Source: Diplonema japonicum (Eukaryota; Protista; Euglenozoa: Diplonemea). From it: a stretch of 64,000 bases of DNA. A program made the position numbers and the translations under genes. Positions 1 to 64,000 of the stretch are shown here, one piece after another. Under the pieces are notes generated by a model, which saw only the letters and a program-made list of their open reading frames with translations, had not been told where the DNA came from and searched no databases. The stretch covers positions 1 through 64,000 of the forward strand of contig OZ025702.1 in assembly GCA_964019335.1 (NCBI GenBank), in the 5' to 3' direction. How positions within the stretch are numbered: position 1 is the first letter of the stretch; each line of letters opens with the position of its first letter.

Positions 1-1291
1 CAATGCACCTCCTGGTGCACAATATACAAAAGGAAAAAAAAAAAAAAAAAAAAAAAAAACTTTTATCTTCTTTTTCAGGTGGTGGGGATAACATGAAAAT
101 ATAAGAAAAACATCAGATGTGTTGTTCACTGTTGACCTCCTCATCTGTCATCACTGAGCAAACCACACAAGCACAGAATCTTGGTTACCTGGGGGGTGCC
201 CTGGCTGGGGTTGAGCTGGACACAGAATGCAGAAGAAGCTACAACCCAGCCATCCAGCCATCGTGATTAAGGAAATGACATGGAACACAAAAGCTACAAC
301 TCAGCCATGGTGATGACACAATGCAGAAGAAGCTACAACCCAGCCGTGGTGGTTAAGGAAATGACACGGAATGCAAGAAGTTACAACCTGGCTGCAGTGA
401 TTAAGGGCACAATGTGGAATGCAGAAGAAGCTACATCCTGGCCGCAGTGATTAAGGAAACGATGCAGAACACAGAAGAAGCTACAACTCAGCTGTGGTGT
501 GCCCCTGTAATCAAGTAGACAGTTCTTGTGCAGGGTGCTGCCAACACCAGCCTCCTTTAACTCATATATTTATCTCCTATATATTATTTTCAGGTGGGGG
601 GACAATATGAAAATATGTGCAACAAACAGGCAGTGTGATGCAGGGGTTGAGCTGTACATTGCACACATTAGGGGCCATGGTGCTGAAAGCAAGGAACCGA
701 TCTGTTTACACAGGTTGTATAAACACACACCCTCCTCTTATACATATTATTTATTATTTCCCCCCTTTTCTATTACATCCAAATACAACATTTGATGTGG
801 AAAGCAGAAACAACAGCTTGGCTTAGGTGTGTGAAAAAATGTGAGAAGACAAGAAAAAAAGAAGGAAAAAAAAAGAAAAGGTAAACACATCATGTATGTC
901 AAAAAAAAATCAAGGATTTTTTTCCCCATTTTTTTTCAAAGGGAAAAAAAAAAAAAAAAAAAAAGTTGCAAAACTATCAAAAATAATGACAGTGTTGGGG
1001 AGAGTCCTGTGAGTCCTGTTGAGTCCCATCCTGTGGAGTCCTATGAGTCCCTCCAGGCCTGTATTCCGTTTTAGGGGATGGGATGGGACTGACCAACACT
1101 GTCCCTGAGTCCCCTCCAGTCCCCTGAGTCCCCTCCAGACCCTGAAAATTTCAGGGGACTCCTGTCCTGTCCCTTGGAGTCCCCTGAGTCCCTCAAGGGT
1201 CTGGACCAACACTGTGCACACTGAAATTTTATTGTTTTTTTTTTTTCTTCTTTTTTTTTTTTGTATATTGTTCACCAGGAGGTGCACATTG
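1..1291. repeat. Inverted repeat pair (1-~59 and ~1233-1291) bracketing ~1.3 kb; possible non-autonomous element or foldback
   Basis: 1-29 caatgcacctcctggtgcacaatatacaa is followed by poly-A. The reverse complement of 1261-1291 is caatgtgcacctcctggtgaacaatatacaa, and that copy is preceded by poly-T on the + strand. The left arm may extend beyond the window. Confidence 0.6.
226..499. repeat. Minisatellite, six degenerate ~50-bp units
   Basis: Units start at ~226, 284, 320, 370, 418 and 468 with core aaYRcagaagaagctacaacc...gtgattaaggaaa. Confidence 0.9.
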
Positions 1292-2477
1292 TGACACCTG
1301 CTTTTCCCTGTGCAGTATAGTGGTACATGTTATAAAACACGTGCTGTGTTGTGCACCCTGTGTTGCATACATCATGTGTGTCGAAAATTTGCAGTGTTGG
1401 GGTGGTTTGTGGGCCAGACCTCAGACCACCAGTCTGGCCAACATTGCCCATCCAACCCTTTTTTTACTTTTTTTTTTTTTTTTTGCATTGTTCTTTTCTT
1501 GCAAAGGCCTCTTTTTAATATTTTTTTCAAAGCAGGTCTCCAAACCCCCTGACATTTTTTTTTTTTTTTTTTTTTTTTACATAGTCACAACAAGGTAGTA
1601 TGAGCCTTGCCTCACATCCCACCCAAACCTAGGACCTCTTTTTTTGAACCTTTGAAACCAAAAGTACCAAAAAAATGCAAGCCCCAGCCTAAATGCAAGC
1701 CCCAGCCTAAATTTAGGCCTTTGTGACACAAAGAAATTTTTTGGTCCTAAGAGTCCCCTGAGTCCCCTCCAGACCCCTGAAAATTTCAGGGGACTCCTGT
1801 CCTGTCCCTTGGAGTCCCCTGAGTCCCTCAAGGGTCTGGACCAACACTGTTCCTAAAGTGATTTTTGAAAAAAAATTTTCAGTCCAAGTGGGGTTAAAAC
1901 TTTCCATTGGCTGTTCAGAATTCCATTTTTGGGACAAAATTGGGTGTTCAAAAAAAAATTATTTTTTGCCCTCCCAGTGTTGTCATGAGGATGAGTTACC
2001 CCCCTGAGATTTTCGGATTTTTACTTACTTTTTACTTCAGAATATAGTTTAGAGATGTGTATTCCACCTAAACACCTTTCTGAACTTTTTGGTTTGCAGA
2101 AATGGGTTTTTAAGGTGTTTTTAATATAAATTTCATGATTTCTGGCTATTTCCAGAAAAAAAATTTTGGGGTCAAAAATAGCCAAAGTGACCCCAAGTTT
2201 GGGGTCCCCTGGGAAAAAAAAATTTTTTTTTTTGGCCAAAAATTTCCAAAAAAGTCTGTTTTGAGGGTGCTAAATGTGTGAGGGTCCCTAGAAAAAAAAA
2301 TTTTTTTTGCCCCCCCAGCCCCCCCACCCCCCTGTGCCCCCCCGCCCCCCTGGGTTTTTTCCCATAACAACACTGCTATGCATACTACAGAGCCCTTCTG
2401 AGGTGCTGTAGCAACACTGTACAATTTTTTTTTTGTCCTGCATTTCCTGTGTTTGTAAATTTCTCATAACAACACTG
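990..2477. mobile_element. Nest of putative non-autonomous hAT-like DNA transposon fragments (CAGTGTTG termini)
   Basis: CAGTGTTG at 990, 1392 and 1975; CAACACTG ending at 1101, 1214, 1849, 2375, 2419 and 2477. The pair 1975-1989 / 2463-2477 is a 14/15 inverted match. No TSD or transposase seen. Confidence 0.45.
1118..1850 (+). repeat. ~98-bp near-identical direct repeat (1118-1215 and 1752-1850) with gagtcccct subrepeats and an internal palindrome
   Basis: Both copies read agtcccctgagtcccctccagacc(c)ctgaaaatttcaggggactcc...ggaccaacactgt and differ by one indel. Confidence 0.9.
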
Positions 2478-3032
2478 CTGTCAGGTCCCCCAGGTCCTTC
2501 AGCTTTGCTTCTGTCTCAGAAAGGTGATTGGGGTTGGTTGAGGTAACCTCTACAAAGCGGTACACTCGTTCATCCACAGTTTTGGGAGGGAAGTGGAAAA
2601 TGATTCCAGGCTCCTGCTCATATACACAAGCAGCTGCAACCCCAGGAATGACACCAACAATTGTACCATCCCAAGCCACTGCCTCATCAGTTGCAGTTGG
2701 TATCGTGTTTTTACCACTGGTTTCCCAAAAGAATACTTTAAATGTACTGCCAATGCCTCCCCCCCTTTTTTTTCTTTCTCCTACCTTTGCCACTGATGAA
2801 CTGCAACATCATGAGAAAGCCCAGTTTTCTTCTGGGTGCAGGTTAAAGTAGGGCCACATTTGGGTTTTTGACTGAGTAGTTCTTCAATGTTAGTAGTGGT
2901 GCATGGCTTCGAGGAGGAAGATGAAGACGAACAGGAACCAGTACTGTTGCTCCTTTTTCTTTTCTTCTTCTCGTTGTTGTTGTTGTTGTTGTCGTCTCTC
3001 AGTACCTGTGTAACATCTTTTCTTGTAGACAT
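2464..3032 (-). CDS. Small hypothetical protein (~176 aa), 2 exons (3032-2785, 2746-2464); possibly truncated or element-associated
   Basis: A 38-nt GTAG...GCAG intron (2784-2747) joins ORFs 2781-3044 and 2464-2793 in frame (HQWQ-S-TFKVFFW). ACAG lies directly before the ATG at 3032. The stop codon falls inside the CAGTGTTG terminal repeat. Confidence 0.5.
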
Positions 3033-3097
3033 CTGTTTATACATTTGAACTCCACAGCAAAAAAAAAGGGGGGGTGTGGTGTTGTGGTTGTATCTTG

Positions 3098-3199
3098 TCC
3101 GGTCCGGTTCAGTCCAGTCCAGCGGTCCGGTCTGGTCCAGTCTGGCATAATTGGGTCGAAATTCACACTGGATCCGGTCTGGTCCGGTCCAGTCTGGTC
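3098..3199. repeat. TCCGG/TCTGG/TCCAG pentamer microsatellite in the divergent intergenic region
   Basis: tccgg tccgg ttcag tccag tccag ... tccgg tctgg tccag tctgg, in two blocks. Confidence 0.8.
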
Positions 3200-3589
3200 T
3201 TGTCCTAATTAGGATTCACCCTACTACATGAATAGAAGTAAAAATTCTGCTTACAGTACTTGGTGGAAAAAAGTTATTTGCTTACCGTGAACAGTGTTTT
3301 TCTCAAAAAAAAAAAAAAAAAAAAAAAACTAAAAGAACATGAATGGAAAGAGAGAAGGATAAGATGAAGAGGTGAATGACAGTGTTCGTGAGATATTCAT
3401 GAAAATCAAGTTCAACAGCAGGTCACAAGGTCTACCTGGACCTGGGTATATTTTAATGTTGACAAATACCATCGTATCTATATGTTGTTATCTTCTTTTC
3501 TTTTTCTCGATGATTTTTCTTTGTTTTGCAAGTCATTTTAAAGTATAAAGTATTGGCTGGTGTTTATTTTAAATTGCATTTCAGGAGGA

Positions 3590-6100
3590 ATGAGTGCAGA
3601 TGGAACATCGAAAACACTGCCTGGGCAGCAATACCCTGGTGCTCCTATGAACAACCCATATGTGAATTCTCAACAAGCACCCCCACCACAGCACAATCCA
3701 TATCAGCAGCAAGGCCAGTACCCACAACAAGGCCATCCCCCACCGCAAGGCCAATACCCACCGCAAAACCCACATGTGCAGCCATCAGCACCGTATGCAA
3801 ACCCTGCGGACGAAGTGTCTCTCGGTCCCGCTTCGGTTGAGAAGTTGATGTTAAACAGCAACCCTGAAAAGCCTTCAATAGTTACAGTTCATAATACACA
3901 AACAGGCACGAATGCCTATTTGGATAGCTTGAAGATCCATACTGACATCCACATGGCAACAGCATTTGTTACACTTAAAGGTCTTGTGCAAATCCCTCAA
4001 AACGGCACAATGGATGGATGGGCTTTGATGACACCAATGTCAGAAGACGGGACAGTGACAGGATGCACCATTCACAGAAACCCAGGTGGTAGGGGGCCAT
4101 TGCCGGAAATGTACTTCGAGGCTGTTGTGACAGACAGCAGTGCAGTGAAATCGTCACCCGAAGCAAACAATCCGTACTCAGAGTACGACCCCAATGTGTC
4201 CACGATCCCTTTCCAAGCTGGGCCCAACGATGTAATTGCTTTCACGATTAGCTACTTCGAGCCTCTGGTTTACACCCACAGCACCTTTACATACTCCCTC
4301 GCTGTGCCTTTGCTTGGAAGCCGCGTTGCTGAACGATACATCCCCCTCCTTCGTCCAGGTGTCGTTCTCAGCCAGATTGTGTACATCACCTGCAACCTGA
4401 GTGGTGATGGAATTATCTGGCAGCCTAACGCAAACTCGATTCCTCTCGACAGGGTTGGAGACGTGTACCACAACTCGCAATGGTTGCAGTCACTTCCTGG
4501 GAACTGGGAGCACAGAGACCTGTTCATTAGCTACTCGATAGTCGGGCAATCAATCTCCGGTTGCTGTTTGCTGGAAGATTCAAACGAAAACCTTGCTGTC
4601 CCTCCTGGCATCCCCAGCGAGTCCGCAGACATGTCTCAGACGTGTAAAGGGTTCAACCCTTATCCTGATAGTACAAACATGGCAATCATCCTCAACCCCC
4701 CGTCCAAGCCTTCTGAACAGACGGGTCTCTATGCACGTGATTTTGTTTATGTAGTCGACAGGTCAGGTTCCATGTCAGGTGGATATCTGCAAGCAGCTAA
4801 GAACGCGTTGTGCATTGCCATCGATGACTTAAAGCATGCGACACCAACTTTCCCTGGAGATAAATTTTGTGTTATACTCTTTGATCACGAGATGGAAATC
4901 TTGGTTCCTATGCAGCCTGCCAACCCTGGTTCCTTAAGCTCAGCCAAAACTGCGATCCATGCTGTGCAGGCGAGAGGCACGACCTCGATGGCAGGCCCAA
5001 TAAGAGAAGCTTTTCGCATCCTTGAAGGTTCTATGAACGCCCTTCCGTTCATTGTTTTGGTATGCCCTTTTACGTCTTCTTTGTATCAACTATTCGCAGA
5101 TCACCGACGGCTGTGTTCATGATGAAGCGGAAATAGTCAAGAGCACAACAAGCTCTTACAACTCCCTTACTCAAAGGCATGTCAGGCTTGTACCTCGTAT
5201 CCTAACATTTGGCATCGGGAAATACTGTAACACTTTCTTCTTGAAAATGATGTCCACAATAGGCAGGGGACACAGCAGCACTGCTATCAACGTGTCAGGA
5301 AAGGATGGACCCAAGCTTATCGCATGGAGAATGGAGAGGTTGATCTCGATGGCCACTGGTCCGATACTCACGAACATCATCGTGAAAGACCGCAACGGTG
5401 TGGAACTGAACGCGCAGATAACTCCGTACCCTGTTCCTGACTTAACGTGTGGGTCTGCCGTGATGGTTTCTGGCCGTGTCCCTATCAGTCAGGTCCCTGA
5501 CACCATCATTGTTGAAGGCATCATGTGGAATGGAAGCCCCTTCTCACTTCCGGTTACACCACAGCGCACCTATGCCCCAATCCAGAAGGTCTTCACACGA
5601 CGTCAGCTCGATGCTCTTGTCGCACGCATGTGGATGGAGAGACAGCTCTCCAACAATTCGGAAGCAGATAAGCTCCAAGGCCAGGCTGTGCAACTGTCAA
5701 CTTCAACAGGCGTCCCATGTCCTGTTACGAGGTATGTGCTGCTTTGCCAATCGACCACAATATCAGCGTTGTTGCCGTTCCGATGACCCCGCAGCAACAT
5801 CAGAAGTATCAGCAAGACCATACCGCAGCCAAAACGCAAAAAGACCGGTCGAAAACCAACGCGCTACTAGTCGGAGCAGCTGTCGGTGGAGTGGTGATTG
5901 GTGCTTGCTTAGTAGGTGCCATTGCCTTTGGTTTAACAGACAATTTGCTTCCGGACGTCTTGAGCGGAGGAGGCTTCGGTGGTGGTAGTATACCTGTGGG
6001 TGATGATGGCTGCTGTGATTGCTGTGGAGATTGTGACTGTGACTGTGACTGTGATGGTTGCGGCGACTGCGACTGTGATGGTTGCGGAGATCTCTGCTAG
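3590..6100 (+). CDS. VIT-like + vWA (ITIH/vWA5-like) protein with P/Q/Y-rich N-terminus, C-terminal hydrophobic segment and Cys/Asp-rich tail, ~811 aa; exons 3590-5059, 5100-5731, 5767-6100
   Basis: MIDAS motif VVDRSGSM, GTT, and IVL|ITDG restored by a 40-nt intron (5060-5099). RILTFGIG motif present. A 35-nt intron (5732-5766) joins the last exon. Confidence 0.88.
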
Positions 6101-6496
6101 TGCAGCACTGTGGACAACAAGCAAGATGTGTAAGAGTCTGTTGTGCCACCAGAGCCTTTTTGTAACTTAATTGTCTTCGGTTGGTTTCTTATTTGCTTGT
6201 TTTGGTCTTTTAGTGTTGCACCCCTCTTTTTTTCTTGCACTCTTGCTCATCCACTTTGTGCACAATAGATATACTTTTCGAGTAACAATTACTTTGTTTT
6301 CTGCTTCTCTCTATTGAAGGGCTTGGCCAACACACGTCACGTCTCGGGCACCTGCAAATACGAGCCAAGGAAATCAAAACAGCTTTTGTTTGTTTGTTTT
6401 TTGTTTATAGCAATACCTACTTGAACCGCGTCTAAACTTGCGTAAGGAATTGGTGAATTTCGGAGAAAAATTAAAAATTCGGGTTTGGAACTTTTT

Positions 6497-6774
6497 CCCT
6501 TGAAGGACGAGGAATTAGGCCAAAAAAGCAGAGAAATAAGCGAGCACTTGTTTCAAAAGACAAGATTCAAGCATCCTCGAGCATGCAGCCTACAAAAGAA
6601 AGCCAGGCCATTGGTGAACACGCTCTAAGATTGTCTAGTCTTGCAGATTGGTGTGGAGACATTTACCATTTTCTTTTTAAAAGTATGAACTCTTTTATGA
6701 TTGGCTAAACCCAGTTTTGCCGGTCAACTAGTAGAACACGGACCATTTTTCGGTGCCCGTCCTTTAAGGGTTAA
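6497..6774. mobile_element. Candidate piggyBac-like MITE (~274 bp)
   Basis: cccttgaaggacg (6497-6509) and cgtcctttaaggg (6758-6770) are a 12/13 inverted match. TTAA follows the right end (6771-6774), but the left flank is TTTT. Confidence 0.35.
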
Positions 6775-7158
6775 TGAGTTTAAACATGTTGAATTGCCCC
6801 CCCCCCCCCCCCCCCATGGGGGTCAAAAGGTACGCAAAGTGATGCAAAAGTAATTTTCTTTTGATTTGAAATCACCCGCCTCGTGGGGACCAGTACGGCG
6901 ACTTGGAATGCTGTGCACCATGCAAGTACATAGGACACAGGGAAGCCTTCTCAGCAGCAGTAGAGCGTGGTACATGTTCGTGACATTCGACATTCTTTGA
7001 AACTGGAAAGGAAATGGTTTTGCGATCACCCTTTTTGACCCCTCCCTGCCCCCGCTTTCTCTTAAGTAGCTTTCCATTTTCCTTTTGGTATTCTCTTACT
7101 TGTCCCTATTCTTCTTTTACATGTTTCGCACCTATTATTCACCCTGCCAGTGTTGATA

Positions 7159-8004
7159 ATGAGAGTGTTTTCGGGCGCCGTGGTTGACTTTGCGTTTGCT
7201 AAGGAAGACAGGTGGCTCGCCATTGAAGACGAAGATGACTGGAAGTTGTATGGTGTTCTCGACGGTCATGGTGGCAAGCAGGCTGTCGATAGGATCACGA
7301 GGGAGCTCCCTGAGATGCTGTTTGGTGCCGTGAGAGCCGCTGGTGTAGACGAAAGGTGGGAACATAGCGTGTCAGCCAATATCGTCAGCTGCTTTGAGAG
7401 ACTTGAGAACTTAATCTTCTCAGAAATTGAGGATGACTCCGGTGCCTGCATCACAATAGTCCTTGTTCCTTGCGACGCAGACTTTCCTGCGTTAGTGATC
7501 AACTTGGGCGACTGCAGAGCTGTGCGCGTCACACCTGAAGGGCTACTCAGCGCATTGACAAAAGACCATCACTTGCACACGAACGATGCGGAAAAGCAAC
7601 GGATCCATGCCTTGGGGTACACGCCAGTGGGCAACAGGGTGGCAGGCCTCGAGCCCACAAGAACTATAGGAGATGCTGACGTCAAGACGAAGGTGCCCGC
7701 AGGCGTCGTGTCGTGCATCCCTGAGATATACTTCTACGAGCTTGACACTGATTGCAATACACATGAACCCAAGAAGGGGAAAAAAAAACATCAGTCATCT
7801 GCACCGTCAACACTGTTGGTGCTTGCAACTGACGGTGTTTGGGGGACCATCGATGGCTCTGCTGTCGGGATGGCAGCTAGGCGCTCACTCTTCAAAAAAG
7901 CCAAACCAAGCCCAAATGCTTCTGCAAGAGCTGTCACGGAGTTAGCAAGGCTTCGAGGGTCTGTCGATGACATCACTACTCTTGTGCTATATATCGAGCC
8001 ATAG
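7159..8004 (+). CDS. Protein phosphatase 2C (PPM family)
   Basis: Motifs ED, YGVLDGHGG, NLGDCRAV, KDH, TRTIGD, LATDGVW and DDIT. Confidence 0.93.
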   Translation: MRVFSGAVVDFAFAKEDRWLAIEDEDDWKLYGVLDGHGGKQAVDRITRELPEMLFGAVRAAGVDERWEHSVSANIVSCFERLENLIFSEIEDDSGACITIVLVPCDADFPALVINLGDCRAVRVTPEGLLSALTKDHHLHTNDAEKQRIHALGYTPVGNRVAGLEPTRTIGDADVKTKVPAGVVSCIPEIYFYELDTDCNTHEPKKGKKKHQSSAPSTLLVLATDGVWGTIDGSAVGMAARRSLFKKAKPSPNASARAVTELARLRGSVDDITTLVLYIEP

Positions 8005-8418
8005 ATGCTGGCCCCAGACCTGCACCTGCTGAGACACTGAACCAGCACTAATAGTGACTGGTGTCCGAATAATTGAGTGCGTACCTTGTTCAATTTCGAA
8101 ATTGACACCAATAATGTTCTATATCCCACCACTATAGTTTAGCTGCCTTCATCAACATAGTAACCTTCCCAAGATCTTGAGGAACCTGCTACTAGTTTGC
8201 ACCACACTAGCTATTAGGCATATGTTCTCACCTATATGGACAGGCTGTCCGCTTCACAGAGAAAATGCCTGATAAGTTCATCCATTAGTTAATAGATCAC
8301 TCGCATCATGGACGGGAGTCTCTCCTATTTCTACTTATACCACGGCATGGCGGATGTGCTGCTAGAATTTAAGAATCTCTCTATTTTTTGTTTCATAGAT
8401 GAAAGCTATCACAGGGGG

Positions 8419-11400
8419 ATGGCGTATTTATCAGATGTTACGCATAAGATGCTTGTCGGCAAGCATCAGCCTGCTCTGGGAATCCCGAGCGAATACCAGT
8501 ATTCGCAGAGATACAACAAGTCCCCTAACAACTTGGTCCCTTCTGAGGATGCGGGCATCACCGTCTCAGGCGAGTTCGTGGGTGGCATCAGGTGTATGGA
8601 AGTGCACAGGACTCCCGGGAGCAGCATTGAGAACATGCAGGTGTGGACTGGTGAGCAAGACGGTGCGCTGTGCGTGAGAGACGGGTTGGGCCACGGCAGG
8701 TTCACTATCGAGAAAAAAAAAAAAGTCTTCGTCTCGGCGCTCATGTGTCACGGATGGGACAGTACCCCTGGGCGATTCATGTACGCGGGGATGAGTGATG
8801 GGTATCTTCGAGTATATGACCAGATCGCGCTTCCCGACGGTGGCCACGACTACGAAATGGTTTGTGAGATCAAAAAGCACACGGCTGGTATCACCTGCAT
8901 GCTCTCGGTGCGCGACCTCATCATCACCGGCGGACGCGACTGGCAAATATTCATGTGGAGGTGGGACGGGATACCGGGTGCTGGTGGTTCTTTCCGTGCC
9001 ATAGACCAGCTGTGGGGCCACCAGAATGCAGTAAGGTGCCTCGCCTATGACCAAGGGCCCGATCGTTTGCTATACTCCGGTGGTGACGATTGTTCTATTA
9101 AGTGTCTAGAACTGGAAACAGGAATATCAAGATCTGTTCCGGGAGGTTTCCCGATCGAAGGCCATCAGATCACACGCCACGGACACAAGGGTGGTATCCG
9201 CTCACTGGTATGCTTGCAAGTATCGTCACATCAAATAAGGTTGTCTATGAGAAGTACCTCTTCTCTGCTTCGGAAGATGGTGCCATCAAGGTGTGGGACT
9301 CGCAAGACGGCACCTTCGTGAAGACGATGTTCAGGTGCCCTTTGGGCAGAGAGACTGCGGTTCTCACACTACTGAAAGGTATGATGCCATGACCTCACCT
9401 CATGCTGCACAGACCCTGCTGGCGGTAGGGTGTGGTCGGGCGGTGCTGATGGGATCATCCGAGTATTCAATGCCTACGACCATGTTCAGGTATGCGTTCA
9501 GCAGCAACAACATCGAAGCAGATCACGCAAATTGAAGACCCCCACAACGGCGCTATGGTGACGAACCTCGCCACCCTAGGGAGGCTGAATGCCATCAAGG
9601 GTTGGTACGTAACAAAAGAAGGCACTTGCAAGGTGCTTTACTCGGAATCAGACTCACCCGACAAGGTATTCAGCAGAAACAACAACCACGCACCACAACC
9701 ACAACCACAGTACATCGCCCCAACCACTGAGAACGAGGTCGCAATGATCAAAGAAGTTTCCAGGTTGCGAGCCATCACCATCCAAGACTTCAAAGATCTT
9801 GAGGCAAAGAAGAAGCAACACACCCGAATCCAGCACATTTCCGATAAGAGAAGGAGAGCTCTTACTAATGTTGTTGAGACTCTTGGCGGTACAACAATAA
9901 AGAGGAAGTTTTTCTCTAAGTTGCTGTTGTGGAACCAGAAAAACAAGAACGAGGTCAAAAGACGGGAGCTTTCGCACATCATGGGTGCAACAAACAACCA
10001 GTTGCTGGTGCACCTGTACTTCGCAAAATTGTTGAGATTCATCACTGTCACAAAGGAACAGAAGAAAAGGTTCCGCTTCGCAAGCTGTCTCATGACCAGC
10101 ACTACCAACGGCCTGCAAACCCTGTACTACAGGAAGTTAGTTGAATGGGTCAGACGCCACACGGTGACTACTCACAAGCGGGATGTCCTTTCTTGCTTGA
10201 TGAAGAATACGGAAGGCGGCATGAGGACCACATACTATCACAGATGGGCAAGATGGTCCTTCAAACACAGACAAGCCAAGAAGCGAGAAGCTATTTGCGA
10301 GTCACTGAGAAATGGGTCCAAACAGGGCTTGATGGTCACGTACTACTATAAGCTCATCCATTTCTATAGAAAAGAAGGAACTGTGAAGAAAAACCAAGAA
10401 TTAGGCAATGCTCTCCTTGCGACGCACAACAATGGGCTCAGAAGGGTCTTTATGCACAAGTGTCTGCAGTGGCTTGAAAAGAAGAAGAATAGCGACAGGA
10501 AGAAGCGTATGGCACAAGCATTGTTGAGGACAACACACGACGGCTTGCGCAAGTCGTGCCTTGCTAAGGCCAGGCTCTGGCTGACCGAACAGAAGAAGCG
10601 TAAGGTGGAGGAGAGAATCGAGGAGCTGGACAATGCAATGGATACCATCAACAGAAAGCTCAGTGAGAGCAGCTCGCTCACTGACGAGGACATCGACCGC
10701 CTGACCAGAGAAGTTAGTGACGAGATGGAGGCATTGGAGGCAGAGATGGACTCTTTGGAGGCTGAGCTCGTACGTTTGGATGAAGAAAAGAAGAATCTTG
10801 AGAAGGAACTGAGGAGTGTTGGCCGCCGCACCTTTGATTATAGCGCAGGTGAAAATGCCACAAAGCAAGCTCTGAGTGTGATCGGCTACTTAAAGTGCCA
10901 CGGTGTAAATTGCAAGAGCGACAACACTGCAATAAATGCCCTGCACGAGAAGAGGAAGAAGGGAGACGACCCTGTGACAATGTACACCAATGGGTTCAAG
11001 CGCGTGAAGGACAGCATCTCTGGCTTGTGCCAGAGAGAAGGTATCGAGCACGACATGTCTAAAGCCGAGTGGGATGTCCCGCATGACATCGTCACGCTAT
11101 TCGACAGGAAGCCCTTTGACGTTGCACACCAGGGAATAAAGGAGATGGTGATTGCTGCCGACCAGATGGCTGATCCGAAAATCAGCAGAGAGAGCATCGC
11201 GAAAGCAGAGCGGGGCCCCGTATCCAAGCAGATCCTTCTGAACCAAAACCTGCTCATCGACATCGTCCTTAAGGTGTACGAGAAGAGAATAGTAAAGGTA
11301 TGCCACTTGTGTGGTTCACATGCTTGCAGGAGCTCCGCCAGCTGACACCTGAGCAGATTGAAGAGTTCGATCTCAAAGACGCAAAGTTCGGGTCAGTGTC

Positions 11401-11844
11401 AGTGGCATCCCTAGGCTTGGGAGGAGACGGGGCTGACGAGAAACCGGATGTGCAGGAGGAAGTGGAATACGAGCCTGTGGTTGAAGAGGCACCTGTGCAG
11501 GTGTGTTTAAACATGTTCAGAAACTTATAATCGACAGTCGCCACGTACTGCCAAGAAGCCTGCTGCACCGAGAGCAACTGCAGGCTACAAGTTCAGCCCC
11601 GACCTGAAAATCACAGAACTGGGTCTTGGGTGCCCTGCTGCCAAGGCAGGCCTCAAGGTCGGTGACGTCATCACAGCTGTTGGGCAGACTAGCGTCAAGG
11701 ACAAGAGGCAGTATGCCTCTGCGATCAAGAAGATTAGAGTATGCCACCAAAAAAACACTGCAACCTTCACAGCCCGGCGATCCAGTTGTGGTGACCTTCA
11801 GAAGAGGTGCTCGTTCTAGGACCACGAGCATCAACATGCAATGA
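8419..11844 (+). CDS. WD40-repeat / helical-repeat / coiled-coil / PDZ protein, ~1074 aa; exons 8419-9207, 9240-9378, 9413-9489, 9522-11297, 11330-11500, 11538-11738, 11773-11844
   Basis: WD motifs (GHQNAVRCL...SGGDDCSIK, SASEDGAIKVWD, SGGADGIIRVF) and PDZ signature CPAAKAGLKVGDVITAVG. Six GT-AG introns of 32-37 nt give one continuous frame (3225 nt). Confidence 0.85.
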
Positions 11845-12394
11845 AGCGTCCATCTGTTGCAACAGTGTCCTATCCCACCCATATCCCCTTGTATATCCTC
11901 CACACCTTTGCTTCATCGGCTCTGACGCCTTTGGAAACCCTAAGTATTATGATAGTGGTCTCAGTTGTATCCCCAGTGTTGTTCCTGACCCCTTTCCTTT
12001 TTATTTTTCTCTTCTATTATTTTTACTTTTTTTCTTCCTTTTCCCCCTTTCCCTCCACCGGTGAAGGCAGGTATTCTTGTCCGCAAACCTTCTTCTTCTT
12101 CTTCCCTTTGTTTGCCGAGCGTTCCCGCGATCCCTTGTATGTATCTTTTTATTTTATTTACTGTTCCTTGACTCACCACTCCTGCGGCCCTTCAAAGAAG
12201 AAGGCGCCTTAGCGACTTTTTTCTGTTGCCCTAAATCGAACAGCGCAAGACAACAATGCAGTTTATTGCCAAAGTTACTCAACGTGTTACGTTTGGTGTC
12301 ACTTGGCAGACTTTGCAAAGATGACCCTTCCACCCTCTTTATCTTTTTTGTTATGCATCATTTTGTCATTCACACTACATAACCGCACAGGTAG

Positions 12395-13615
12395 ATGGAC
12401 ATCGAGTCCTTTGATGAATGCCAAATATCTGGGAAGTTGCTAACGTCCCCCAGGAGTCTCAGAGCTATGAGACGTCTGGGGTACAATGAAGAACAGCTCC
12501 TCTACAAGCCATGGGCATGGTTCACAAAAAGGAGTGACTCCCACGAAGAAGCAGCCTTGCGTAGGGAAAACTGGGAAATATATAGGAACAGGGCGATCGC
12601 AGAGGTGAGGCACGCCAGGCAAGTTCTTATACAACACGAGGCCGCGGCACCTACTTCTGTGTCACCTAAAAGCTCTGTCTCTGAGAAGACAAGGCCTGCA
12701 AACATGACACGGCCGGGGAAGGTGGCACCTTTGAAAAAGCGCAAGGAAAAAGACCTCGAGAGACGAGACCTTCTACTGCAGCACATCGAACAGAAGAACA
12801 ACGTCGCTGACAGGTTGATTGCAGAGCGTAGCAGAGCAAGGTGTATGGATACGTCCAAACGGTTACAGAAGTGGCTACAGAAGAGGGAGCGTGCTGCCGA
12901 TTTGCATCAACAGGAAGAGCTTGCAACGGTCCGTAAGTACGCCGCCACACGGACCCTACGTCACGAGACAGCAGAGAGGGTTGTGGCAGCACGTGCGCAA
13001 TGGGCTGTAAACAAAAGGTCACGGCAAGCAGAAAAACTGCAAGAAACCCGCCAGCGAGAAGCCACAATCAAAGAGGCAGACTATCTGCGAAACCAGGCCA
13101 CCTGCAAAAAGGTGTTAGAACGTAACAATGAAATTGAACGAAAGCAAAGGGAGTTGCAGCTTGCGAGGGGTTTGCTAAAAGCCGACACGGAGTGGGTGGC
13201 ATCGATGATTTTAAAACAGAAGCAAGATAACGAGGCGTATGAACGAAAGCAAAGGGAACAAACAGCGCTCAAAAAACACGAGAAATCGGAGAAATGCCGC
13301 ATGGAGATCGAGGAAGAAAAGAAGGTGATGTCTCTCTACAGGCACTTAGTGAAGATAGAGCGTGATGAAAAGCGGAAGGAGGTGAGGCTGTTTGCATTGG
13401 AAGAAGAGAGGGAAAAAATCGAAAAGCGGGAAAAACAACAGGATGGATACGCAACGGTGCTCGCTGATGAACGGAAGACCGCACGCCTGAGGAATCTGAA
13501 CAAAGAATTACGGCAACTAGATCGAATTAAGGAAGTAGAGCGAGCAAAGCGGAAGCGAGAGTTTATGCTCTTGGAGAGAATGGAAAATAATGACAATGGG
13601 GGCAAATACCAGTAG
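12395..13615 (+). CDS. Basic coiled-coil protein (E/R/K-rich), possibly flagellar or cytoskeletal
   Basis: 406-aa ORF with N-terminal TSPRSL...LG motif followed by long charged helices; ACAG/TAG acceptor before the ATG. Confidence 0.8.
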   Translation: MDIESFDECQISGKLLTSPRSLRAMRRLGYNEEQLLYKPWAWFTKRSDSHEEAALRRENWEIYRNRAIAEVRHARQVLIQHEAAAPTSVSPKSSVSEKTRPANMTRPGKVAPLKKRKEKDLERRDLLLQHIEQKNNVADRLIAERSRARCMDTSKRLQKWLQKRERAADLHQQEELATVRKYAATRTLRHETAERVVAARAQWAVNKRSRQAEKLQETRQREATIKEADYLRNQATCKKVLERNNEIERKQRELQLARGLLKADTEWVASMILKQKQDNEAYERKQREQTALKKHEKSEKCRMEIEEEKKVMSLYRHLVKIERDEKRKEVRLFALEEEREKIEKREKQQDGYATVLADERKTARLRNLNKELRQLDRIKEVERAKRKREFMLLERMENNDNGGKYQ

Positions 13616-13685
13616 CCTTTCTAGGCACAGTTTATAGTAATTTGGTGTTTACATTACACCAGTATACTGAACCCAACACAGGTTA

Positions 13686-15602
13686 ATGCAGCCAAGCGGC
13701 CCGCAGACAGAGTCGTCGGCAATATGCGCCATCTTGGGGCAGCTTGAGGATGTCAAGGCGGGGCGTGAGGCGGCTGAGAAAAAGGTAGCTGCCACCTTGA
13801 AAGATCTCAAAGCACAACGTGAAGTAAACCATACGCTGCAGCAGCAGCATGCATTGCACAACAGTGAGCGTGCTCGGCTGCAGCAGGCAGTCGACTCTCT
13901 GACGCAACAGCTTGAAAAATATAGAATGGAAGTGGAACTTCTGCGAACACAGACTTTAGACCTTAAACAGCAAAGAATCGTGCCACTGCAGGCATCATGC
14001 TCGCCTGAACGCCTGGAGGAGCAGCAGAATATTGTTACGGAACAGCAACCGAAGCCGCGTACAAGGTGCGCTCGGTGCGTTGAGGCCAAAGAAACAATAA
14101 ATAACTTTCTGTCAGAAGTTGCTAGTGTCAAAGAAGTAACGAGGGAACTACAGACAAGTCTCGCTGCTGAGAAAGAAAAATACGAAGCCTTCAAAATGAG
14201 CAAGATACAGGAGGGGAAAGCAATCGGGAAGGACCTGCTTCTGGAAAAGACCAAAGTCCTAACCCTGCAACATAGCCTGCACACCTGCAGCACTGAGATG
14301 CAGTCTCTGAAATCGCAGTATCACTCGGAAATATCCTTGCAGAAAGTTAAAACAGAGTCCTCAGACATGAAAGTTCTCCAACTAGAGGCTGCAAACAGTG
14401 AGCTTGAAACCTGCTTAGCACAGAAATCGAGACAGCAAGCTACGCGTGGCACCCAAACGCCAGTGCTTAATGAAACGGTTGTTGCTGACCTTCAGCATGA
14501 GCTTCATAAGGTTCGCGAGCTTAACTCTTCTTTACAGAATGAAAGTAAAGCACTCCTTCGTGAGAATGAGTGCCTTGCTGCGAGTAACGAACAGGCGATA
14601 GCTTTTACCGAGCAGCTGACAGAAGTTAAGAGCAGGCAGGAGGAGCATAAAAAGCTCTTGAAGAAAACAACAGCGAAGTTAGTGAACTCCGAGGATAAAG
14701 TTGCTGAACTGAGTTCTCTGAACGCAATGTTAGAAGAGGAGTGCGGCAAGCAAATCAAAGCGCTGCATGAAATGACAAACGTGTGCGATGCGGAGCGACT
14801 AGCGTCTCAGCAGCTGAGAGCGGAAAACAAGAAATTGAAACAGCAACCAACGACACATGAGGTGTCCCTACAAACCACTCTGGAAACACAAGAAGAGGCT
14901 GTCGCCAAACAAGACAAGCGCCGCTTGTGCCAAGCGAATGAGATGCTTGAGTCCGAGCTTCATCAAGCTGAGCTGAAGATAGAAGACCTGACGGAGGATT
15001 GTAACCTCATGAACTGGAACATCACGGAACTGAACCTCGCGATAGAAACGTTAGAAACACGTGGGGCGGTCAATGAACTGGAACTGACACAGACGAAGCA
15101 GAGCTTTAGTGTCGCCGAACAAGAAGCCTTATCTGAGAGAGAGCAGAAAGAAGAGGTTCTGAGTCAGATGCTCACGGAACGTGAGGAAACCGTTGTAATG
15201 ATTGACACTTACAGAGGCTGCATCGAGGCCTTGGCGCAGGAAAGGCAGACGAAAGAAACGAGAGGCTGCTTTCAACAAATACGAGTGGGTGATCACTTCG
15301 TCACAGACCGTGCTGCAAAGAACAAAGGTGGGTGGGCCGTGTATTACGCCACCGTTTCGGAGATTCTGGATGGCACCGTACGTTTTTTGCAACTAGATTC
15401 CCCTTTTTCCACAGACGAGCTCACCAGGCTGATGGACACAGAGAGGTTGTACTACGAGGGGCAGCTGTCGAAGGGAGAGTTCGAAGATTGGCGTGCCTCA
15501 TGGAGGGCACAGGAAACCAAGGCATCAGTTACAGCATCGCAGGTCGCAGAGCACATCCTGCACCTGAAAGACAACAAATCAAGGGGGGATCCGAGACACT
15601 AG
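13686..15602 (+). CDS. Long coiled-coil protein
   Basis: 638-aa ORF with heptad-rich E/Q/K/L composition; ACAG 4 nt upstream of the ATG. Confidence 0.82.
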   Translation: MQPSGPQTESSAICAILGQLEDVKAGREAAEKKVAATLKDLKAQREVNHTLQQQHALHNSERARLQQAVDSLTQQLEKYRMEVELLRTQTLDLKQQRIVPLQASCSPERLEEQQNIVTEQQPKPRTRCARCVEAKETINNFLSEVASVKEVTRELQTSLAAEKEKYEAFKMSKIQEGKAIGKDLLLEKTKVLTLQHSLHTCSTEMQSLKSQYHSEISLQKVKTESSDMKVLQLEAANSELETCLAQKSRQQATRGTQTPVLNETVVADLQHELHKVRELNSSLQNESKALLRENECLAASNEQAIAFTEQLTEVKSRQEEHKKLLKKTTAKLVNSEDKVAELSSLNAMLEEECGKQIKALHEMTNVCDAERLASQQLRAENKKLKQQPTTHEVSLQTTLETQEEAVAKQDKRRLCQANEMLESELHQAELKIEDLTEDCNLMNWNITELNLAIETLETRGAVNELELTQTKQSFSVAEQEALSEREQKEEVLSQMLTEREETVVMIDTYRGCIEALAQERQTKETRGCFQQIRVGDHFVTDRAAKNKGGWAVYYATVSEILDGTVRFLQLDSPFSTDELTRLMDTERLYYEGQLSKGEFEDWRASWRAQETKASVTASQVAEHILHLKDNKSRGDPRH

Positions 15603-15698
15603 ATATTGTATTAAACTTCATTCAAGATTGTAATACCTATAAATATATTACACTACCACAGAGTTTGGGGAAGATGCTATCGGAACCTTGTAATACAA

Positions 15699-17612
15699 AT
15701 GAACGTTGATAGTGACACTGATGGGACCCTGGAGTTCTCGATTCAGTCTGACAGTTTTGACGGTGACACAAAGCTCGAAGAAGTGCGGGGGGATAGGGTG
15801 GAGAGGGAAACAAAGCAAAGCGAATATGATTTAAAGAATGAGGCCGCAACGGGAAATGTCAACCAAGACAAAAAGAACATTGATAGTAACGACGACGACG
15901 ATGATGATGATGATGATGATGAGACCTTTTCTGTGGCCAGCGAGCCGGAAGTGGTAGCAGAAGTGGAGCTGCAGCCGGAAGTAGAACGAATGCCAGAGTC
16001 TGAGCCGGAGCCTGCGTCCGAAGTAGAACTAGAATCGGAAGCAGAGTTGGAGATAGAAGAGGTTGCCGTCAGCCCCCCTGACATCCTCCTCATGTTACAG
16101 AGGCTGAACTCATCACGTCCCAAACTAGAGTCTCCACCCCCTCCACAAAATGACTCTCCTCTACAAGTTGAGCTAGAACAGGTTGAGACCCTTGCTCTGC
16201 AGGCTGTCTCTGAAAAACTAACGGACATGTTTATGTGTGAGGAACAAATTCGATTTAACATCACCACTGAACACCAGGTCGCGTGTGAAGCCGCGAGGCG
16301 GTGGTTAGTTGATAGCTGCGAGAACGTCGCACGCAAAGAAGCTGCTGCGTCTTATGGAGAGGGCCTTCGCTGTGCCCTTGTAGTACAGTGTGCGCACCAT
16401 GAGAACATTTCGAGGACAGAGGTGGAACATATCCAGAACGAAGAGGCGCAACGTCTTATGAACAAACACAAAGAATCTATTAAGCTTGCAACTAAAACAG
16501 GGCTGCCAAGCTCACCTCGGTCGCCGCATCACGTGCTGTGGAATGACAGCGCGGCTTGTTTGTGTGGTACGCTGGTCGTTGTGCACGCTGCATCGGCACA
16601 TGCGGAAGAGAGAAGGAAGCTTGGTTACAAGCGGCGTGCCGCAGCATGCACTATTCAAAGGTGTTGGAGGGTCGACAGAGCTATCACTCAACTTAAGAGA
16701 CTGAAACACAAACGCGTCCACGTCGTCCTAGTGCATGAAGAGAGGCAATACATCGTATCGTCAGCAGTCCTCATCCAAAGCACCTTCAGACGATGGTGTG
16801 CAAAGAGGAGAACGGAACAATTAAAGCAGACCTTCCTTGAAAAACGGAATAGGCAGTCCGCTGCACTGCTCATCCAAAACACGTGGAGTGAATGCCGCTC
16901 TAAATTGCTAAAGCGGCGTGAAGAGCAGAGAGTGCGGAAATTAGAAATGCAAGCAACAGCCTTGCGGGGCGCCCTCGAAGCGATGAAACAGGAAAGGCAA
17001 GGGTTGGTCAAGACAATAGAGACACTCAGGAAGGAAAATAAGGAAACAAAGAGTGCTGCTGAAAGAGCGGTCAGCGCGTGGACGGAAGATTCCCCGCCTG
17101 AGAAGGAAGTCCCTCCTCCGCCTTCACCCCCGGCATCTCCCTCACCCCCAGCATCGCCCCCGGTCTTGCCCCGAGCAGCTACGAAATCAGTGCTCATTCA
17201 AACACACGACGCTCCAATGCACAACGACCCCTTCAGCTCTACACACACTAGCACCGAACTGCTGAGCGCAGAGTCCGAAAAGGAACTCGAATCGCTTGGC
17301 AGCGCAAGTCTGCTTATGAACGCCCTTGAAATGGCACGTCTCAAAGACCAGATCATTCTCGAGCAGCTGAGGCTGCTAAGCAATAGGCCCCTGGCTCCTG
17401 CGACCAGTGGAAGTTTGCCCCTTAGTTCGGGCCCTATTGTGGAGAATTCCTACCAAGGTGCGCAGCATAGCCCCGTGCCCCTTTCAAAACCAATGCGGCA
17501 CAACCAACGGCACTCGCGTGTACGGACCAGTGCACTTGCCGAGGTGCTTTTGTTCAACAGCAAGCCTTCTCGTCTTCACCGCAGAACCTATGGCAGGATG
17601 GGCGGCAGCTAG
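15699..17612 (+). CDS. IQ-motif (calmodulin-binding) coiled-coil protein with acidic N-terminus
   Basis: AACTIQRCWR, AVLIQSTFRRW and AALLIQNTW; poly-Asp tract. Confidence 0.8.
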   Translation: MNVDSDTDGTLEFSIQSDSFDGDTKLEEVRGDRVERETKQSEYDLKNEAATGNVNQDKKNIDSNDDDDDDDDDDETFSVASEPEVVAEVELQPEVERMPESEPEPASEVELESEAELEIEEVAVSPPDILLMLQRLNSSRPKLESPPPPQNDSPLQVELEQVETLALQAVSEKLTDMFMCEEQIRFNITTEHQVACEAARRWLVDSCENVARKEAAASYGEGLRCALVVQCAHHENISRTEVEHIQNEEAQRLMNKHKESIKLATKTGLPSSPRSPHHVLWNDSAACLCGTLVVVHAASAHAEERRKLGYKRRAAACTIQRCWRVDRAITQLKRLKHKRVHVVLVHEERQYIVSSAVLIQSTFRRWCAKRRTEQLKQTFLEKRNRQSAALLIQNTWSECRSKLLKRREEQRVRKLEMQATALRGALEAMKQERQGLVKTIETLRKENKETKSAAERAVSAWTEDSPPEKEVPPPPSPPASPSPPASPPVLPRAATKSVLIQTHDAPMHNDPFSSTHTSTELLSAESEKELESLGSASLLMNALEMARLKDQIILEQLRLLSNRPLAPATSGSLPLSSGPIVENSYQGAQHSPVPLSKPMRHNQRHSRVRTSALAEVLLFNSKPSRLHRRTYGRMGGS

Positions 17613-17712
17613 TGTCCAGCAATGTAAGTATATAGCATGCTTGCTAGTGATAGTAATTCTGTTTTTGTTAACCTGATCAAACTTACCCAGACCACTTTTC
17701 TCCAACACAAAA

Positions 17713-18447
17713 ATGGCATCTGAATACGACTACCTGTTTAAGCTCCTCCTCATCGGTGACAGGTATGCGTAACGCACAACACATCCACCCGCACCCACAC
17801 AGCGGTGTCGGCAAGAGTTGTTTGCTGCTCCGTTTTGCTGATGACACGTACACCGAATCCTACATCTCGACCATCGGTATGAAAAGATGAAAGACGGCGA
17901 TGTACATTTTACTTCTACTCACAGGTGTAGACTTCAAAATCAGGACTATTGAACTTGACGGGAAGACAATTAAACTCCAGATCTGGGACACCGCGGGGCA
18001 GGTATGCACATGCAGCAACTAGACACCACATGACAGGAGCGTTTCAGAACGATCACTGCGAGCTACTACAGGGGCGCACACGGTATCATCATTGTGTACG
18101 ATGTGACGGACGCGGAAACATTCAACAATGTGAAGACGTGGCTTAAGGAGATCGAGAAGTATGCTACGGACAACGTCAGCAAGCTGCTGGTGGGCAACAA
18201 ATCTGATATGGTGGTTAAGAAGGCAGTCGACCACGGCACCGCAAAGGACTACGCCGAGTCCCTTGGGATCCCCTTCTTGGAGACTTCCGCCAAAAATGCC
18301 ATCAACGTAGAGCAGGCATTCGTCACCATGTCCACCGAAATTAAAAAGAGAATCCAATCCAGCCAACCTGACCAAGGCAAGAGGTCGGGTGTCGACATCT
18401 CCAGATCGGAGAACATAGGCCAGAAGAAGAAGGGTGGTTGCTGCTAG
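17713..18447 (+). CDS. RAB1: Rab1 GTPase, 203 aa; exons 17713-17762, 17803-17876, 17925-18001, 18037-18447
   Basis: [51 protein letters not shown] and C-terminal GGCC. Introns of 40, 48 and 35 nt. Confidence 0.97.
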
Positions 18448-19297
18448 AGAGACATAAAGATACCCCCTTTGTGGGAGAATTATCCATCCCCGAGTGTCAC
18501 CCCACCCTTTCCCCATATTTTTCTTTCCCCATTTTTTATCTCCTCATTGCCAATCCTTTGCTTCACACTCCAAGTTTTCCCTTTTAGATATTGCCCGTGT
18601 GTTGAGACCCAGCCCCAAGAGGAACAGGGATGTGCGGAAGCGGCAGGCTGACCGTCACGTGCACGAGAAGCACCTGTCGCTTGGCGTGTGCAGTGAGTTA
18701 TCCCCACCCATATTACCTAGCAGCTCTCGCAAGCTCTTTCTTCACCTTACCTCTATCCACCTTCTGACTATCTGCGAGAATTCTTTTGGGACAAACCAAA
18801 AAGCTTCCAGGTCTTGCTGACCAAGGATGTTATATATGCATTGCATCCTAATAACAAGGGAAATAAAAGAAAATAAAAAACCAAAAGAATAGAAAGGTGA
18901 AAAAGTAGAAGGATAGCCCTTTGCACTGCTTGTGGCAGCGGCAAAGGTACTGTAAACATAAGAGAAAGTATTTTTAAAACTGATTGAGGAATCAACTAAG
19001 AGAGATGGCTTGCTTTCTTTTCGTCTCCCCGCCCCCGCCCCCCATTTCTTGCCGAACCCACTGCCCACACCCCCCCCACTCTTTCCACATTTTTATTTTG
19101 TCTTTTTTATGTTCTTCACACAAACATTTATTTATTTCTAACCCTTCTTTTTTTGCTTCGTGTAAATACCCCAACCCGTGCCAGCTAAGGACTTTAGCTA
19201 ACCCGTCTTTCCGTACTACATGCCCGCTCTATGTTCCTGTGCCCACCCCCGTGCTCTTTATTCCTTCAGCCGTGCCTTCTCGTAACACCACAAAGAA

Positions 19298-21499
19298 ATG
19301 GGGAACTGCACGTCAAATAAAAAAAAAGACACCACTAAAGATGATCAAGGTGCAGAGCGATGTGATGAGGTGCACATTGTGAAAGGAGAACACTCGCCTA
19401 TGGGACTTGACCTAGTCAAAAGGAACGGTGCTGTTGTCATCAAAGGCGTGTGTAAAGGAAGTCATGCTGAGAAGAATGGTCTAGGCAGCTATGAAGGATG
19501 GGAGATATGTAACGCAAAGGACTGCGAGGACCTGAAGACGATGAGCGAAGGGCATGATAACGTTGTTTTGAAACTGCGCCCTGAGAGACGCAACAGGGAG
19601 GCGCTCGACATGAAGCCCCCAGAGGGCGTGTGGATTGTGATACCCTCTCGGCCCATGCTCTCAGGATGGTATATCCCCGACCCTTTAGCGGCTTCAACAC
19701 CATCGACAACGTGCAAGACTTGGGGGACAGAGGATGGTACGCAGACTGTGCAGTACAAAGACAATCAGTGGGTGGCCAGCAGCACAGAGACGGTGGGGAC
19801 CGTGTACAAACTGGTCTCAAAAACATCTCCAGACACCATCACAGCTAGTGTGTGGGAGCAAGAGGTGCACATCGGTGTCACGACGGAAGTGTCGCCGCAT
19901 GTTCGTGTGTGTTCCTGGCACGACCCGATGACAGACGACAACGACTTCACACAGCTCCGCGAGTACCTGAACAGGGAGATGCACATCAACCGCGACTGTT
20001 TTGCGATCCACGTCAGCTACCTAACGTCCGACATCTGCCAAAATACCGACAACATCGACTTATGCGTGTTGCTGGTGTCCCTTACAGGGATATCTGTGGA
20101 CCACGACAAGTACGCGATGTTGGTGAGGTGTCTTAAAAGATACCCCAATGTCCTCAGTGCTTGGAAGTATTGTGGTCTACAGCCTTACGAGAAGTGTCGC
20201 AAGTTACAGGAACACACTCTGAGGTCATACAAAGCAGAACATGTGTTGCGCTTAAATCTGCTTTCTGAATACTTCCAGCTGTTTCTCGAGCTGCGCAAGC
20301 CGAAGCAAGCCCGCCAAACCCGCCAGGACCGTGTCTTAATTGCATTACTTGAGGATAGATTTGAGGATCGGGTTAGGAGGAAGCACTGGTCAATGTGGCG
20401 GAGGTGGGCTACTTTCAGACGCCAGATCCCAAGAGACAAAGTTCCCATGTTCGTACATAAGACAGAACCGCAAGGGGCACCCCAAAGAGAGGAGCTTCAA
20501 AAAGAAATGGTATCATACGGAACAAGCATGACCCCAAGGCTTGAAGCAGTGCGCACACATGTTGATCCCCTACCTGTGATCAAGCGCAGTCCTGTGGGTG
20601 CTGAAATCAAAAAACCGGTGGCAGACTGCAGTGCAAGCGAGGGTGATAGTCCTGTGTGCAGGCGTGCACCCAACTTGTACGATGCCAGTGACACGGAAGA
20701 AGAAGCGCCAGTTGCTCCCGTGCTAACGACCGAAAGAATTTGGCCTCTGTGCACATCAGCGCTGCCTTTTGCAAAGTACACAAGTCTACATCTTAGCATA
20801 GTGAAGGACAGACTGGGCTTTGTCCCCCCGATGGTACCCTCCTCACAGCTTACTTTGCTGCTGTCCGAAGGTGTTTACGGAGAGGACGCTGTTAGCGATT
20901 GCCTGCAGAGGATACAGGTAAGACTCCAAACACGTCTGGAGTCAGAGCGCTCACCGTACGCGTGGAGCTACATCCAGCCAGTACAAGCAGACGCAACACA
21001 AAAATGGATGCTCGAGCCGATCTTGGAACATACCTTAAACACGGTACACCCTAATATGACAAGATATCTGTTCATCAAGACAGAGATGACTTCGCCTTAC
21101 TGCACAGGATATGGCAGGGCCGACTTTGTTTTGAAGTCTGAAACGGGCACCCCTTTGCTCCCTGTACTTTTTTGCACTGAAGACATTTCTTCCACCCTCC
21201 CTCAGCTGTGGGCGCAAGTTGCAACTGCACACCAGCACCAGAAGACACTTCCTTCAGCACATTGCGACAAAGTGACCTACGGCATAGCGACTACAGGAGC
21301 CAGGTGGCTGTTTGTTTCTGTGGACAACAGTAGAGAACAGATCACAAAGGAGTATAGCTGGTTTGTGGACGCTGCTGACATTGTATGCACAAAGCAAACT
21401 AACTATACCTCACAGGTACGCGCGTTGCTGTGCTTGTTCACATACGAATGGCGGCAGCAGCACAGATCTGCAAAAGCCGCTTACGATATTTCTAAATAG
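19298..21499 (+). CDS. Putatively acylated (MGNC) protein with PDZ-like N-terminal region and C-terminal degenerate PD-(D/E)xK restriction-endonuclease-like domain
   Basis: MGNCTS start; PMGLDLVKRNGAVVIKGVCKGSHA (PDZ-like); C-terminal GRADFVL...QLWAQV...YGIATTGARWLFV. Confidence 0.7.
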   Translation: MGNCTSNKKKDTTKDDQGAERCDEVHIVKGEHSPMGLDLVKRNGAVVIKGVCKGSHAEKNGLGSYEGWEICNAKDCEDLKTMSEGHDNVVLKLRPERRNREALDMKPPEGVWIVIPSRPMLSGWYIPDPLAASTPSTTCKTWGTEDGTQTVQYKDNQWVASSTETVGTVYKLVSKTSPDTITASVWEQEVHIGVTTEVSPHVRVCSWHDPMTDDNDFTQLREYLNREMHINRDCFAIHVSYLTSDICQNTDNIDLCVLLVSLTGISVDHDKYAMLVRCLKRYPNVLSAWKYCGLQPYEKCRKLQEHTLRSYKAEHVLRLNLLSEYFQLFLELRKPKQARQTRQDRVLIALLEDRFEDRVRRKHWSMWRRWATFRRQIPRDKVPMFVHKTEPQGAPQREELQKEMVSYGTSMTPRLEAVRTHVDPLPVIKRSPVGAEIKKPVADCSASEGDSPVCRRAPNLYDASDTEEEAPVAPVLTTERIWPLCTSALPFAKYTSLHLSIVKDRLGFVPPMVPSSQLTLLLSEGVYGEDAVSDCLQRIQVRLQTRLESERSPYAWSYIQPVQADATQKWMLEPILEHTLNTVHPNMTRYLFIKTEMTSPYCTGYGRADFVLKSETGTPLLPVLFCTEDISSTLPQLWAQVATAHQHQKTLPSAHCDKVTYGIATTGARWLFVSVDNSREQITKEYSWFVDAADIVCTKQTNYTSQVRALLCLFTYEWRQQHRSAKAAYDISK

Positions 21500-21589
21500 C
21501 AAAAAGTAAAGCCATTTACACCATACACCGACATTATTGTAGCTGCCTTTTCTGCAATATAAAGGAACAAACCATCACAGGGTAGCACT

Positions 21590-24500
21590 ATGCGCTGCTT
21601 GCTGCTTGCGGCAGTTGTTGTGTTGCTATACCCAACGAATTTGTCGGGGATAACACTGCAGCAAGGATGGTATAGAGGAAGAAAGTTTAGTTACTACGAG
21701 TTTGGGAGCGGTAGTGTTGTTGATGTTAAACCGAGGATGTACACATTCGCGACAGAAAGTGCTGAGGGCGTGGTGACGCCTGTGCCGGGCCTCTACTCTG
21801 TCATCGATACAATTACTACGGATGCTAATTACACCGGGTTGTGGGACCACCTACATATCATCGTGGAAACACCTCCCGCAGCTCCAGTCACTTCTTCCGA
21901 AAGCTTACTCACTATGGCTACGGCTAATAATTGGAAGCTTGTGCCTACAGGCTACTTCACGCACTGCCCGCTTGTTGAACAAACAGCTGTTTTAGAAGGT
22001 CTCACAGACCAACCCACAAGAATGTGGCACAAAGATCAAACCTACCATTGTTTCTTGGTCGGCACTTCGCGTCATTATCCCTCCGACTTCATTGAAGTGT
22101 GGGACATCAAGAAGTTCCCCACCAAAGTACGTGTTCCAGAGAACGTGTTGTTGGACTGGGCACCTCACGAATATGGTTTCACGCCGGTGCTCAGAAAGCG
22201 CACTGCTTACGTGGCAGCTACTTACGTAAACAACAGCGTGAGGGCGCTCGCCTCACTTCTACTTCAGCCCCACGAGGTGGCCGATGTTAGTGAAGACATA
22301 TACGTTTCTTGGTACATCACCTCCATGGATCCTCCCACGTGGGACACAGCACAGTGGATCTGGTCGCGCGACCTCAGCACAACGAGTAACCCGACGCAGC
22401 TCTGGTGGACGCTCCGCGAGGAGGAGGTCGACTTCAAGCTCCAAGCCAGGTTTGGAATAGGGTGGATCGGGATAGGGTTTGGCCAGGCGGGGCTTGCGGG
22501 GAACGAAGCAACGGTAAACCTCATAACGTATCTTGACGCGAAGCGCAACTTGTGCATCTCTCATGGTTATGTTAATCAAGGAGAGAGCACTTTGAACCTG
22601 ATCACAGACAACCTTATGGGCGTTACGAACGTTACCCTTGACGTAGACTGGAGAGGCACAATGACCTTGTCTTTCACAAGACGTCTCCAAAGCACCGTCG
22701 TTGATTCGCTAGGCTTCACGCGACCATTGAGTTCTATTGTTGATGGCGAGGTGGGGAGGCTGGTGTGGGCATCACAATCAGGCCCTGCCATGGACACGTG
22801 TGGCGTGGGTGTTGACAAGTTGGTGAGCCCCGTCTATTCCTCAGGATGGGGTGCTCTGGATATACACTGGACATCAAGCAACACGGCTGTGCCTGCGGTG
22901 ATCACTACACCAATTCCAGTGGTGTACACCCCCTCTCCCGTCCTTACACAGAACACCCCAACACCACCCACAGTACCTATGGATTTGGTGCGTGGAAATT
23001 TAGTGCTTGATGCAAAGCTCTCAGTTACTTGGGAGATGCGGACAACTGACGAGATACTGTTCAGCCTCAGTTATCAAGGAGATCTGAGTGCCGAAAAGAG
23101 ATGGATAGGCTTAGGCATTGGTCGCGCGTTTCAGTACTCTGATACCATAACTGTGTGGTACAACAAAGGGGGGCAGGTCCTTGTCGAAGACAGGAAAGCA
23201 GCAGGGCTAAAGGAACCACCCTTGGATGCAAGACAAGATGTAGTCTTAAGGGGGCATCGAATATCTGCAGAGCTCACTGTTGTTAATTTTTCGCGGAAGT
23301 TGGCGACGGGCGATGTGGGAACAAGCGTGAAGCCTCGTTCAAGGACCACCCTTGTCCAAACTGTGCTGAGGAAGTACAGCGGGTGGTACTTGGGGAAGCG
23401 CACTGATTACTACTCGGCAGAAACTCCAGGCGGTGTGTTCGGTGGTGCTCAACCCTTCGCTGCGCCGTTGTACCGAATACAACTTTCTGGCTCAACTGAG
23501 TTGCTTCCGGGACAGATGCTGCTGATCGACTCTCTTCCTGGGCAGCAGGGGTACTCTGACTTACGTCAGATAATCACCGTCAACCCGCCAGCAGGCTACC
23601 AGGGCCCTGTGATATCGTGGGTGCGCAGCATACCAAGCGATTGGACGCAGGTGCGCACCTCTATCTTCATGAACTGCCCTGTGGTGCACGATGCCACCAC
23701 TCTAGAGGAAGATCCAGGGACTTTCCCCAAAATATCTCTGTGGTATAATGGTGAGTTGGTCCGCTGCATTGACTTTTCAGTGAGGGCAACCTCGCTCCCC
23801 ACGTTGTATCCTTTAGCCTGGGCATCTGCCTCTGACCCCTTGAACGGAACTCTAGTTAACACTTCTACAACCGATATGACCTATACCGGCGTGTGGAACC
23901 TGTACACCTACAACAGCACAACTGACGAGACTGTCACAAGTGCTGACGTGCTCTCTTCAGTCCTAGCAGATGCCACTCTCAATGGATACGTAAACAGGCC
24001 TATTGTCAAAGTGCATGATACTGTTGTGCAAACAACACCGTCACCTGATGTTGCTTCGAATTACGATAACACGATGTACTTAAGCTCCGAGCCGGGGAAT
24101 GAAGTAATCCTCCGATGGACTATTGTTGATGCCTCTGGAACAATGCAGGTGGAAGTGGAGTCAGAGGTTGGCGCGCAGAGTATGGTGAGTGTTGGTTTCA
24201 GTGCAACGACGTACCAGAGAATGGCCAATGCAGACATAGTGCTTGGATATGTGGGCACGGCTGGTGCCAGCTGTGTCCGTACGCTGTATGCCATTAACGA
24301 GGTGGGTGCACCCACGGGTGTGCCGCAACTTGTCGTCACCAACAGAGTACTCAATGTTGTCAATGGGAAGCTGCGCATGTCCTTCACCCGCACGCTGAGT
24401 GATGCCTCGACTGAGGGCATCATCCCAACCAACCCGTATCAGTCCATGAGGGTTCTGTATGCGACAGCGGCCAGCATCACGGGTGCTTGCAATGAGCAAG

Positions 24501-27500
24501 ATGTGTCGTTCCTCAATCATGGGACATCTCCCCATGGGTCGCGTGTGATATATTGGAGATTGCAAGATGGTGCTCCATCAGTCATTCCTTCGGCTGCGCC
24601 TTCAACAGGGCTGTCTCTCCCCCTTGACCAACCAGTTGCCTTTAACAGACAGACAGCATGGTTCGCAAGCAGTAGCGTGACCCACTATACTCTAAACAAC
24701 ACCCTGCAGGGTAACAGCACCTATGTACCTCCAATGTACGTCTACGACATATGGTGGCCTGCCGCACGCAACGCCATCATCGACGCTGTCCCCGGCATCG
24801 CTACATACAGCGATCTTATGAAAGTGAGACGTGTCCGCCTCCCTGACGGGTTTCCCGATGAAGTGACGTCACTAGACCAGCTCAGAACGTCAAACGCCTT
24901 CATCGAAGACACTGACTACTACTGGAACTGCCCTGTTGTGTCATTGAAAGCTACCTTCGATTCACAAGATACCATCGAACTCAAGCAGTTGTGGTACAAA
25001 GACCAGCTTGTGCAGTGTGCGCACTTCGGTAACTTGACGTCAACGCGAGTAAACCCCGTCTACGAAGTGTGGAGTGGCGGGGTCTTTACAGGGAGCCGTG
25101 TGCTGTCTTCAACGCCCTCATCGGTGGGGTATTCCCCCTTCAACTGGGTCGTCGAAGTCGCAGTTGCTGATAGCAACAAAGACGTTCGGTCAGCAGCTGA
25201 ACTGCTTTCGGTTAGCATCAGTACTACGGATGCCTCGCCACCGAGGCTGCTGAATATGCCCATCGTCCAGATCGATGCAGGCACACCCCTGCAGCTTACA
25301 CCAATCGTGCTCCCTTTGCAAACAGGATGGCTTGACAACAGGGAAGTACGTTACTTGGACTTCTCTGCACTTTATGGCAAAATACCTACCTTGCAGGATA
25401 CCGTTGTTACTGCCAATGTCTTTGCTTTCAGGTCTTTGAACTCTTACTGGGCTCCTGAAGTACAGCCTAATGTTATAAGTGTCGTTCCTGGTCAGACTGG
25501 TTACGCTGACTTGTGGAAGGTGACACTTGTCGTAGTACCAGCAGGCACGTCCCTTCCGATCACTTCGGCTGGCGACATCCCCGACGCTTGGAAGACTGAA
25601 TCACTTGTCATAATTAATTGCCCTGTTGTCCATAAGGATACCACCATCAGTGCGTACCCTGATGGCACCACCCCGCTGCTTCCTAAGCAGGAATGGTGGT
25701 GGAATGGCACTCGTATTACATGCTTTCTGTTCGAGGAAACTCTTGCCGGCACCGGACCTATCCTTGGGCAGCTCACCCGCGATGTGCTTGTGACAGGATC
25801 GGCAGCACCTGTGTTCACATCGTGGCCCGGCGACAACGGTGGCGGGCTCTCCGTCCCGCAGAACTTTGCAGGTCTGAACGGTGTTGTGTACACATCGGCG
25901 GCGATGGTAACAGGCTTCACGCTGTCTAAATCTCCATGGGCTGTGAACTGGCCTATTATTTTTGTTGTGGCGGCGCAGCGGCCTGCCAGTGTTGCTTACA
26001 ACATGGTAGCGTCGCAAGGTCTATACAGGGGAAAGGCCGTGGATTACTGGCTTGTAGTTAATAGCACAGCACCACCGATGCCAACCGTTATCGCACCTGC
26101 GCAAGACACCATTCAGGAAACAGTGCAGATGCCGACTGCAAGGGTGTACGTCTTCCGCAGGGGGGGTGTTAATGTGGAGGACATGCTCCCTGTGTTTGAC
26201 TTCCGCCCGGGTGAAGACCTCGTCAGAGACGGTGTGTACGGAGGATACAGCGACCTGAAGCGGGTTTTCTTTGTTGAAATGCCTGATAACGCACCCATTA
26301 CATCCCTAAGGAGTGTGGAAGAAGTGGCCAACCAGGGATGGCCCGTGACAGAGGCAACAGGTCTCTATTACAACTGGCCTTTGTGTGACGCGAGTACTGT
26401 GCTACCCCAGAGCATGAGCCTCTTAACTGGCTGGTCAAAGAGTGTGTTTGTCTATTACGTCAAGCTCACTGAACAAACAAACACCAAGATATCAAAAGCT
26501 TTCAGGGTTACTAGTGGCATGCTCGTGTTTCCCTTAGTCCCTGAATCGGCGGACTACACCGCATTTCATACAATATGGGAAGTGGCAGCACCTGACAGCT
26601 TTGATCCTTCAACAGATCTTGCCCTGTACTCCTTTCAACCGGTCTACCCTATTGTGGTACTAAACCTCCCTATTCTTGCAGCACCTTCAGCAAGCACTCT
26701 TACCAACGAAGTAGACACCCAGAAGGTTTACGATAAAAAAGCAGCATGGATGGGGGGCCGCGAGGTCCAGTACTACTCATTCACTAACACGCCGCTGCCT
26801 TCTGGTGACACTGTCGTGCCAATGGCAGTTTATGCCCTGCGTTACGGCACTGCTTACTCTTCTAAGCCAGTGCAAGCTTCCGAGATAGCTATAAGAAGTG
26901 CAGGTCAGCCGGGCTACTCGGACCTACAGTCTGTCCAAGTGGTTGAAGCAACTGGCGTGGCAGCATTCCCACTGCGGTCTGCCGAAAACTTGTTATCAGA
27001 GGCGCTCAACAACTCATGGAGCATAGTACCCACGAACCTTGAACGTGTCGCTCCCATGGTGCATCCTGGGTCTCTCCTTTCGGACGAGGCGCACCGCCTG
27101 CGCTACCCGAAGAAGGTCGTTTACCAAGGTGGCAGAGAAGTTGTTGTTATGGACTTTGGGTTCTCTGACCAAGCAAAAGCGCAGATCCCCATCTACAAGG
27201 TTGTAAACGCTAATAATTTGGTTTCTTACATCCTTTCTGCATCAAGCGTGCCTGCTGCTAGGTTCTGCAGAGAGGTAGTGAAGTTTGCAGACACAACCAC
27301 GTACCCGCTGATTGACTTGGACCCGGCATGGACCGAATGCCATCAACGCACCGAGCAAGCATGCCCACGAGAGCATTGCATATGGAATGGAACCTGTATT
27401 CAACCGGAAACACGATTCGTGTGTGCTCTTGTCTCGCAATCGCAGGGCAGGGCACCACTAGTTACTCTCTCTCGGGAGACAGGCTGGTTTGATGGCAGGA

Positions 27501-30500
27501 GACTCACCTACTACTCGTCGCCAAATACTGTTCCGGGGAACGCCACACACACAGTGACAGACACTGTCTACGTGTTCAGATTCCCTGCTGCACGGGGACA
27601 GCAGCCACTGGAGGCCGCAGGTGTTCCTGGTCTGCTCCCAGTATTCACCAACCTACCTGGAACAGAGTCCTACAGCGACGTGCACAAGTTAATGCTGGTG
27701 ACAGTCCCTCTTACCTACTCGGGTGGCCTCATAGAGACAAGAGAAGATGTGCTCAATGTGGTTGCCGCAGAAAACTGGGTGATCGCTGACACAGGGACCA
27801 TCGTCAACTGGTGGGTTGTGCATGCGAGCTCAACATTAGAGGACAGGGACACTACTACAGTCCCCAAAAACGAAGCATGGGCAGAAGGTGAGAAGGTGGC
27901 GTACTTTGACTTTGGGTCCATTAACTCGATAGATCACAAAGAGAAGTTTGTGCTTGTGAGAAACGGTCAAGACGTTGTGGACAACGATATCTTCATTCAA
28001 GCGGAGCTGGTGGGAACTGCTGTGGGCACACCCTACTCGCATCTCGTGTGGGAAGTTGCTGTCGCAGTTGATACGTCTTACGTGAGCGAGAACTTCACCA
28101 CGGCAAGCCAGCTGAGCGGGCTGGTGCCTAACTATAGGCGGCAAACAATCGCAAACAATCCCATCATGACTCTCGAGGCTCCGGTTAATGCGATTGATTT
28201 CGACGATTTAGTTATCGACCCCAGCCAACCGCAGGACATGTCCTGGGCCTATGGACAGGTCGAGAGTGTCACGCAGCAGCTCCTTCCATGCGAGGCAGCC
28301 CAAAGAGGGCGGACTGCTGTATCACTGCAGACGAGTACCACAACCAATCCACCCATTCCACCTGTGGGCAGTGACATAAGGACATGTATGGTGTTGACCC
28401 CAGTCTTCACGTTTTGTTGGGAAATCCTTGCTATCACACCTGACACTATCACAGTCACCTTCAAGATCCAAACAGGCAGCTGGGTGGGAGTAGCCCTCTC
28501 GCATGAGGTGCGAGAAGGAGGACCCAGGAATTCTGATGTGTGGCTGGGGTACCGCGACATATCAGGGCCGCAGCTTACAGACAGGTGGATAGGTCAGGAC
28601 CACGTTGCACTCCCCTCGATCGACACTGTGCTCGGCGGATCAAATGACCTCAGCATCATCGCAGGGCGCTCCGTGTACTCGGCTCAAAGGGACTATCACA
28701 ACATCACTTTTACAAGAAAGCTGGTGTCTCCAGACACAGCTGCCGACATCAGCATCAATAGCTCCAGTATCTTTGTATCATGGGCAACAGGAACAGGGGA
28801 CATCCCCACGCGACACTCTGCCACAAGCACTCTGTGTATAAACTTCTATACGAGCCAAGTGGAATTCGGCTGCATCCCGACATCACGGGACGAATGGTGG
28901 GTACCATTCACTATTATATTACTGAGCTGGGCTGTGCTCTGTGGTTTCTTCCTAGTAACGTATTCGCAAAAGAACTCAGTTCTTCACACAGTCGTTTTGT
29001 TCAAGGTGTGCTCTTATTGGGAAGACAACGAATCACACAGGGATCTGTCGCGAACCATCTCACAGCAGCACAGGTGGTACTGATTGCGGTGTACGTGACA
29101 CTTGTAGGCATCTGGGTGGCAATGAGTGCCGATAAGTACTACAATGTATGCTTTGAAATTAGAAGTTAATATTCAACAGTTGAAGTTACGAGTGCCAAGT
29201 CTGCGGGCTTTTGGGAGTGGTGCTGTGCTGTGTTTCTCTCTAATGTTGCTGCCAGTTGCGAGGTCTTCACCTCTCCTGTGGGCCGTTGGCATTTCGAAAC
29301 AGCGTGCTGCTAGATGGCACAAGTGGAATGGCATCCTGCTGCTGCTGCTGGTGACAATCCACGGAATCGGGATGGTATGTTGGTGTGCGGTCGCATAATT
29401 TATGTTAGGTCGCGACATACGCCACGGACGCTGTTAGTTGGAAGAGCGGTGACACCAAACGGCAACCAGGGTTAGCAGGCCTCCTCGCATTTGTAGGACT
29501 TCTTTTTCAAGGTTTCGTGGCTACTTCTCCGTTTGGAGGACGCTTGGTATGCAGTCTGATAGAAAATCACGCATCACAGGGATGGTTTAAGCGACGCTAC
29601 TATGAAGCCTTCCAAGTGATCCATATGTTTGGTGGAATCTGGTCTCTCGTGTGGGCTGTGATCCATCATCCACCGCTGCTGTACGGGGTGTTGTTCTCCA
29701 TTGTGGTCTACATTATCGACAAACTGTTCTACTTTTACCAGTGGATGACCGCCATGGATGGTTGGTCAACTGTGCTGTCTTGCATCTCGTGCTTTTTGTG
29801 CAGAGGGGATAGGACCCCCCGCAGTGCCTTTTTCTCTTGCCAAGATGAATCCTTCAACGATGGGCGGAAGCTATCGTGCCTCGAGCTCAAGGTCGTTTCT
29901 TCCGACCATTCGTTATGTTATGACACATTCAGAATAGACGCCATGGAGCCCCTGCAGCACGTACTCGTAAGGATACCTTCAGCAGGTAGGGAGTGGCATC
30001 CTGTTGGCATCAGTTGCCGTCCTGTCCACGTCGAGGACGATCAGCACGACCCTTTCAAAGGTAGCCCCACGACGTCCTTCACGCTGCATGTTGGCGCCAA
30101 CGATTCCAAGCGGCACACATGGTCAGCAAGAGTCCACCAACTTGCGTGTTCCATGGAGCGGCTGGGTTCCGTTCAAGTGATGGGACCTTATGGAAGGCCT
30201 GCTATTGACTTTAGGTCGTACGAACACCTGATCCTTATTGGAGGTGGGATTGGTGCTGCGCCCCTGATGTCTATCCTAGGATACTACCTTGACCCCGTGT
30301 GGGGCAAGCAGGCACCTGCTGGAAAAAGTAGAACAAAGCTCATCACTCTGATCTGGGCAGCCAAGGACAGAAAGATGTTCGACGTGTTCTGCGATGGCAG
30401 CGACTCTCCCGGCGTGCTACGGATGGCGCTGGATATTGACTATGATGCTCGTACTTCTAATAAGAACTTCGCGTTCAGAATGTTCTTGCACGAGACATCG

Positions 30501-30875
30501 CGTAGCAGGGACAACCCTTTACAGCGCGACACAGATAGTTACTCTCCTGGCGGGCTTGAGCAGCTCCAGCAGATAGCCGATGCCAAAGCGACCGAGACAA
30601 AAAGAAATCGTGTACAGCTAGTGTACAACGGAAGGCCCAACCTCTTCCAAAGAGACGCAGCGAGCTCCACACACCCTAACGTGTTTGATGACTTTGCTGC
30701 GCAAAATGAGCTTGGCAATACCCAACTCCCTGGCCTCACATCTAGAATCACCTCCGCAGGTGTAGTTGCTTGCGGCCCCCCTTCCCTCATGAGGGCCGTG
30801 CGTGCCTCTGTCGACAAGCACAACATGATGCAGCGGGGCCTAACCTTCCACCTTCACTCTGAAATGTGGACATAG
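21590..30875 (+). CDS. Giant repeat/DOMON/ferric-reductase (FRE/NOX-like) membrane protein, ~3049 aa; exons 21590-29005, 29041-29145, 29180-29374, 29409-29546, 29580-30875
   Basis: Signal peptide, 7 paired repeats and 4 DOMON domains (WIGIGFG, SFTRRL etc.). TM helices carry WHKWNG...TIHG and IHMF...IHH. Also EWHPVGIS, GPYG, LIGGGIG, ACGP and HSE. Four introns of 33-35 nt join the ORF pieces in frame. Confidence 0.88.
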
Positions 30876-30957
30876 AAAATAGATACAGACCGTCTTTATA
30901 TTATTAGAATTAGAAGTAAATTAGGGGCTAATTTCTTTCATTCACCTTCTGCAGGTC

Positions 30958-32898
30958 ATGTCCGGTTTGATCGACATAGATGGCCCTTCGCCTTGGAGGA
31001 TGCCGCTGTCCATGCTGAGCACCGACGAGCGGTCTATGCTGTACGGGACACGAGAACAGGTGAAGAGGTCAACTAAGATGAGGGAACGCTCAGACTTCAA
31101 GGGCATGGGGTACTGGGAGTTGTTGCTGTCAGTGAAGGGTTCTGTTCTAGAATTCACATTTTCATGGGCGGTGTTCAGCGGGTTGTGGGCAGGGCTTATT
31201 ATCTTGTGGCACGAGTACCAGAAGCCGATGGAGATGTCATCATGGCCTGTCAAAACGCATGAACTTGGTGCAGTTTTTATCTCCTTTGTGCTAGTGTTGT
31301 TCAGTGTTCAAGCTTTCGCTCGGTACGACACAGGACGTTCTTCCTTGGCCACGCTTGAGGCAGCGCTGGAGGATATGTCTGTCTCTCTCTGTGCCTATTC
31401 ATCACATGGACAAGCAGATGAAGAAGAGAGCATTCGAATCCTACCGTCGCTGCTTGCATCGATACGACACTCAGTGTGCTGCAAAGACATCGCTGAGAAC
31501 GGAGACCTGGCTGCCATCGAGCCCTTCCTCATCGACGAGGTCGCGAAGCATCTTTACGCGGAAGAGGTGCTGTGGGTCACAGGTGCCACAGATACCATAC
31601 CACCGCCGCGTTTTGTGATAAAAACACCGTTCAATGCGCATGAGTGGGACGACCCCTGTTTGCAGCAGGAGAGCGAGTCGAGCAGCACAGCTAGTTGGTT
31701 AGACGATCCGGAGTCCGACGCACGGCAGATATACTTATCCGGCGGTGCTGTCATGGAGCTAATCGAACATAAGGGCAACCTGCATCGACGGAAAGGACAA
31801 GACACTCTGTCTCTTGGCTATGTGAGAGGCTTTCCGAACACGCTGTACGTCCAGGACCAAAGTGGTGAGCGGCTCAGACTCCGCAATGCAGAGCAGATAC
31901 TTGCACTGAGCGTTATCCTTGCGGAGCACCATGTGCCGCACACCCTACCCTTGCCAGAGTCTTCGTGGCCTCTGCCCGCGTCCGGCGACCATGTGGTGCT
32001 AAAGGACCTCATCGACAAGCCTTCTTACAACAATAAAAGGGCCATCGTCACGAGGTTGGACTCACACATCACTGGCTACTGCTTTATTGTACTGCATGAA
32101 TCGAAAACCAACTGTCAAATACGAGTTCATGCAAGGAGCCTGTGGTGGCCCGAGCGCCAAGCGCCATGTATGTTTTGTATGCTGACGATAGCAGCAGGAG
32201 TGATGTGCTCAGTGTCGGCATCTTCTGAAGCCGACTGCAGCCCTGAGGGGTCGTACTACAGCTACAGTGATATCAGCCCGAAGCATAACGACGCGCCTTG
32301 GGAGTCAGTGTCGGCTATCGAGAGATCTCTTTATTATATGTCATGCGAAAGAATGCCTATGCCACTCCTTGTGAGCACTAAAACGAAACGAGAGGTTCCG
32401 AAAGAAATCACGCTGGAGCTGAACAAGGTTCCATTCAGACTCGCGTTCTTGCTGCAGCGAGAGCTGGTGGACGCAACGGGGGGAGAGTCGTGCAAAGGCA
32501 TTGACAAGGCCATCAAAGCGTGGCAGCAGATGCAAACCATTGTGGACCAGAAGTTTCCCCTTCCTTTGTACCACATTGCCGCTTTTATGTGTTTTGTGTG
32601 GATTGTGACAGTGCCCTTATACCTACTACGGGCTTTCAGTGGCAAGCAAGTGTGGCTCATTCCGCTCAGCACCATGTTTTTTGCAGTTTTATTCTTCGGA
32701 CTTTTCACACTAGCCGCAGAGCTAACAAACCCCTTTGGTTTCGACCCCAACGATTTGGACCTCTCTGCCAACGAGCACCGCATCTTGGAGTCTATGGCAG
32801 GGCTATTCCCAAACCGGTCTTTTACAAGACAGGAAGAGAGGAAGCTGCAGACACAGAGGAGGGTGCTGGACAATGTGGAACCAAATGTTCCTTTCTGA
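30958..32898 (+). CDS. Bestrophin-like (YneE/VCCN-type) anion channel with large cytoplasmic insert
   Basis: N-terminal TM pair followed by AFARYDTGR; C-terminal FPLPL...TM pair...ELTNPFGFDPNDLDL. Confidence 0.8.
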   Translation: MSGLIDIDGPSPWRMPLSMLSTDERSMLYGTREQVKRSTKMRERSDFKGMGYWELLLSVKGSVLEFTFSWAVFSGLWAGLIILWHEYQKPMEMSSWPVKTHELGAVFISFVLVLFSVQAFARYDTGRSSLATLEAALEDMSVSLCAYSSHGQADEEESIRILPSLLASIRHSVCCKDIAENGDLAAIEPFLIDEVAKHLYAEEVLWVTGATDTIPPPRFVIKTPFNAHEWDDPCLQQESESSSTASWLDDPESDARQIYLSGGAVMELIEHKGNLHRRKGQDTLSLGYVRGFPNTLYVQDQSGERLRLRNAEQILALSVILAEHHVPHTLPLPESSWPLPASGDHVVLKDLIDKPSYNNKRAIVTRLDSHITGYCFIVLHESKTNCQIRVHARSLWWPERQAPCMFCMLTIAAGVMCSVSASSEADCSPEGSYYSYSDISPKHNDAPWESVSAIERSLYYMSCERMPMPLLVSTKTKREVPKEITLELNKVPFRLAFLLQRELVDATGGESCKGIDKAIKAWQQMQTIVDQKFPLPLYHIAAFMCFVWIVTVPLYLLRAFSGKQVWLIPLSTMFFAVLFFGLFTLAAELTNPFGFDPNDLDLSANEHRILESMAGLFPNRSFTRQEERKLQTQRRVLDNVEPNVPF

Positions 32899-33079
32899 AT
32901 GACATGTATATTTAGCATTGCTTTGTCTATGCAATACTCAAACACTTCTTACTACTCAGCTTGCTTCAAAAAGAACTGAACGAGGAGAAGAAAAAAAGAA
33001 TATAGTTTTGAGTTCTGTGTTTCTCGTTTATTTTTTCTTTTTCCGCCTGTATTTCTTTTGTAATTTACACAGGTTGGTC

Positions 33080-33565
33080 ATGATGACCTTCTATAGCAAG
33101 CTGATGCGACACACAGCGCCCCCAATGGTGTTGCTGTGGAGTATCTTCATCTACTGGAGCATTGTCATGGTATCGCATCAAGCTTGGGATGACGAGAGTG
33201 CACTGCTGAAGAGCCTTGGTGTCGCCTGCATTGTTGGTATCGTGCTGAACATGAACGGGTTTTCCTCGTCGCCCTGTAGCACCTTTTCAGAATACCTCAC
33301 CGCAGGCCCCTTCAGCGTCCTAAGGTTCTTCCTCATACCGTTCTGTGTATCCTCCTACTCCGCCATTGCGAATACCAAAAAGGACCAATACACTTACATT
33401 TTCCCAAGTGACGGTCCCAAACCCCTCACCTACTCCGGCATAGCTCTGCTTGCCGTTCTAACGTACATCACTCTTTCTTCCCTTGTAAGGTGGTACTGCA
33501 CACACCACTATTGCGTTGAAATCTTAGTCAACGCCTACGACACAGACACGGACTGTGAGGTGTAG
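33080..33565 (+). CDS. Small multi-pass (about 4 TM) membrane protein
   Basis: Hydrophobic segments and the motif LRFFLIPFCVSSYS; ACAG acceptor upstream. The ORF-track extension from 32918 runs through intergenic low-complexity DNA. Confidence 0.75.
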   Translation: MMTFYSKLMRHTAPPMVLLWSIFIYWSIVMVSHQAWDDESALLKSLGVACIVGIVLNMNGFSSSPCSTFSEYLTAGPFSVLRFFLIPFCVSSYSAIANTKKDQYTYIFPSDGPKPLTYSGIALLAVLTYITLSSLVRWYCTHHYCVEILVNAYDTDTDCEV

Positions 33566-33839
33566 AAGGCAGCATGTGATCTGATTCTCCACACTTTGCG
33601 ACGCCACAGCAGTCCGTATCGATGTCAGTCAGGTCCTTGTTGCCACCTATTCCACATTACCCTTTCGGGGAAAAAGGAAAACCATTTCTCTTTCCCGTGT
33701 CCTCGCACGAAATATGCCCCCCTGTTCTTTTTCTACAACAGTGAGCACCCCTGCACACTGAAAATCGAATTTTCTTTCTCCCTCTCTATTTTGCCATTTA
33801 AGAAATGTCCCAGCGTTTCAGTCACCCAGCAGGAGCAAG

Positions 33840-34790
33840 ATGCCGTGTCTGGACTTCGAGGAAGTCTACGACGCACCGTATGCAGTGGTGGCAGGGATGG
33901 TGCTGGATGGCAAGCTGTTCGAGCAGTTCCACAATACGGTGCAGAAGCACAAGGACGCCGTTGGCAGTGAACTGGTGGAGGCCGACGACGGCGTATATCG
34001 ACGGACCATGACCTACACAATACCAGAGCATGGCGTCCTGAAGCTCCTCAAGCAAGGCGACACCTTCGTTACGCAAAAAGACGAGGCAAATAAACTGCAG
34101 GAGCGCACCGAGTACAGCACCAAGTCGACAAGCGACGGCGGCGAGCTGGCAAAATCCGTCTGTATCGATTCAAATTGGGAGGTCACGCCGGTCGATGCGA
34201 ACAGGAGCCGTGTCAAGCTGCAGGTGTTGTACTCCTTCAATGCGAGTATGCTCGTGAGGTCGCTGGTGGAGAAAGGGCTGAAAGGAGAGATCACAAACAG
34301 GCACAAGCGCCTGTTGGACTTCTACGCACGCTGTATAGAGGAGCAAAGCAATACGGAACGCAGGAAGAAAAGAGCCACCGTCACCTTCGAAACCGACAAT
34401 GGCTCCTTCCAGTTCCACACGCCCTTACAACAGAGCATGGCAGCGCCACCTAGTGACATGCCCAAGATCGCACTTGGCGCACCGATATCACCGCGTGACA
34501 GCAGCCGCGTGCCCCCAGCGCTTGCCACTTCGATGTGCTCTATATACGACATCGAGCAAGCAGGCAGCAGGGCGTCATGGGGAGGGATGACCTTCATGAC
34601 CGCAGAGGGTGGCACACCGAGCACCTCGCCTTTAGATTCACCTCTTGAAAAAGACAAGAAAAAGAAGAAGGTGAACATACTGCGGCCAATAAAACCCCTC
34701 TCTGAAGCGAGCCCTCTGGTAAAGAAAAAGGAAAAGCCTAAGAAACGGGGATGGACATTCAGATGTTGCTGCGTTTATGTCGAGGAATGA
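33840..34790 (+). CDS. VASt/START-like lipid-transfer domain protein with basic/Cys C-terminus
   Basis: RRTMTY...CIDSNWEVTP...RVKLQVLYSF...LVRSLVEKG helix-grip pattern; ends KKRGWTFRCCCVYVEE. Confidence 0.65.
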   Translation: MPCLDFEEVYDAPYAVVAGMVLDGKLFEQFHNTVQKHKDAVGSELVEADDGVYRRTMTYTIPEHGVLKLLKQGDTFVTQKDEANKLQERTEYSTKSTSDGGELAKSVCIDSNWEVTPVDANRSRVKLQVLYSFNASMLVRSLVEKGLKGEITNRHKRLLDFYARCIEEQSNTERRKKRATVTFETDNGSFQFHTPLQQSMAAPPSDMPKIALGAPISPRDSSRVPPALATSMCSIYDIEQAGSRASWGGMTFMTAEGGTPSTSPLDSPLEKDKKKKKVNILRPIKPLSEASPLVKKKEKPKKRGWTFRCCCVYVEE

Positions 34791-35215
34791 CCCCTTCTAT
34801 GGCTTCCCCTGTGCGCAATACCTAACCTCCTGGCTCCGGCCCTTTTTTTTTTGCTTTTTTTTGTTTTTGTTTTTTTACGTTATGTACTGCTGTTGGTGTT
34901 AACGGGCGGGTCCCATCGACTACGTGTCCTCGTGTTCTATGTCGTTGGAAAAAAAATAAATAGTCGAAAGCAAACGTAACATCGCATGCACCTGATAGTT
35001 ACCTATCTATGACAAAGGCACCCTTAAGACGGAAAATAAACAGAAAAGGTCAAGAGTACCGACGTAAGTTCTTCATTGCTTCTTTCCCTTTCTTACTCTT
35101 CTATTGGTCTTCCCCCCCCCCCCCCCCCCACGTTAAAAGATTAGCAAAAAGAAACAGCAGAGTAAACGAAGGACGGGGTTGTGTCTCGAGTGTGAGGCGG
35201 GGGCAGGGGGGCACA

Positions 35216-35893
35216 ATGTCGACGAAGAAAGCCCAGACCCCTGACAACATGCAAGAAACGGCAGGGACTGTGAAGAGCCAGGACAGTGCTAAGTCCTACA
35301 TCCGACCTCATCAAGGGCTTCCTTTGAGGAAAGCCGGGGGCGTCATGCAAGTCAACTTGGAGAACATAGGGGGGAGGATCCTTGTGCTGGCAGAGAGGAA
35401 CACACATAAAAACCGCATGAGGACGATCAAACCAGTGGTGAATGTGAAACCGCCATGGGGACATGACGAGAGGAAGAAGAGAGGTAACAAAATGGCGAAA
35501 ATAAACATGCGGAGGTCGCCAATGCAGCAGCCTGCGGCAAACATGCGGCAGCCGATTAAGAGCTTTGACATTACAACGCTTTCTAAAGAGGACGAGGCGC
35601 TGCTCGCCGACTTCATAGGGATGCTTGAGAAACTCCCGCTAGATGAGGGCAGAGCTCTTGTCGAATTCTCTATCAAAGAAGCCGAAGACAAGCAGCTCCT
35701 GAAGGGCTACTCAGGAGTCTTCCCTGAACTCTCTGAATCCGAAAGCGGCCAAGCCCAAGAAGTTCCGGACCCGGCGGTCGGGCCCGCATCTCCTTCCGAA
35801 AATGACAGGCCGCTGGACTGCCTCAGCGACGACGCAAAAGGCTACGAGTCCGTGGGTTCCCATGCATCCTCTACAACAGGCTCCTCCTTCTAA
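35216..35893 (+). CDS. Hypothetical protein, weak CFAP97/KIAA1430-like motif
   Basis: Open frame; HKNRMRTIKPVVNVKPP resembles the H..R....KP.VD..PP motif. The start codon is uncertain. Confidence 0.6.
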   Translation: MSTKKAQTPDNMQETAGTVKSQDSAKSYIRPHQGLPLRKAGGVMQVNLENIGGRILVLAERNTHKNRMRTIKPVVNVKPPWGHDERKKRGNKMAKINMRRSPMQQPAANMRQPIKSFDITTLSKEDEALLADFIGMLEKLPLDEGRALVEFSIKEAEDKQLLKGYSGVFPELSESESGQAQEVPDPAVGPASPSENDRPLDCLSDDAKGYESVGSHASSTTGSSF

Positions 35894-35976
35894 TCTATAG
35901 GTAGGGATACCTTTTCTTTCTTTTGCGTAATACAGTAATTTATGTTACTTGTACATTTTTTGTTTTCTCTTATTAT

Positions 35977-36010
<34 letters not shown>

Positions 36011-36085
36011 TATTATTATTGTTTTCTGTTTTTGTGTCGTTTTCTTTTTGTTTTTCGCTGAATTTCACACGTCACTGTCAGAGTC

Positions 36086-37243
36086 ATGCTGCGCGCAGTA
36101 ATCTTCTTGGCAACAGCCTACATGGTGCATTGCTGCACCACCGACGCTGACTGCTCCCTCAACGGTGTTTGTAGCAGCGGGCAGTGTGACTGTGATCCAG
36201 CATGGGGCGGTGCTGACTGCGGTGTGCTGCAGCTGCTGCCGACGCCAAAGGCCAACGGGATGCATGTGAAATCGTCGACATGGGGCGGGAGCATCCACAA
36301 GGACCCTGTGAGCGGCAAATGGTACATGTTTGCTAGCGAATTCATCAACAACTGTGGGCTGCAAAACTGGAGTCCCAACAGCAGGGTGATCAGAACGGTG
36401 TCTACGACAGACAGCCCCCTCGGGCCGTACACTTTCGACACTGTTATTCTCCCCACTTTCCACCATAACCCGATGGTGCGCCGCACTAGCAACGGCTCCT
36501 ACGTGATGTTCGTGATTGGCAGAGATTGCAACCAAACCGTGAACTGCAACCACGGCCCCCAGCCCTCGTCATCATCGTCGCCCTGTCCTGTCCCCGGTGA
36601 TACAGCACCCGGCAACATGGAGTCGGGCATCTCTGCGTACTTCGCTCAGTCCCTCACGTCGCAGTGGGCGTCGCTTGGTGAGGTCCTCGGCAGCAACGTG
36701 AAGAGTAACTGGGATGCTGACACCACAAACCCAGGACCCTACGTGCATGCCAACGGGTCTGTGCTGCTCATGTACAGAGGCTGTGGGGATGACTGCACCG
36801 GCGGAGAGCAGATTGGTTTGGCCACAGCGCCGACCTTCACTTCATCTGTGTACACTAGGCTCAACAAGGCACAGTCCTTGTGCAAGACGTGCCTCAACGA
36901 AGATCCGTTTGTGTACCAAGACAAACGAGGGAACTACCACTCCCTTATGCACAACTTGGGGAACAACGGCGGCTTTGCTTGCTACGAAATAAACGGTGCC
37001 TACCACGGGTGCGACGTGGGCACACACGCCTTTTCCCCCGATGGCATCAGTTGGACTTTTTCAAAGACAATCCCTTACAATACTACCGTGAACTGGGACG
37101 ACGGCACTTCTGTTGTCCTCAACCGCAGAGAGCGCCCTCAGCTTGTTGTTGAGAACGGTGTTCCCCTTTACCTCTCAAACGGTATTGAGTTTCACAACGA
37201 TGGTGGCAGCTCCCATACTCTCGTGGTCCCAATCAAACACTAA
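36086..37243 (+). CDS. Secreted EGF-like + five-bladed beta-propeller glycoside hydrolase (GH43-like clan)
   Basis: Signal peptide; CSLNGVC...CDCDPAWGGADC; STWGGS, GPY, HNP, EDPFVY and RRERPQL. Confidence 0.82.
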   Translation: MLRAVIFLATAYMVHCCTTDADCSLNGVCSSGQCDCDPAWGGADCGVLQLLPTPKANGMHVKSSTWGGSIHKDPVSGKWYMFASEFINNCGLQNWSPNSRVIRTVSTTDSPLGPYTFDTVILPTFHHNPMVRRTSNGSYVMFVIGRDCNQTVNCNHGPQPSSSSSPCPVPGDTAPGNMESGISAYFAQSLTSQWASLGEVLGSNVKSNWDADTTNPGPYVHANGSVLLMYRGCGDDCTGGEQIGLATAPTFTSSVYTRLNKAQSLCKTCLNEDPFVYQDKRGNYHSLMHNLGNNGGFACYEINGAYHGCDVGTHAFSPDGISWTFSKTIPYNTTVNWDDGTSVVLNRRERPQLVVENGVPLYLSNGIEFHNDGGSSHTLVVPIKH

Positions 37244-37569
37244 ACCATCGCCCCGACCGCCGGCTGCGTACCACCCAACGTTTAAGGAAATATAGTGAAT
37301 GAGATGTTCCCGCCCATCCGCGTACCATCATGCGACCCACCTAACGTTTAATAAAATCAAGTGAGTGAGATATTTCTTTATTAACCATCGTGTGATACTC
37401 CAAGAAGTAGGGCTGTGCATTCTACTCTATTTTTTTCTAGGCAACATCCGCTGGAGCGGAAAGGAGTTGCTCGTACGCCAGGCGGTTTATGAAGCAAGCC
37501 AAATAAATTCGCCTTTTTTTCCCTTCTCTTTTTAAATTAACTGTAGCTATATAACTAGCCAGGTCTAAG

Positions 37570-40500
37570 ATGGTGCCCACGTTCGATAATGAAAAAATCG
37601 ATGACATGCGTTTGATGAACGTAATCAAAACGCTTGAGGGCTCTGACTCGGACATCGACCTGAACCACTGCTGCGATCCCCTCGAGAACACGCTGAAGAG
37701 TGCGAGAGAGGAAAACGTGAGGAAGAGGGTGTGGGTGTGTAGGGGGGCTGTCGGATGTGTTATCCTTCTGATAGGCGCTGTCATCGCTGTGTCTGTGTTG
37801 CTGACACGCGAAGACAGTGACGGAGAGTTGGTGGTGGTGAAGAGCACGTATGACGCGCGCCAGTTCAAGGTCGGCACCATGGCGAACGGCATTAGGTACG
37901 TGCTCGTCTCCGACGAGAAGGCATCTGTTGCAGCTGCTGCTGTCGATGTCGGGGTAGGCCACTTCTCAGACCCCAAAGAGTGGCCTGGGCTGGCCCACTT
38001 CGGCGAACACATGCTCTTCATGGGCAGTAAGAGATATCCAGGCGAGGCAAAATTTTCCGACACACTCCAAAAGTACTCAGGTTACTACAACGCATACACA
38101 GCACGCGAGACTACTAATTACTACTACGAGTTGCAGGCTGCAGGCCTAGCTGAGTCCCTTGATGTTTTTGGCGGTTTCTTTGAATCGCCTCTCTTTATGG
38201 AGTCCACCGTGGACAGAGAGGTGAAGGCTGTCGACAATGAGCACAGCAAAAACCTGAACAGCGACGAGTGGCGCATCATGCAGCTCACGCAGTACACCTC
38301 GTCACCCGTCACGCCTCTTAACTCCTTCGGGACGGGCAGCGTTGAGACACTGAATAAAACTGGCATCCGCGATGCGCTTGTAAACTTCTTCGAAGCATAC
38401 TACACAACAAACCGTCTTACGGTGGCAATCCTGTCGAACCACCCTATGGCCACGCTTGAGGAGCTCCTTGAGAAGAGCTTTGGGGGCATCAAAAAGACAG
38501 AAACGCCGCCGCAACCATGGAAGGCCAACCCCACAGGCTACCCGCAGCCATACCCGACTGGCGATGAGCCGATGCGCGACAGGGTAACAGGTAGGTACAC
38601 GGGCAAGATCTTGCATGTTGTGCCCAGCAACAGCGGTCTAAGGCAACTGTTGATCAGGTGGCCCGTCCAGATGTCTGTCGTCGGCAAGTTCCCGGAAGAT
38701 GGTGTTTCTGTTTTGAAGGAGCTGCTTATGGATAAGTCTGAGGGCAGGTTGCTTCACACACTGCTTGACTCAGGCTTAGCAACAGCCCTGAATGCAGGAC
38801 TCGACGACACCCATTCGTGGTTCACCATTATCTTCTGTTCTGTAACATTGACTTCAGCAGGTGAGGCACGTGTCGATGATGTGATTTCTCTCATCTATTC
38901 ATATGTGAAGCTCATGAAGGACAACGATGGGCTCTTCCAACAATGGTTCGCGGAGCGCAGGGACCTGGCCCACTTGACATGGTCCTTCACTGTCAGCAGT
39001 CCTGACGCTTCGTCGTTCGCCTCTGACATTGCTAGTGTGATACAGAAGACTCCTCTTGAATCCGTGCTGCTCCCTCCGTCGCTCTCACGCTACGACGCAG
39101 CCACCTCAGGGAGATTCTTTGACGCTATGACGCCCCAGAACTCCATGACTCACATCGTCACTGCCGCAGCAGCCAGCAAGGCCACACTGAAGGAGCCGGT
39201 GTATAAGACTCAGTACAGCTACGATGACATCTCCAACGCTTCTTATAGCAAGTGGGCAATTCCGATCCCAGAAGCTAGCCGCCTGAGTTTCGCCGGCAGC
39301 AGCAATGTGTATGGTGTGACGGTTGACGAGGCACAAGCAGGGCACACAGCACCAGCTGACAATGTCCTCTCCGCCACCCCAAACAAGTACGCACACAGCA
39401 CAATAGACGCTTACTACAAAGGCACTGTGACTAAGGTGCCCTTAGCCGCCTTCATCTTCCGCATGTACCGCAGCACAGACTTACAACTTGTGAATGGAAC
39501 TGTGTCCCCTCTGGAGAAACTTGCATTTGTGTTTGCAGGCAGCTGCATCACCTTGGCTCTGGAAGATGTTGCATACAAAGCAAAGCTTGCATCGCTCTCG
39601 TACGACCTGCAGTACGCAGAGGACTACATCGACATCACCATCTCAGGCGTCTCGCCCAAGCAGCACGAGTTATTCAAGGCAGTGCTCTCAGCATTAAAAA
39701 ACCCCCTCGGCCCACTTCCCGATGAGCGCCTGCAACTGGTAAAGGCAACTTATCAAGAGACGGAAACAGAGTTGGCTTACATGCATGCTTATTACATCAG
39801 CTTGCAAGAACTCATAGCGACAGATGTGCCGAAGGAGGTGTTGCTGCGCGAGCTGCCTGGCATCACTGTGGATCACGTCACCGCGGCACTTCAGGAGTAC
39901 AAAAACACTGGATGCCAGATGCTTGTTCAAGGGAACTTCAAAGACCCGGAAGCTCATATCAAACAACTGGCCAGCGTATTGGACGCAGACATATGTGTGC
40001 AAGCACCTGTTCTTAAGAGTGAGGAGAGGTACATGCATAGACTGCAGAAGGGGTGGGCGGTGATTCAAATCCCAAACCCTGACTCTACAAGTGTCAACGA
40101 TGCGGTGATGGCAAATTACCAGCTGGGTGTGCATGGCGTGGAGAGCGAAGGCCGGGCCTTGTTGTTAGAACAGCTTGTTGGGGAAGACTTCAGCGATCAG
40201 ATCCGTACGAAGGAGGCTTTGGGGTACGTGGCATTCGCGTTTTGTAGAAAGAGGAAGAACGTGTGGTTGCTGCTGTGCACGGTGCAGTCGAACGACCATA
40301 CTGGAGCGTACCTGGACGGGCGTGTAGAGGACTTCCTGGCAGGGTACGCGAAGACACTGGCTGCGATGAGCGAACAGAGCTTCAATGAGATACGGGACAC
40401 TGTTGCGAAACAGATGCAAGTTACCCCGCAGTCCATTGATAAGGAAATGGCAGCAGTGTGGCCTCACGTCGCTAATGGAGGGCATGTGTGGGATTACAAG

Positions 40501-40795
40501 AAAAAGGTTTCCGACTTCGTGACTTCCATCACCAAGTCAGCCATGCTGTCTTGGTATGAGGAAAAGATCGTTTCTGCGAACAGGGCAAAACTGTCTGTTG
40601 AGGTATACAGAAAATATTTTTAAAAAAAAAAATCCCCCTACAAAAAAAAAAAAAAAAAAAAAAAAAAAACAGCTTTTTACGTCTGCGGCGCCCTACCCCC
40701 CTCTAGACCCCGCCACCTATGCCTCATCTATTGCTGCACCCCTACCAGAATATTTGAAGCGCAATGACCTGAAGGATCAATTCGATGGGTTTTGA
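37570..40795 (+). CDS. M16A insulinase/pitrilysin-like zinc peptidase with N-terminal membrane anchor, ~1051 aa; exons 37570-40602, 40673-40795
   Basis: GLAHFGEHMLFMGS (HxxEH), NAYT, REVKAVDNEH and QIRTKEALGY; TM at ~aa 55-78. A 70-nt poly-A-rich GT-AG intron (40603-40672) adds an in-frame terminal exon. Confidence 0.92.
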
Positions 40796-40861
40796 GGGGA
40801 CCTTGTTTTTTTTTTTTTGTTCCATAGGGCGGCCTTCTAGCTGGGGGCTTGTCCTGTACTT

Positions 40862-40898
<37 letters not shown>

Positions 40899-41855
40899 GT
40901 AACCTCTGAGCACACCAGCAAACCTCCAGGGGAGTCCAATTTTTGCAATTCTTTATTTGTTGATTCCTTGCGGAAACGGAACGGCATGCACACCATATGC
41001 ACCTAGTGACGCTGTGTCTCACTTCACTTCACTTGTGGTTTTTCTTCTCTTTCTTTTTTGCTTAGTTTCATTATGAACCTGTACTGGTGTCTTTCCTTCC
41101 ATTCACTTCCCATCTTTTCCCTTTTCTCGTACGTACAACAAATGGAGAACCGAGCTAGTTTTTTTCTCTTTTTTTTCCCCCTTTTTTTTCGCTCCCATAG
41201 TTCCAATGATATGAACCTGTTCTGGGCCATTTCCCCCCCCCCCCTCCCTCCCTGTCACTTCTTCTCCCAATTTTTTAAAAATTCTTTGTTGTATAGGTAT
41301 ACCGCGAGAAAAGAGAAAAGAAAAAAAAAAAAAGAAAAAGAACAAATCAGTAACTGTGTTGGTTGCACGTAAGCCACGGCACCGAAATAGGGCCCCGAAT
41401 TAGTTTTTATATTTTGCCCGTTTCGTAATGTGTAAGCCCTCCTCATCAGATACTCGAGCACTCCCTTCTGTAGACCTTGATTACTTGTTATGTGTAGATA
41501 ACCTGCATCAAGGCATGTTGAGGACCTTGATTCCCCCCCTCCCCCCTGCTCTTATTCCTTTTACGCAGATTCTTTTTTTTTTGATAGCGATTTCAAGCGC
41601 GGTCTGCCCGTCTCTGCAACCTGGCCTGGTGTTGGCTGAACTTATCAAAAGAAGAAGAAGAAAAAAAAAAGAACAGAATGTGAACTCATAACAAACTGTC
41701 AACGCTGCCTTCACTTTTTTGTTTTAACACAACTTCAAATGCAGCCCGGGTTTTTTCCTCTTTTTTCTTCCCTTTTTTCTTTCTTTCTTGCACCGCTTAG
41801 CTAGTTTTTTTATTTCGATTTTGAAACAAAGAGGTAATCCCATCAGGTAGTGGGG

Positions 41856-44800
41856 ATGCTGTTGTGCACCTTGTTGACATGTGTTAGCAGCCTGACGGTC
41901 GACACACCAGCGTTGGAGATAGTGGGCGGGCTTCCCAGCAGAGGGTTGTTGTGCCATGAGCCTCTGGAGTGCGAGTACCCAGAGTACGTAGCAGTGCCTC
42001 ATGGGCTTGAGGGCAGCCTACACGTAGCGTATGAGAGTGTTGACGATGCTGCGCTGTTTGCAGCACCTCCACAACTGATGACCGACGGCAGCAATGCAAC
42101 CCTCACCTTCTCCTTGCACCCCGTCACAGGGTACCATCACGTCTCCTTCCGGGCAGTGCTCACCAGCATGGACGCTACCATACAAGCCCCATTCACCCTC
42201 ACCATATCTCCGTCTCGTTCGCCTGAAGTCACCTACGTAGAGACGGGTACAATGACTGTCTTCCAAGGGTCTGGAAAGACTGTGAGTCAAGGCTTCGCCC
42301 AAGCCACTGGTGGCTTCGGGGTGATAACGGCGCAATGTGTTGCTGTGGACACTGCACTCTTCGTGGATTTACCGGGCTTGGTCTTTGACGCCGCAGGACT
42401 AGCTGATCTTACCTTCGCAGTCGGCCAAGTACCCGGTGCAACCACCGTGACATGTACAGTACGCGACATGGAAGGCGCCGTCTGCACAACATTATGTCCC
42501 ATCACCTTGTCGGTCATCGTTGCGGAGCTTGTGCCTGTTTTGGTCTTCAACCCCACCTTGCCCGGGAGTAGCGGCGAGCACCCCACTGTCACCATCAGAG
42601 GGGACGCTGGACGGCAATTCGTCAAGCTGTTCGACACCATTCACCTCCCCGTGGGCTCCTCGCAGAACATCGTTGACCCTGTGAAGTGCACTGCGAGCAG
42701 CGAGATCTTTGACAACAACATTTACATCAACAGCACGACAGGCGTGCTTTCCATTGAACCCCTTAGCGTTGCTGCTGCCAGTGCAAACCTGTCATGCACG
42801 GTGCTTGTGAATGGGGCTGAGAAAACTACAGCAACATTTGAAGTGGTGATCAGCACAGAGGAGCATTTTGTCTTTCAACCTACAACCTACCCCGTCATGC
42901 GCGTGGGGGAGAGCAGCATTATGGGGATTGCTGTCTCCATAGCACCTCAGGATGAGCTGGTCCTGAGTCTCAACGGTGGTGACTGTGTGCGCTTTGAACC
43001 CACCAACGTTGTCTTCACAACGGACGTGATCACAGCTGCTGTGATCGTGACATGCACATGTAGTGGTGAACACATGGTTGTCTACACCCTATCTGGGCCT
43101 GTTTCGGGGAGTTATGTGGTACCGTTCTATCCTAATGTTGTACAGGTTGTCGACAGTGCTTGGGGTTTGCGCTTCAGCAAGACGTCACATGTCCCCAAAA
43201 GTACTTACTACATGACAGCTCTCCCCGAGGTGGTGGTCGAGCTTACCGACTCCGCTGGCAGGCATGACACTAGCTCTGCACACGATATCGTGATCATAGC
43301 AGAGGCATCGCATGGCAGACTTCACAATTCCGTTGTTACTATGATAGATGGTAGAGCAGCGTTTAATGACTTGATGTTTGCAGACCATCCCGTCAACCCT
43401 GTGCTGTCTTTTAAAGCATCATCTGCCTCTGCTCCCGTCGATGGAAAGGCCCTCTCTTCAGGCATCATCGCTGTGGTGCCCCTTGCGGCCTATTCTATGA
43501 GATTTGTCGAAGTGAGTGCTGTGACAGACCTGGTTGTAACGGTGCGATCGCCTCTCCCCAGGGTAGTGGTAGAGCTGCTGAACTCTGATGACACCAAGGA
43601 CATAGCGACTGCTGGCGTCACTGTTTCAGCACTCAGCTCCAATGGTGGCCAGCTCAGCGGCAACATAGCTGTCTTCGGCGAACACTCAGCAGGGAGGGCC
43701 ATCTTCACAGACCTGCAGTTTCTGAACATTCCCGACCGACCAGTGGTGACCTTCATTGCTGAGGGAGAAGGTCGCGTGGTGTCGAGCGTGCTTAAAATCA
43801 GCGTCATGACAGTGCTACAGGCAGTTTGCAACGTTAACGACAAGAGCACCGAATGCACGTGCACCGGTGCCCTCGAAGGGTCATACTGCGATGACAGCTC
43901 TGCATCAACATTGGCGGACATTTGTACTGACGGCATCTGCAGGGGCTCTGTGCTGCATGGGTACCAGGCAGACGCTTCTGTAGTGACATCCGGCCTGAAG
44001 TTCAGCATCTCTATTTACGGTAGCAGGCTCCCTACACAAGGAACACCTGACATGTTGTGGGTGAGCTCATCTGCCGACTGCTCTGCAGCACCATGGCCTG
44101 GGGGTGGTGCCGTGCATATGCTTCCTACCCCTAGCAACAGCGTTCGGAGAACATCAAATCTTTTCACACTCACCAGTGCGTCGCAGACACCGCTGACCGT
44201 GTGCTATGACATCGACGGCGTGGGTTTGGAGCCACCTATTGCCGTGCCTTACTTGAGTGATGCACTCGTCATCGTCCCCAGTGTGCCTGTCATCACGGCC
44301 GTGCAGTCGGCAAGTTGCTTAAAGAGCTCTTCCGTAGTGTTCGTGCACGAGTGCCGTGACGGGGAAATCACCATCGCAGGACAGCACTTTGATACAATGC
44401 AAAAGAAAACAAGAGTTATCTTGACAAGAACGGGATTCAACAGGCATGCGGTGTGTGAGGTGAGAAGCTTGTCTAAGGACCAGGTTGTATGCGACTTGAA
44501 GGTGCCACCAAGTGCTTCTGGAAATTGGCTTATGGTGGTTGGGGTACTCGATGTTCTTTCTGACCCTGTGCCCATCGGATTGGTGAGCCCCACGCCTGTT
44601 GTTCACCAGCTGGTCCTCAGTACTTGTTTACAAAAAATAACAAATGTGGAGTCGCCGCTTTTGAATGGGTGCCGCCCCGGTGTGCTTAGTATTGTGGGCG
44701 CACACTTTGACAATGTGAAGCCGTCAATGAATGTGGTGACTTTTGTACCATCACTGAATGCAGAGGGCGTACCCCCTAGCTGTCAGGTTTTTGCGTCTTC

Positions 44801-47800
44801 AGACACAACTTTAGAATGCGAGATGCAAGCAGATGACGGCACGGTAGGCGCATGGATTCCATTGGTCACAGTCAATGGTATTCAGAGCATGGGGTCAGAG
44901 CTAGGCATTGTAGTCACACTTGAGCCGCCTGTCCTCACTGCGATGACGTCCCCTACGTGCATGGGGGGCGGGCTAGAGGTTGTTGACTGCACCGGGGTGC
45001 TCAACCTTATCGGGAAGGGTTTCGACGGTCAGGTTCCGGAGAACAACATCATAACATTGGAAGGCTCTGACGTCACTTGTCGACCTGTAAACACAGAGGG
45101 GTGGTCAGATACTCACTTAGCATGCATGTTGCACATACCTTCCAACGCTCACGGTGCATGGCAGCTGACGGTGCGTGTCACAGGCCCGCACAGAACACCG
45201 GTTTCGTCGAATGTCGGTACCATTCGTGTCAACCCCAAGCTTGTCATCGATAGCGTGACAACAAACTGTCCGTTCTCACCATGCACAGGTGACACGTTAA
45301 CATTATTCGGCTCCAACTTTGCTACTGACGCCCTTGTAAATGTGGTTGCTATCTTTGGTGGTACCGCTCCCAATGGCATGCCAACATGCACCCCTTTCTC
45401 TGTCATTGCGACCACGTCCGGTACGATGCGGCTGGTGTGCAGACTGGCTGTGACCCCATCGACATCGGGGGTGTGGAATGTGCAGGTGGCCGTCGAACAG
45501 CAAGTGTCTAACACGCAAACCATCGCTCTGCAGAGTGCGCCCCCCACCATCACTGCCTTGCAGATGGACACATGTGAGATCTCGTCCCCATTCTCGCTCA
45601 ATGGCTGCAGTGACGGTAATTTGGTAATTAGCGGTGAGAACTTCGACCCTCGCGAAGAGCATAATTCTATCACCTTCACACTGGGAAGCGGTCAACCTCC
45701 GTTCTGCGCTTCTGTCAAATCAGGTGCCAATGGCGTCCTTGTTTGCTCTCTGTCGGCAGCTGCCGGTACTTCGGGGTCATGGAAGGTGGTCGTAGAAGCA
45801 GGCAGTCTCAAGAGCACCACAGTAGCTGTCGTCTCGCTGAAGCTTGCTGTGCCCATTGTGTCTGAAATGGAGGGTGCGGGATGTGTTGAGGAGCACCAAG
45901 GGAGTTGGACACAATGCACAGGCGGCCTACTCAAATTGCATGGCGCGCACTTCGGTGCGAACACTGCTGACAACGTTGTCAGCTTTGTGCGAGAGGGGGC
46001 AGATTTGCGGTCCACTCCGAAATGTGCCATAGAGCACAGCTCGACGCGAAATACCTTGATTTGTGTTCTGTCAGCACCTGCTGGTGTAGCGGGTGTTTGG
46101 CATGTCGTTGTCACTAGTTACGGTCTCTCGTCTGCGAAGACGATCACCCTTTCCATGATATCTGCTCCTGTCATTTTGAGACTAGCAAGTGATGGGTGCA
46201 GCACAGCCGGTGCTCTTTCTCTCCATTACTGTTCGGGTGGCGATTTGTTAAGGGTGTCTGGGAGTAGCTTTGATACTATTTTGACGAATAACGCTGTTGA
46301 ATTGCACTCCTCTGGTGCCACCTTGGTCTGCCAAGTTACCAAAGCAACTACCACGGAGTTGCAATGCATGCTACCAGTTTTGCACGGTGTTTACAGTCTG
46401 ACAGTATTTGTCAACGGTGTCGTAGCTGCCACAAGTGCAATGCTGAGCAGTACGTCTGCATTTGTGCCGGTGATTCACAGTGTTGTTGGTGGGGGGTGTC
46501 AGCATGCTGGTTTCTCTCTCGGTGAGTGCGTTGGGGGCGCTCTCACTGTTCGAGGAAGTGCTCTAACTGGCATGAGCGAGGGTTTTATCAGTAGTGTTGA
46601 GTTGGTAGAGGGCGATGGCCACGCACCTGTGTGCACACTGATTACTGCAACTGAAGACAAACTGGAGTGCGCGCTTGACATCGCGGGAGCACGTGGGTCG
46701 TGGAATGTAAACCTCGTAGTTAGGGACAGCCTGGGTAACGTCCAGTACACATCAAAAGAGGTAGTTCATATGACTGTGTCACGCACGCCTGACCTGACCC
46801 TGATAAATGGCGGGGGGTGCACGCACGTGTCCACTACATCTCTGACAGGCTGTACTGGTGGTATCCTCAATGTTGTAGGTGTGGGATTCAACACCATTGC
46901 CATTGGCCAAAACGTCGTCGTCTTCTCTCCGACCTCTGGCAATGGCCATGCACCGCTTTGCGAGGTCCAGTCATCAACCTCAACAACACTGCGGTGTGCA
47001 CTTACTGTGCCCGCAGGCTCAACTGCCGTTTGGCAGTTGAGGGTCAGTAATGATGGCGGCTATCCATCACTGTCGGCTACTCCACCTATTATTTCAGTTG
47101 CTGCAACAGTACCGACAGTGGCCAAGATAAGCGGCGGAGGGTGCTCATCAGGTGGTGCCCCAGCGAGTAGTAGCTGCAAGGGAGGTATCTTGACTATTGA
47201 GGGTGACCACTTCGTTCCAGTGCATCACATGAACACCGTGCGTTTGGTGTCTGAGAAGCCGGGAAATCCTCCAAAATGTGTGCCCATCCCTCAGGGATCC
47301 TCTATCACAAGCCTAAAGTGCCAGTTGAGCTCCCCTGAAAATGTCAGTAGCAACGAATGGACGGTGATTGTGGACAGCGTTGGTGTGTTGGGGACTTCAT
47401 TCGTCGTCCTCACGGCACTCTACGCGCCTGCTGTTTTCAACACTTCTGGCGGCGGCTGCATTGGGCAAAACACGCAGTGTGCTGGTGGTCCCTTGCTGTT
47501 GATTGGTGATAATTTTTCTCCTCCTGCCACAGTGCAGTTCGTAGGTGGTGAGGGTGCACCTCCTGAATGCAATGTCAGCAGCGTGTTTAGTACGTCATTA
47601 AGTTGCGATCTGGTGGTCCATCCTGGAACGCACGGCACGTGGCGGGTCACTGTGGTCTCAGACGGTGTTGCATCTACCCACGAGGATGTCCCTTCTTTGC
47701 AGATTGTGTCGCCACCAATTGTGCAACAGGTGTCTGGCGGGGGCTGTCTTGTGGTAATCAACGATACACACAAGTCGTGCAACGGTGGTCTTCTAGTGAT

Positions 47801-49874
47801 AACAGGACAATACTTCCTTCCGAACTATACTCGCGTCGATTTCGTTCCCCTTGCAGGGCAAGCCATGAAGCCAACGTGCACGGGATTTGATACCACTGAG
47901 ACAACATTACGTTGCACACTTTCTGTCCCCAGTGCCGCTGCTGGTAACTGGCAGTTAATTGTCGTGTCCCAAACCGCAGTGGCCCAATACACACCTGTCC
48001 TTGAAGCCGTTCCTAACCCTCCTATCATACATGCGCTTGAAGGGGGTGGGTGCACTGGGACTGGTTTCGCACTGTCGAGCTGCAAAGGAGGCCACCTTGT
48101 TATTGTTGGTGAGTGGTTCCATGTGGATAGTGCCAAAAACAGTGTTGTGTTTTCGGGAGGCGCTGGCGACTTGCCTAGCTGTGCGATCACACGCGTAACA
48201 GAGACAGAAATAGAGTGCGATTTAGGGATGCCACCTGGAACATCGGGCGTATGGGTGGTGCAGGTGATATCTGGGCACAAGATTTCTGTACGCATGGGAA
48301 TCACACTGGAGGCTGCACCAGAGCTGGTGATTATGACCATCGAAAAAGGTGGTTGTGAGTCTGTCAGCCCGCTGTCCCTCACGCAGTGCACGGGCACCAA
48401 CAGCATGGACACACGGAACGTAGGGGGAAACCTTGTTATCTCCTGCAACCTGCTGTCACCCTCCCCCGAGGCCACCTCCGTCGTGTTCAGTGGCCCTGAT
48501 CCAGTCCCCACGTGCGACATCGTGTCGGTGACGAAGGAAGCCGTTACGTGCAGGCTGTTGATCTCTCAGGTCATGAGCAAGCCTTGGCAAGTCACTATTT
48601 ACAACAAAGGTCTTAGTTCAACGAACACTGCCACCGTCAGACCGTACATCTCGCCGTCACCGCTGATTACATCAGCAGAAGGGAGCTGCGAGGCACGCAA
48701 CAAAGTGCAGCCGTCGAGCGACCTTGTCCTCTGCCGCAGCGGTATGCTAACAATACACGGAAGGAACTTCCACCCGTTTGCTGCTGAGAGGAACGCTATT
48801 GTGGCCATACCAGAAGATAGCTCTGCAAAGGCAAACCCCGGGCTCAAATGTGTTTTGACCACTGATACAATGTGGCTTACTCAAATCACATGCAACCTTA
48901 AAACTCAGGGAGCAGCTGGAAAGTGGAAACTGCAACTAGGCAGCAGTAGCACGGGCATCCTCTTGGAAGTGTTTTCGCCGCTTCCTGCAAACGAGATACG
49001 AGGTTTGGGACCCTCGATAGAAGTCGTGCTTTCTTATCCGGTGGAGGCCTTTGACCCCGACTATTGGAGGTACCTGTGTGCACGGACAATGACCTCCTTA
49101 TTCGGGATGGCCATTTCTGAGGCTCGAGTGGCTGTAGTGGCTGTTAAGGAGGGTTCAACGTATCTCACCTTCAGCTTTACGGAAGGTAGCGGGACTGAAT
49201 TAACTGCTGCTGAGCTCAGCAGCGAATTTAGAAAAGCAGCGGGAGATCCACGTGACACGACTGGGCTGAGGGGGTTGTTGGGAGTTGTGGAGTTGCCTTC
49301 TACTCCGATGCCCTCTGAGGAAGGAGACACTAGCTGGTTTGAGCAGAACTGGTGGGTGGTGGTGCTTGCCTGTGTTTTGTTGATCAGCATCTTTGTTGCT
49401 ATAGGCTGCGTCTACCTGCCCGGCAATGGCGCCAACAACGACACCGAGTGCAAGCCGTCCCCTGAATGTGAGAGTAAAAGTTTACCTTCTGACAGTTATG
49501 TGAATCGTGAGGTGACACCTCCAAACCCCTTGCGTGAGATGTTCCAGATGGAGTCTGTTGATGAGGCTTCTGATGCATCGCAGAGTACGGACCCGAGAAC
49601 AGAGCAGAGTGGCGCCCCGTCGGACAGGCTCGATTTATGTATGCCATGCACTGCACACATTACAATGCACACAGCCCACGCCAACTGTAGCACAGACTAC
49701 ACGCCTTCTCAGTACACGTCGCGTGTGAGCTATTATGACAGCCCTATCTCGAGTCGCGCAAGCACACGTTCCTACAGCTACACTGAGAGTTACATAAGCA
49801 AAACAGAAAGCTACATAAGCAATACAGAAAGTTATACAAGTGACCCTGGCACTCCACAGGTGAACTACTGGTGA
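41856..49874 (+). CDS. Large type I membrane surface protein: Ig-like N-terminal domains, 15 Cys-containing IPT/TIG-like repeats, SEA-like module, TM and S/Y-rich tail (~2660 aa if the 36-nt intron 49639-49674 is spliced)
   Basis: Signal peptide; repeat P.I...GGGC...C.GG.L.I.G..F...N.V...P.C...T.L.C.L...G.W.V.V; TM WWVVVLACVLLISIFVAIGCVYL. Confidence 0.88.
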   Translation: MLLCTLLTCVSSLTVDTPALEIVGGLPSRGLLCHEPLECEYPEYVAVPHGLEGSLHVAYESVDDAALFAAPPQLMTDGSNATLTFSLHPVTGYHHVSFRAVLTSMDATIQAPFTLTISPSRSPEVTYVETGTMTVFQGSGKTVSQGFAQATGGFGVITAQCVAVDTALFVDLPGLVFDAAGLADLTFAVGQVPGATTVTCTVRDMEGAVCTTLCPITLSVIVAELVPVLVFNPTLPGSSGEHPTVTIRGDAGRQFVKLFDTIHLPVGSSQNIVDPVKCTASSEIFDNNIYINSTTGVLSIEPLSVAAASANLSCTVLVNGAEKTTATFEVVISTEEHFVFQPTTYPVMRVGESSIMGIAVSIAPQDELVLSLNGGDCVRFEPTNVVFTTDVITAAVIVTCTCSGEHMVVYTLSGPVSGSYVVPFYPNVVQVVDSAWGLRFSKTSHVPKSTYYMTALPEVVVELTDSAGRHDTSSAHDIVIIAEASHGRLHNSVVTMIDGRAAFNDLMFADHPVNPVLSFKASSASAPVDGKALSSGIIAVVPLAAYSMRFVEVSAVTDLVVTVRSPLPRVVVELLNSDDTKDIATAGVTVSALSSNGGQLSGNIAVFGEHSAGRAIFTDLQFLNIPDRPVVTFIAEGEGRVVSSVLKISVMTVLQAVCNVNDKSTECTCTGALEGSYCDDSSASTLADICTDGICRGSVLHGYQADASVVTSGLKFSISIYGSRLPTQGTPDMLWVSSSADCSAAPWPGGGAVHMLPTPSNSVRRTSNLFTLTSASQTPLTVCYDIDGVGLEPPIAVPYLSDALVIVPSVPVITAVQSASCLKSSSVVFVHECRDGEITIAGQHFDTMQKKTRVILTRTGFNRHAVCEVRSLSKDQVVCDLKVPPSASGNWLMVVGVLDVLSDPVPIGLVSPTPVVHQLVLSTCLQKITNVESPLLNGCRPGVLSIVGAHFDNVKPSMNVVTFVPSLNAEGVPPSCQVFASSDTTLECEMQADDGTVGAWIPLVTVNGIQSMGSELGIVVTLEPPVLTAMTSPTCMGGGLEVVDCTGVLNLIGKGFDGQVPENNIITLEGSDVTCRPVNTEGWSDTHLACMLHIPSNAHGAWQLTVRVTGPHRTPVSSNVGTIRVNPKLVIDSVTTNCPFSPCTGDTLTLFGSNFATDALVNVVAIFGGTAPNGMPTCTPFSVIATTSGTMRLVCRLAVTPSTSGVWNVQVAVEQQVSNTQTIALQSAPPTITALQMDTCEISSPFSLNGCSDGNLVISGENFDPREEHNSITFTLGSGQPPFCASVKSGANGVLVCSLSAAAGTSGSWKVVVEAGSLKSTTVAVVSLKLAVPIVSEMEGAGCVEEHQGSWTQCTGGLLKLHGAHFGANTADNVVSFVREGADLRSTPKCAIEHSSTRNTLICVLSAPAGVAGVWHVVVTSYGLSSAKTITLSMISAPVILRLASDGCSTAGALSLHYCSGGDLLRVSGSSFDTILTNNAVELHSSGATLVCQVTKATTTELQCMLPVLHGVYSLTVFVNGVVAATSAMLSSTSAFVPVIHSVVGGGCQHAGFSLGECVGGALTVRGSALTGMSEGFISSVELVEGDGHAPVCTLITATEDKLECALDIAGARGSWNVNLVVRDSLGNVQYTSKEVVHMTVSRTPDLTLINGGGCTHVSTTSLTGCTGGILNVVGVGFNTIAIGQNVVVFSPTSGNGHAPLCEVQSSTSTTLRCALTVPAGSTAVWQLRVSNDGGYPSLSATPPIISVAATVPTVAKISGGGCSSGGAPASSSCKGGILTIEGDHFVPVHHMNTVRLVSEKPGNPPKCVPIPQGSSITSLKCQLSSPENVSSNEWTVIVDSVGVLGTSFVVLTALYAPAVFNTSGGGCIGQNTQCAGGPLLLIGDNFSPPATVQFVGGEGAPPECNVSSVFSTSLSCDLVVHPGTHGTWRVTVVSDGVASTHEDVPSLQIVSPPIVQQVSGGGCLVVINDTHKSCNGGLLVITGQYFLPNYTRVDFVPLAGQAMKPTCTGFDTTETTLRCTLSVPSAAAGNWQLIVVSQTAVAQYTPVLEAVPNPPIIHALEGGGCTGTGFALSSCKGGHLVIVGEWFHVDSAKNSVVFSGGAGDLPSCAITRVTETEIECDLGMPPGTSGVWVVQVISGHKISVRMGITLEAAPELVIMTIEKGGCESVSPLSLTQCTGTNSMDTRNVGGNLVISCNLLSPSPEATSVVFSGPDPVPTCDIVSVTKEAVTCRLLISQVMSKPWQVTIYNKGLSSTNTATVRPYISPSPLITSAEGSCEARNKVQPSSDLVLCRSGMLTIHGRNFHPFAAERNAIVAIPEDSSAKANPGLKCVLTTDTMWLTQITCNLKTQGAAGKWKLQLGSSSTGILLEVFSPLPANEIRGLGPSIEVVLSYPVEAFDPDYWRYLCARTMTSLFGMAISEARVAVVAVKEGSTYLTFSFTEGSGTELTAAELSSEFRKAAGDPRDTTGLRGLLGVVELPSTPMPSEEGDTSWFEQNWWVVVLACVLLISIFVAIGCVYLPGNGANNDTECKPSPECESKSLPSDSYVNREVTPPNPLREMFQMESVDEASDASQSTDPRTEQSGAPSDRLDLCMPCTAHITMHTAHANCSTDYTPSQYTSRVSYYDSPISSRASTRSYSYTESYISKTESYISNTESYTSDPGTPQVNYW
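49781..49841 (+). repeat. 3 x 21-nt coding tandem repeat (TESYISK TESYISN TESYTS)
   Basis: actgagagttacataagcaaa / acagaaagctacataagcaat / acagaaagttatacaagt. Confidence 0.8.
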
Positions 49875-49981
49875 CGCGCATGTTTATTATTTGTTATTTT
49901 AGACTATAACTGTAGACTAGATTAGAGATTCAGTCCCCCCCCCCTCTCTCTTCGTTTGTTACATACACCCCACAGATCAGG

Positions 49982-50875
49982 ATGGATGTCACCTTCACAC
50001 TGTTGGGCACCGGCTGCTCCAATGCCCTTCCTAACCTAAGGCATGTTTTGCAGGAGGAGGCGAAATGCGGTGTTTGCATGGACGCCCTGAACCGACCGGG
50101 CTCGAAGAATAGGAGGGGTACCATCAGCATGTTGGTGCGCATGAAGGGGAACGGCGTGACGAAGTCGCTTCTCGTAGATTGCGGGAAGAGCTTTTACGAA
50201 TCTTGTTGTCGGGTGCTTCCTGGGACAGGCCAGCGACAGCTAGACGCGGTGCTGCTGACTCATGGCCACATGGATGCTATTGGCGGGCTGGATAATCTAC
50301 GCGAAGTACAGCTCGCGGGGGAAGAGCCCTCGGAGTGGAGCCTGCAGCACTCCATGCCGGTCTATGGCACTGAGGCGACGAAGAACGTAGTCAAAAATAT
50401 ATACTCATACATGTTCCCCGACACCCACGCCTTGTCTGGGAGGGTGGTGGGACTACTTGAGTGGCACAGCATCCCAGAAACTACAGAACATGTAACCATC
50501 GAAGGCATCCCCATTCAGCTCTTGCCGGTGCATCACGGCGGTACCTATGTAGCGATGGGCTTTGCCTTCGGTGCCCCTGACTCCGAACGTGTTGTCTTCC
50601 TGAGCGATGTAAAGGAAGTACCTCAAGGGACCATGGACACTCTGCTTCAGCTGAAGATATCCACGCTGATCATTGACTCCTTGCGTCTTAAAGAACAGAA
50701 CTTCTCACACTTCTCACTAGAGGAGGCCACTAGCCTAATTTTGAAACTCAAGCCGAAGCAAGCTTACATTATCGGCATGAGCTGTGAGTTTGACCACGAC
50801 ACTGTCAACGCGCAGCTGGCTGCGTTATCTATCCCTACCGAGCTGTCATATGACGGCCTGCAATTTTCTTTGTAG
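49982..50875 (+). CDS. Metallo-beta-lactamase-fold hydrolase, PhnP/YcfH-neighbour phosphodiesterase-like
   Basis: LLGTGCS, CGVC...KNRR, LVDCGK, LLTHGHMDAIGGLD, VHHG, LSDV, SHFSL and LSYDG. Confidence 0.9.
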   Translation: MDVTFTLLGTGCSNALPNLRHVLQEEAKCGVCMDALNRPGSKNRRGTISMLVRMKGNGVTKSLLVDCGKSFYESCCRVLPGTGQRQLDAVLLTHGHMDAIGGLDNLREVQLAGEEPSEWSLQHSMPVYGTEATKNVVKNIYSYMFPDTHALSGRVVGLLEWHSIPETTEHVTIEGIPIQLLPVHHGGTYVAMGFAFGAPDSERVVFLSDVKEVPQGTMDTLLQLKISTLIIDSLRLKEQNFSHFSLEEATSLILKLKPKQAYIIGMSCEFDHDTVNAQLAALSIPTELSYDGLQFSL

Positions 50876-51136
50876 TCTTTTCTCTCTCTCTTTTTCTTCT
50901 TGAACATGGGATAAAAAAAAAAAAAAAAGAAGAAAAAAACAATAATTGTAAACGAATTGTTATTGCTAAGAAAGAGTCCTAAGGCTTTCCCCCCCCTTCC
51001 CTACAAAGAGAAAAAAATCGGGAGAAAATTGATTACTTAATGCAACTTGTGCCGAGCGAAAGAAAAAGAAGAAATTAGCAGTTCCTTCTTTTTTTTTATA
51101 TACTAGTGCGAACAATCCACCGACAGGTCCTTGGCA

Positions 51137-54121
51137 ATGGCGGGCTCATCGGGATGGGCACAAATGTCGGGGACAGAACAGGAGGTCTTTGCCGAGATCA
51201 ACGTGGCCCGCACACAGCCGAAGATATTCGCAGGGTTCATCGAAGAGGAGAGCAAGCTGATCAAGAATAACAAACTGTACCGAAAGGGTGAAGAGGTGCC
51301 TACTGTTCTCAAAGAGGGCATGCAAGCTTATAAGGAGGCCATTTCAGCATTGTCTGCACAGCCTCCCCTTCCCGCACTTCAAACCACCCCGCTTGGTATG
51401 GTAAAGGCGGCGAAGGATCATGCCCGAGACCTGGCGCCGGGAAAAACAGGGCACACTGGGTCCGACGGGAGCACACCTGGCGACCGAATGAACAGACATG
51501 GTAGTTGGGAAGGGAAATATTGTGAGAATATCAGCTTTGGATCTAGTAAGCCACGCGACATAGTGATCTCCTTGCTGGTCGATGATGGCGTGGCGGGGAG
51601 AGGACACAGGAAGAACATGCTCACACCCGAGCTGCGAGTCTGTGGTGTTGCCTTCGGCAAACACGCGACATACGGGTGTTGCTGTGTCCAGACATATGCT
51701 GCGGGGTATACGGAAAAGGGTGCACCTAGCGGGAGGGCACGAGCAGCCCCTCATGCACTGGCCACAAGGAACGAGCCTGTTCCGCATGGCTCCAGCGCGC
51801 TGTCAGATGCTTTAAAGGTGCAGAAGCAACGACGGAAAGCTAAGGAAGTAGAGAACAATGGCGTTGCAGCAGGGCACCAGTTCGCGCACCGGCCTCTACC
51901 AGCTGAGAGGCCGCAACAGGACAAGCGTCTTGCTCCGTACTACAACAACACACCGTTGCAGCAGCCGCGGCACACGTACACCCACATGCCGCAGGGACGT
52001 GGTTATGAAAGAGCACCTGGTGTGCCATGGTACACGACGGCACAGCCGCATCGTCCTCCAGAAGCACGGCAGTCTCCAATACGAAGGGTGCCTAGCGTGC
52101 CACCGACGTCACTCCAGCAGGGGAAGCGCATCAGGGTGCGTGGCCTCACCAACGACACCACTTTCAACGGCAGAACAGGGACCGTTGTTCAACCTGTGCA
52201 CGAGCTGGGGGCCTGGCGTGTTTTTCTCGATGGTGAGAACAGCACTCGTCTGATGCTGCCACAGAACATAGAGAACATTTCTGGCGAGGGCGCACCGCCG
52301 CAGCGACACGAAGCGCAGCACCAACAACCAAGTCGTTTTGATCTACCTGACTCTGAGCTTGTCAACAAGAAGGTCACTGAGATCTTAAACACAACGAAGT
52401 TGAAACTGAACAGAGATGAACAAGAGGCGCCCCATGTTTCCCCTGCTCGACAGGAAGAAGAACCCGTCACACCGCAAGTGATCGCACCCAACAACACCTT
52501 CAACTCTCCTGTTGTGTTAGAGCCCGAGGGTGAACCCTTCCCATTCAGCCAGCCGCAAGACTCTTTGGCGCAAAAACTGGAGGACGCACAAACTGAATTG
52601 CACGAAGCTGCAGCAAGGGAAGCAAGGCTGAAGCAAGAACTCGAAGCTTTGAAAGGGGCGCAGGCGAATAAGTTATACCCGGCTTTTGATGTGTTGCAAC
52701 CACACCCGACACCTGTCTCGCCTAAGCCTTTGGAACACGATGCACAGCATTCTTTTTCTAATTTGATGGAACCCTCGCAGCAACCATTCAGCGAACCGCA
52801 AGCCGAGCCTCAAGTGAGTCCTATACCACACTCTAATACCTTTGTGTCTTCTCTTCCTCCTTCGGCGCTCCTGCAGGTGCCATCTTACGTCGTGCCGCAG
52901 GCAGACTCACAGCCCCAGATCCCGTCAGAACCGATTGCATACCGAGACTCTGTACCACGAGCTATCGCTCCGTCTGTGGACCTTGTGTCTGTGTCGCACC
53001 CTGGGCCTGGGCAGCAGTCTGCGCCGGCCGTTGCTCCATCAACATCGCAGCCGATTTATCAGCCACCCAACCCTCACACCACGCCACAACAGGATCCAGC
53101 CAGTCAACTGCGCTCTGAATCGATTCCTGAAGCAGTGCCACAGCACTTGATTTCCCGCCGCGACACTTTGCCCTCTCCAGCAGTTGACACTGTGCAGCCC
53201 AACCTGCCCCTGTCTGGAATGGGCACCATGAAACCGCTGAGTCAGCCTCTGCGACCCTTGTCGCCCGTGCCCGCCGCTATCACAAAAGTGCCTCCTGCTG
53301 ATAATATCAGTGGCGTGGAAAAGCCTATTAACGAATACGTGTCTCTAGTTATACCGCATATCTCCCAGAAGGTCGTCCTGAGCTGTGGTGGGCTGTACCA
53401 GGACCTTGCGGGTGCTTATGTTCTGCAGGAAGATCGGGTTAACGGACGGCCCTTGTGGATGCAGGTGGAAGGACCGGGGTACCTGTTCTGCAGCCAAGCT
53501 GGTGTGTGGACGGTGACAGATGAGAGAGGGAACATGGGGCTAGGAGCAGGATATATCGCTGCTAAGGTGACGGTCGATGCGGGGAAAATGCCATCTGCCC
53601 TCTGGAGGGGGGAATGGAGGCAGCTAGGTGAGGACGGGCAGTGGGAGGAGTGCAGAGACGTGTTCGTGTCATCAGTGCCCGCTGCATATGTGAGGAATGT
53701 GGCAGCAAATGCACGAGCTCGTGTTCAAGCTGTTTTTGGGGAACGAGCGATACCAGTCAGCGACAGCAACGATGTCGTCTCGTCACGCACTGCAGGAGGC
53801 CTGTCTGTGACTGTTGTACTTGAACCTGCGCAGACGAGGCCTTTAGTGCACGGGTACGTCAGGTATGCAGAGCAAACAAAACTACAGCCACACAGTGACG
53901 CACCCATCGTGTCTAGCTATGCCAGCATGGAACCTGTGGCACACAAAGCATCAAGCAAGCACCACCCAAGGGTAGCCGAGACCTTCCCGCAATGGGACGA
54001 CATCGGCAGACACCGCAGTGTGCAGGAGCGCAAGATCGAAGAGCTTCGAAAACAAGAAGCCGAACAGCATGTGTCCGAAGCCGCCAAGTGGCGCCACCTG
54101 AACGATCCCCAAACTAGTTAG
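51137..54121 (+). CDS. CAP/SCP domain protein with SH3-like module, Pro/Gln-rich linker and C-terminal beta domain
   Basis: EINVARTQP, HARDL, GHTGSDGS, ENISFG and LLVDDGVAGRGHRKN; no signal peptide. Confidence 0.88.
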   Translation: MAGSSGWAQMSGTEQEVFAEINVARTQPKIFAGFIEEESKLIKNNKLYRKGEEVPTVLKEGMQAYKEAISALSAQPPLPALQTTPLGMVKAAKDHARDLAPGKTGHTGSDGSTPGDRMNRHGSWEGKYCENISFGSSKPRDIVISLLVDDGVAGRGHRKNMLTPELRVCGVAFGKHATYGCCCVQTYAAGYTEKGAPSGRARAAPHALATRNEPVPHGSSALSDALKVQKQRRKAKEVENNGVAAGHQFAHRPLPAERPQQDKRLAPYYNNTPLQQPRHTYTHMPQGRGYERAPGVPWYTTAQPHRPPEARQSPIRRVPSVPPTSLQQGKRIRVRGLTNDTTFNGRTGTVVQPVHELGAWRVFLDGENSTRLMLPQNIENISGEGAPPQRHEAQHQQPSRFDLPDSELVNKKVTEILNTTKLKLNRDEQEAPHVSPARQEEEPVTPQVIAPNNTFNSPVVLEPEGEPFPFSQPQDSLAQKLEDAQTELHEAAAREARLKQELEALKGAQANKLYPAFDVLQPHPTPVSPKPLEHDAQHSFSNLMEPSQQPFSEPQAEPQVSPIPHSNTFVSSLPPSALLQVPSYVVPQADSQPQIPSEPIAYRDSVPRAIAPSVDLVSVSHPGPGQQSAPAVAPSTSQPIYQPPNPHTTPQQDPASQLRSESIPEAVPQHLISRRDTLPSPAVDTVQPNLPLSGMGTMKPLSQPLRPLSPVPAAITKVPPADNISGVEKPINEYVSLVIPHISQKVVLSCGGLYQDLAGAYVLQEDRVNGRPLWMQVEGPGYLFCSQAGVWTVTDERGNMGLGAGYIAAKVTVDAGKMPSALWRGEWRQLGEDGQWEECRDVFVSSVPAAYVRNVAANARARVQAVFGERAIPVSDSNDVVSSRTAGGLSVTVVLEPAQTRPLVHGYVRYAEQTKLQPHSDAPIVSSYASMEPVAHKASSKHHPRVAETFPQWDDIGRHRSVQERKIEELRKQEAEQHVSEAAKWRHLNDPQTS

Positions 54122-54244
54122 AGCCTTGTGTCTTCTTTGTATCTTAACTTGTTCAGAACATTTCCCCTACCTTCTTACTGTTCGTTGTCGAGGAAACGTC
54201 TTATGTAGATTCATAAAAGGAAGAGAGAGAAAAAAAAGGAAAAA

Positions 54245-54784
54245 ATGGCACGTGGCAGAGGTGGCAGTGAGGAGAAGGGAAGGGGTGGGCAGTCGGGTGG
54301 TAGGGGTGGGGTGGCGAAGGAAACCGCAGTGGCGAACGGGAGGGGAGGGACGGTGAGCGGGAGGGGTGGTGCTACGGAGGCGAGGGGGGGAGGAGGGAAT
54401 TCAAAAGTGGCAGTGACCGTAGCTGTTGCAAAGGAAGAGCAGGGAAGAAAGAAGAAGGAAGAGAAGCAAAAGCAAAACCAGAGCGAAGAACAGCCCGCAA
54501 CGACTGGCAGGGGCGGAAGGGGCGGCAGGGGCGCTGCACCCGCAGGGGGAAGAGGAGGCAAAGCGACTGTAGCCCCTGAACCTACACCTGTCGCTGCAAG
54601 CGGCGGACGAGGACAACAGAACGGGAGGGGCGGCGCCACTGCACAGCGAGGCGGCAGGGGGAACACCGCACCTGCCCCCGCCCAGAGCGGGAGGGGTGGT
54701 GCGCAACCCACAAGAGGCGGAAGGTATGCGAAAAAAAGAGAAAAAAAAAAAGAAAGCAAACCCAACAGGGGCGCAAAACAGTAG
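54245..54784 (+). CDS. Small RGG-box-rich protein (~164 aa after removing the 45-nt intron 54724-54768)
   Basis: More than 10 GRGG motifs; a GTATGC...poly-A...ACAG intron removes the spurious YAKKREKKKESKPN. Confidence 0.65.
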   Translation: MARGRGGSEEKGRGGQSGGRGGVAKETAVANGRGGTVSGRGGATEARGGGGNSKVAVTVAVAKEEQGRKKKEEKQKQNQSEEQPATTGRGGRGGRGAAPAGGRGGKATVAPEPTPVAASGGRGQQNGRGGATAQRGGRGNTAPAPAQSGRGGAQPTRGGRYAKKREKKKESKPNRGAKQ

Positions 54785-55361
54785 TGTCCAGACAAACTAT
54801 GAGAGATCAGACCAAGGGAGGGACGGGGTAGCTTCGATGCAAGACAGTGTCTTACCAAAAAAAGGAAGAAAAAAAGAAGAAAAAAAACGAAAATGAAAAC
54901 AAACGGGAATCCAGGAAAACAAAAAAATGAAAATAAGTTAAAAAAAAATATATATATATATGTATTGCCTTAGAGCGGGATTTTTTGGATCGGAACGAAA
55001 CGACAAAAACCAGAAAAAAGAAAAAAAAAACAGTGCTGTGCAGTGAATGTGGTACCTTAACCCCCGTTTCAAACGATTTCCCTAAGAACGGAAGGGGGAA
55101 GGTGAAGGAAGAAAAAAAGGGAGGAGGGGGGGGGGGGGGGGGGGGTGGCCACCAGCTACACACGTTCTTAAATTATCTCTTTTTTTTCTCTTACTCCCTC
55201 ACTTTTTTTCCCTCCCCTCTCCCCCTCCTATTCCCTCTAAAAAGAAAAAAAAAACACATGCAGAGTGTGGTATTCGGGCTTTTTTTTTAAAAAAAAAATA
55301 TTAACACTTCTCTTAAGGGGTACTTAGTCTCTCGCTTTACTCTTAGACCTAACCACTGGCA

Positions 55362-55420
55362 GTCACGTCCAAGACGGCAGCCATCACAATGCGTGGCTAG
55401 CCGTCTGTGGTTGACCGAGA
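55362..55420 (+). ncRNA. Candidate structured RNA hairpin followed by AGA (possible single-hairpin H/ACA-like RNA or UTR element)
   Basis: gtca..cca agacggc agcca / tggct a gccgtct g tgg t tgac gives about 19 pairs; AGA at 55418-55420. Confidence 0.3.
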
Positions 55421-55534
55421 GGTGCTTCGCGACGCATGCTTAGTGTTCCCTTTGCTCCTTTTTCTTACACTCCTGTTTCTTTTTTTTATTCAGTTTTCGT
55501 CTCGAAACTCTCTTGCACGACACCCTAGGCACGC

Positions 55535-58021
55535 ATGGAGGAGGTCAGAAGGAACAGATGCTCCTTCGACCCGGAGGAGCACACCAGCCTCAAGCCAGCA
55601 AGGGTGCCTGTGTCTTTCACGATGAGAAGCTGTGTAAGGAGGGAATCAGAGATGGCCGAGGGCAACGGTGTAGGTGGGCCCACCCCAGCAGCAACACCCT
55701 GTGGTTCCCGCAGTGGTACAGAGATATCAGCCGGGTCGCCCAGACCTTCACGTAGCACGACACCTCACCAGCCGGAGGGCGCGGGCTTTCTCCCGCTACC
55801 TAGATACGCCCAAGTGGACAGGAACGACAGGAACAGACGTGACTCGGTACCCATGGCTGTCGAGGATTATGTCCCTTATGAACCCCCAGCACACACCCCC
55901 GCTCCCGCCCCCGCGCACACCCCCACTGAGGTGCTTGAAGTCAAGCACGGTGCGCTGGTTGATCCCCGCCCAATGCAGAAACCTTCCTACACTACGGTCA
56001 TTCCTAAGCCGCGCTCTGCGTGTTCGTTTGCAAGCACGCCCACCACGTACTATGCAGAAGAACTCATGTCCCCACACCCCTCAAGGAAGTACTCCATCGA
56101 ACGTGAGGACACTGCAGACTGCACGTCGGAGCTGCCGCCGCCCACCAGCCAGACGAGTAAGTCTTTTTCGCAGCGCCTTTCTGAGCACCTGCACGGCGAC
56201 GAAGCATTCCAGCAAAGGCTGCCCGAGCCGAGCCCCACGTACCTGCATGTGCTGGCCAAACCTGAAGAACAAAATTACACAGAAACTGTTGGCCGTAGTG
56301 AGTCTAAGAGCAGCTCATCCTCGTATGAGTCAAAACCACTTCTCAGCCAGTCTGAACGCAACCTGCCCGTGACACCAAGGACCGAGGCAGCACCGAGCCA
56401 GACCCGTACTACGGGCGGCTCTTCTAGTTGTCCACCTGAAGAGAGCCAACAAGGGGGTTCGGACATTACGCAACACAAGTACTTGCATCATCTTGGAAAC
56501 GGCCAACATGTGCAAGACTCCCCACGTTCGCAACACCAATCACAATCACAATCACAATCACAACTGCAACACCAACCACAACGTCCAGAATACCGACAAG
56601 CACTGCCACAGCAGGACCCCTGCTGCTCGGTGGGATGGAAGCCAGCATCTCAACAGCCTGTTAGTGTCGTGCAAGTACAGCAAGAACTGCACCCAGCACC
56701 TCAACATCCGGTCCAACAAACGCAGCAAGATCAACAGACGATGGGTTTTGGCATTGGGCAAGTGCACTTCCCGGGGCAACAATCAGAAGCACAACTTATT
56801 CAGCAAGGTCATATGGGAGGTGACGGCTTGCAAAGACAGCAACCTATTCTGCGTCAGCAGCAACACCCGCAACTGGTGCGCCAAGAGCCAACACCAACAG
56901 TCATACGTGGGCACTTGGGACAGCAGCAACCTTGGCATTCAGAGCAACAGCTTGCACAACATACCAAGCCGCAGGGCATGCAGTTAAACCACCCGCGACA
57001 GGAGCTCCCCCCACCAGTCCACATCCCCATTGCAATTCCCTTAAGGGACATATCTGACATCGCCACCCTCCACCCCTACGCCACGCCCCCTTATGGGCAT
57101 TGCTCGCCGTCGCAAACTGTGAACCCGCAACATGCGGTTGCCTGTGTGGCTGCGTCCCCAGCGCCTGCCAGACGGCATTGGTCCGTGCCGCAGTTGCAAT
57201 CCCGACCTGGAGAAGACCCCCCTGCACCCATCGACAAACCCCTGCCTGCACAGCTCATGCCACAAGACTCGAAGGAGACTTGTAATGAAGATGTTAAAAA
57301 GGTAGTTAACTCTGGACGGTCAACACAGACACCCACAGTAGTGAAAGTGGTGCCGGAAGGTTCTCAGACCGAAGTTAGTTTCACTCAGGACAGTGAGCCG
57401 ATGCAACTGTTCGCTGAGCCAGAGACACCGACGCGCGTAGGGTCGACCACGGCTACGCCTGCCCCGCAGCTAAGCACACCAGCTGGATTGGCGGAAACGC
57501 CAGTGGTGCCTTCCGAAAATAGAAAGAGTGTGGGTGCAGGACCTCCCGGGGGCCCTGGTATGGGCGTGACTTATAAAGAAGGTGCCCCATGCAGTACTCA
57601 CAGGGTGAGCCCACAGGAGAGTATTGAGGTTGTGGAGAAGATGGAGAGTGAAGCGAAGCTACTTGTCAACTATGGTGACCAGCATGTTGACGATGGCGAG
57701 ATGGAACAGGCCAAATGTGCCTACGAGCACGCCTTAAGGATTCTCGTGGAGATGCTGGAAAAATGTGCTTCACTGTGGCGTGTGCTCGACAACTCACAGG
57801 CCTGTCTTCCGTATGTTCGCAGATGTGTCTGCATGTGTGATGCTGTCCAGTCTCGCATTGGCGAGATCCCTGCCCGCACCCAGACATACCCCTGCGACCG
57901 CAGTCCAAAACCTTGTATTCGGACACCTTTTAGGTGCACTCAATGCGGCACGCCATCGGCAAAAGCTGCTAATTTTTGCCCTTCCTGTGGTTCCTCACTG
58001 CACGAGGTCCACTGCCCTTAG
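55535..58021 (+). CDS. Q/P-rich disordered protein with C-terminal MIT-like helices and zinc ribbon
   Basis: 828-aa ORF; AKCAYEHALRIL helices; CTQCG...NFCPSCG. Confidence 0.8.
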   Translation: MEEVRRNRCSFDPEEHTSLKPARVPVSFTMRSCVRRESEMAEGNGVGGPTPAATPCGSRSGTEISAGSPRPSRSTTPHQPEGAGFLPLPRYAQVDRNDRNRRDSVPMAVEDYVPYEPPAHTPAPAPAHTPTEVLEVKHGALVDPRPMQKPSYTTVIPKPRSACSFASTPTTYYAEELMSPHPSRKYSIEREDTADCTSELPPPTSQTSKSFSQRLSEHLHGDEAFQQRLPEPSPTYLHVLAKPEEQNYTETVGRSESKSSSSSYESKPLLSQSERNLPVTPRTEAAPSQTRTTGGSSSCPPEESQQGGSDITQHKYLHHLGNGQHVQDSPRSQHQSQSQSQSQLQHQPQRPEYRQALPQQDPCCSVGWKPASQQPVSVVQVQQELHPAPQHPVQQTQQDQQTMGFGIGQVHFPGQQSEAQLIQQGHMGGDGLQRQQPILRQQQHPQLVRQEPTPTVIRGHLGQQQPWHSEQQLAQHTKPQGMQLNHPRQELPPPVHIPIAIPLRDISDIATLHPYATPPYGHCSPSQTVNPQHAVACVAASPAPARRHWSVPQLQSRPGEDPPAPIDKPLPAQLMPQDSKETCNEDVKKVVNSGRSTQTPTVVKVVPEGSQTEVSFTQDSEPMQLFAEPETPTRVGSTTATPAPQLSTPAGLAETPVVPSENRKSVGAGPPGGPGMGVTYKEGAPCSTHRVSPQESIEVVEKMESEAKLLVNYGDQHVDDGEMEQAKCAYEHALRILVEMLEKCASLWRVLDNSQACLPYVRRCVCMCDAVQSRIGEIPARTQTYPCDRSPKPCIRTPFRCTQCGTPSAKAANFCPSCGSSLHEVHCP

Positions 58022-58103
58022 ATCGTATATTTATTTAGTAGACGGTAGATAGTTTGTTTCCTTTATACTATGTTAGTACGCACTGTTTTAAACCACTACA
58101 GGG

Positions 58104-59972
58104 ATGCTGAGGACGAGATGCCTTCTCGGGTACAACAGGCATGACAAAGCGATGTCAATCCTGACGGGGAGGGATTATGATATGAAGCCTTCGCCTTATC
58201 AGGTGGTAGGGCTCCTCACAGAGCTTGCAAGGGGGGGCTCGTCGAGGTGCTATGGGTGGAGCAGCTCGTGTAGCGAGGCACTGCAGTGGATATGCGAACT
58301 GATCCGTGGCTCGAACGGTGCTATGCAAGCAACGGGGGCTGAATGCGCTAAGCTAATGAAACAGATAAGCATCGTGCACGACAAGCTTGACCCTTCGGAA
58401 AAGGAGGCGACCATCACCGCCATTGTGCAGAGAGCGTCGCAAAAGCATATCAGAGAGCAGCTCAACATAACGGGCATGATTGAGCTAATCCACAGCACTG
58501 CGCGGTCGCACTTCAAAGACAAGGAGCTGTGCAAAGAGTTCCTTGACTCCATCATAAAGCAAACAAATAACGATTTAAGGAAACTACCTCCTGCGGAATT
58601 TGTAGCCTTATTCTACTCACTGCCTCGGCACGGCGTTATCGCCCACCCTGCAATGGACCACATCTTCGAAGTGGCAGCCTGCGACAAGGTAGTAAGCAAA
58701 TCCAATAGCTCCTCTGCATTCATGGTACTGAGCGCAGCGGCTGCCTTAGATGCACCGAATCTATGTGAGATGTGTGAAGCGTATGGAGATGTCATTAAGC
58801 GACCGGGTGTCAGTGCTAAAATGACCGAGTGGGAGGCCCGGCAGATAGGTGTTGTCTTTGCTCGCTTCAACCTCCTCCACGAGCCTGTAATCGGCAACGC
58901 CATCAGCTCCGCCATGCGGCATGAGAGGACGAAGCCCACCAATGAACTTGTTTATGGACTGGCCCATGAGCTAGTGGGCGTGCCAAATGACGTCGACATT
59001 GAAGCTAGAGCAACCTGCCGAGAGCTGCGGTTAATGGCAGCCACTGGCACACCCGTAAATCAGGTAATGAAGCTTGTGGATCAGGTTACAAGAGCTGATG
59101 TACTGGCGAGGCTGGAAAGCGAGGAGCTGTACTACTTGATGCACGCTGTCGCAAAGCGGAAAGATATCAACATCAACAGGGCTGTGGTACTGAGACTACA
59201 CGCACGCATTATCGAAAGTGGTTTGGTAGACAGCATCAAGTGGGGGCAACACGTGGCGGGACTGATGGCGAGCATTGCAGTGTTGTACAACACAAGATTA
59301 TACAAAGAGATGGGCGTGGAGATGCTAGACGTGCTGAGCTCACGGCTAGTGCATCGCGACGTCCAGCATGCCAGAGCGGTGCATCATCACTGCGGTGCTA
59401 TGTGGGCCATGGGCACTATGCGGTGCAAGCCTGATCTGGTGGAACGTGTAATCGAGAACATGATGAAGAAGGGCGAGAAAGAAGATTTCCCGATAAGGAT
59501 CGTAGGTCCTGTGATGTGGTCTGCTGCTCGTGTTAGGCTGAGCAACAACGTTCATGTCGAGAAGCTGATGGCATGTCTCACGCAGAAGAACATGCGGGGA
59601 CAGATATCGAACAAGATGCTTAGTCTGGTGCTGTGGTCTGCCGCTAGACTCAAAGCACCGGAGGCGATACTGGTAGCCCTTGTGGAAGAGTGTCTCGAGC
59701 TGCGCATCCCCGAGACAGGCTCGCCACAAACCATCTCGATGGCTTTCTTCGCCGTGCAGCTCACGGGCATCAAACACGAGCCTTTCTTGGACCGTCTGTG
59801 CGAGCGTCTGGTAACCGATACCACCGTTTCTGATCACTTTGTGAAGATCAACAACCGCCCGAAGGAAATTTTTAAAGTTTTCCTCTCCATGCGATATCAC
59901 AACCCGAAGTTCTTGCGTTGGATGCGCGCACTAGTTACGGGCTACCAAACGTCACGAGCAACTGATGCCTAG
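58104..59972 (+). CDS. Putative mitochondrial helical-repeat (OPR/HPR/FASTK-like) RNA-binding protein
   Basis: MLRTRCLL presequence-like start; ~38-aa repeats MWAMGTM / MWSAARV / LWSAARL / FFAVQLT. Confidence 0.7.
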   Translation: MLRTRCLLGYNRHDKAMSILTGRDYDMKPSPYQVVGLLTELARGGSSRCYGWSSSCSEALQWICELIRGSNGAMQATGAECAKLMKQISIVHDKLDPSEKEATITAIVQRASQKHIREQLNITGMIELIHSTARSHFKDKELCKEFLDSIIKQTNNDLRKLPPAEFVALFYSLPRHGVIAHPAMDHIFEVAACDKVVSKSNSSSAFMVLSAAAALDAPNLCEMCEAYGDVIKRPGVSAKMTEWEARQIGVVFARFNLLHEPVIGNAISSAMRHERTKPTNELVYGLAHELVGVPNDVDIEARATCRELRLMAATGTPVNQVMKLVDQVTRADVLARLESEELYYLMHAVAKRKDININRAVVLRLHARIIESGLVDSIKWGQHVAGLMASIAVLYNTRLYKEMGVEMLDVLSSRLVHRDVQHARAVHHHCGAMWAMGTMRCKPDLVERVIENMMKKGEKEDFPIRIVGPVMWSAARVRLSNNVHVEKLMACLTQKNMRGQISNKMLSLVLWSAARLKAPEAILVALVEECLELRIPETGSPQTISMAFFAVQLTGIKHEPFLDRLCERLVTDTTVSDHFVKINNRPKEIFKVFLSMRYHNPKFLRWMRALVTGYQTSRATDA

Positions 59973-60026
59973 TCTAGTTTTAGCGGAGTGATTTAATTGC
60001 TTGACGTGTACACTTATCACAGGCAC

Positions 60027-61451
60027 ATGAACGGACCCGCCCTGGCAGATGATGAGCTTGCCGTATGGACGGTGGTGATAGGGCTGGTAGTGGGCTTCAT
60101 AGCATGGGTGTTTCTGACAGAAAAGAATGACTACGAGTGCAACGAAAGCCCTCGTATTGGGCTGGGCGATGTCCTGAAGGAGTCGCGCCACGGTGCACTA
60201 GTGCTACCCCCCTTGATGGCGGAGCTGGTTGCTGAGAAGCCCGTCGATCGTTTAGAGAAGATGAAGTCACTGGGGCGGGAGAAGAAGAAGAACCAGACTA
60301 AAGTAGACATTGAGTCTGTCACGCCCGAGGGCTGCAAGCCTCTATTAGTCTTTGTGAACAGTCAGAGTGGTGGGAGGCAGGGGCTTGCTTTGCTGCTGAA
60401 GTTGAAAAGACTTCTCCATCCCGTACAAGTGGTGGATCTGGCAAAGACAGGACCTAACGATGCTCTACAGAGATATAGCGTGTTCTCGAAGCTGTTTGTC
60501 TTAGTGTGTGGTGGGGACGGGACCGTGGGCTGGGTGCTGAGCGCGATGGACAGCCTAAACATGAGGGCACCCGTAGCTATCATGCCCCTGGGCACAGGGA
60601 ACGATTTGGCACGGGTGCTAGGGTGGGGTGCGGGGTGGGAGGGTGAGAGTGTCGCTGACATCCTTGCGCAAGTCGCTACGTCGCACGTCCGCAGCCTTGA
60701 CAGATGGTCCATCAAGTGCGGGGATCAGCGGCATCAGCCTCTGCAACATTGGACCAACTACGTAAGCGTAGGTGCAGATGCGGGGGTTGCCTTGCGGTTT
60801 CACAAACACCGCCGACACAAGCCAAGAGTGTTCTTTTCACGATTGGTGAACAAGTTCTGGTACATGCGGCATGGCATCGCTGCGTTTTTCAACCAGATCA
60901 AGCCGATGACACCCCCGTGTGTCATTACGGACAAAATGGTGTTAGAATGCGATGGGGTGAAAGTAGAGCTGCCCGCTGGGACTGCAGGTGTCATAGTAAG
61001 CAACATAGAATCGTACGGCGGGGGTGCGACAGGGCTGTGGGGCGGGACAAGTGTCGTGGATATGAACGACGGACAGCTTGAGGTAGTCGCTGTCACTGGG
61101 GTGCTGCACTTGACGCAGATACAGCTAGGCCTGGCCTCGGGTATACCTTTGGCAAAGTGCTCGAAGGTCAGCTTCAAGACAACTAGAAGCCTCCCCATGC
61201 AGATCGATGGGGAGCCGTGGACCCAACCGCCGTGCACAGTTGATATCTCCTTCTCGGGCACTGCTGCTATGCTCTCTCGCACTCGTGGCATACAGGACGA
61301 AGTTCTCCTCCGCATCACAGATGTCTTGGAGTGGGCTGAGCAGAAGGGGCACATCACTCCTGATCAGGTATGCTTGTCGAGGGTATTATGCCATATCACA
61401 CAGCTCTCTGTTATTCTAAATGAAGCATGCAGCAGAAAGGCACATAGCTAA
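60027..61451 (+). CDS. Diacylglycerol kinase (epsilon/plant DGK1-2-like) with N-terminal TM, ~462 aa; intron 61368-61403
   Basis: VFVNSQSGG, CGGDGTVGW, PLGTGNDLAR, NYVSVG, SYGGG, DGQLEVV and MQIDGEPW. Confidence 0.93.
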   Translation: MNGPALADDELAVWTVVIGLVVGFIAWVFLTEKNDYECNESPRIGLGDVLKESRHGALVLPPLMAELVAEKPVDRLEKMKSLGREKKKNQTKVDIESVTPEGCKPLLVFVNSQSGGRQGLALLLKLKRLLHPVQVVDLAKTGPNDALQRYSVFSKLFVLVCGGDGTVGWVLSAMDSLNMRAPVAIMPLGTGNDLARVLGWGAGWEGESVADILAQVATSHVRSLDRWSIKCGDQRHQPLQHWTNYVSVGADAGVALRFHKHRRHKPRVFFSRLVNKFWYMRHGIAAFFNQIKPMTPPCVITDKMVLECDGVKVELPAGTAGVIVSNIESYGGGATGLWGGTSVVDMNDGQLEVVAVTGVLHLTQIQLGLASGIPLAKCSKVSFKTTRSLPMQIDGEPWTQPPCTVDISFSGTAAMLSRTRGIQDEVLLRITDVLEWAEQKGHITPDQVCLSRVLCHITQLSVILNEACSRKAHS

Positions 61452-61851
61452 CCTCATATTAGACAAGAGGAGCATGTGGTAATCCTACTGGATACTTTAC
61501 TTTACTTTTTTTGTTACGTCATCGTTGCCTTCGCCGCCCCACTCCTACTGTGTTCTTTCCCTGAGAGAATCCTCCCCCCCCTTTTTTACTGAAATGAAGC
61601 ACACACAATATCTTACACACGAACAATATCCCTAACTACCATGAGACGAAAGAAAAAAAAAAAGCAAAAAAAAAAAAAAAAAAAAAAAGAGACCCTTTCC
61701 CTCCCCGGTCCCCCATGCTTTCCCGTACACCTACTGCCTAGCTAAAGTTATATTTCTTTCTTTATACTTTTCAGAAAAAAAAATCTTTTCCGTTGTTTCT
61801 TTGAGTCTTGACCATCTTTCCTGTTGACACGGCTAATGCTCAGCAGGTGTG

Positions 61852-62538
61852 ATGGAAGTAATCGTTCCGGGGTACCTCCGAGATGTGCCATTAGTGAGGT
61901 ATACATCTTTGGATGTGTGTCTCGTACTGCAGAGGAACGGATTGGGAATGTACACTGACTATGCGGTAAGGAGGGGTGTGGATGGGGAAGCGTTGCAGAA
62001 GATGGAAGGCCGTGGGGCGAGCAAGTTGCGGATCACGAGCACACGCCACAGACACGTGCTTTTTAACATTATCCGAGCCCTTCGGCGGCCTCGTGTGAAG
62101 TGTGTTGTGAGGGCCATGTCGGCCCCAAGGCCAGGGCGGAGCATCTCCAGCCCGTCACCTAAAATACCTGACGAGGATCTCTTCAGTCATGCCGAGACTT
62201 CTATCCAGAGAGCACGGTCCAGCAGCTTTAAATCAGTGACTCCACCAAGGAGCGCACTTTCGCGGTCGCAGTCCATCCCGTCTCCCAGCAGATCATGGGT
62301 TGAAGTTGTGTCCGAAGTAACAGCAACCCCTTACACCCCCTACCATCGAACCCTCGCTCAGGCTGTTGTTGACACAGAGATCAGCTTCCTTGTCAACTCT
62401 CCTCACACCTTCTCCTCTCCCCTCCCAGTTGCCGGTAATCCCGCGTCCCCTTATGGCCGCCGCAACCTCCACCCAAAGCGTCGCGTCTGCGAGCTTGATC
62501 TCGCCCCCCGATCCAAATCCTCCGAATCTTGGCGGTAA
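61852..62538 (+). CDS. SAM-domain protein with Ser/Pro/Arg-rich tail
   Basis: YTSLDVCLVLQRNGLGMYTDY...VDGEAL...LRITSTRHRHVLF matches the SAM pattern. Confidence 0.65.
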   Translation: MEVIVPGYLRDVPLVRYTSLDVCLVLQRNGLGMYTDYAVRRGVDGEALQKMEGRGASKLRITSTRHRHVLFNIIRALRRPRVKCVVRAMSAPRPGRSISSPSPKIPDEDLFSHAETSIQRARSSSFKSVTPPRSALSRSQSIPSPSRSWVEVVSEVTATPYTPYHRTLAQAVVDTEISFLVNSPHTFSSPLPVAGNPASPYGRRNLHPKRRVCELDLAPRSKSSESWR

Positions 62539-62621
62539 ACATAGACACACAACATAACACTTGTATTCCCCTTGTTCAAACTGCCAACTTCAATATCTTT
62601 GATAACAGCCATGTGAATAAA

Positions 62622-64000
62622 ATGGAGATACCTTTCAGAAGGCTCCCCAAGTTGTATCAGAAACCTGAAGCGTGTAGCAGCCCTGTGAAAAAGCTTCGCG
62701 AGAAGAAGCGCTGCGTGGCGCATGCAAAAGGGAATATACATGTTCCTGAGGAGGCCGACAGGAAGATGCTGCACGGCATGGTGGTGATGAAAGGGAAACT
62801 GGCTGCGTCTCTGCTGAAAACGGCACACAGCGACACGCATTTCATCCCACTACCACCGCCAGCAGCGACAACGATTACGCATGAGCAGCACATTCAGTGC
62901 TGCGAGGATGTGACAAGGTACCTTACGAAAGTGTTCATGACGAAGCTCAAAGAGTACTCCATTCCAAACAAAGTTCACAAACCCCCCTCCCTTTCCTTAC
63001 CAACCATCACGGACGGGATGCTCGAGAGGACATCAGGGAGTCAAACCCTACGACCTTATACAGCACCAAGCCATAAAAAGAGCTCAACGAGAAGCTACAA
63101 GCGCGAGTCCTGCCTCCCTCCACCTGTGGACAACGAAGCTGACAACAGCAAAATTCACAGCAAAATACAGCAGCCCATGAACAACATCGCGAGACTGGAA
63201 GAGAAAAAGAGGAAACTCATGACGGCCATCAATGAGAAAAGGCCGGGAATGAAGCTAGTCCAGGACGGCGGTATCAACGAAGGCCCCGACCTTCTTGACA
63301 AGAACCACAACAACGACAACTGCGAGGACGATGCCGCCGTGGCTGCCACTAGTCCACGGTACTTGAAGCTGCCGCGAAGCCCGAGAACCCCGAGAAAACC
63401 CAGCACCTCGAAAAGCCCAAGCGATGGTAGAATGAGTGCTTTCACTCGTGTGGGCAATGTGGTAAAACCCCTCAAGCGCATGACGTGTGTAGGACAGAAG
63501 TCTATAAATAATAGTAATACCAATACTACTAAAATCAAGGAGAAACCCAACAACACCGAGAGTGGCCTGGGTATCGGAGATATGCTGAGTTCATCAAACC
63601 CCACAGGACAGTTTGTAGATATGATTAAAAACAAACACCTTGCAGAAGCTACACAGTACGTGCTCCCGAAGACACAGAAAGGCAACATCGAAAAAGTGCA
63701 GGAATTCAAACAAGGCGTGCGCGATCTGCTAGACGAGCTAGGGGTGTTGGAGGAAAAACTGATGAAAGGCATACAAAAAAGGTGCAGGCAAACAGCCCAC
63801 AACATTGGAGCACGGTACGGTAATGAGCCACAGCAGCCACCCAAGGAGCGTGACACAGTCGTGGTGCTGCATGAGCACGAGTGGAAGGAAGCACGCGTAG
63901 TGCAGGTGAACAAAGGCTGCCCCATCGTTCAGGTGGGCAAGGAGGGCATCTTCGAAAAAACAACAATACCGTACATGGGGAAGCTTGTCATATGCACTGA
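62622..64000 (+). CDS. Hypothetical protein, 5' part only (runs off the window end)
   Basis: ATG at 62622 (MEIPFRRLPK...) opens a frame with no stop seen to 64000, so it is absent from the ORF track. The long antisense ORF 63155-63925 is its shadow. Confidence 0.75.
   Translation, partial: MEIPFRRLPKLYQKPEACSSPVKKLREKKRCVAHAKGNIHVPEEADRKMLHGMVVMKGKLAASLLKTAHSDTHFIPLPPPAATTITHEQHIQCCEDVTRYLTKVFMTKLKEYSIPNKVHKPPSLSLPTITDGMLERTSGSQTLRPYTAPSHKKSSTRSYKRESCLPPPVDNEADNSKIHSKIQQPMNNIARLEEKKRKLMTAINEKRPGMKLVQDGGINEGPDLLDKNHNNDNCEDDAAVAATSPRYLKLPRSPRTPRKPSTSKSPSDGRMSAFTRVGNVVKPLKRMTCVGQKSINNSNTNTTKIKEKPNNTESGLGIGDMLSSSNPTGQFVDMIKNKHLAEATQYVLPKTQKGNIEKVQEFKQGVRDLLDELGVLEEKLMKGIQKRCRQTAHNIGARYGNEPQQPPKERDTVVVLHEHEWKEARVVQVNKGCPIVQVGKEGIFEKTTIPYMGKLVICT

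Follow-up and report, generated by a model that had tools for sequence, protein, structure and literature searches.

A giant Diplonema japonicum gene as a candidate ferric-reductase-type membrane flavocytochrome with four DOMONs and seven DUF7482-type units outside the membrane

Described systems and the Diplonema locus

Ferric-reductase cores carrying DOMONs outside the membrane are known from an eFRE clade with extracellular DOMON, which holds seven paralogues of Naegleria gruberi, D0MUZ3 of Phytophthora infestans and F0X089 of Albugo (Zhang et al. 2013, PMC3591440). In CYBDOM proteins, such as Arabidopsis HYP1 and CRR, a DOMON is joined to a cytochrome b561; their haem is held by a Met/His pair, the ligand set of HYP1, and reduction of Fe(III) and Cu(II) has been demonstrated (PMC10784544). 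In DUOX enzymes one more helix precedes the six-helix FRD core, together with a large ectodomain and a signal peptide (PMC3591440). Bacterial proteins of the DUF7482 family (PF24298) are small (~280-320 aa), secreted or lipid-anchored, and consist of a single two-lobed unit without a redox partner domain.

The window analysed here, a stretch of 64,000 nt from Diplonema japonicum (contig OZ025702.1), carries at positions 21590-30875 of the plus strand, to which all coordinates below refer, one gene of five exons and 3049 codons. Its product has the order R-D-D-R-D-R-R-R-R-R-D (R, repeat unit; D, DOMON), followed by seven transmembrane (TM) helices and the FAD and NAD(P)H lobes. With the DOMON-eFRE clade it has the reductase core and the DOMONs outside the membrane in common, a likeness of architecture taken from the description of that clade. 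One or two DOMONs are all that those proteins add to the core, whereas here we found four DOMONs, seven DUF7482 double units, an extra helix and an ectodomain of ~2,400 aa. The proposed two-haem transfer across the membrane to an extracellular DOMON haem recalls CYBDOM proteins, which differ in their b561 core, in using ascorbate instead of NAD(P)H and FAD, and in their single DOMON. Signal peptide, large ectodomain and extra helix are as in DUOX, but the peroxidase-like ectodomain, EF-hands and NOX signature residues of DUOX are all missing. The repeat units resemble the bacterial DUF7482 proteins in their two lobes and in common motifs.

In our reading the locus is one gene, and its product a membrane flavocytochrome with seven helices, type-I-like and belonging to the FRE branch within the FRD superfamily, with reduction of Fe(III) or Cu(II) as its most likely job; we put the probability of this reading at roughly 60%. 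Cytosolic NAD(P)H would reduce FAD in the C-terminal dehydrogenase lobe, and electrons would cross the membrane via two b-haems held by the His pairs of TM3 and TM5 and leave towards the ectodomain, where at least the haem of DOMON3 is probably present. The signal peptide and TM0, the extra helix, would place ~2,400 residues, made up of the four DOMONs and the seven two-lobed DUF7482-type units, outside the cell or in the lumen of a vacuole. The acceptor would be extracellular Fe(III) or Cu(II), chelated, colloidal or surface-bound, reduced by one electron at a time. The DUF7482 array may serve as a non-catalytic scaffold for binding or spacing; capture of a substrate by the repeats is purely conjectural.

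Membrane core and enzyme type

Sequence analyses were run exon by exon. Hydropathy gave a signal peptide and seven hydrophobic helices, the first of which, TM0 (28895..28966, aa 2436-2459 of exon 1, hydropathy 2.5), joins the ectodomain to the reductase core. TM1 is encoded by exon 2 (29041..29145, 35 aa, hydropathy 2.59). Exon 3 (29180..29374, 65 aa) encodes TM2 and TM3 with the first haem His pair; by itself it matches Pfam Ferric_reduct (PF01794) with 40.2 bits (cut-off 28), and it is 68% identical, without gaps, to its counterpart in the Sulcionema specki transcript protein P0001 (3101 aa). An extracellular loop and TM4 follow in exon 4 (29409..29546, 46 aa, hydropathy 2.15). TM5, TM6 and the FAD and NAD(P)H lobes are encoded by exon 5 (29580..30875, 431 aa and the stop), which matches NAD_binding_6 (PF08030) with 40.5 bits (cut-off 22.2).

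The His pair of TM3 consists of His47 (29318-29320) and His61 (29360-29362) of exon 3, that of TM5 of His15 and His29 of exon 5 (29622-29624, 29664-29666); all four His are kept in Sulcionema. Exon 5 aligns to the NOX2 dehydrogenase domain (E 1.3e-6). HPVGIS (29997-30014), a variant of the FAD motif HPF[ST], falls on HPFTLT of NOX2 and reads HPVNIS in Sulcionema; Pfam FAD_binding_8 gave zero matches at E up to 1. The preliminary description of this locus had listed two H-x13-H pairs, both of which are present, and the motifs HPVGIS, GPYG, GGGIG (30240-30254) and CGP (30771-30779), which align with the corresponding motifs of NOX2. Its general idea, an FRE/NOX-type core through which cytosolic NAD(P)H supplies a very large ectodomain with electrons, stands. 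Of the double label the core type holds, and the NOX branch, with generation of reactive oxygen species (ROS), has become the less likely half for the following reasons.

NOX enzymes are marked by a His at the position of NOX2 His-119, four residues after the distal His of TM3, and by Thr-178/Gly-179 in TM4 (PMC3591440). The His-119 equivalent here is Met65 of exon 3 (+4 after His61), and it is Met in Sulcionema too; the Thr-Gly dipeptide is absent from exon 4, which encodes TM4, a helix that was not residue-aligned to NOX2. The core looks FRE-type and not NOX-type, since both differences make the branch of ROS generators less likely. The spacing of 13 in the His pair of TM5 is that of FRE/FRO, as opposed to 12 in NOX2.

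As a diplonemid, the organism is a phagotroph-like protist, which would suit a NOX-type oxidase whose outer haem turns O2 into superoxide, either at the surface of the cell or inside a feeding vacuole, with killing of prey, digestion or signalling as the purpose, and whose ectodomain positions or regulates the enzyme. Of solved structures, NOX2 and cyanobacterial NOX5 match the dehydrogenase lobe best, which points the same way, and TM0 with the large ectodomain mirrors DUOX (PMC3591440). Given the missing signature residues and the TM5 spacing, and with no EF-hand or other NOX regulatory domain and no peroxidase-like domain found by Pfam in any exon, we consider such an oxidase unlikely.

Repeat units and DOMONs of the ectodomain

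Each of the seven repeat units is made of two related halves. They were detected with tiled queries, alignments and a unit profile; self-BLAST of the whole protein returned the identity match alone and did not reveal them. For the whole of exon 1, Pfam reported DOMON with 129.9 bits in four stretches and DUF7482 with 53 bits (cut-off 27.5), while single repeat units reached just 21-24 bits. Scanned singly against the DOMON cut-off of 32.7, DOMON2 (43.8 bits), DOMON3 (45.4) and DOMON4 (38.4) passed and DOMON1 (23.4) fell below.

The start codon is the first ATG after a stop and opens a hydrophobic N-terminal segment (Kyte-Doolittle 1.98), a predicted signal peptide (aa 1-20, 21590..21649); orthologues align with the window protein from aa 4 on. 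Next comes R1 (21647..22339, unit profile 3.4e-75, Cys126-Cys154), DUF7482-like with two subdomains, whose best matches are unit 1 of Sulcionema and unit 1 of Rhynchopus. DOMON1 (22334..22894) is weak and was placed by the HMM map and as one of the four whole-exon stretches, and DOMON2 (22958..23359) is C-terminally short. R2 (23363..24025, 6.2e-76, Cys696-Cys726) precedes DOMON3 (24038..24577), which contains Met878 (24221-24223) as well as His977 and His982 (24518-24535). The run of five units begins with R3 (24638..25285, 1.9e-73, Cys1114-Cys1143; Pfam DUF7482 23.8 bits) and R4 (25307..25978, 1.5e-67, Cys1344-Cys1378), the latter with 21 bits alone and with the best DUF7482 stretch in the whole-exon scan. 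R5 (26000..26680, 1.9e-59) and R6 (26726..27322, 2.8e-63) are without a Cys pair. The translation then shows a Cys-rich insert with five Cys in 30 residues (27335..27424), without Pfam match and with a comparable stretch in Sulcionema, ahead of R7 (27464..28186, 1.1e-85), which has no Cys. The membrane-proximal DOMON4 (28352..28870) keeps His2409 and has Pro2312 at the usual Met site. Cys pairs are confined to R1-R4, so that four of the seven units probably contain a disulfide. In the ectodomain the density of N-x-S/T sequons is about threefold higher.

Regarding haem ligands, the Met/His pair, Met878 with His982, was found in DOMON3 only; DOMON4 has the His alone, and DOMON1 and DOMON2 have neither. 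The Met of DOMON3 is conserved in 10 of 12 relatives and the His of its PHG motif in 11 of 12. At the Met site of DOMON4 we found Pro here, Val in D. papillatum and Leu in Rhynchopus, as against Met in most relatives; Papus and Bodo keep the Met in both DOMON4 and DOMON2, where the window protein has lost it. These positions were judged by motif and conservation; in sequence searches of PDB, neither DOMON3 nor a profile of the four DOMONs retrieved anything usable that could have tied them to a solved structure. DOMON3 probably carries a b-haem, as DOMON4 probably does in most relatives, but four DOMONs do not equal four haems. With ~1,400 residues of sequence between DOMON3 and the membrane, the haem path may not be continuous. 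DOMON4 is the domain best placed to take electrons from the outer haem, yet it has lost its Met ligand here.

A profile of the seven window units retrieved 625 representatives, with bacterial DUF7482 proteins down to 1e-40. Ten of them were scanned, and in all ten DUF7482 was the top or sole Pfam match in the repeat region. The relatives are secreted bacterial proteins, mostly of Chloroflexota, some of them fused to PKD domains or T9SS sorting tails, and share the motifs GW-x-G, GYSDLW and NCP-V with the window units. NCBIfam holds no model for the family. A first model of the unit, from seven sequences, was poor (pLDDT 63) and its structure search matched nothing. The AlphaFold2 model of R2 (pLDDT 84.7, pTM 0.83) gave a best E of 0.9 with Foldseek against PDB, a best Z of 2.4 in the wide VIA-align search and a best E of 1.3 against BFVD. 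Modelled as a whole, the repeat unit appears to be without match among solved folds.

Several further leads were set aside. ESM Atlas scores stayed below 0.9, with the Tat signal alone recognised and with phage-tail leads that BFVD did not support. Tat export was dropped as a cofactor clue, the RR motif being present in just 4 of 85 small relatives. Around 64 bacterial DUF7482 loci, found with the seven-sequence alignment, the neighbourhoods contained histidine kinases and one unannotated neighbour only and were uninformative.

Most conserved DUF7482 residues are structural and say nothing about a ligand. The conserved set includes W, Y, Q, N, D and S, aromatic and polar residues as found on carbohydrate-binding surfaces, which would fit a protein that supplies electrons to secreted or surface redox enzymes, as the CDH cytochrome feeds LPMOs, with the DUF7482 units binding polymer. 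DOMON and the CDH cytochrome domain are relatives, DOMON2 shows a weak Pfam match to the latter, and the secretion of the bacterial relatives, with PKD domains or T9SS tails in some, would agree with such a role. The D. papillatum genome paper puts weight on how that species breaks down polysaccharides, but makes no mention of LPMOs or an auxiliary-activity family. As we identified no partner enzyme either, and the structure searches with the unit model found no similarity to any carbohydrate-binding module, we regard this role as quite improbable.

An ectodomain of this length and modularity, with probably disulfide-bonded repeats and a Cys-rich insert, is also adhesin-like. It could act in adhesion to, or recognition of, prey, particles or substratum, the reductase core being vestigial or just an anchor or sensor, and the loss of the DOMON4 Met in three lineages would agree with this. 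A vestigial core is however difficult to reconcile with the four haem His and the FAD and NAD(P)H motifs kept among relatives, with differences in the reductase exons that are nearly all synonymous, and with the conserved Met/His pair of DOMON3, and we hold this explanation to be more doubtful still.

Relatives and exon structure

The orthologue in Diplonema papillatum is KAJ9472030.1 (3164 aa), named "Ferric reduction oxidase 5"; EukProt transcripts provide those of Sulcionema specki and Rhynchopus humris (3431 aa). Identity of the diplonemid orthologues to the window protein is 36-41% in exon 1 and 45-56% in the last exon. Domain order is identical in D. japonicum, Sulcionema and Rhynchopus and nearly so in D. 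papillatum, while a Papus ankaliazontas transcript (3427 aa) has one extra N-terminal repeat unit. Related giants are the "DOMON domain-containing protein" CUG10079.1 of Bodo saltans (3438 aa), whose domain map is incomplete with the present profiles, and marine metagenome proteins, which the profiles also resolve less completely. The Papus and Bodo proteins, relatives on the kinetoplastid side, combine DOMONs and DUF7482-type units with a reductase module at the C-terminus, with 22-25% identity in the ectodomain; a word-based search from the Bodo protein returned itself only. Each repeat unit matches its positional counterpart far above any paralogue, e.g. 125 versus 52 bits. By these comparisons the architecture is old and constrained, and the family is common to diplonemids and free-living kinetoplastids. 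Orthologues bear automatic names or none, and our literature search found no paper describing the gene family or its orthologues.

The domain order given in the preliminary description, from repeats and DOMONs to the FAD and NAD(P)H lobes, is thus borne out by Pfam, by the unit profile and by the relatives. An architecture search in other protists, which it had proposed, found its like in diplonemids and Papus and a related one in Bodo. The architecture, which it did not recognise, is therefore not unique, with orthologues in Sulcionema, Rhynchopus, D. papillatum and Papus and in GenBank.

Among diplonemids each of the eleven ectodomain modules is preserved individually, and the family is conserved from this group as far as free-living kinetoplastids; both speak for a job at the cell surface that is specific and non-redundant. 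A well-understood electron pump is coupled in this family to DUF7482, for which we found neither a known function nor a structural relative, and the euglenozoan fusion gives DUF7482 its first functional context, redox chemistry outside the cell. More speculatively, and with a small chance of being right, the family could be an ancient, Euglenozoa-wide machine for extracellular electron transfer, in which the FRE core feeds electrons via haem DOMONs into a seven-fold array that holds an acceptor which is insoluble or polymeric, for example Fe(III) in colloidal or particulate form, or polysaccharide that is cleaved oxidatively. It would then correspond, in eukaryotes, to the mineral reductases on bacterial cell surfaces and be an iron route for some of the most abundant heterotrophs in the ocean. 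D. papillatum is reported to be genetically tractable and carries an orthologue, so the question would be directly testable there. In its tiny introns and ~90-nt gene spacers, the window's organism differs from what has been published on D. papillatum.

In the program's ORF list for the window, the gene appears as separate ORFs (21590-29083 and 29517-30875), which the preliminary description had fused into one protein of ~3049 aa by four tiny introns. This reconstruction is upheld. Exon translations add up to 2472+35+65+46+431 = 3049 residues, and all four introns are GT..AG and lie between codons (phase 0), with lengths of 35, 34, 34 and 33 nt. Reading through intron 1 (29006..29040) reaches a stop at 29081-29083; the length of intron 2 (29146..29179) is no multiple of 3. 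Contig record 8 of run X2, from a strain 95-99% identical to the window, lacks intron 3 (29375..29408). Intron 4 (29547..29579) contains no in-frame stop, so its retention would add just 11 residues. On P0001 the exons cover residues 8-2536, 2539-2570, 2573-2637, 2638-2681 and 2684-3099, with exons 2 and 3 abutting at 2572/2573 and exons 4 and 5 at 2683/2684, and the exon-by-exon comparison showed zero residues missing or inserted at all four junctions. For D. japonicum, introns 1, 2 and 4 are accordingly predictions from comparison with relatives, and intron 3 is the one with direct splicing evidence.

Rhynchopus shows the same breaks. Its genomic ORF P0003 equals transcript P0151 to residue 2856 and then diverges, the exact counterpart of the end of exon 1 in the window, and genomic ORF P0166 rejoins the transcript at residue 3000, near intron 4; the transcript is continuous where the genomic ORFs break. 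Three other diplonemid genome assemblies likewise have a giant ORF and a last-exon ORF of ~450 aa on one contig. Related strains show 33 differences, and 29 of these are synonymous and fall on third positions of the predicted frames; the coding frames are under selection. Two genes, i.e. a TM-anchored ectodomain protein ending at the stop of the first ORF and a separate downstream reductase, as the ORF list, the like splits made by intron-unaware gene callers in three other assemblies and the lack of any read across introns 1, 2 or 4 in the window organism could suggest, are very improbable in view of single-ORF transcript orthologues of 3101-3431 aa in Sulcionema, Rhynchopus and Papus, the gap-free junctions, the spliced intron 3 and the lack, within exons 2-4, of any start codon from which a complete six-helix core could be made.

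A scan of the window for tiny introns, crude and not discriminating, yielded 14 candidates on the plus strand versus 8 on the minus strand. An AG dinucleotide is located 9-10 nt upstream of the ATG at 21590.

Gene structure and splicing

On the plus strand the window carries an ORF of 2,497 codons (21590-29083), followed by an ORF that ends at 30875. The preliminary description had joined these frames through four tiny introns into one protein of 3,049 aa, here called the giant reductase. The four proposed introns measure 35, 34, 34 and 33 nt, start with GT, end with AG and all lie exactly between codons; their removal leaves exons of 2472, 35, 65, 46 and 431 codons, 3,049 in total. All searches and comparisons of the giant reductase were carried out separately for each exon, the first of which encodes the ectodomain and the other four the reductase core.

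Searches of sequencing runs turned up DNA from the organism itself, plus two runs of low share tentatively taken as RNA, and run contigs were compared with window 25400-31300. Run X2 is 95-99% identical to this region and therefore comes from a near relative. One of its contigs skips intron 3 (29375-29408) exactly, and further fragments cover parts of the ectodomain exon (26982-28422) and of the last exon (29720-30857). Direct evidence of splicing, in a related strain, concerns intron 3; introns 1, 2 and 4 are supported by comparison with orthologues. Searching with exon 1 retrieved a transcript-derived protein of Sulcionema specki (P0001, 3101 aa, encoded by a transcript of 9,464 nt) with Ferric_reduct, DUF7482, NAD_binding_6 and DOMON domains. 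Exons 1 to 5 are collinear on this protein (residues 8-2536, 2539-2570, 2573-2637, 2638-2681 and 2684-3099), with no inserted or missing residues at any of the junctions. In Rhynchopus the genomic ORF P0003 follows the transcript protein P0151 (3431 aa) to residue 2856, which is exactly the aligned end of window exon 1, and diverges thereafter; P0166, an ORF that shares this contig, rejoins P0151 at residue 3000, the place of window intron 4. Two further diplonemid assemblies are divided likewise, with a giant ORF and an ORF of ~450 aa on one contig. Runs X1 and X2, both from related strains, show 33 differences; 29 are synonymous and 29 affect the third base of a codon in the predicted frames, which at the sequence level is the mark of purifying selection on these frames. 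The spliced contig, the collinearity with P0001, the comparison of Rhynchopus genome and transcript, and purifying selection are the four lines on which window 21590-30875 (+) is one gene, and the proposed joining of the ORFs holds. Intron 4 is free of in-frame stops and, if retained, would only lengthen a loop by 11 residues.

Ectodomain architecture and the DUF7482 repeat unit

Pfam detected DOMON in four stretches of exon 1 (129.9 bits) together with DUF7482 (53 bits), and among the reductase exons Ferric_reduct in exon 3 and NAD_binding_6 in exon 5. Scanned singly, DOMON2, DOMON3 and DOMON4 scored above the cut-off (43.8, 45.4 and 38.4 bits) and DOMON1 below it (23.4 bits). By tiled self-comparison and iterated profiles we identified seven repeat units (R1-R7) of ~220-240 residues, each made up of two related subdomains that have in common a W-x-x-G hairpin, a GYSDL-type strand and an NCPVV-type strand. 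The resulting order, signal peptide, R1, DOMON1, DOMON2, R2, DOMON3, R3-R7 and DOMON4, is the one originally read from the DNA. R1-R4 contain exactly two cysteines per unit at matching positions and R5-R7 lack both, which suggests one disulfide per unit in the former and an oxidising, extracellular location. Between R6 and R7 (window 27335-27424) lies a 30-residue Cys-rich insert that includes five Cys, the spacing of which recalls a small disulfide knot; it has no match in Pfam, and a similar stretch is present in Sulcionema. Hydropathy analysis indicated the signal peptide, a helix (TM0) in the last part of exon 1, two helices in exon 3 and further helices in exons 2, 4 and 5; TM5 lies below the hydropathy threshold used and was defined by its His pair. 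With seven helices, the N-terminal 2,400 residues would lie on the outer side and the dehydrogenase on the inner side, and the extra-helix topology is common to DUOX and the giant reductase (PMC3591440).

The order R-D-D-R-D-R-R-R-R-R-D (R, repeat unit; D, DOMON) is the same in the window protein, Sulcionema and Rhynchopus. The D. papillatum orthologue has one detectable unit fewer, Papus has one added N-terminal unit, two environmental relatives give additional unit hits at the N-terminus, and the domain map of the Bodo protein was partly resolved with the same profiles. For each window unit the best match in Sulcionema and in Rhynchopus is the one at the corresponding position, by a factor of about two to four over all others, and within the giant reductase the units share 23-39% mutual identity, so the array is old and its modules are individually maintained. 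The architecture had initially not been recognised, and a search among protists was advised; it does recur in these relatives, and a literature search found no description of DUF7482, of diplonemid or Bodo ferric reductases, or of the orthologue accessions.

With a profile built from the seven units, 625 matches (E up to 0.001) were obtained among 1.84 billion representatives. The best were giant proteins of Sulcionema, Rhynchopus, D. papillatum (KAJ9472030.1, named 'Ferric reduction oxidase 5'), Papus ankaliazontas, Bodo saltans (CUG10079.1, named 'DOMON domain-containing protein') and metagenomes, and the remainder are mostly proteins of 280-320 aa with one unit. Those of the small relatives that were scanned are DUF7482 in Pfam, some also having PKD domains or a T9SS sorting tail, and many small relatives carry signal or lipoprotein leaders. 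Their genomes are chiefly those of Chloroflexota (Dehalococcoidia, Anaerolineae), besides Bacteroidota, Ignavibacteria, Latescibacterota, Acidobacteriota and others. A 288-aa DUF7482 protein (P0061, RUS23012.1) in an assembly of the mucoromycote fungus Endogone sp. is either a second eukaryotic occurrence or bacterial contamination. By profile search of the 62.5 Mb assembly of the window organism, the unit occurs in the giant reductase gene only. An AlphaFold2 model of R2 built on 64 sequences (pLDDT 84.7, pTM 0.83) is all-beta and two-lobed, and as a whole unit has no structural match in the PDB or BFVD. Conservation within the family concerns mostly structural residues, plus Q, D, S, N and one C, with no clusters of His, Met or Cys suggestive of a metal or haem site; gene neighbourhoods, NCBIfam and Atlas added no clues.

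Reductase core, candidate haem ligands and proposed function

Both H-x13-H pairs named in the preliminary description are present, as His47 and His61 in exon 3 and His15 and His29 in exon 5. The last exon aligns with the NOX2 dehydrogenase domain (E 1.3e-6), and four of the nucleotide-binding motifs reported earlier fall on their NOX2 counterparts (HPVGIS/HPFTLT, GPYG/GPFG, GGGIG/GAGIG, CGP/CGP). Pfam FAD_binding_8 was not matched in the giant reductase, and the FAD lobe is accordingly divergent. Zhang et al. tell ROS-generating NOX apart from metalloreductases by His-119, which in NOX2 is the fourth residue past the distal His of TM3, and by Thr-178/Gly-179 in TM4 (PMC3591440). In the giant reductase the His-119 equivalent is Met, and exon 4, the TM4 exon, contains no Thr-Gly dipeptide. 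The TM5 His are separated by 12 residues in NOX2, but by 13 here. A 13/13 His spacing is the FRE/FRO pattern. On these three features the core is FRE-like; of the original FRE/NOX reading the FRE half stands and the NOX signature residues are missing, and a role as ROS generator is a weaker explanation. Searching the genome with the last exon also gave five weaker reductase-like matches (C14:650984, C11:215747, C11:221776, C116:109827 and C18:68648), four in open frames of 1,450-1,660 aa and that on C18 in a 486-aa frame, with the C11 pair in tandem; these are probably other large-ectodomain ferric reductases.

CYBDOMs, which reduce Fe(III) and Cu(II), combine DOMON with b561, and in one of them, HYP1, the DOMON haem is bound via a conserved Met/His pair (PMC10784544). 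We compared the putative ligand columns in an alignment of twelve relatives, with positions set by motif and conservation; PDB sequence searches gave no anchors for them. In DOMON3, Met878 is kept in 10 of 12 and His982 in 11 of 12. In DOMON4 the His is kept in all, and the Met found in most relatives (Sulcionema, Papus, Bodo and others) is Pro in the window protein (28517-28537), Val in D. papillatum and Leu in Rhynchopus. DOMON1 and DOMON2 of the giant reductase lack both Met and His. The ectodomain is therefore likely to hold at most two haems, perhaps only one.

The giant reductase is best read as an FRE-type NAD(P)H metalloreductase of the cell surface or a vacuole, with a proposed relay of haem-bearing DOMONs and a putative binding scaffold. 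FREs that carry one or two extracellular DOMONs are described in Naegleria and oomycetes; here the ectodomain is larger and includes the DUF7482 array; it is this scale and content that is new. On weaker readings the protein would donate electrons to secreted enzymes or would serve mainly in adhesion. The preliminary description was thus correct in its observation, and its interpretation is supported in part.

Genomic setting

Every ORF of at least 400 aa in the window is on the plus strand, with spacers of ~80-90 nt (e.g. 21499-21590 and 30875-30958), and an AG is found a few bases upstream of every inspected start codon, an arrangement that fits polycistronic transcription and spliced-leader acceptor sites. 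Identity of exon 1 is 36-41% to diplonemid relatives and 22-25% to kinetoplastid-side proteins, which places the nearest relatives by sequence among diplonemids. In contrast to the published D. papillatum, the genome of the window organism has tiny introns and tightly spaced genes, which marks it as a different species. Neighbouring genes have candidate tiny introns as well (GT..AG, 32-37 nt, joining open frames), at 5732-5766, 9379-9412, 11501-11537, 18002-18036 and 32177-32212 (+). A second giant ORF (41850-49874, +; 2,674 aa) contains DUF7497, DUF7498 and a TIG/IPT domain, and the gene immediately 3' of the giant reductase (30958-32898, +) codes for a 646-aa channel protein that is bestrophin-like (Bestrophin_2).
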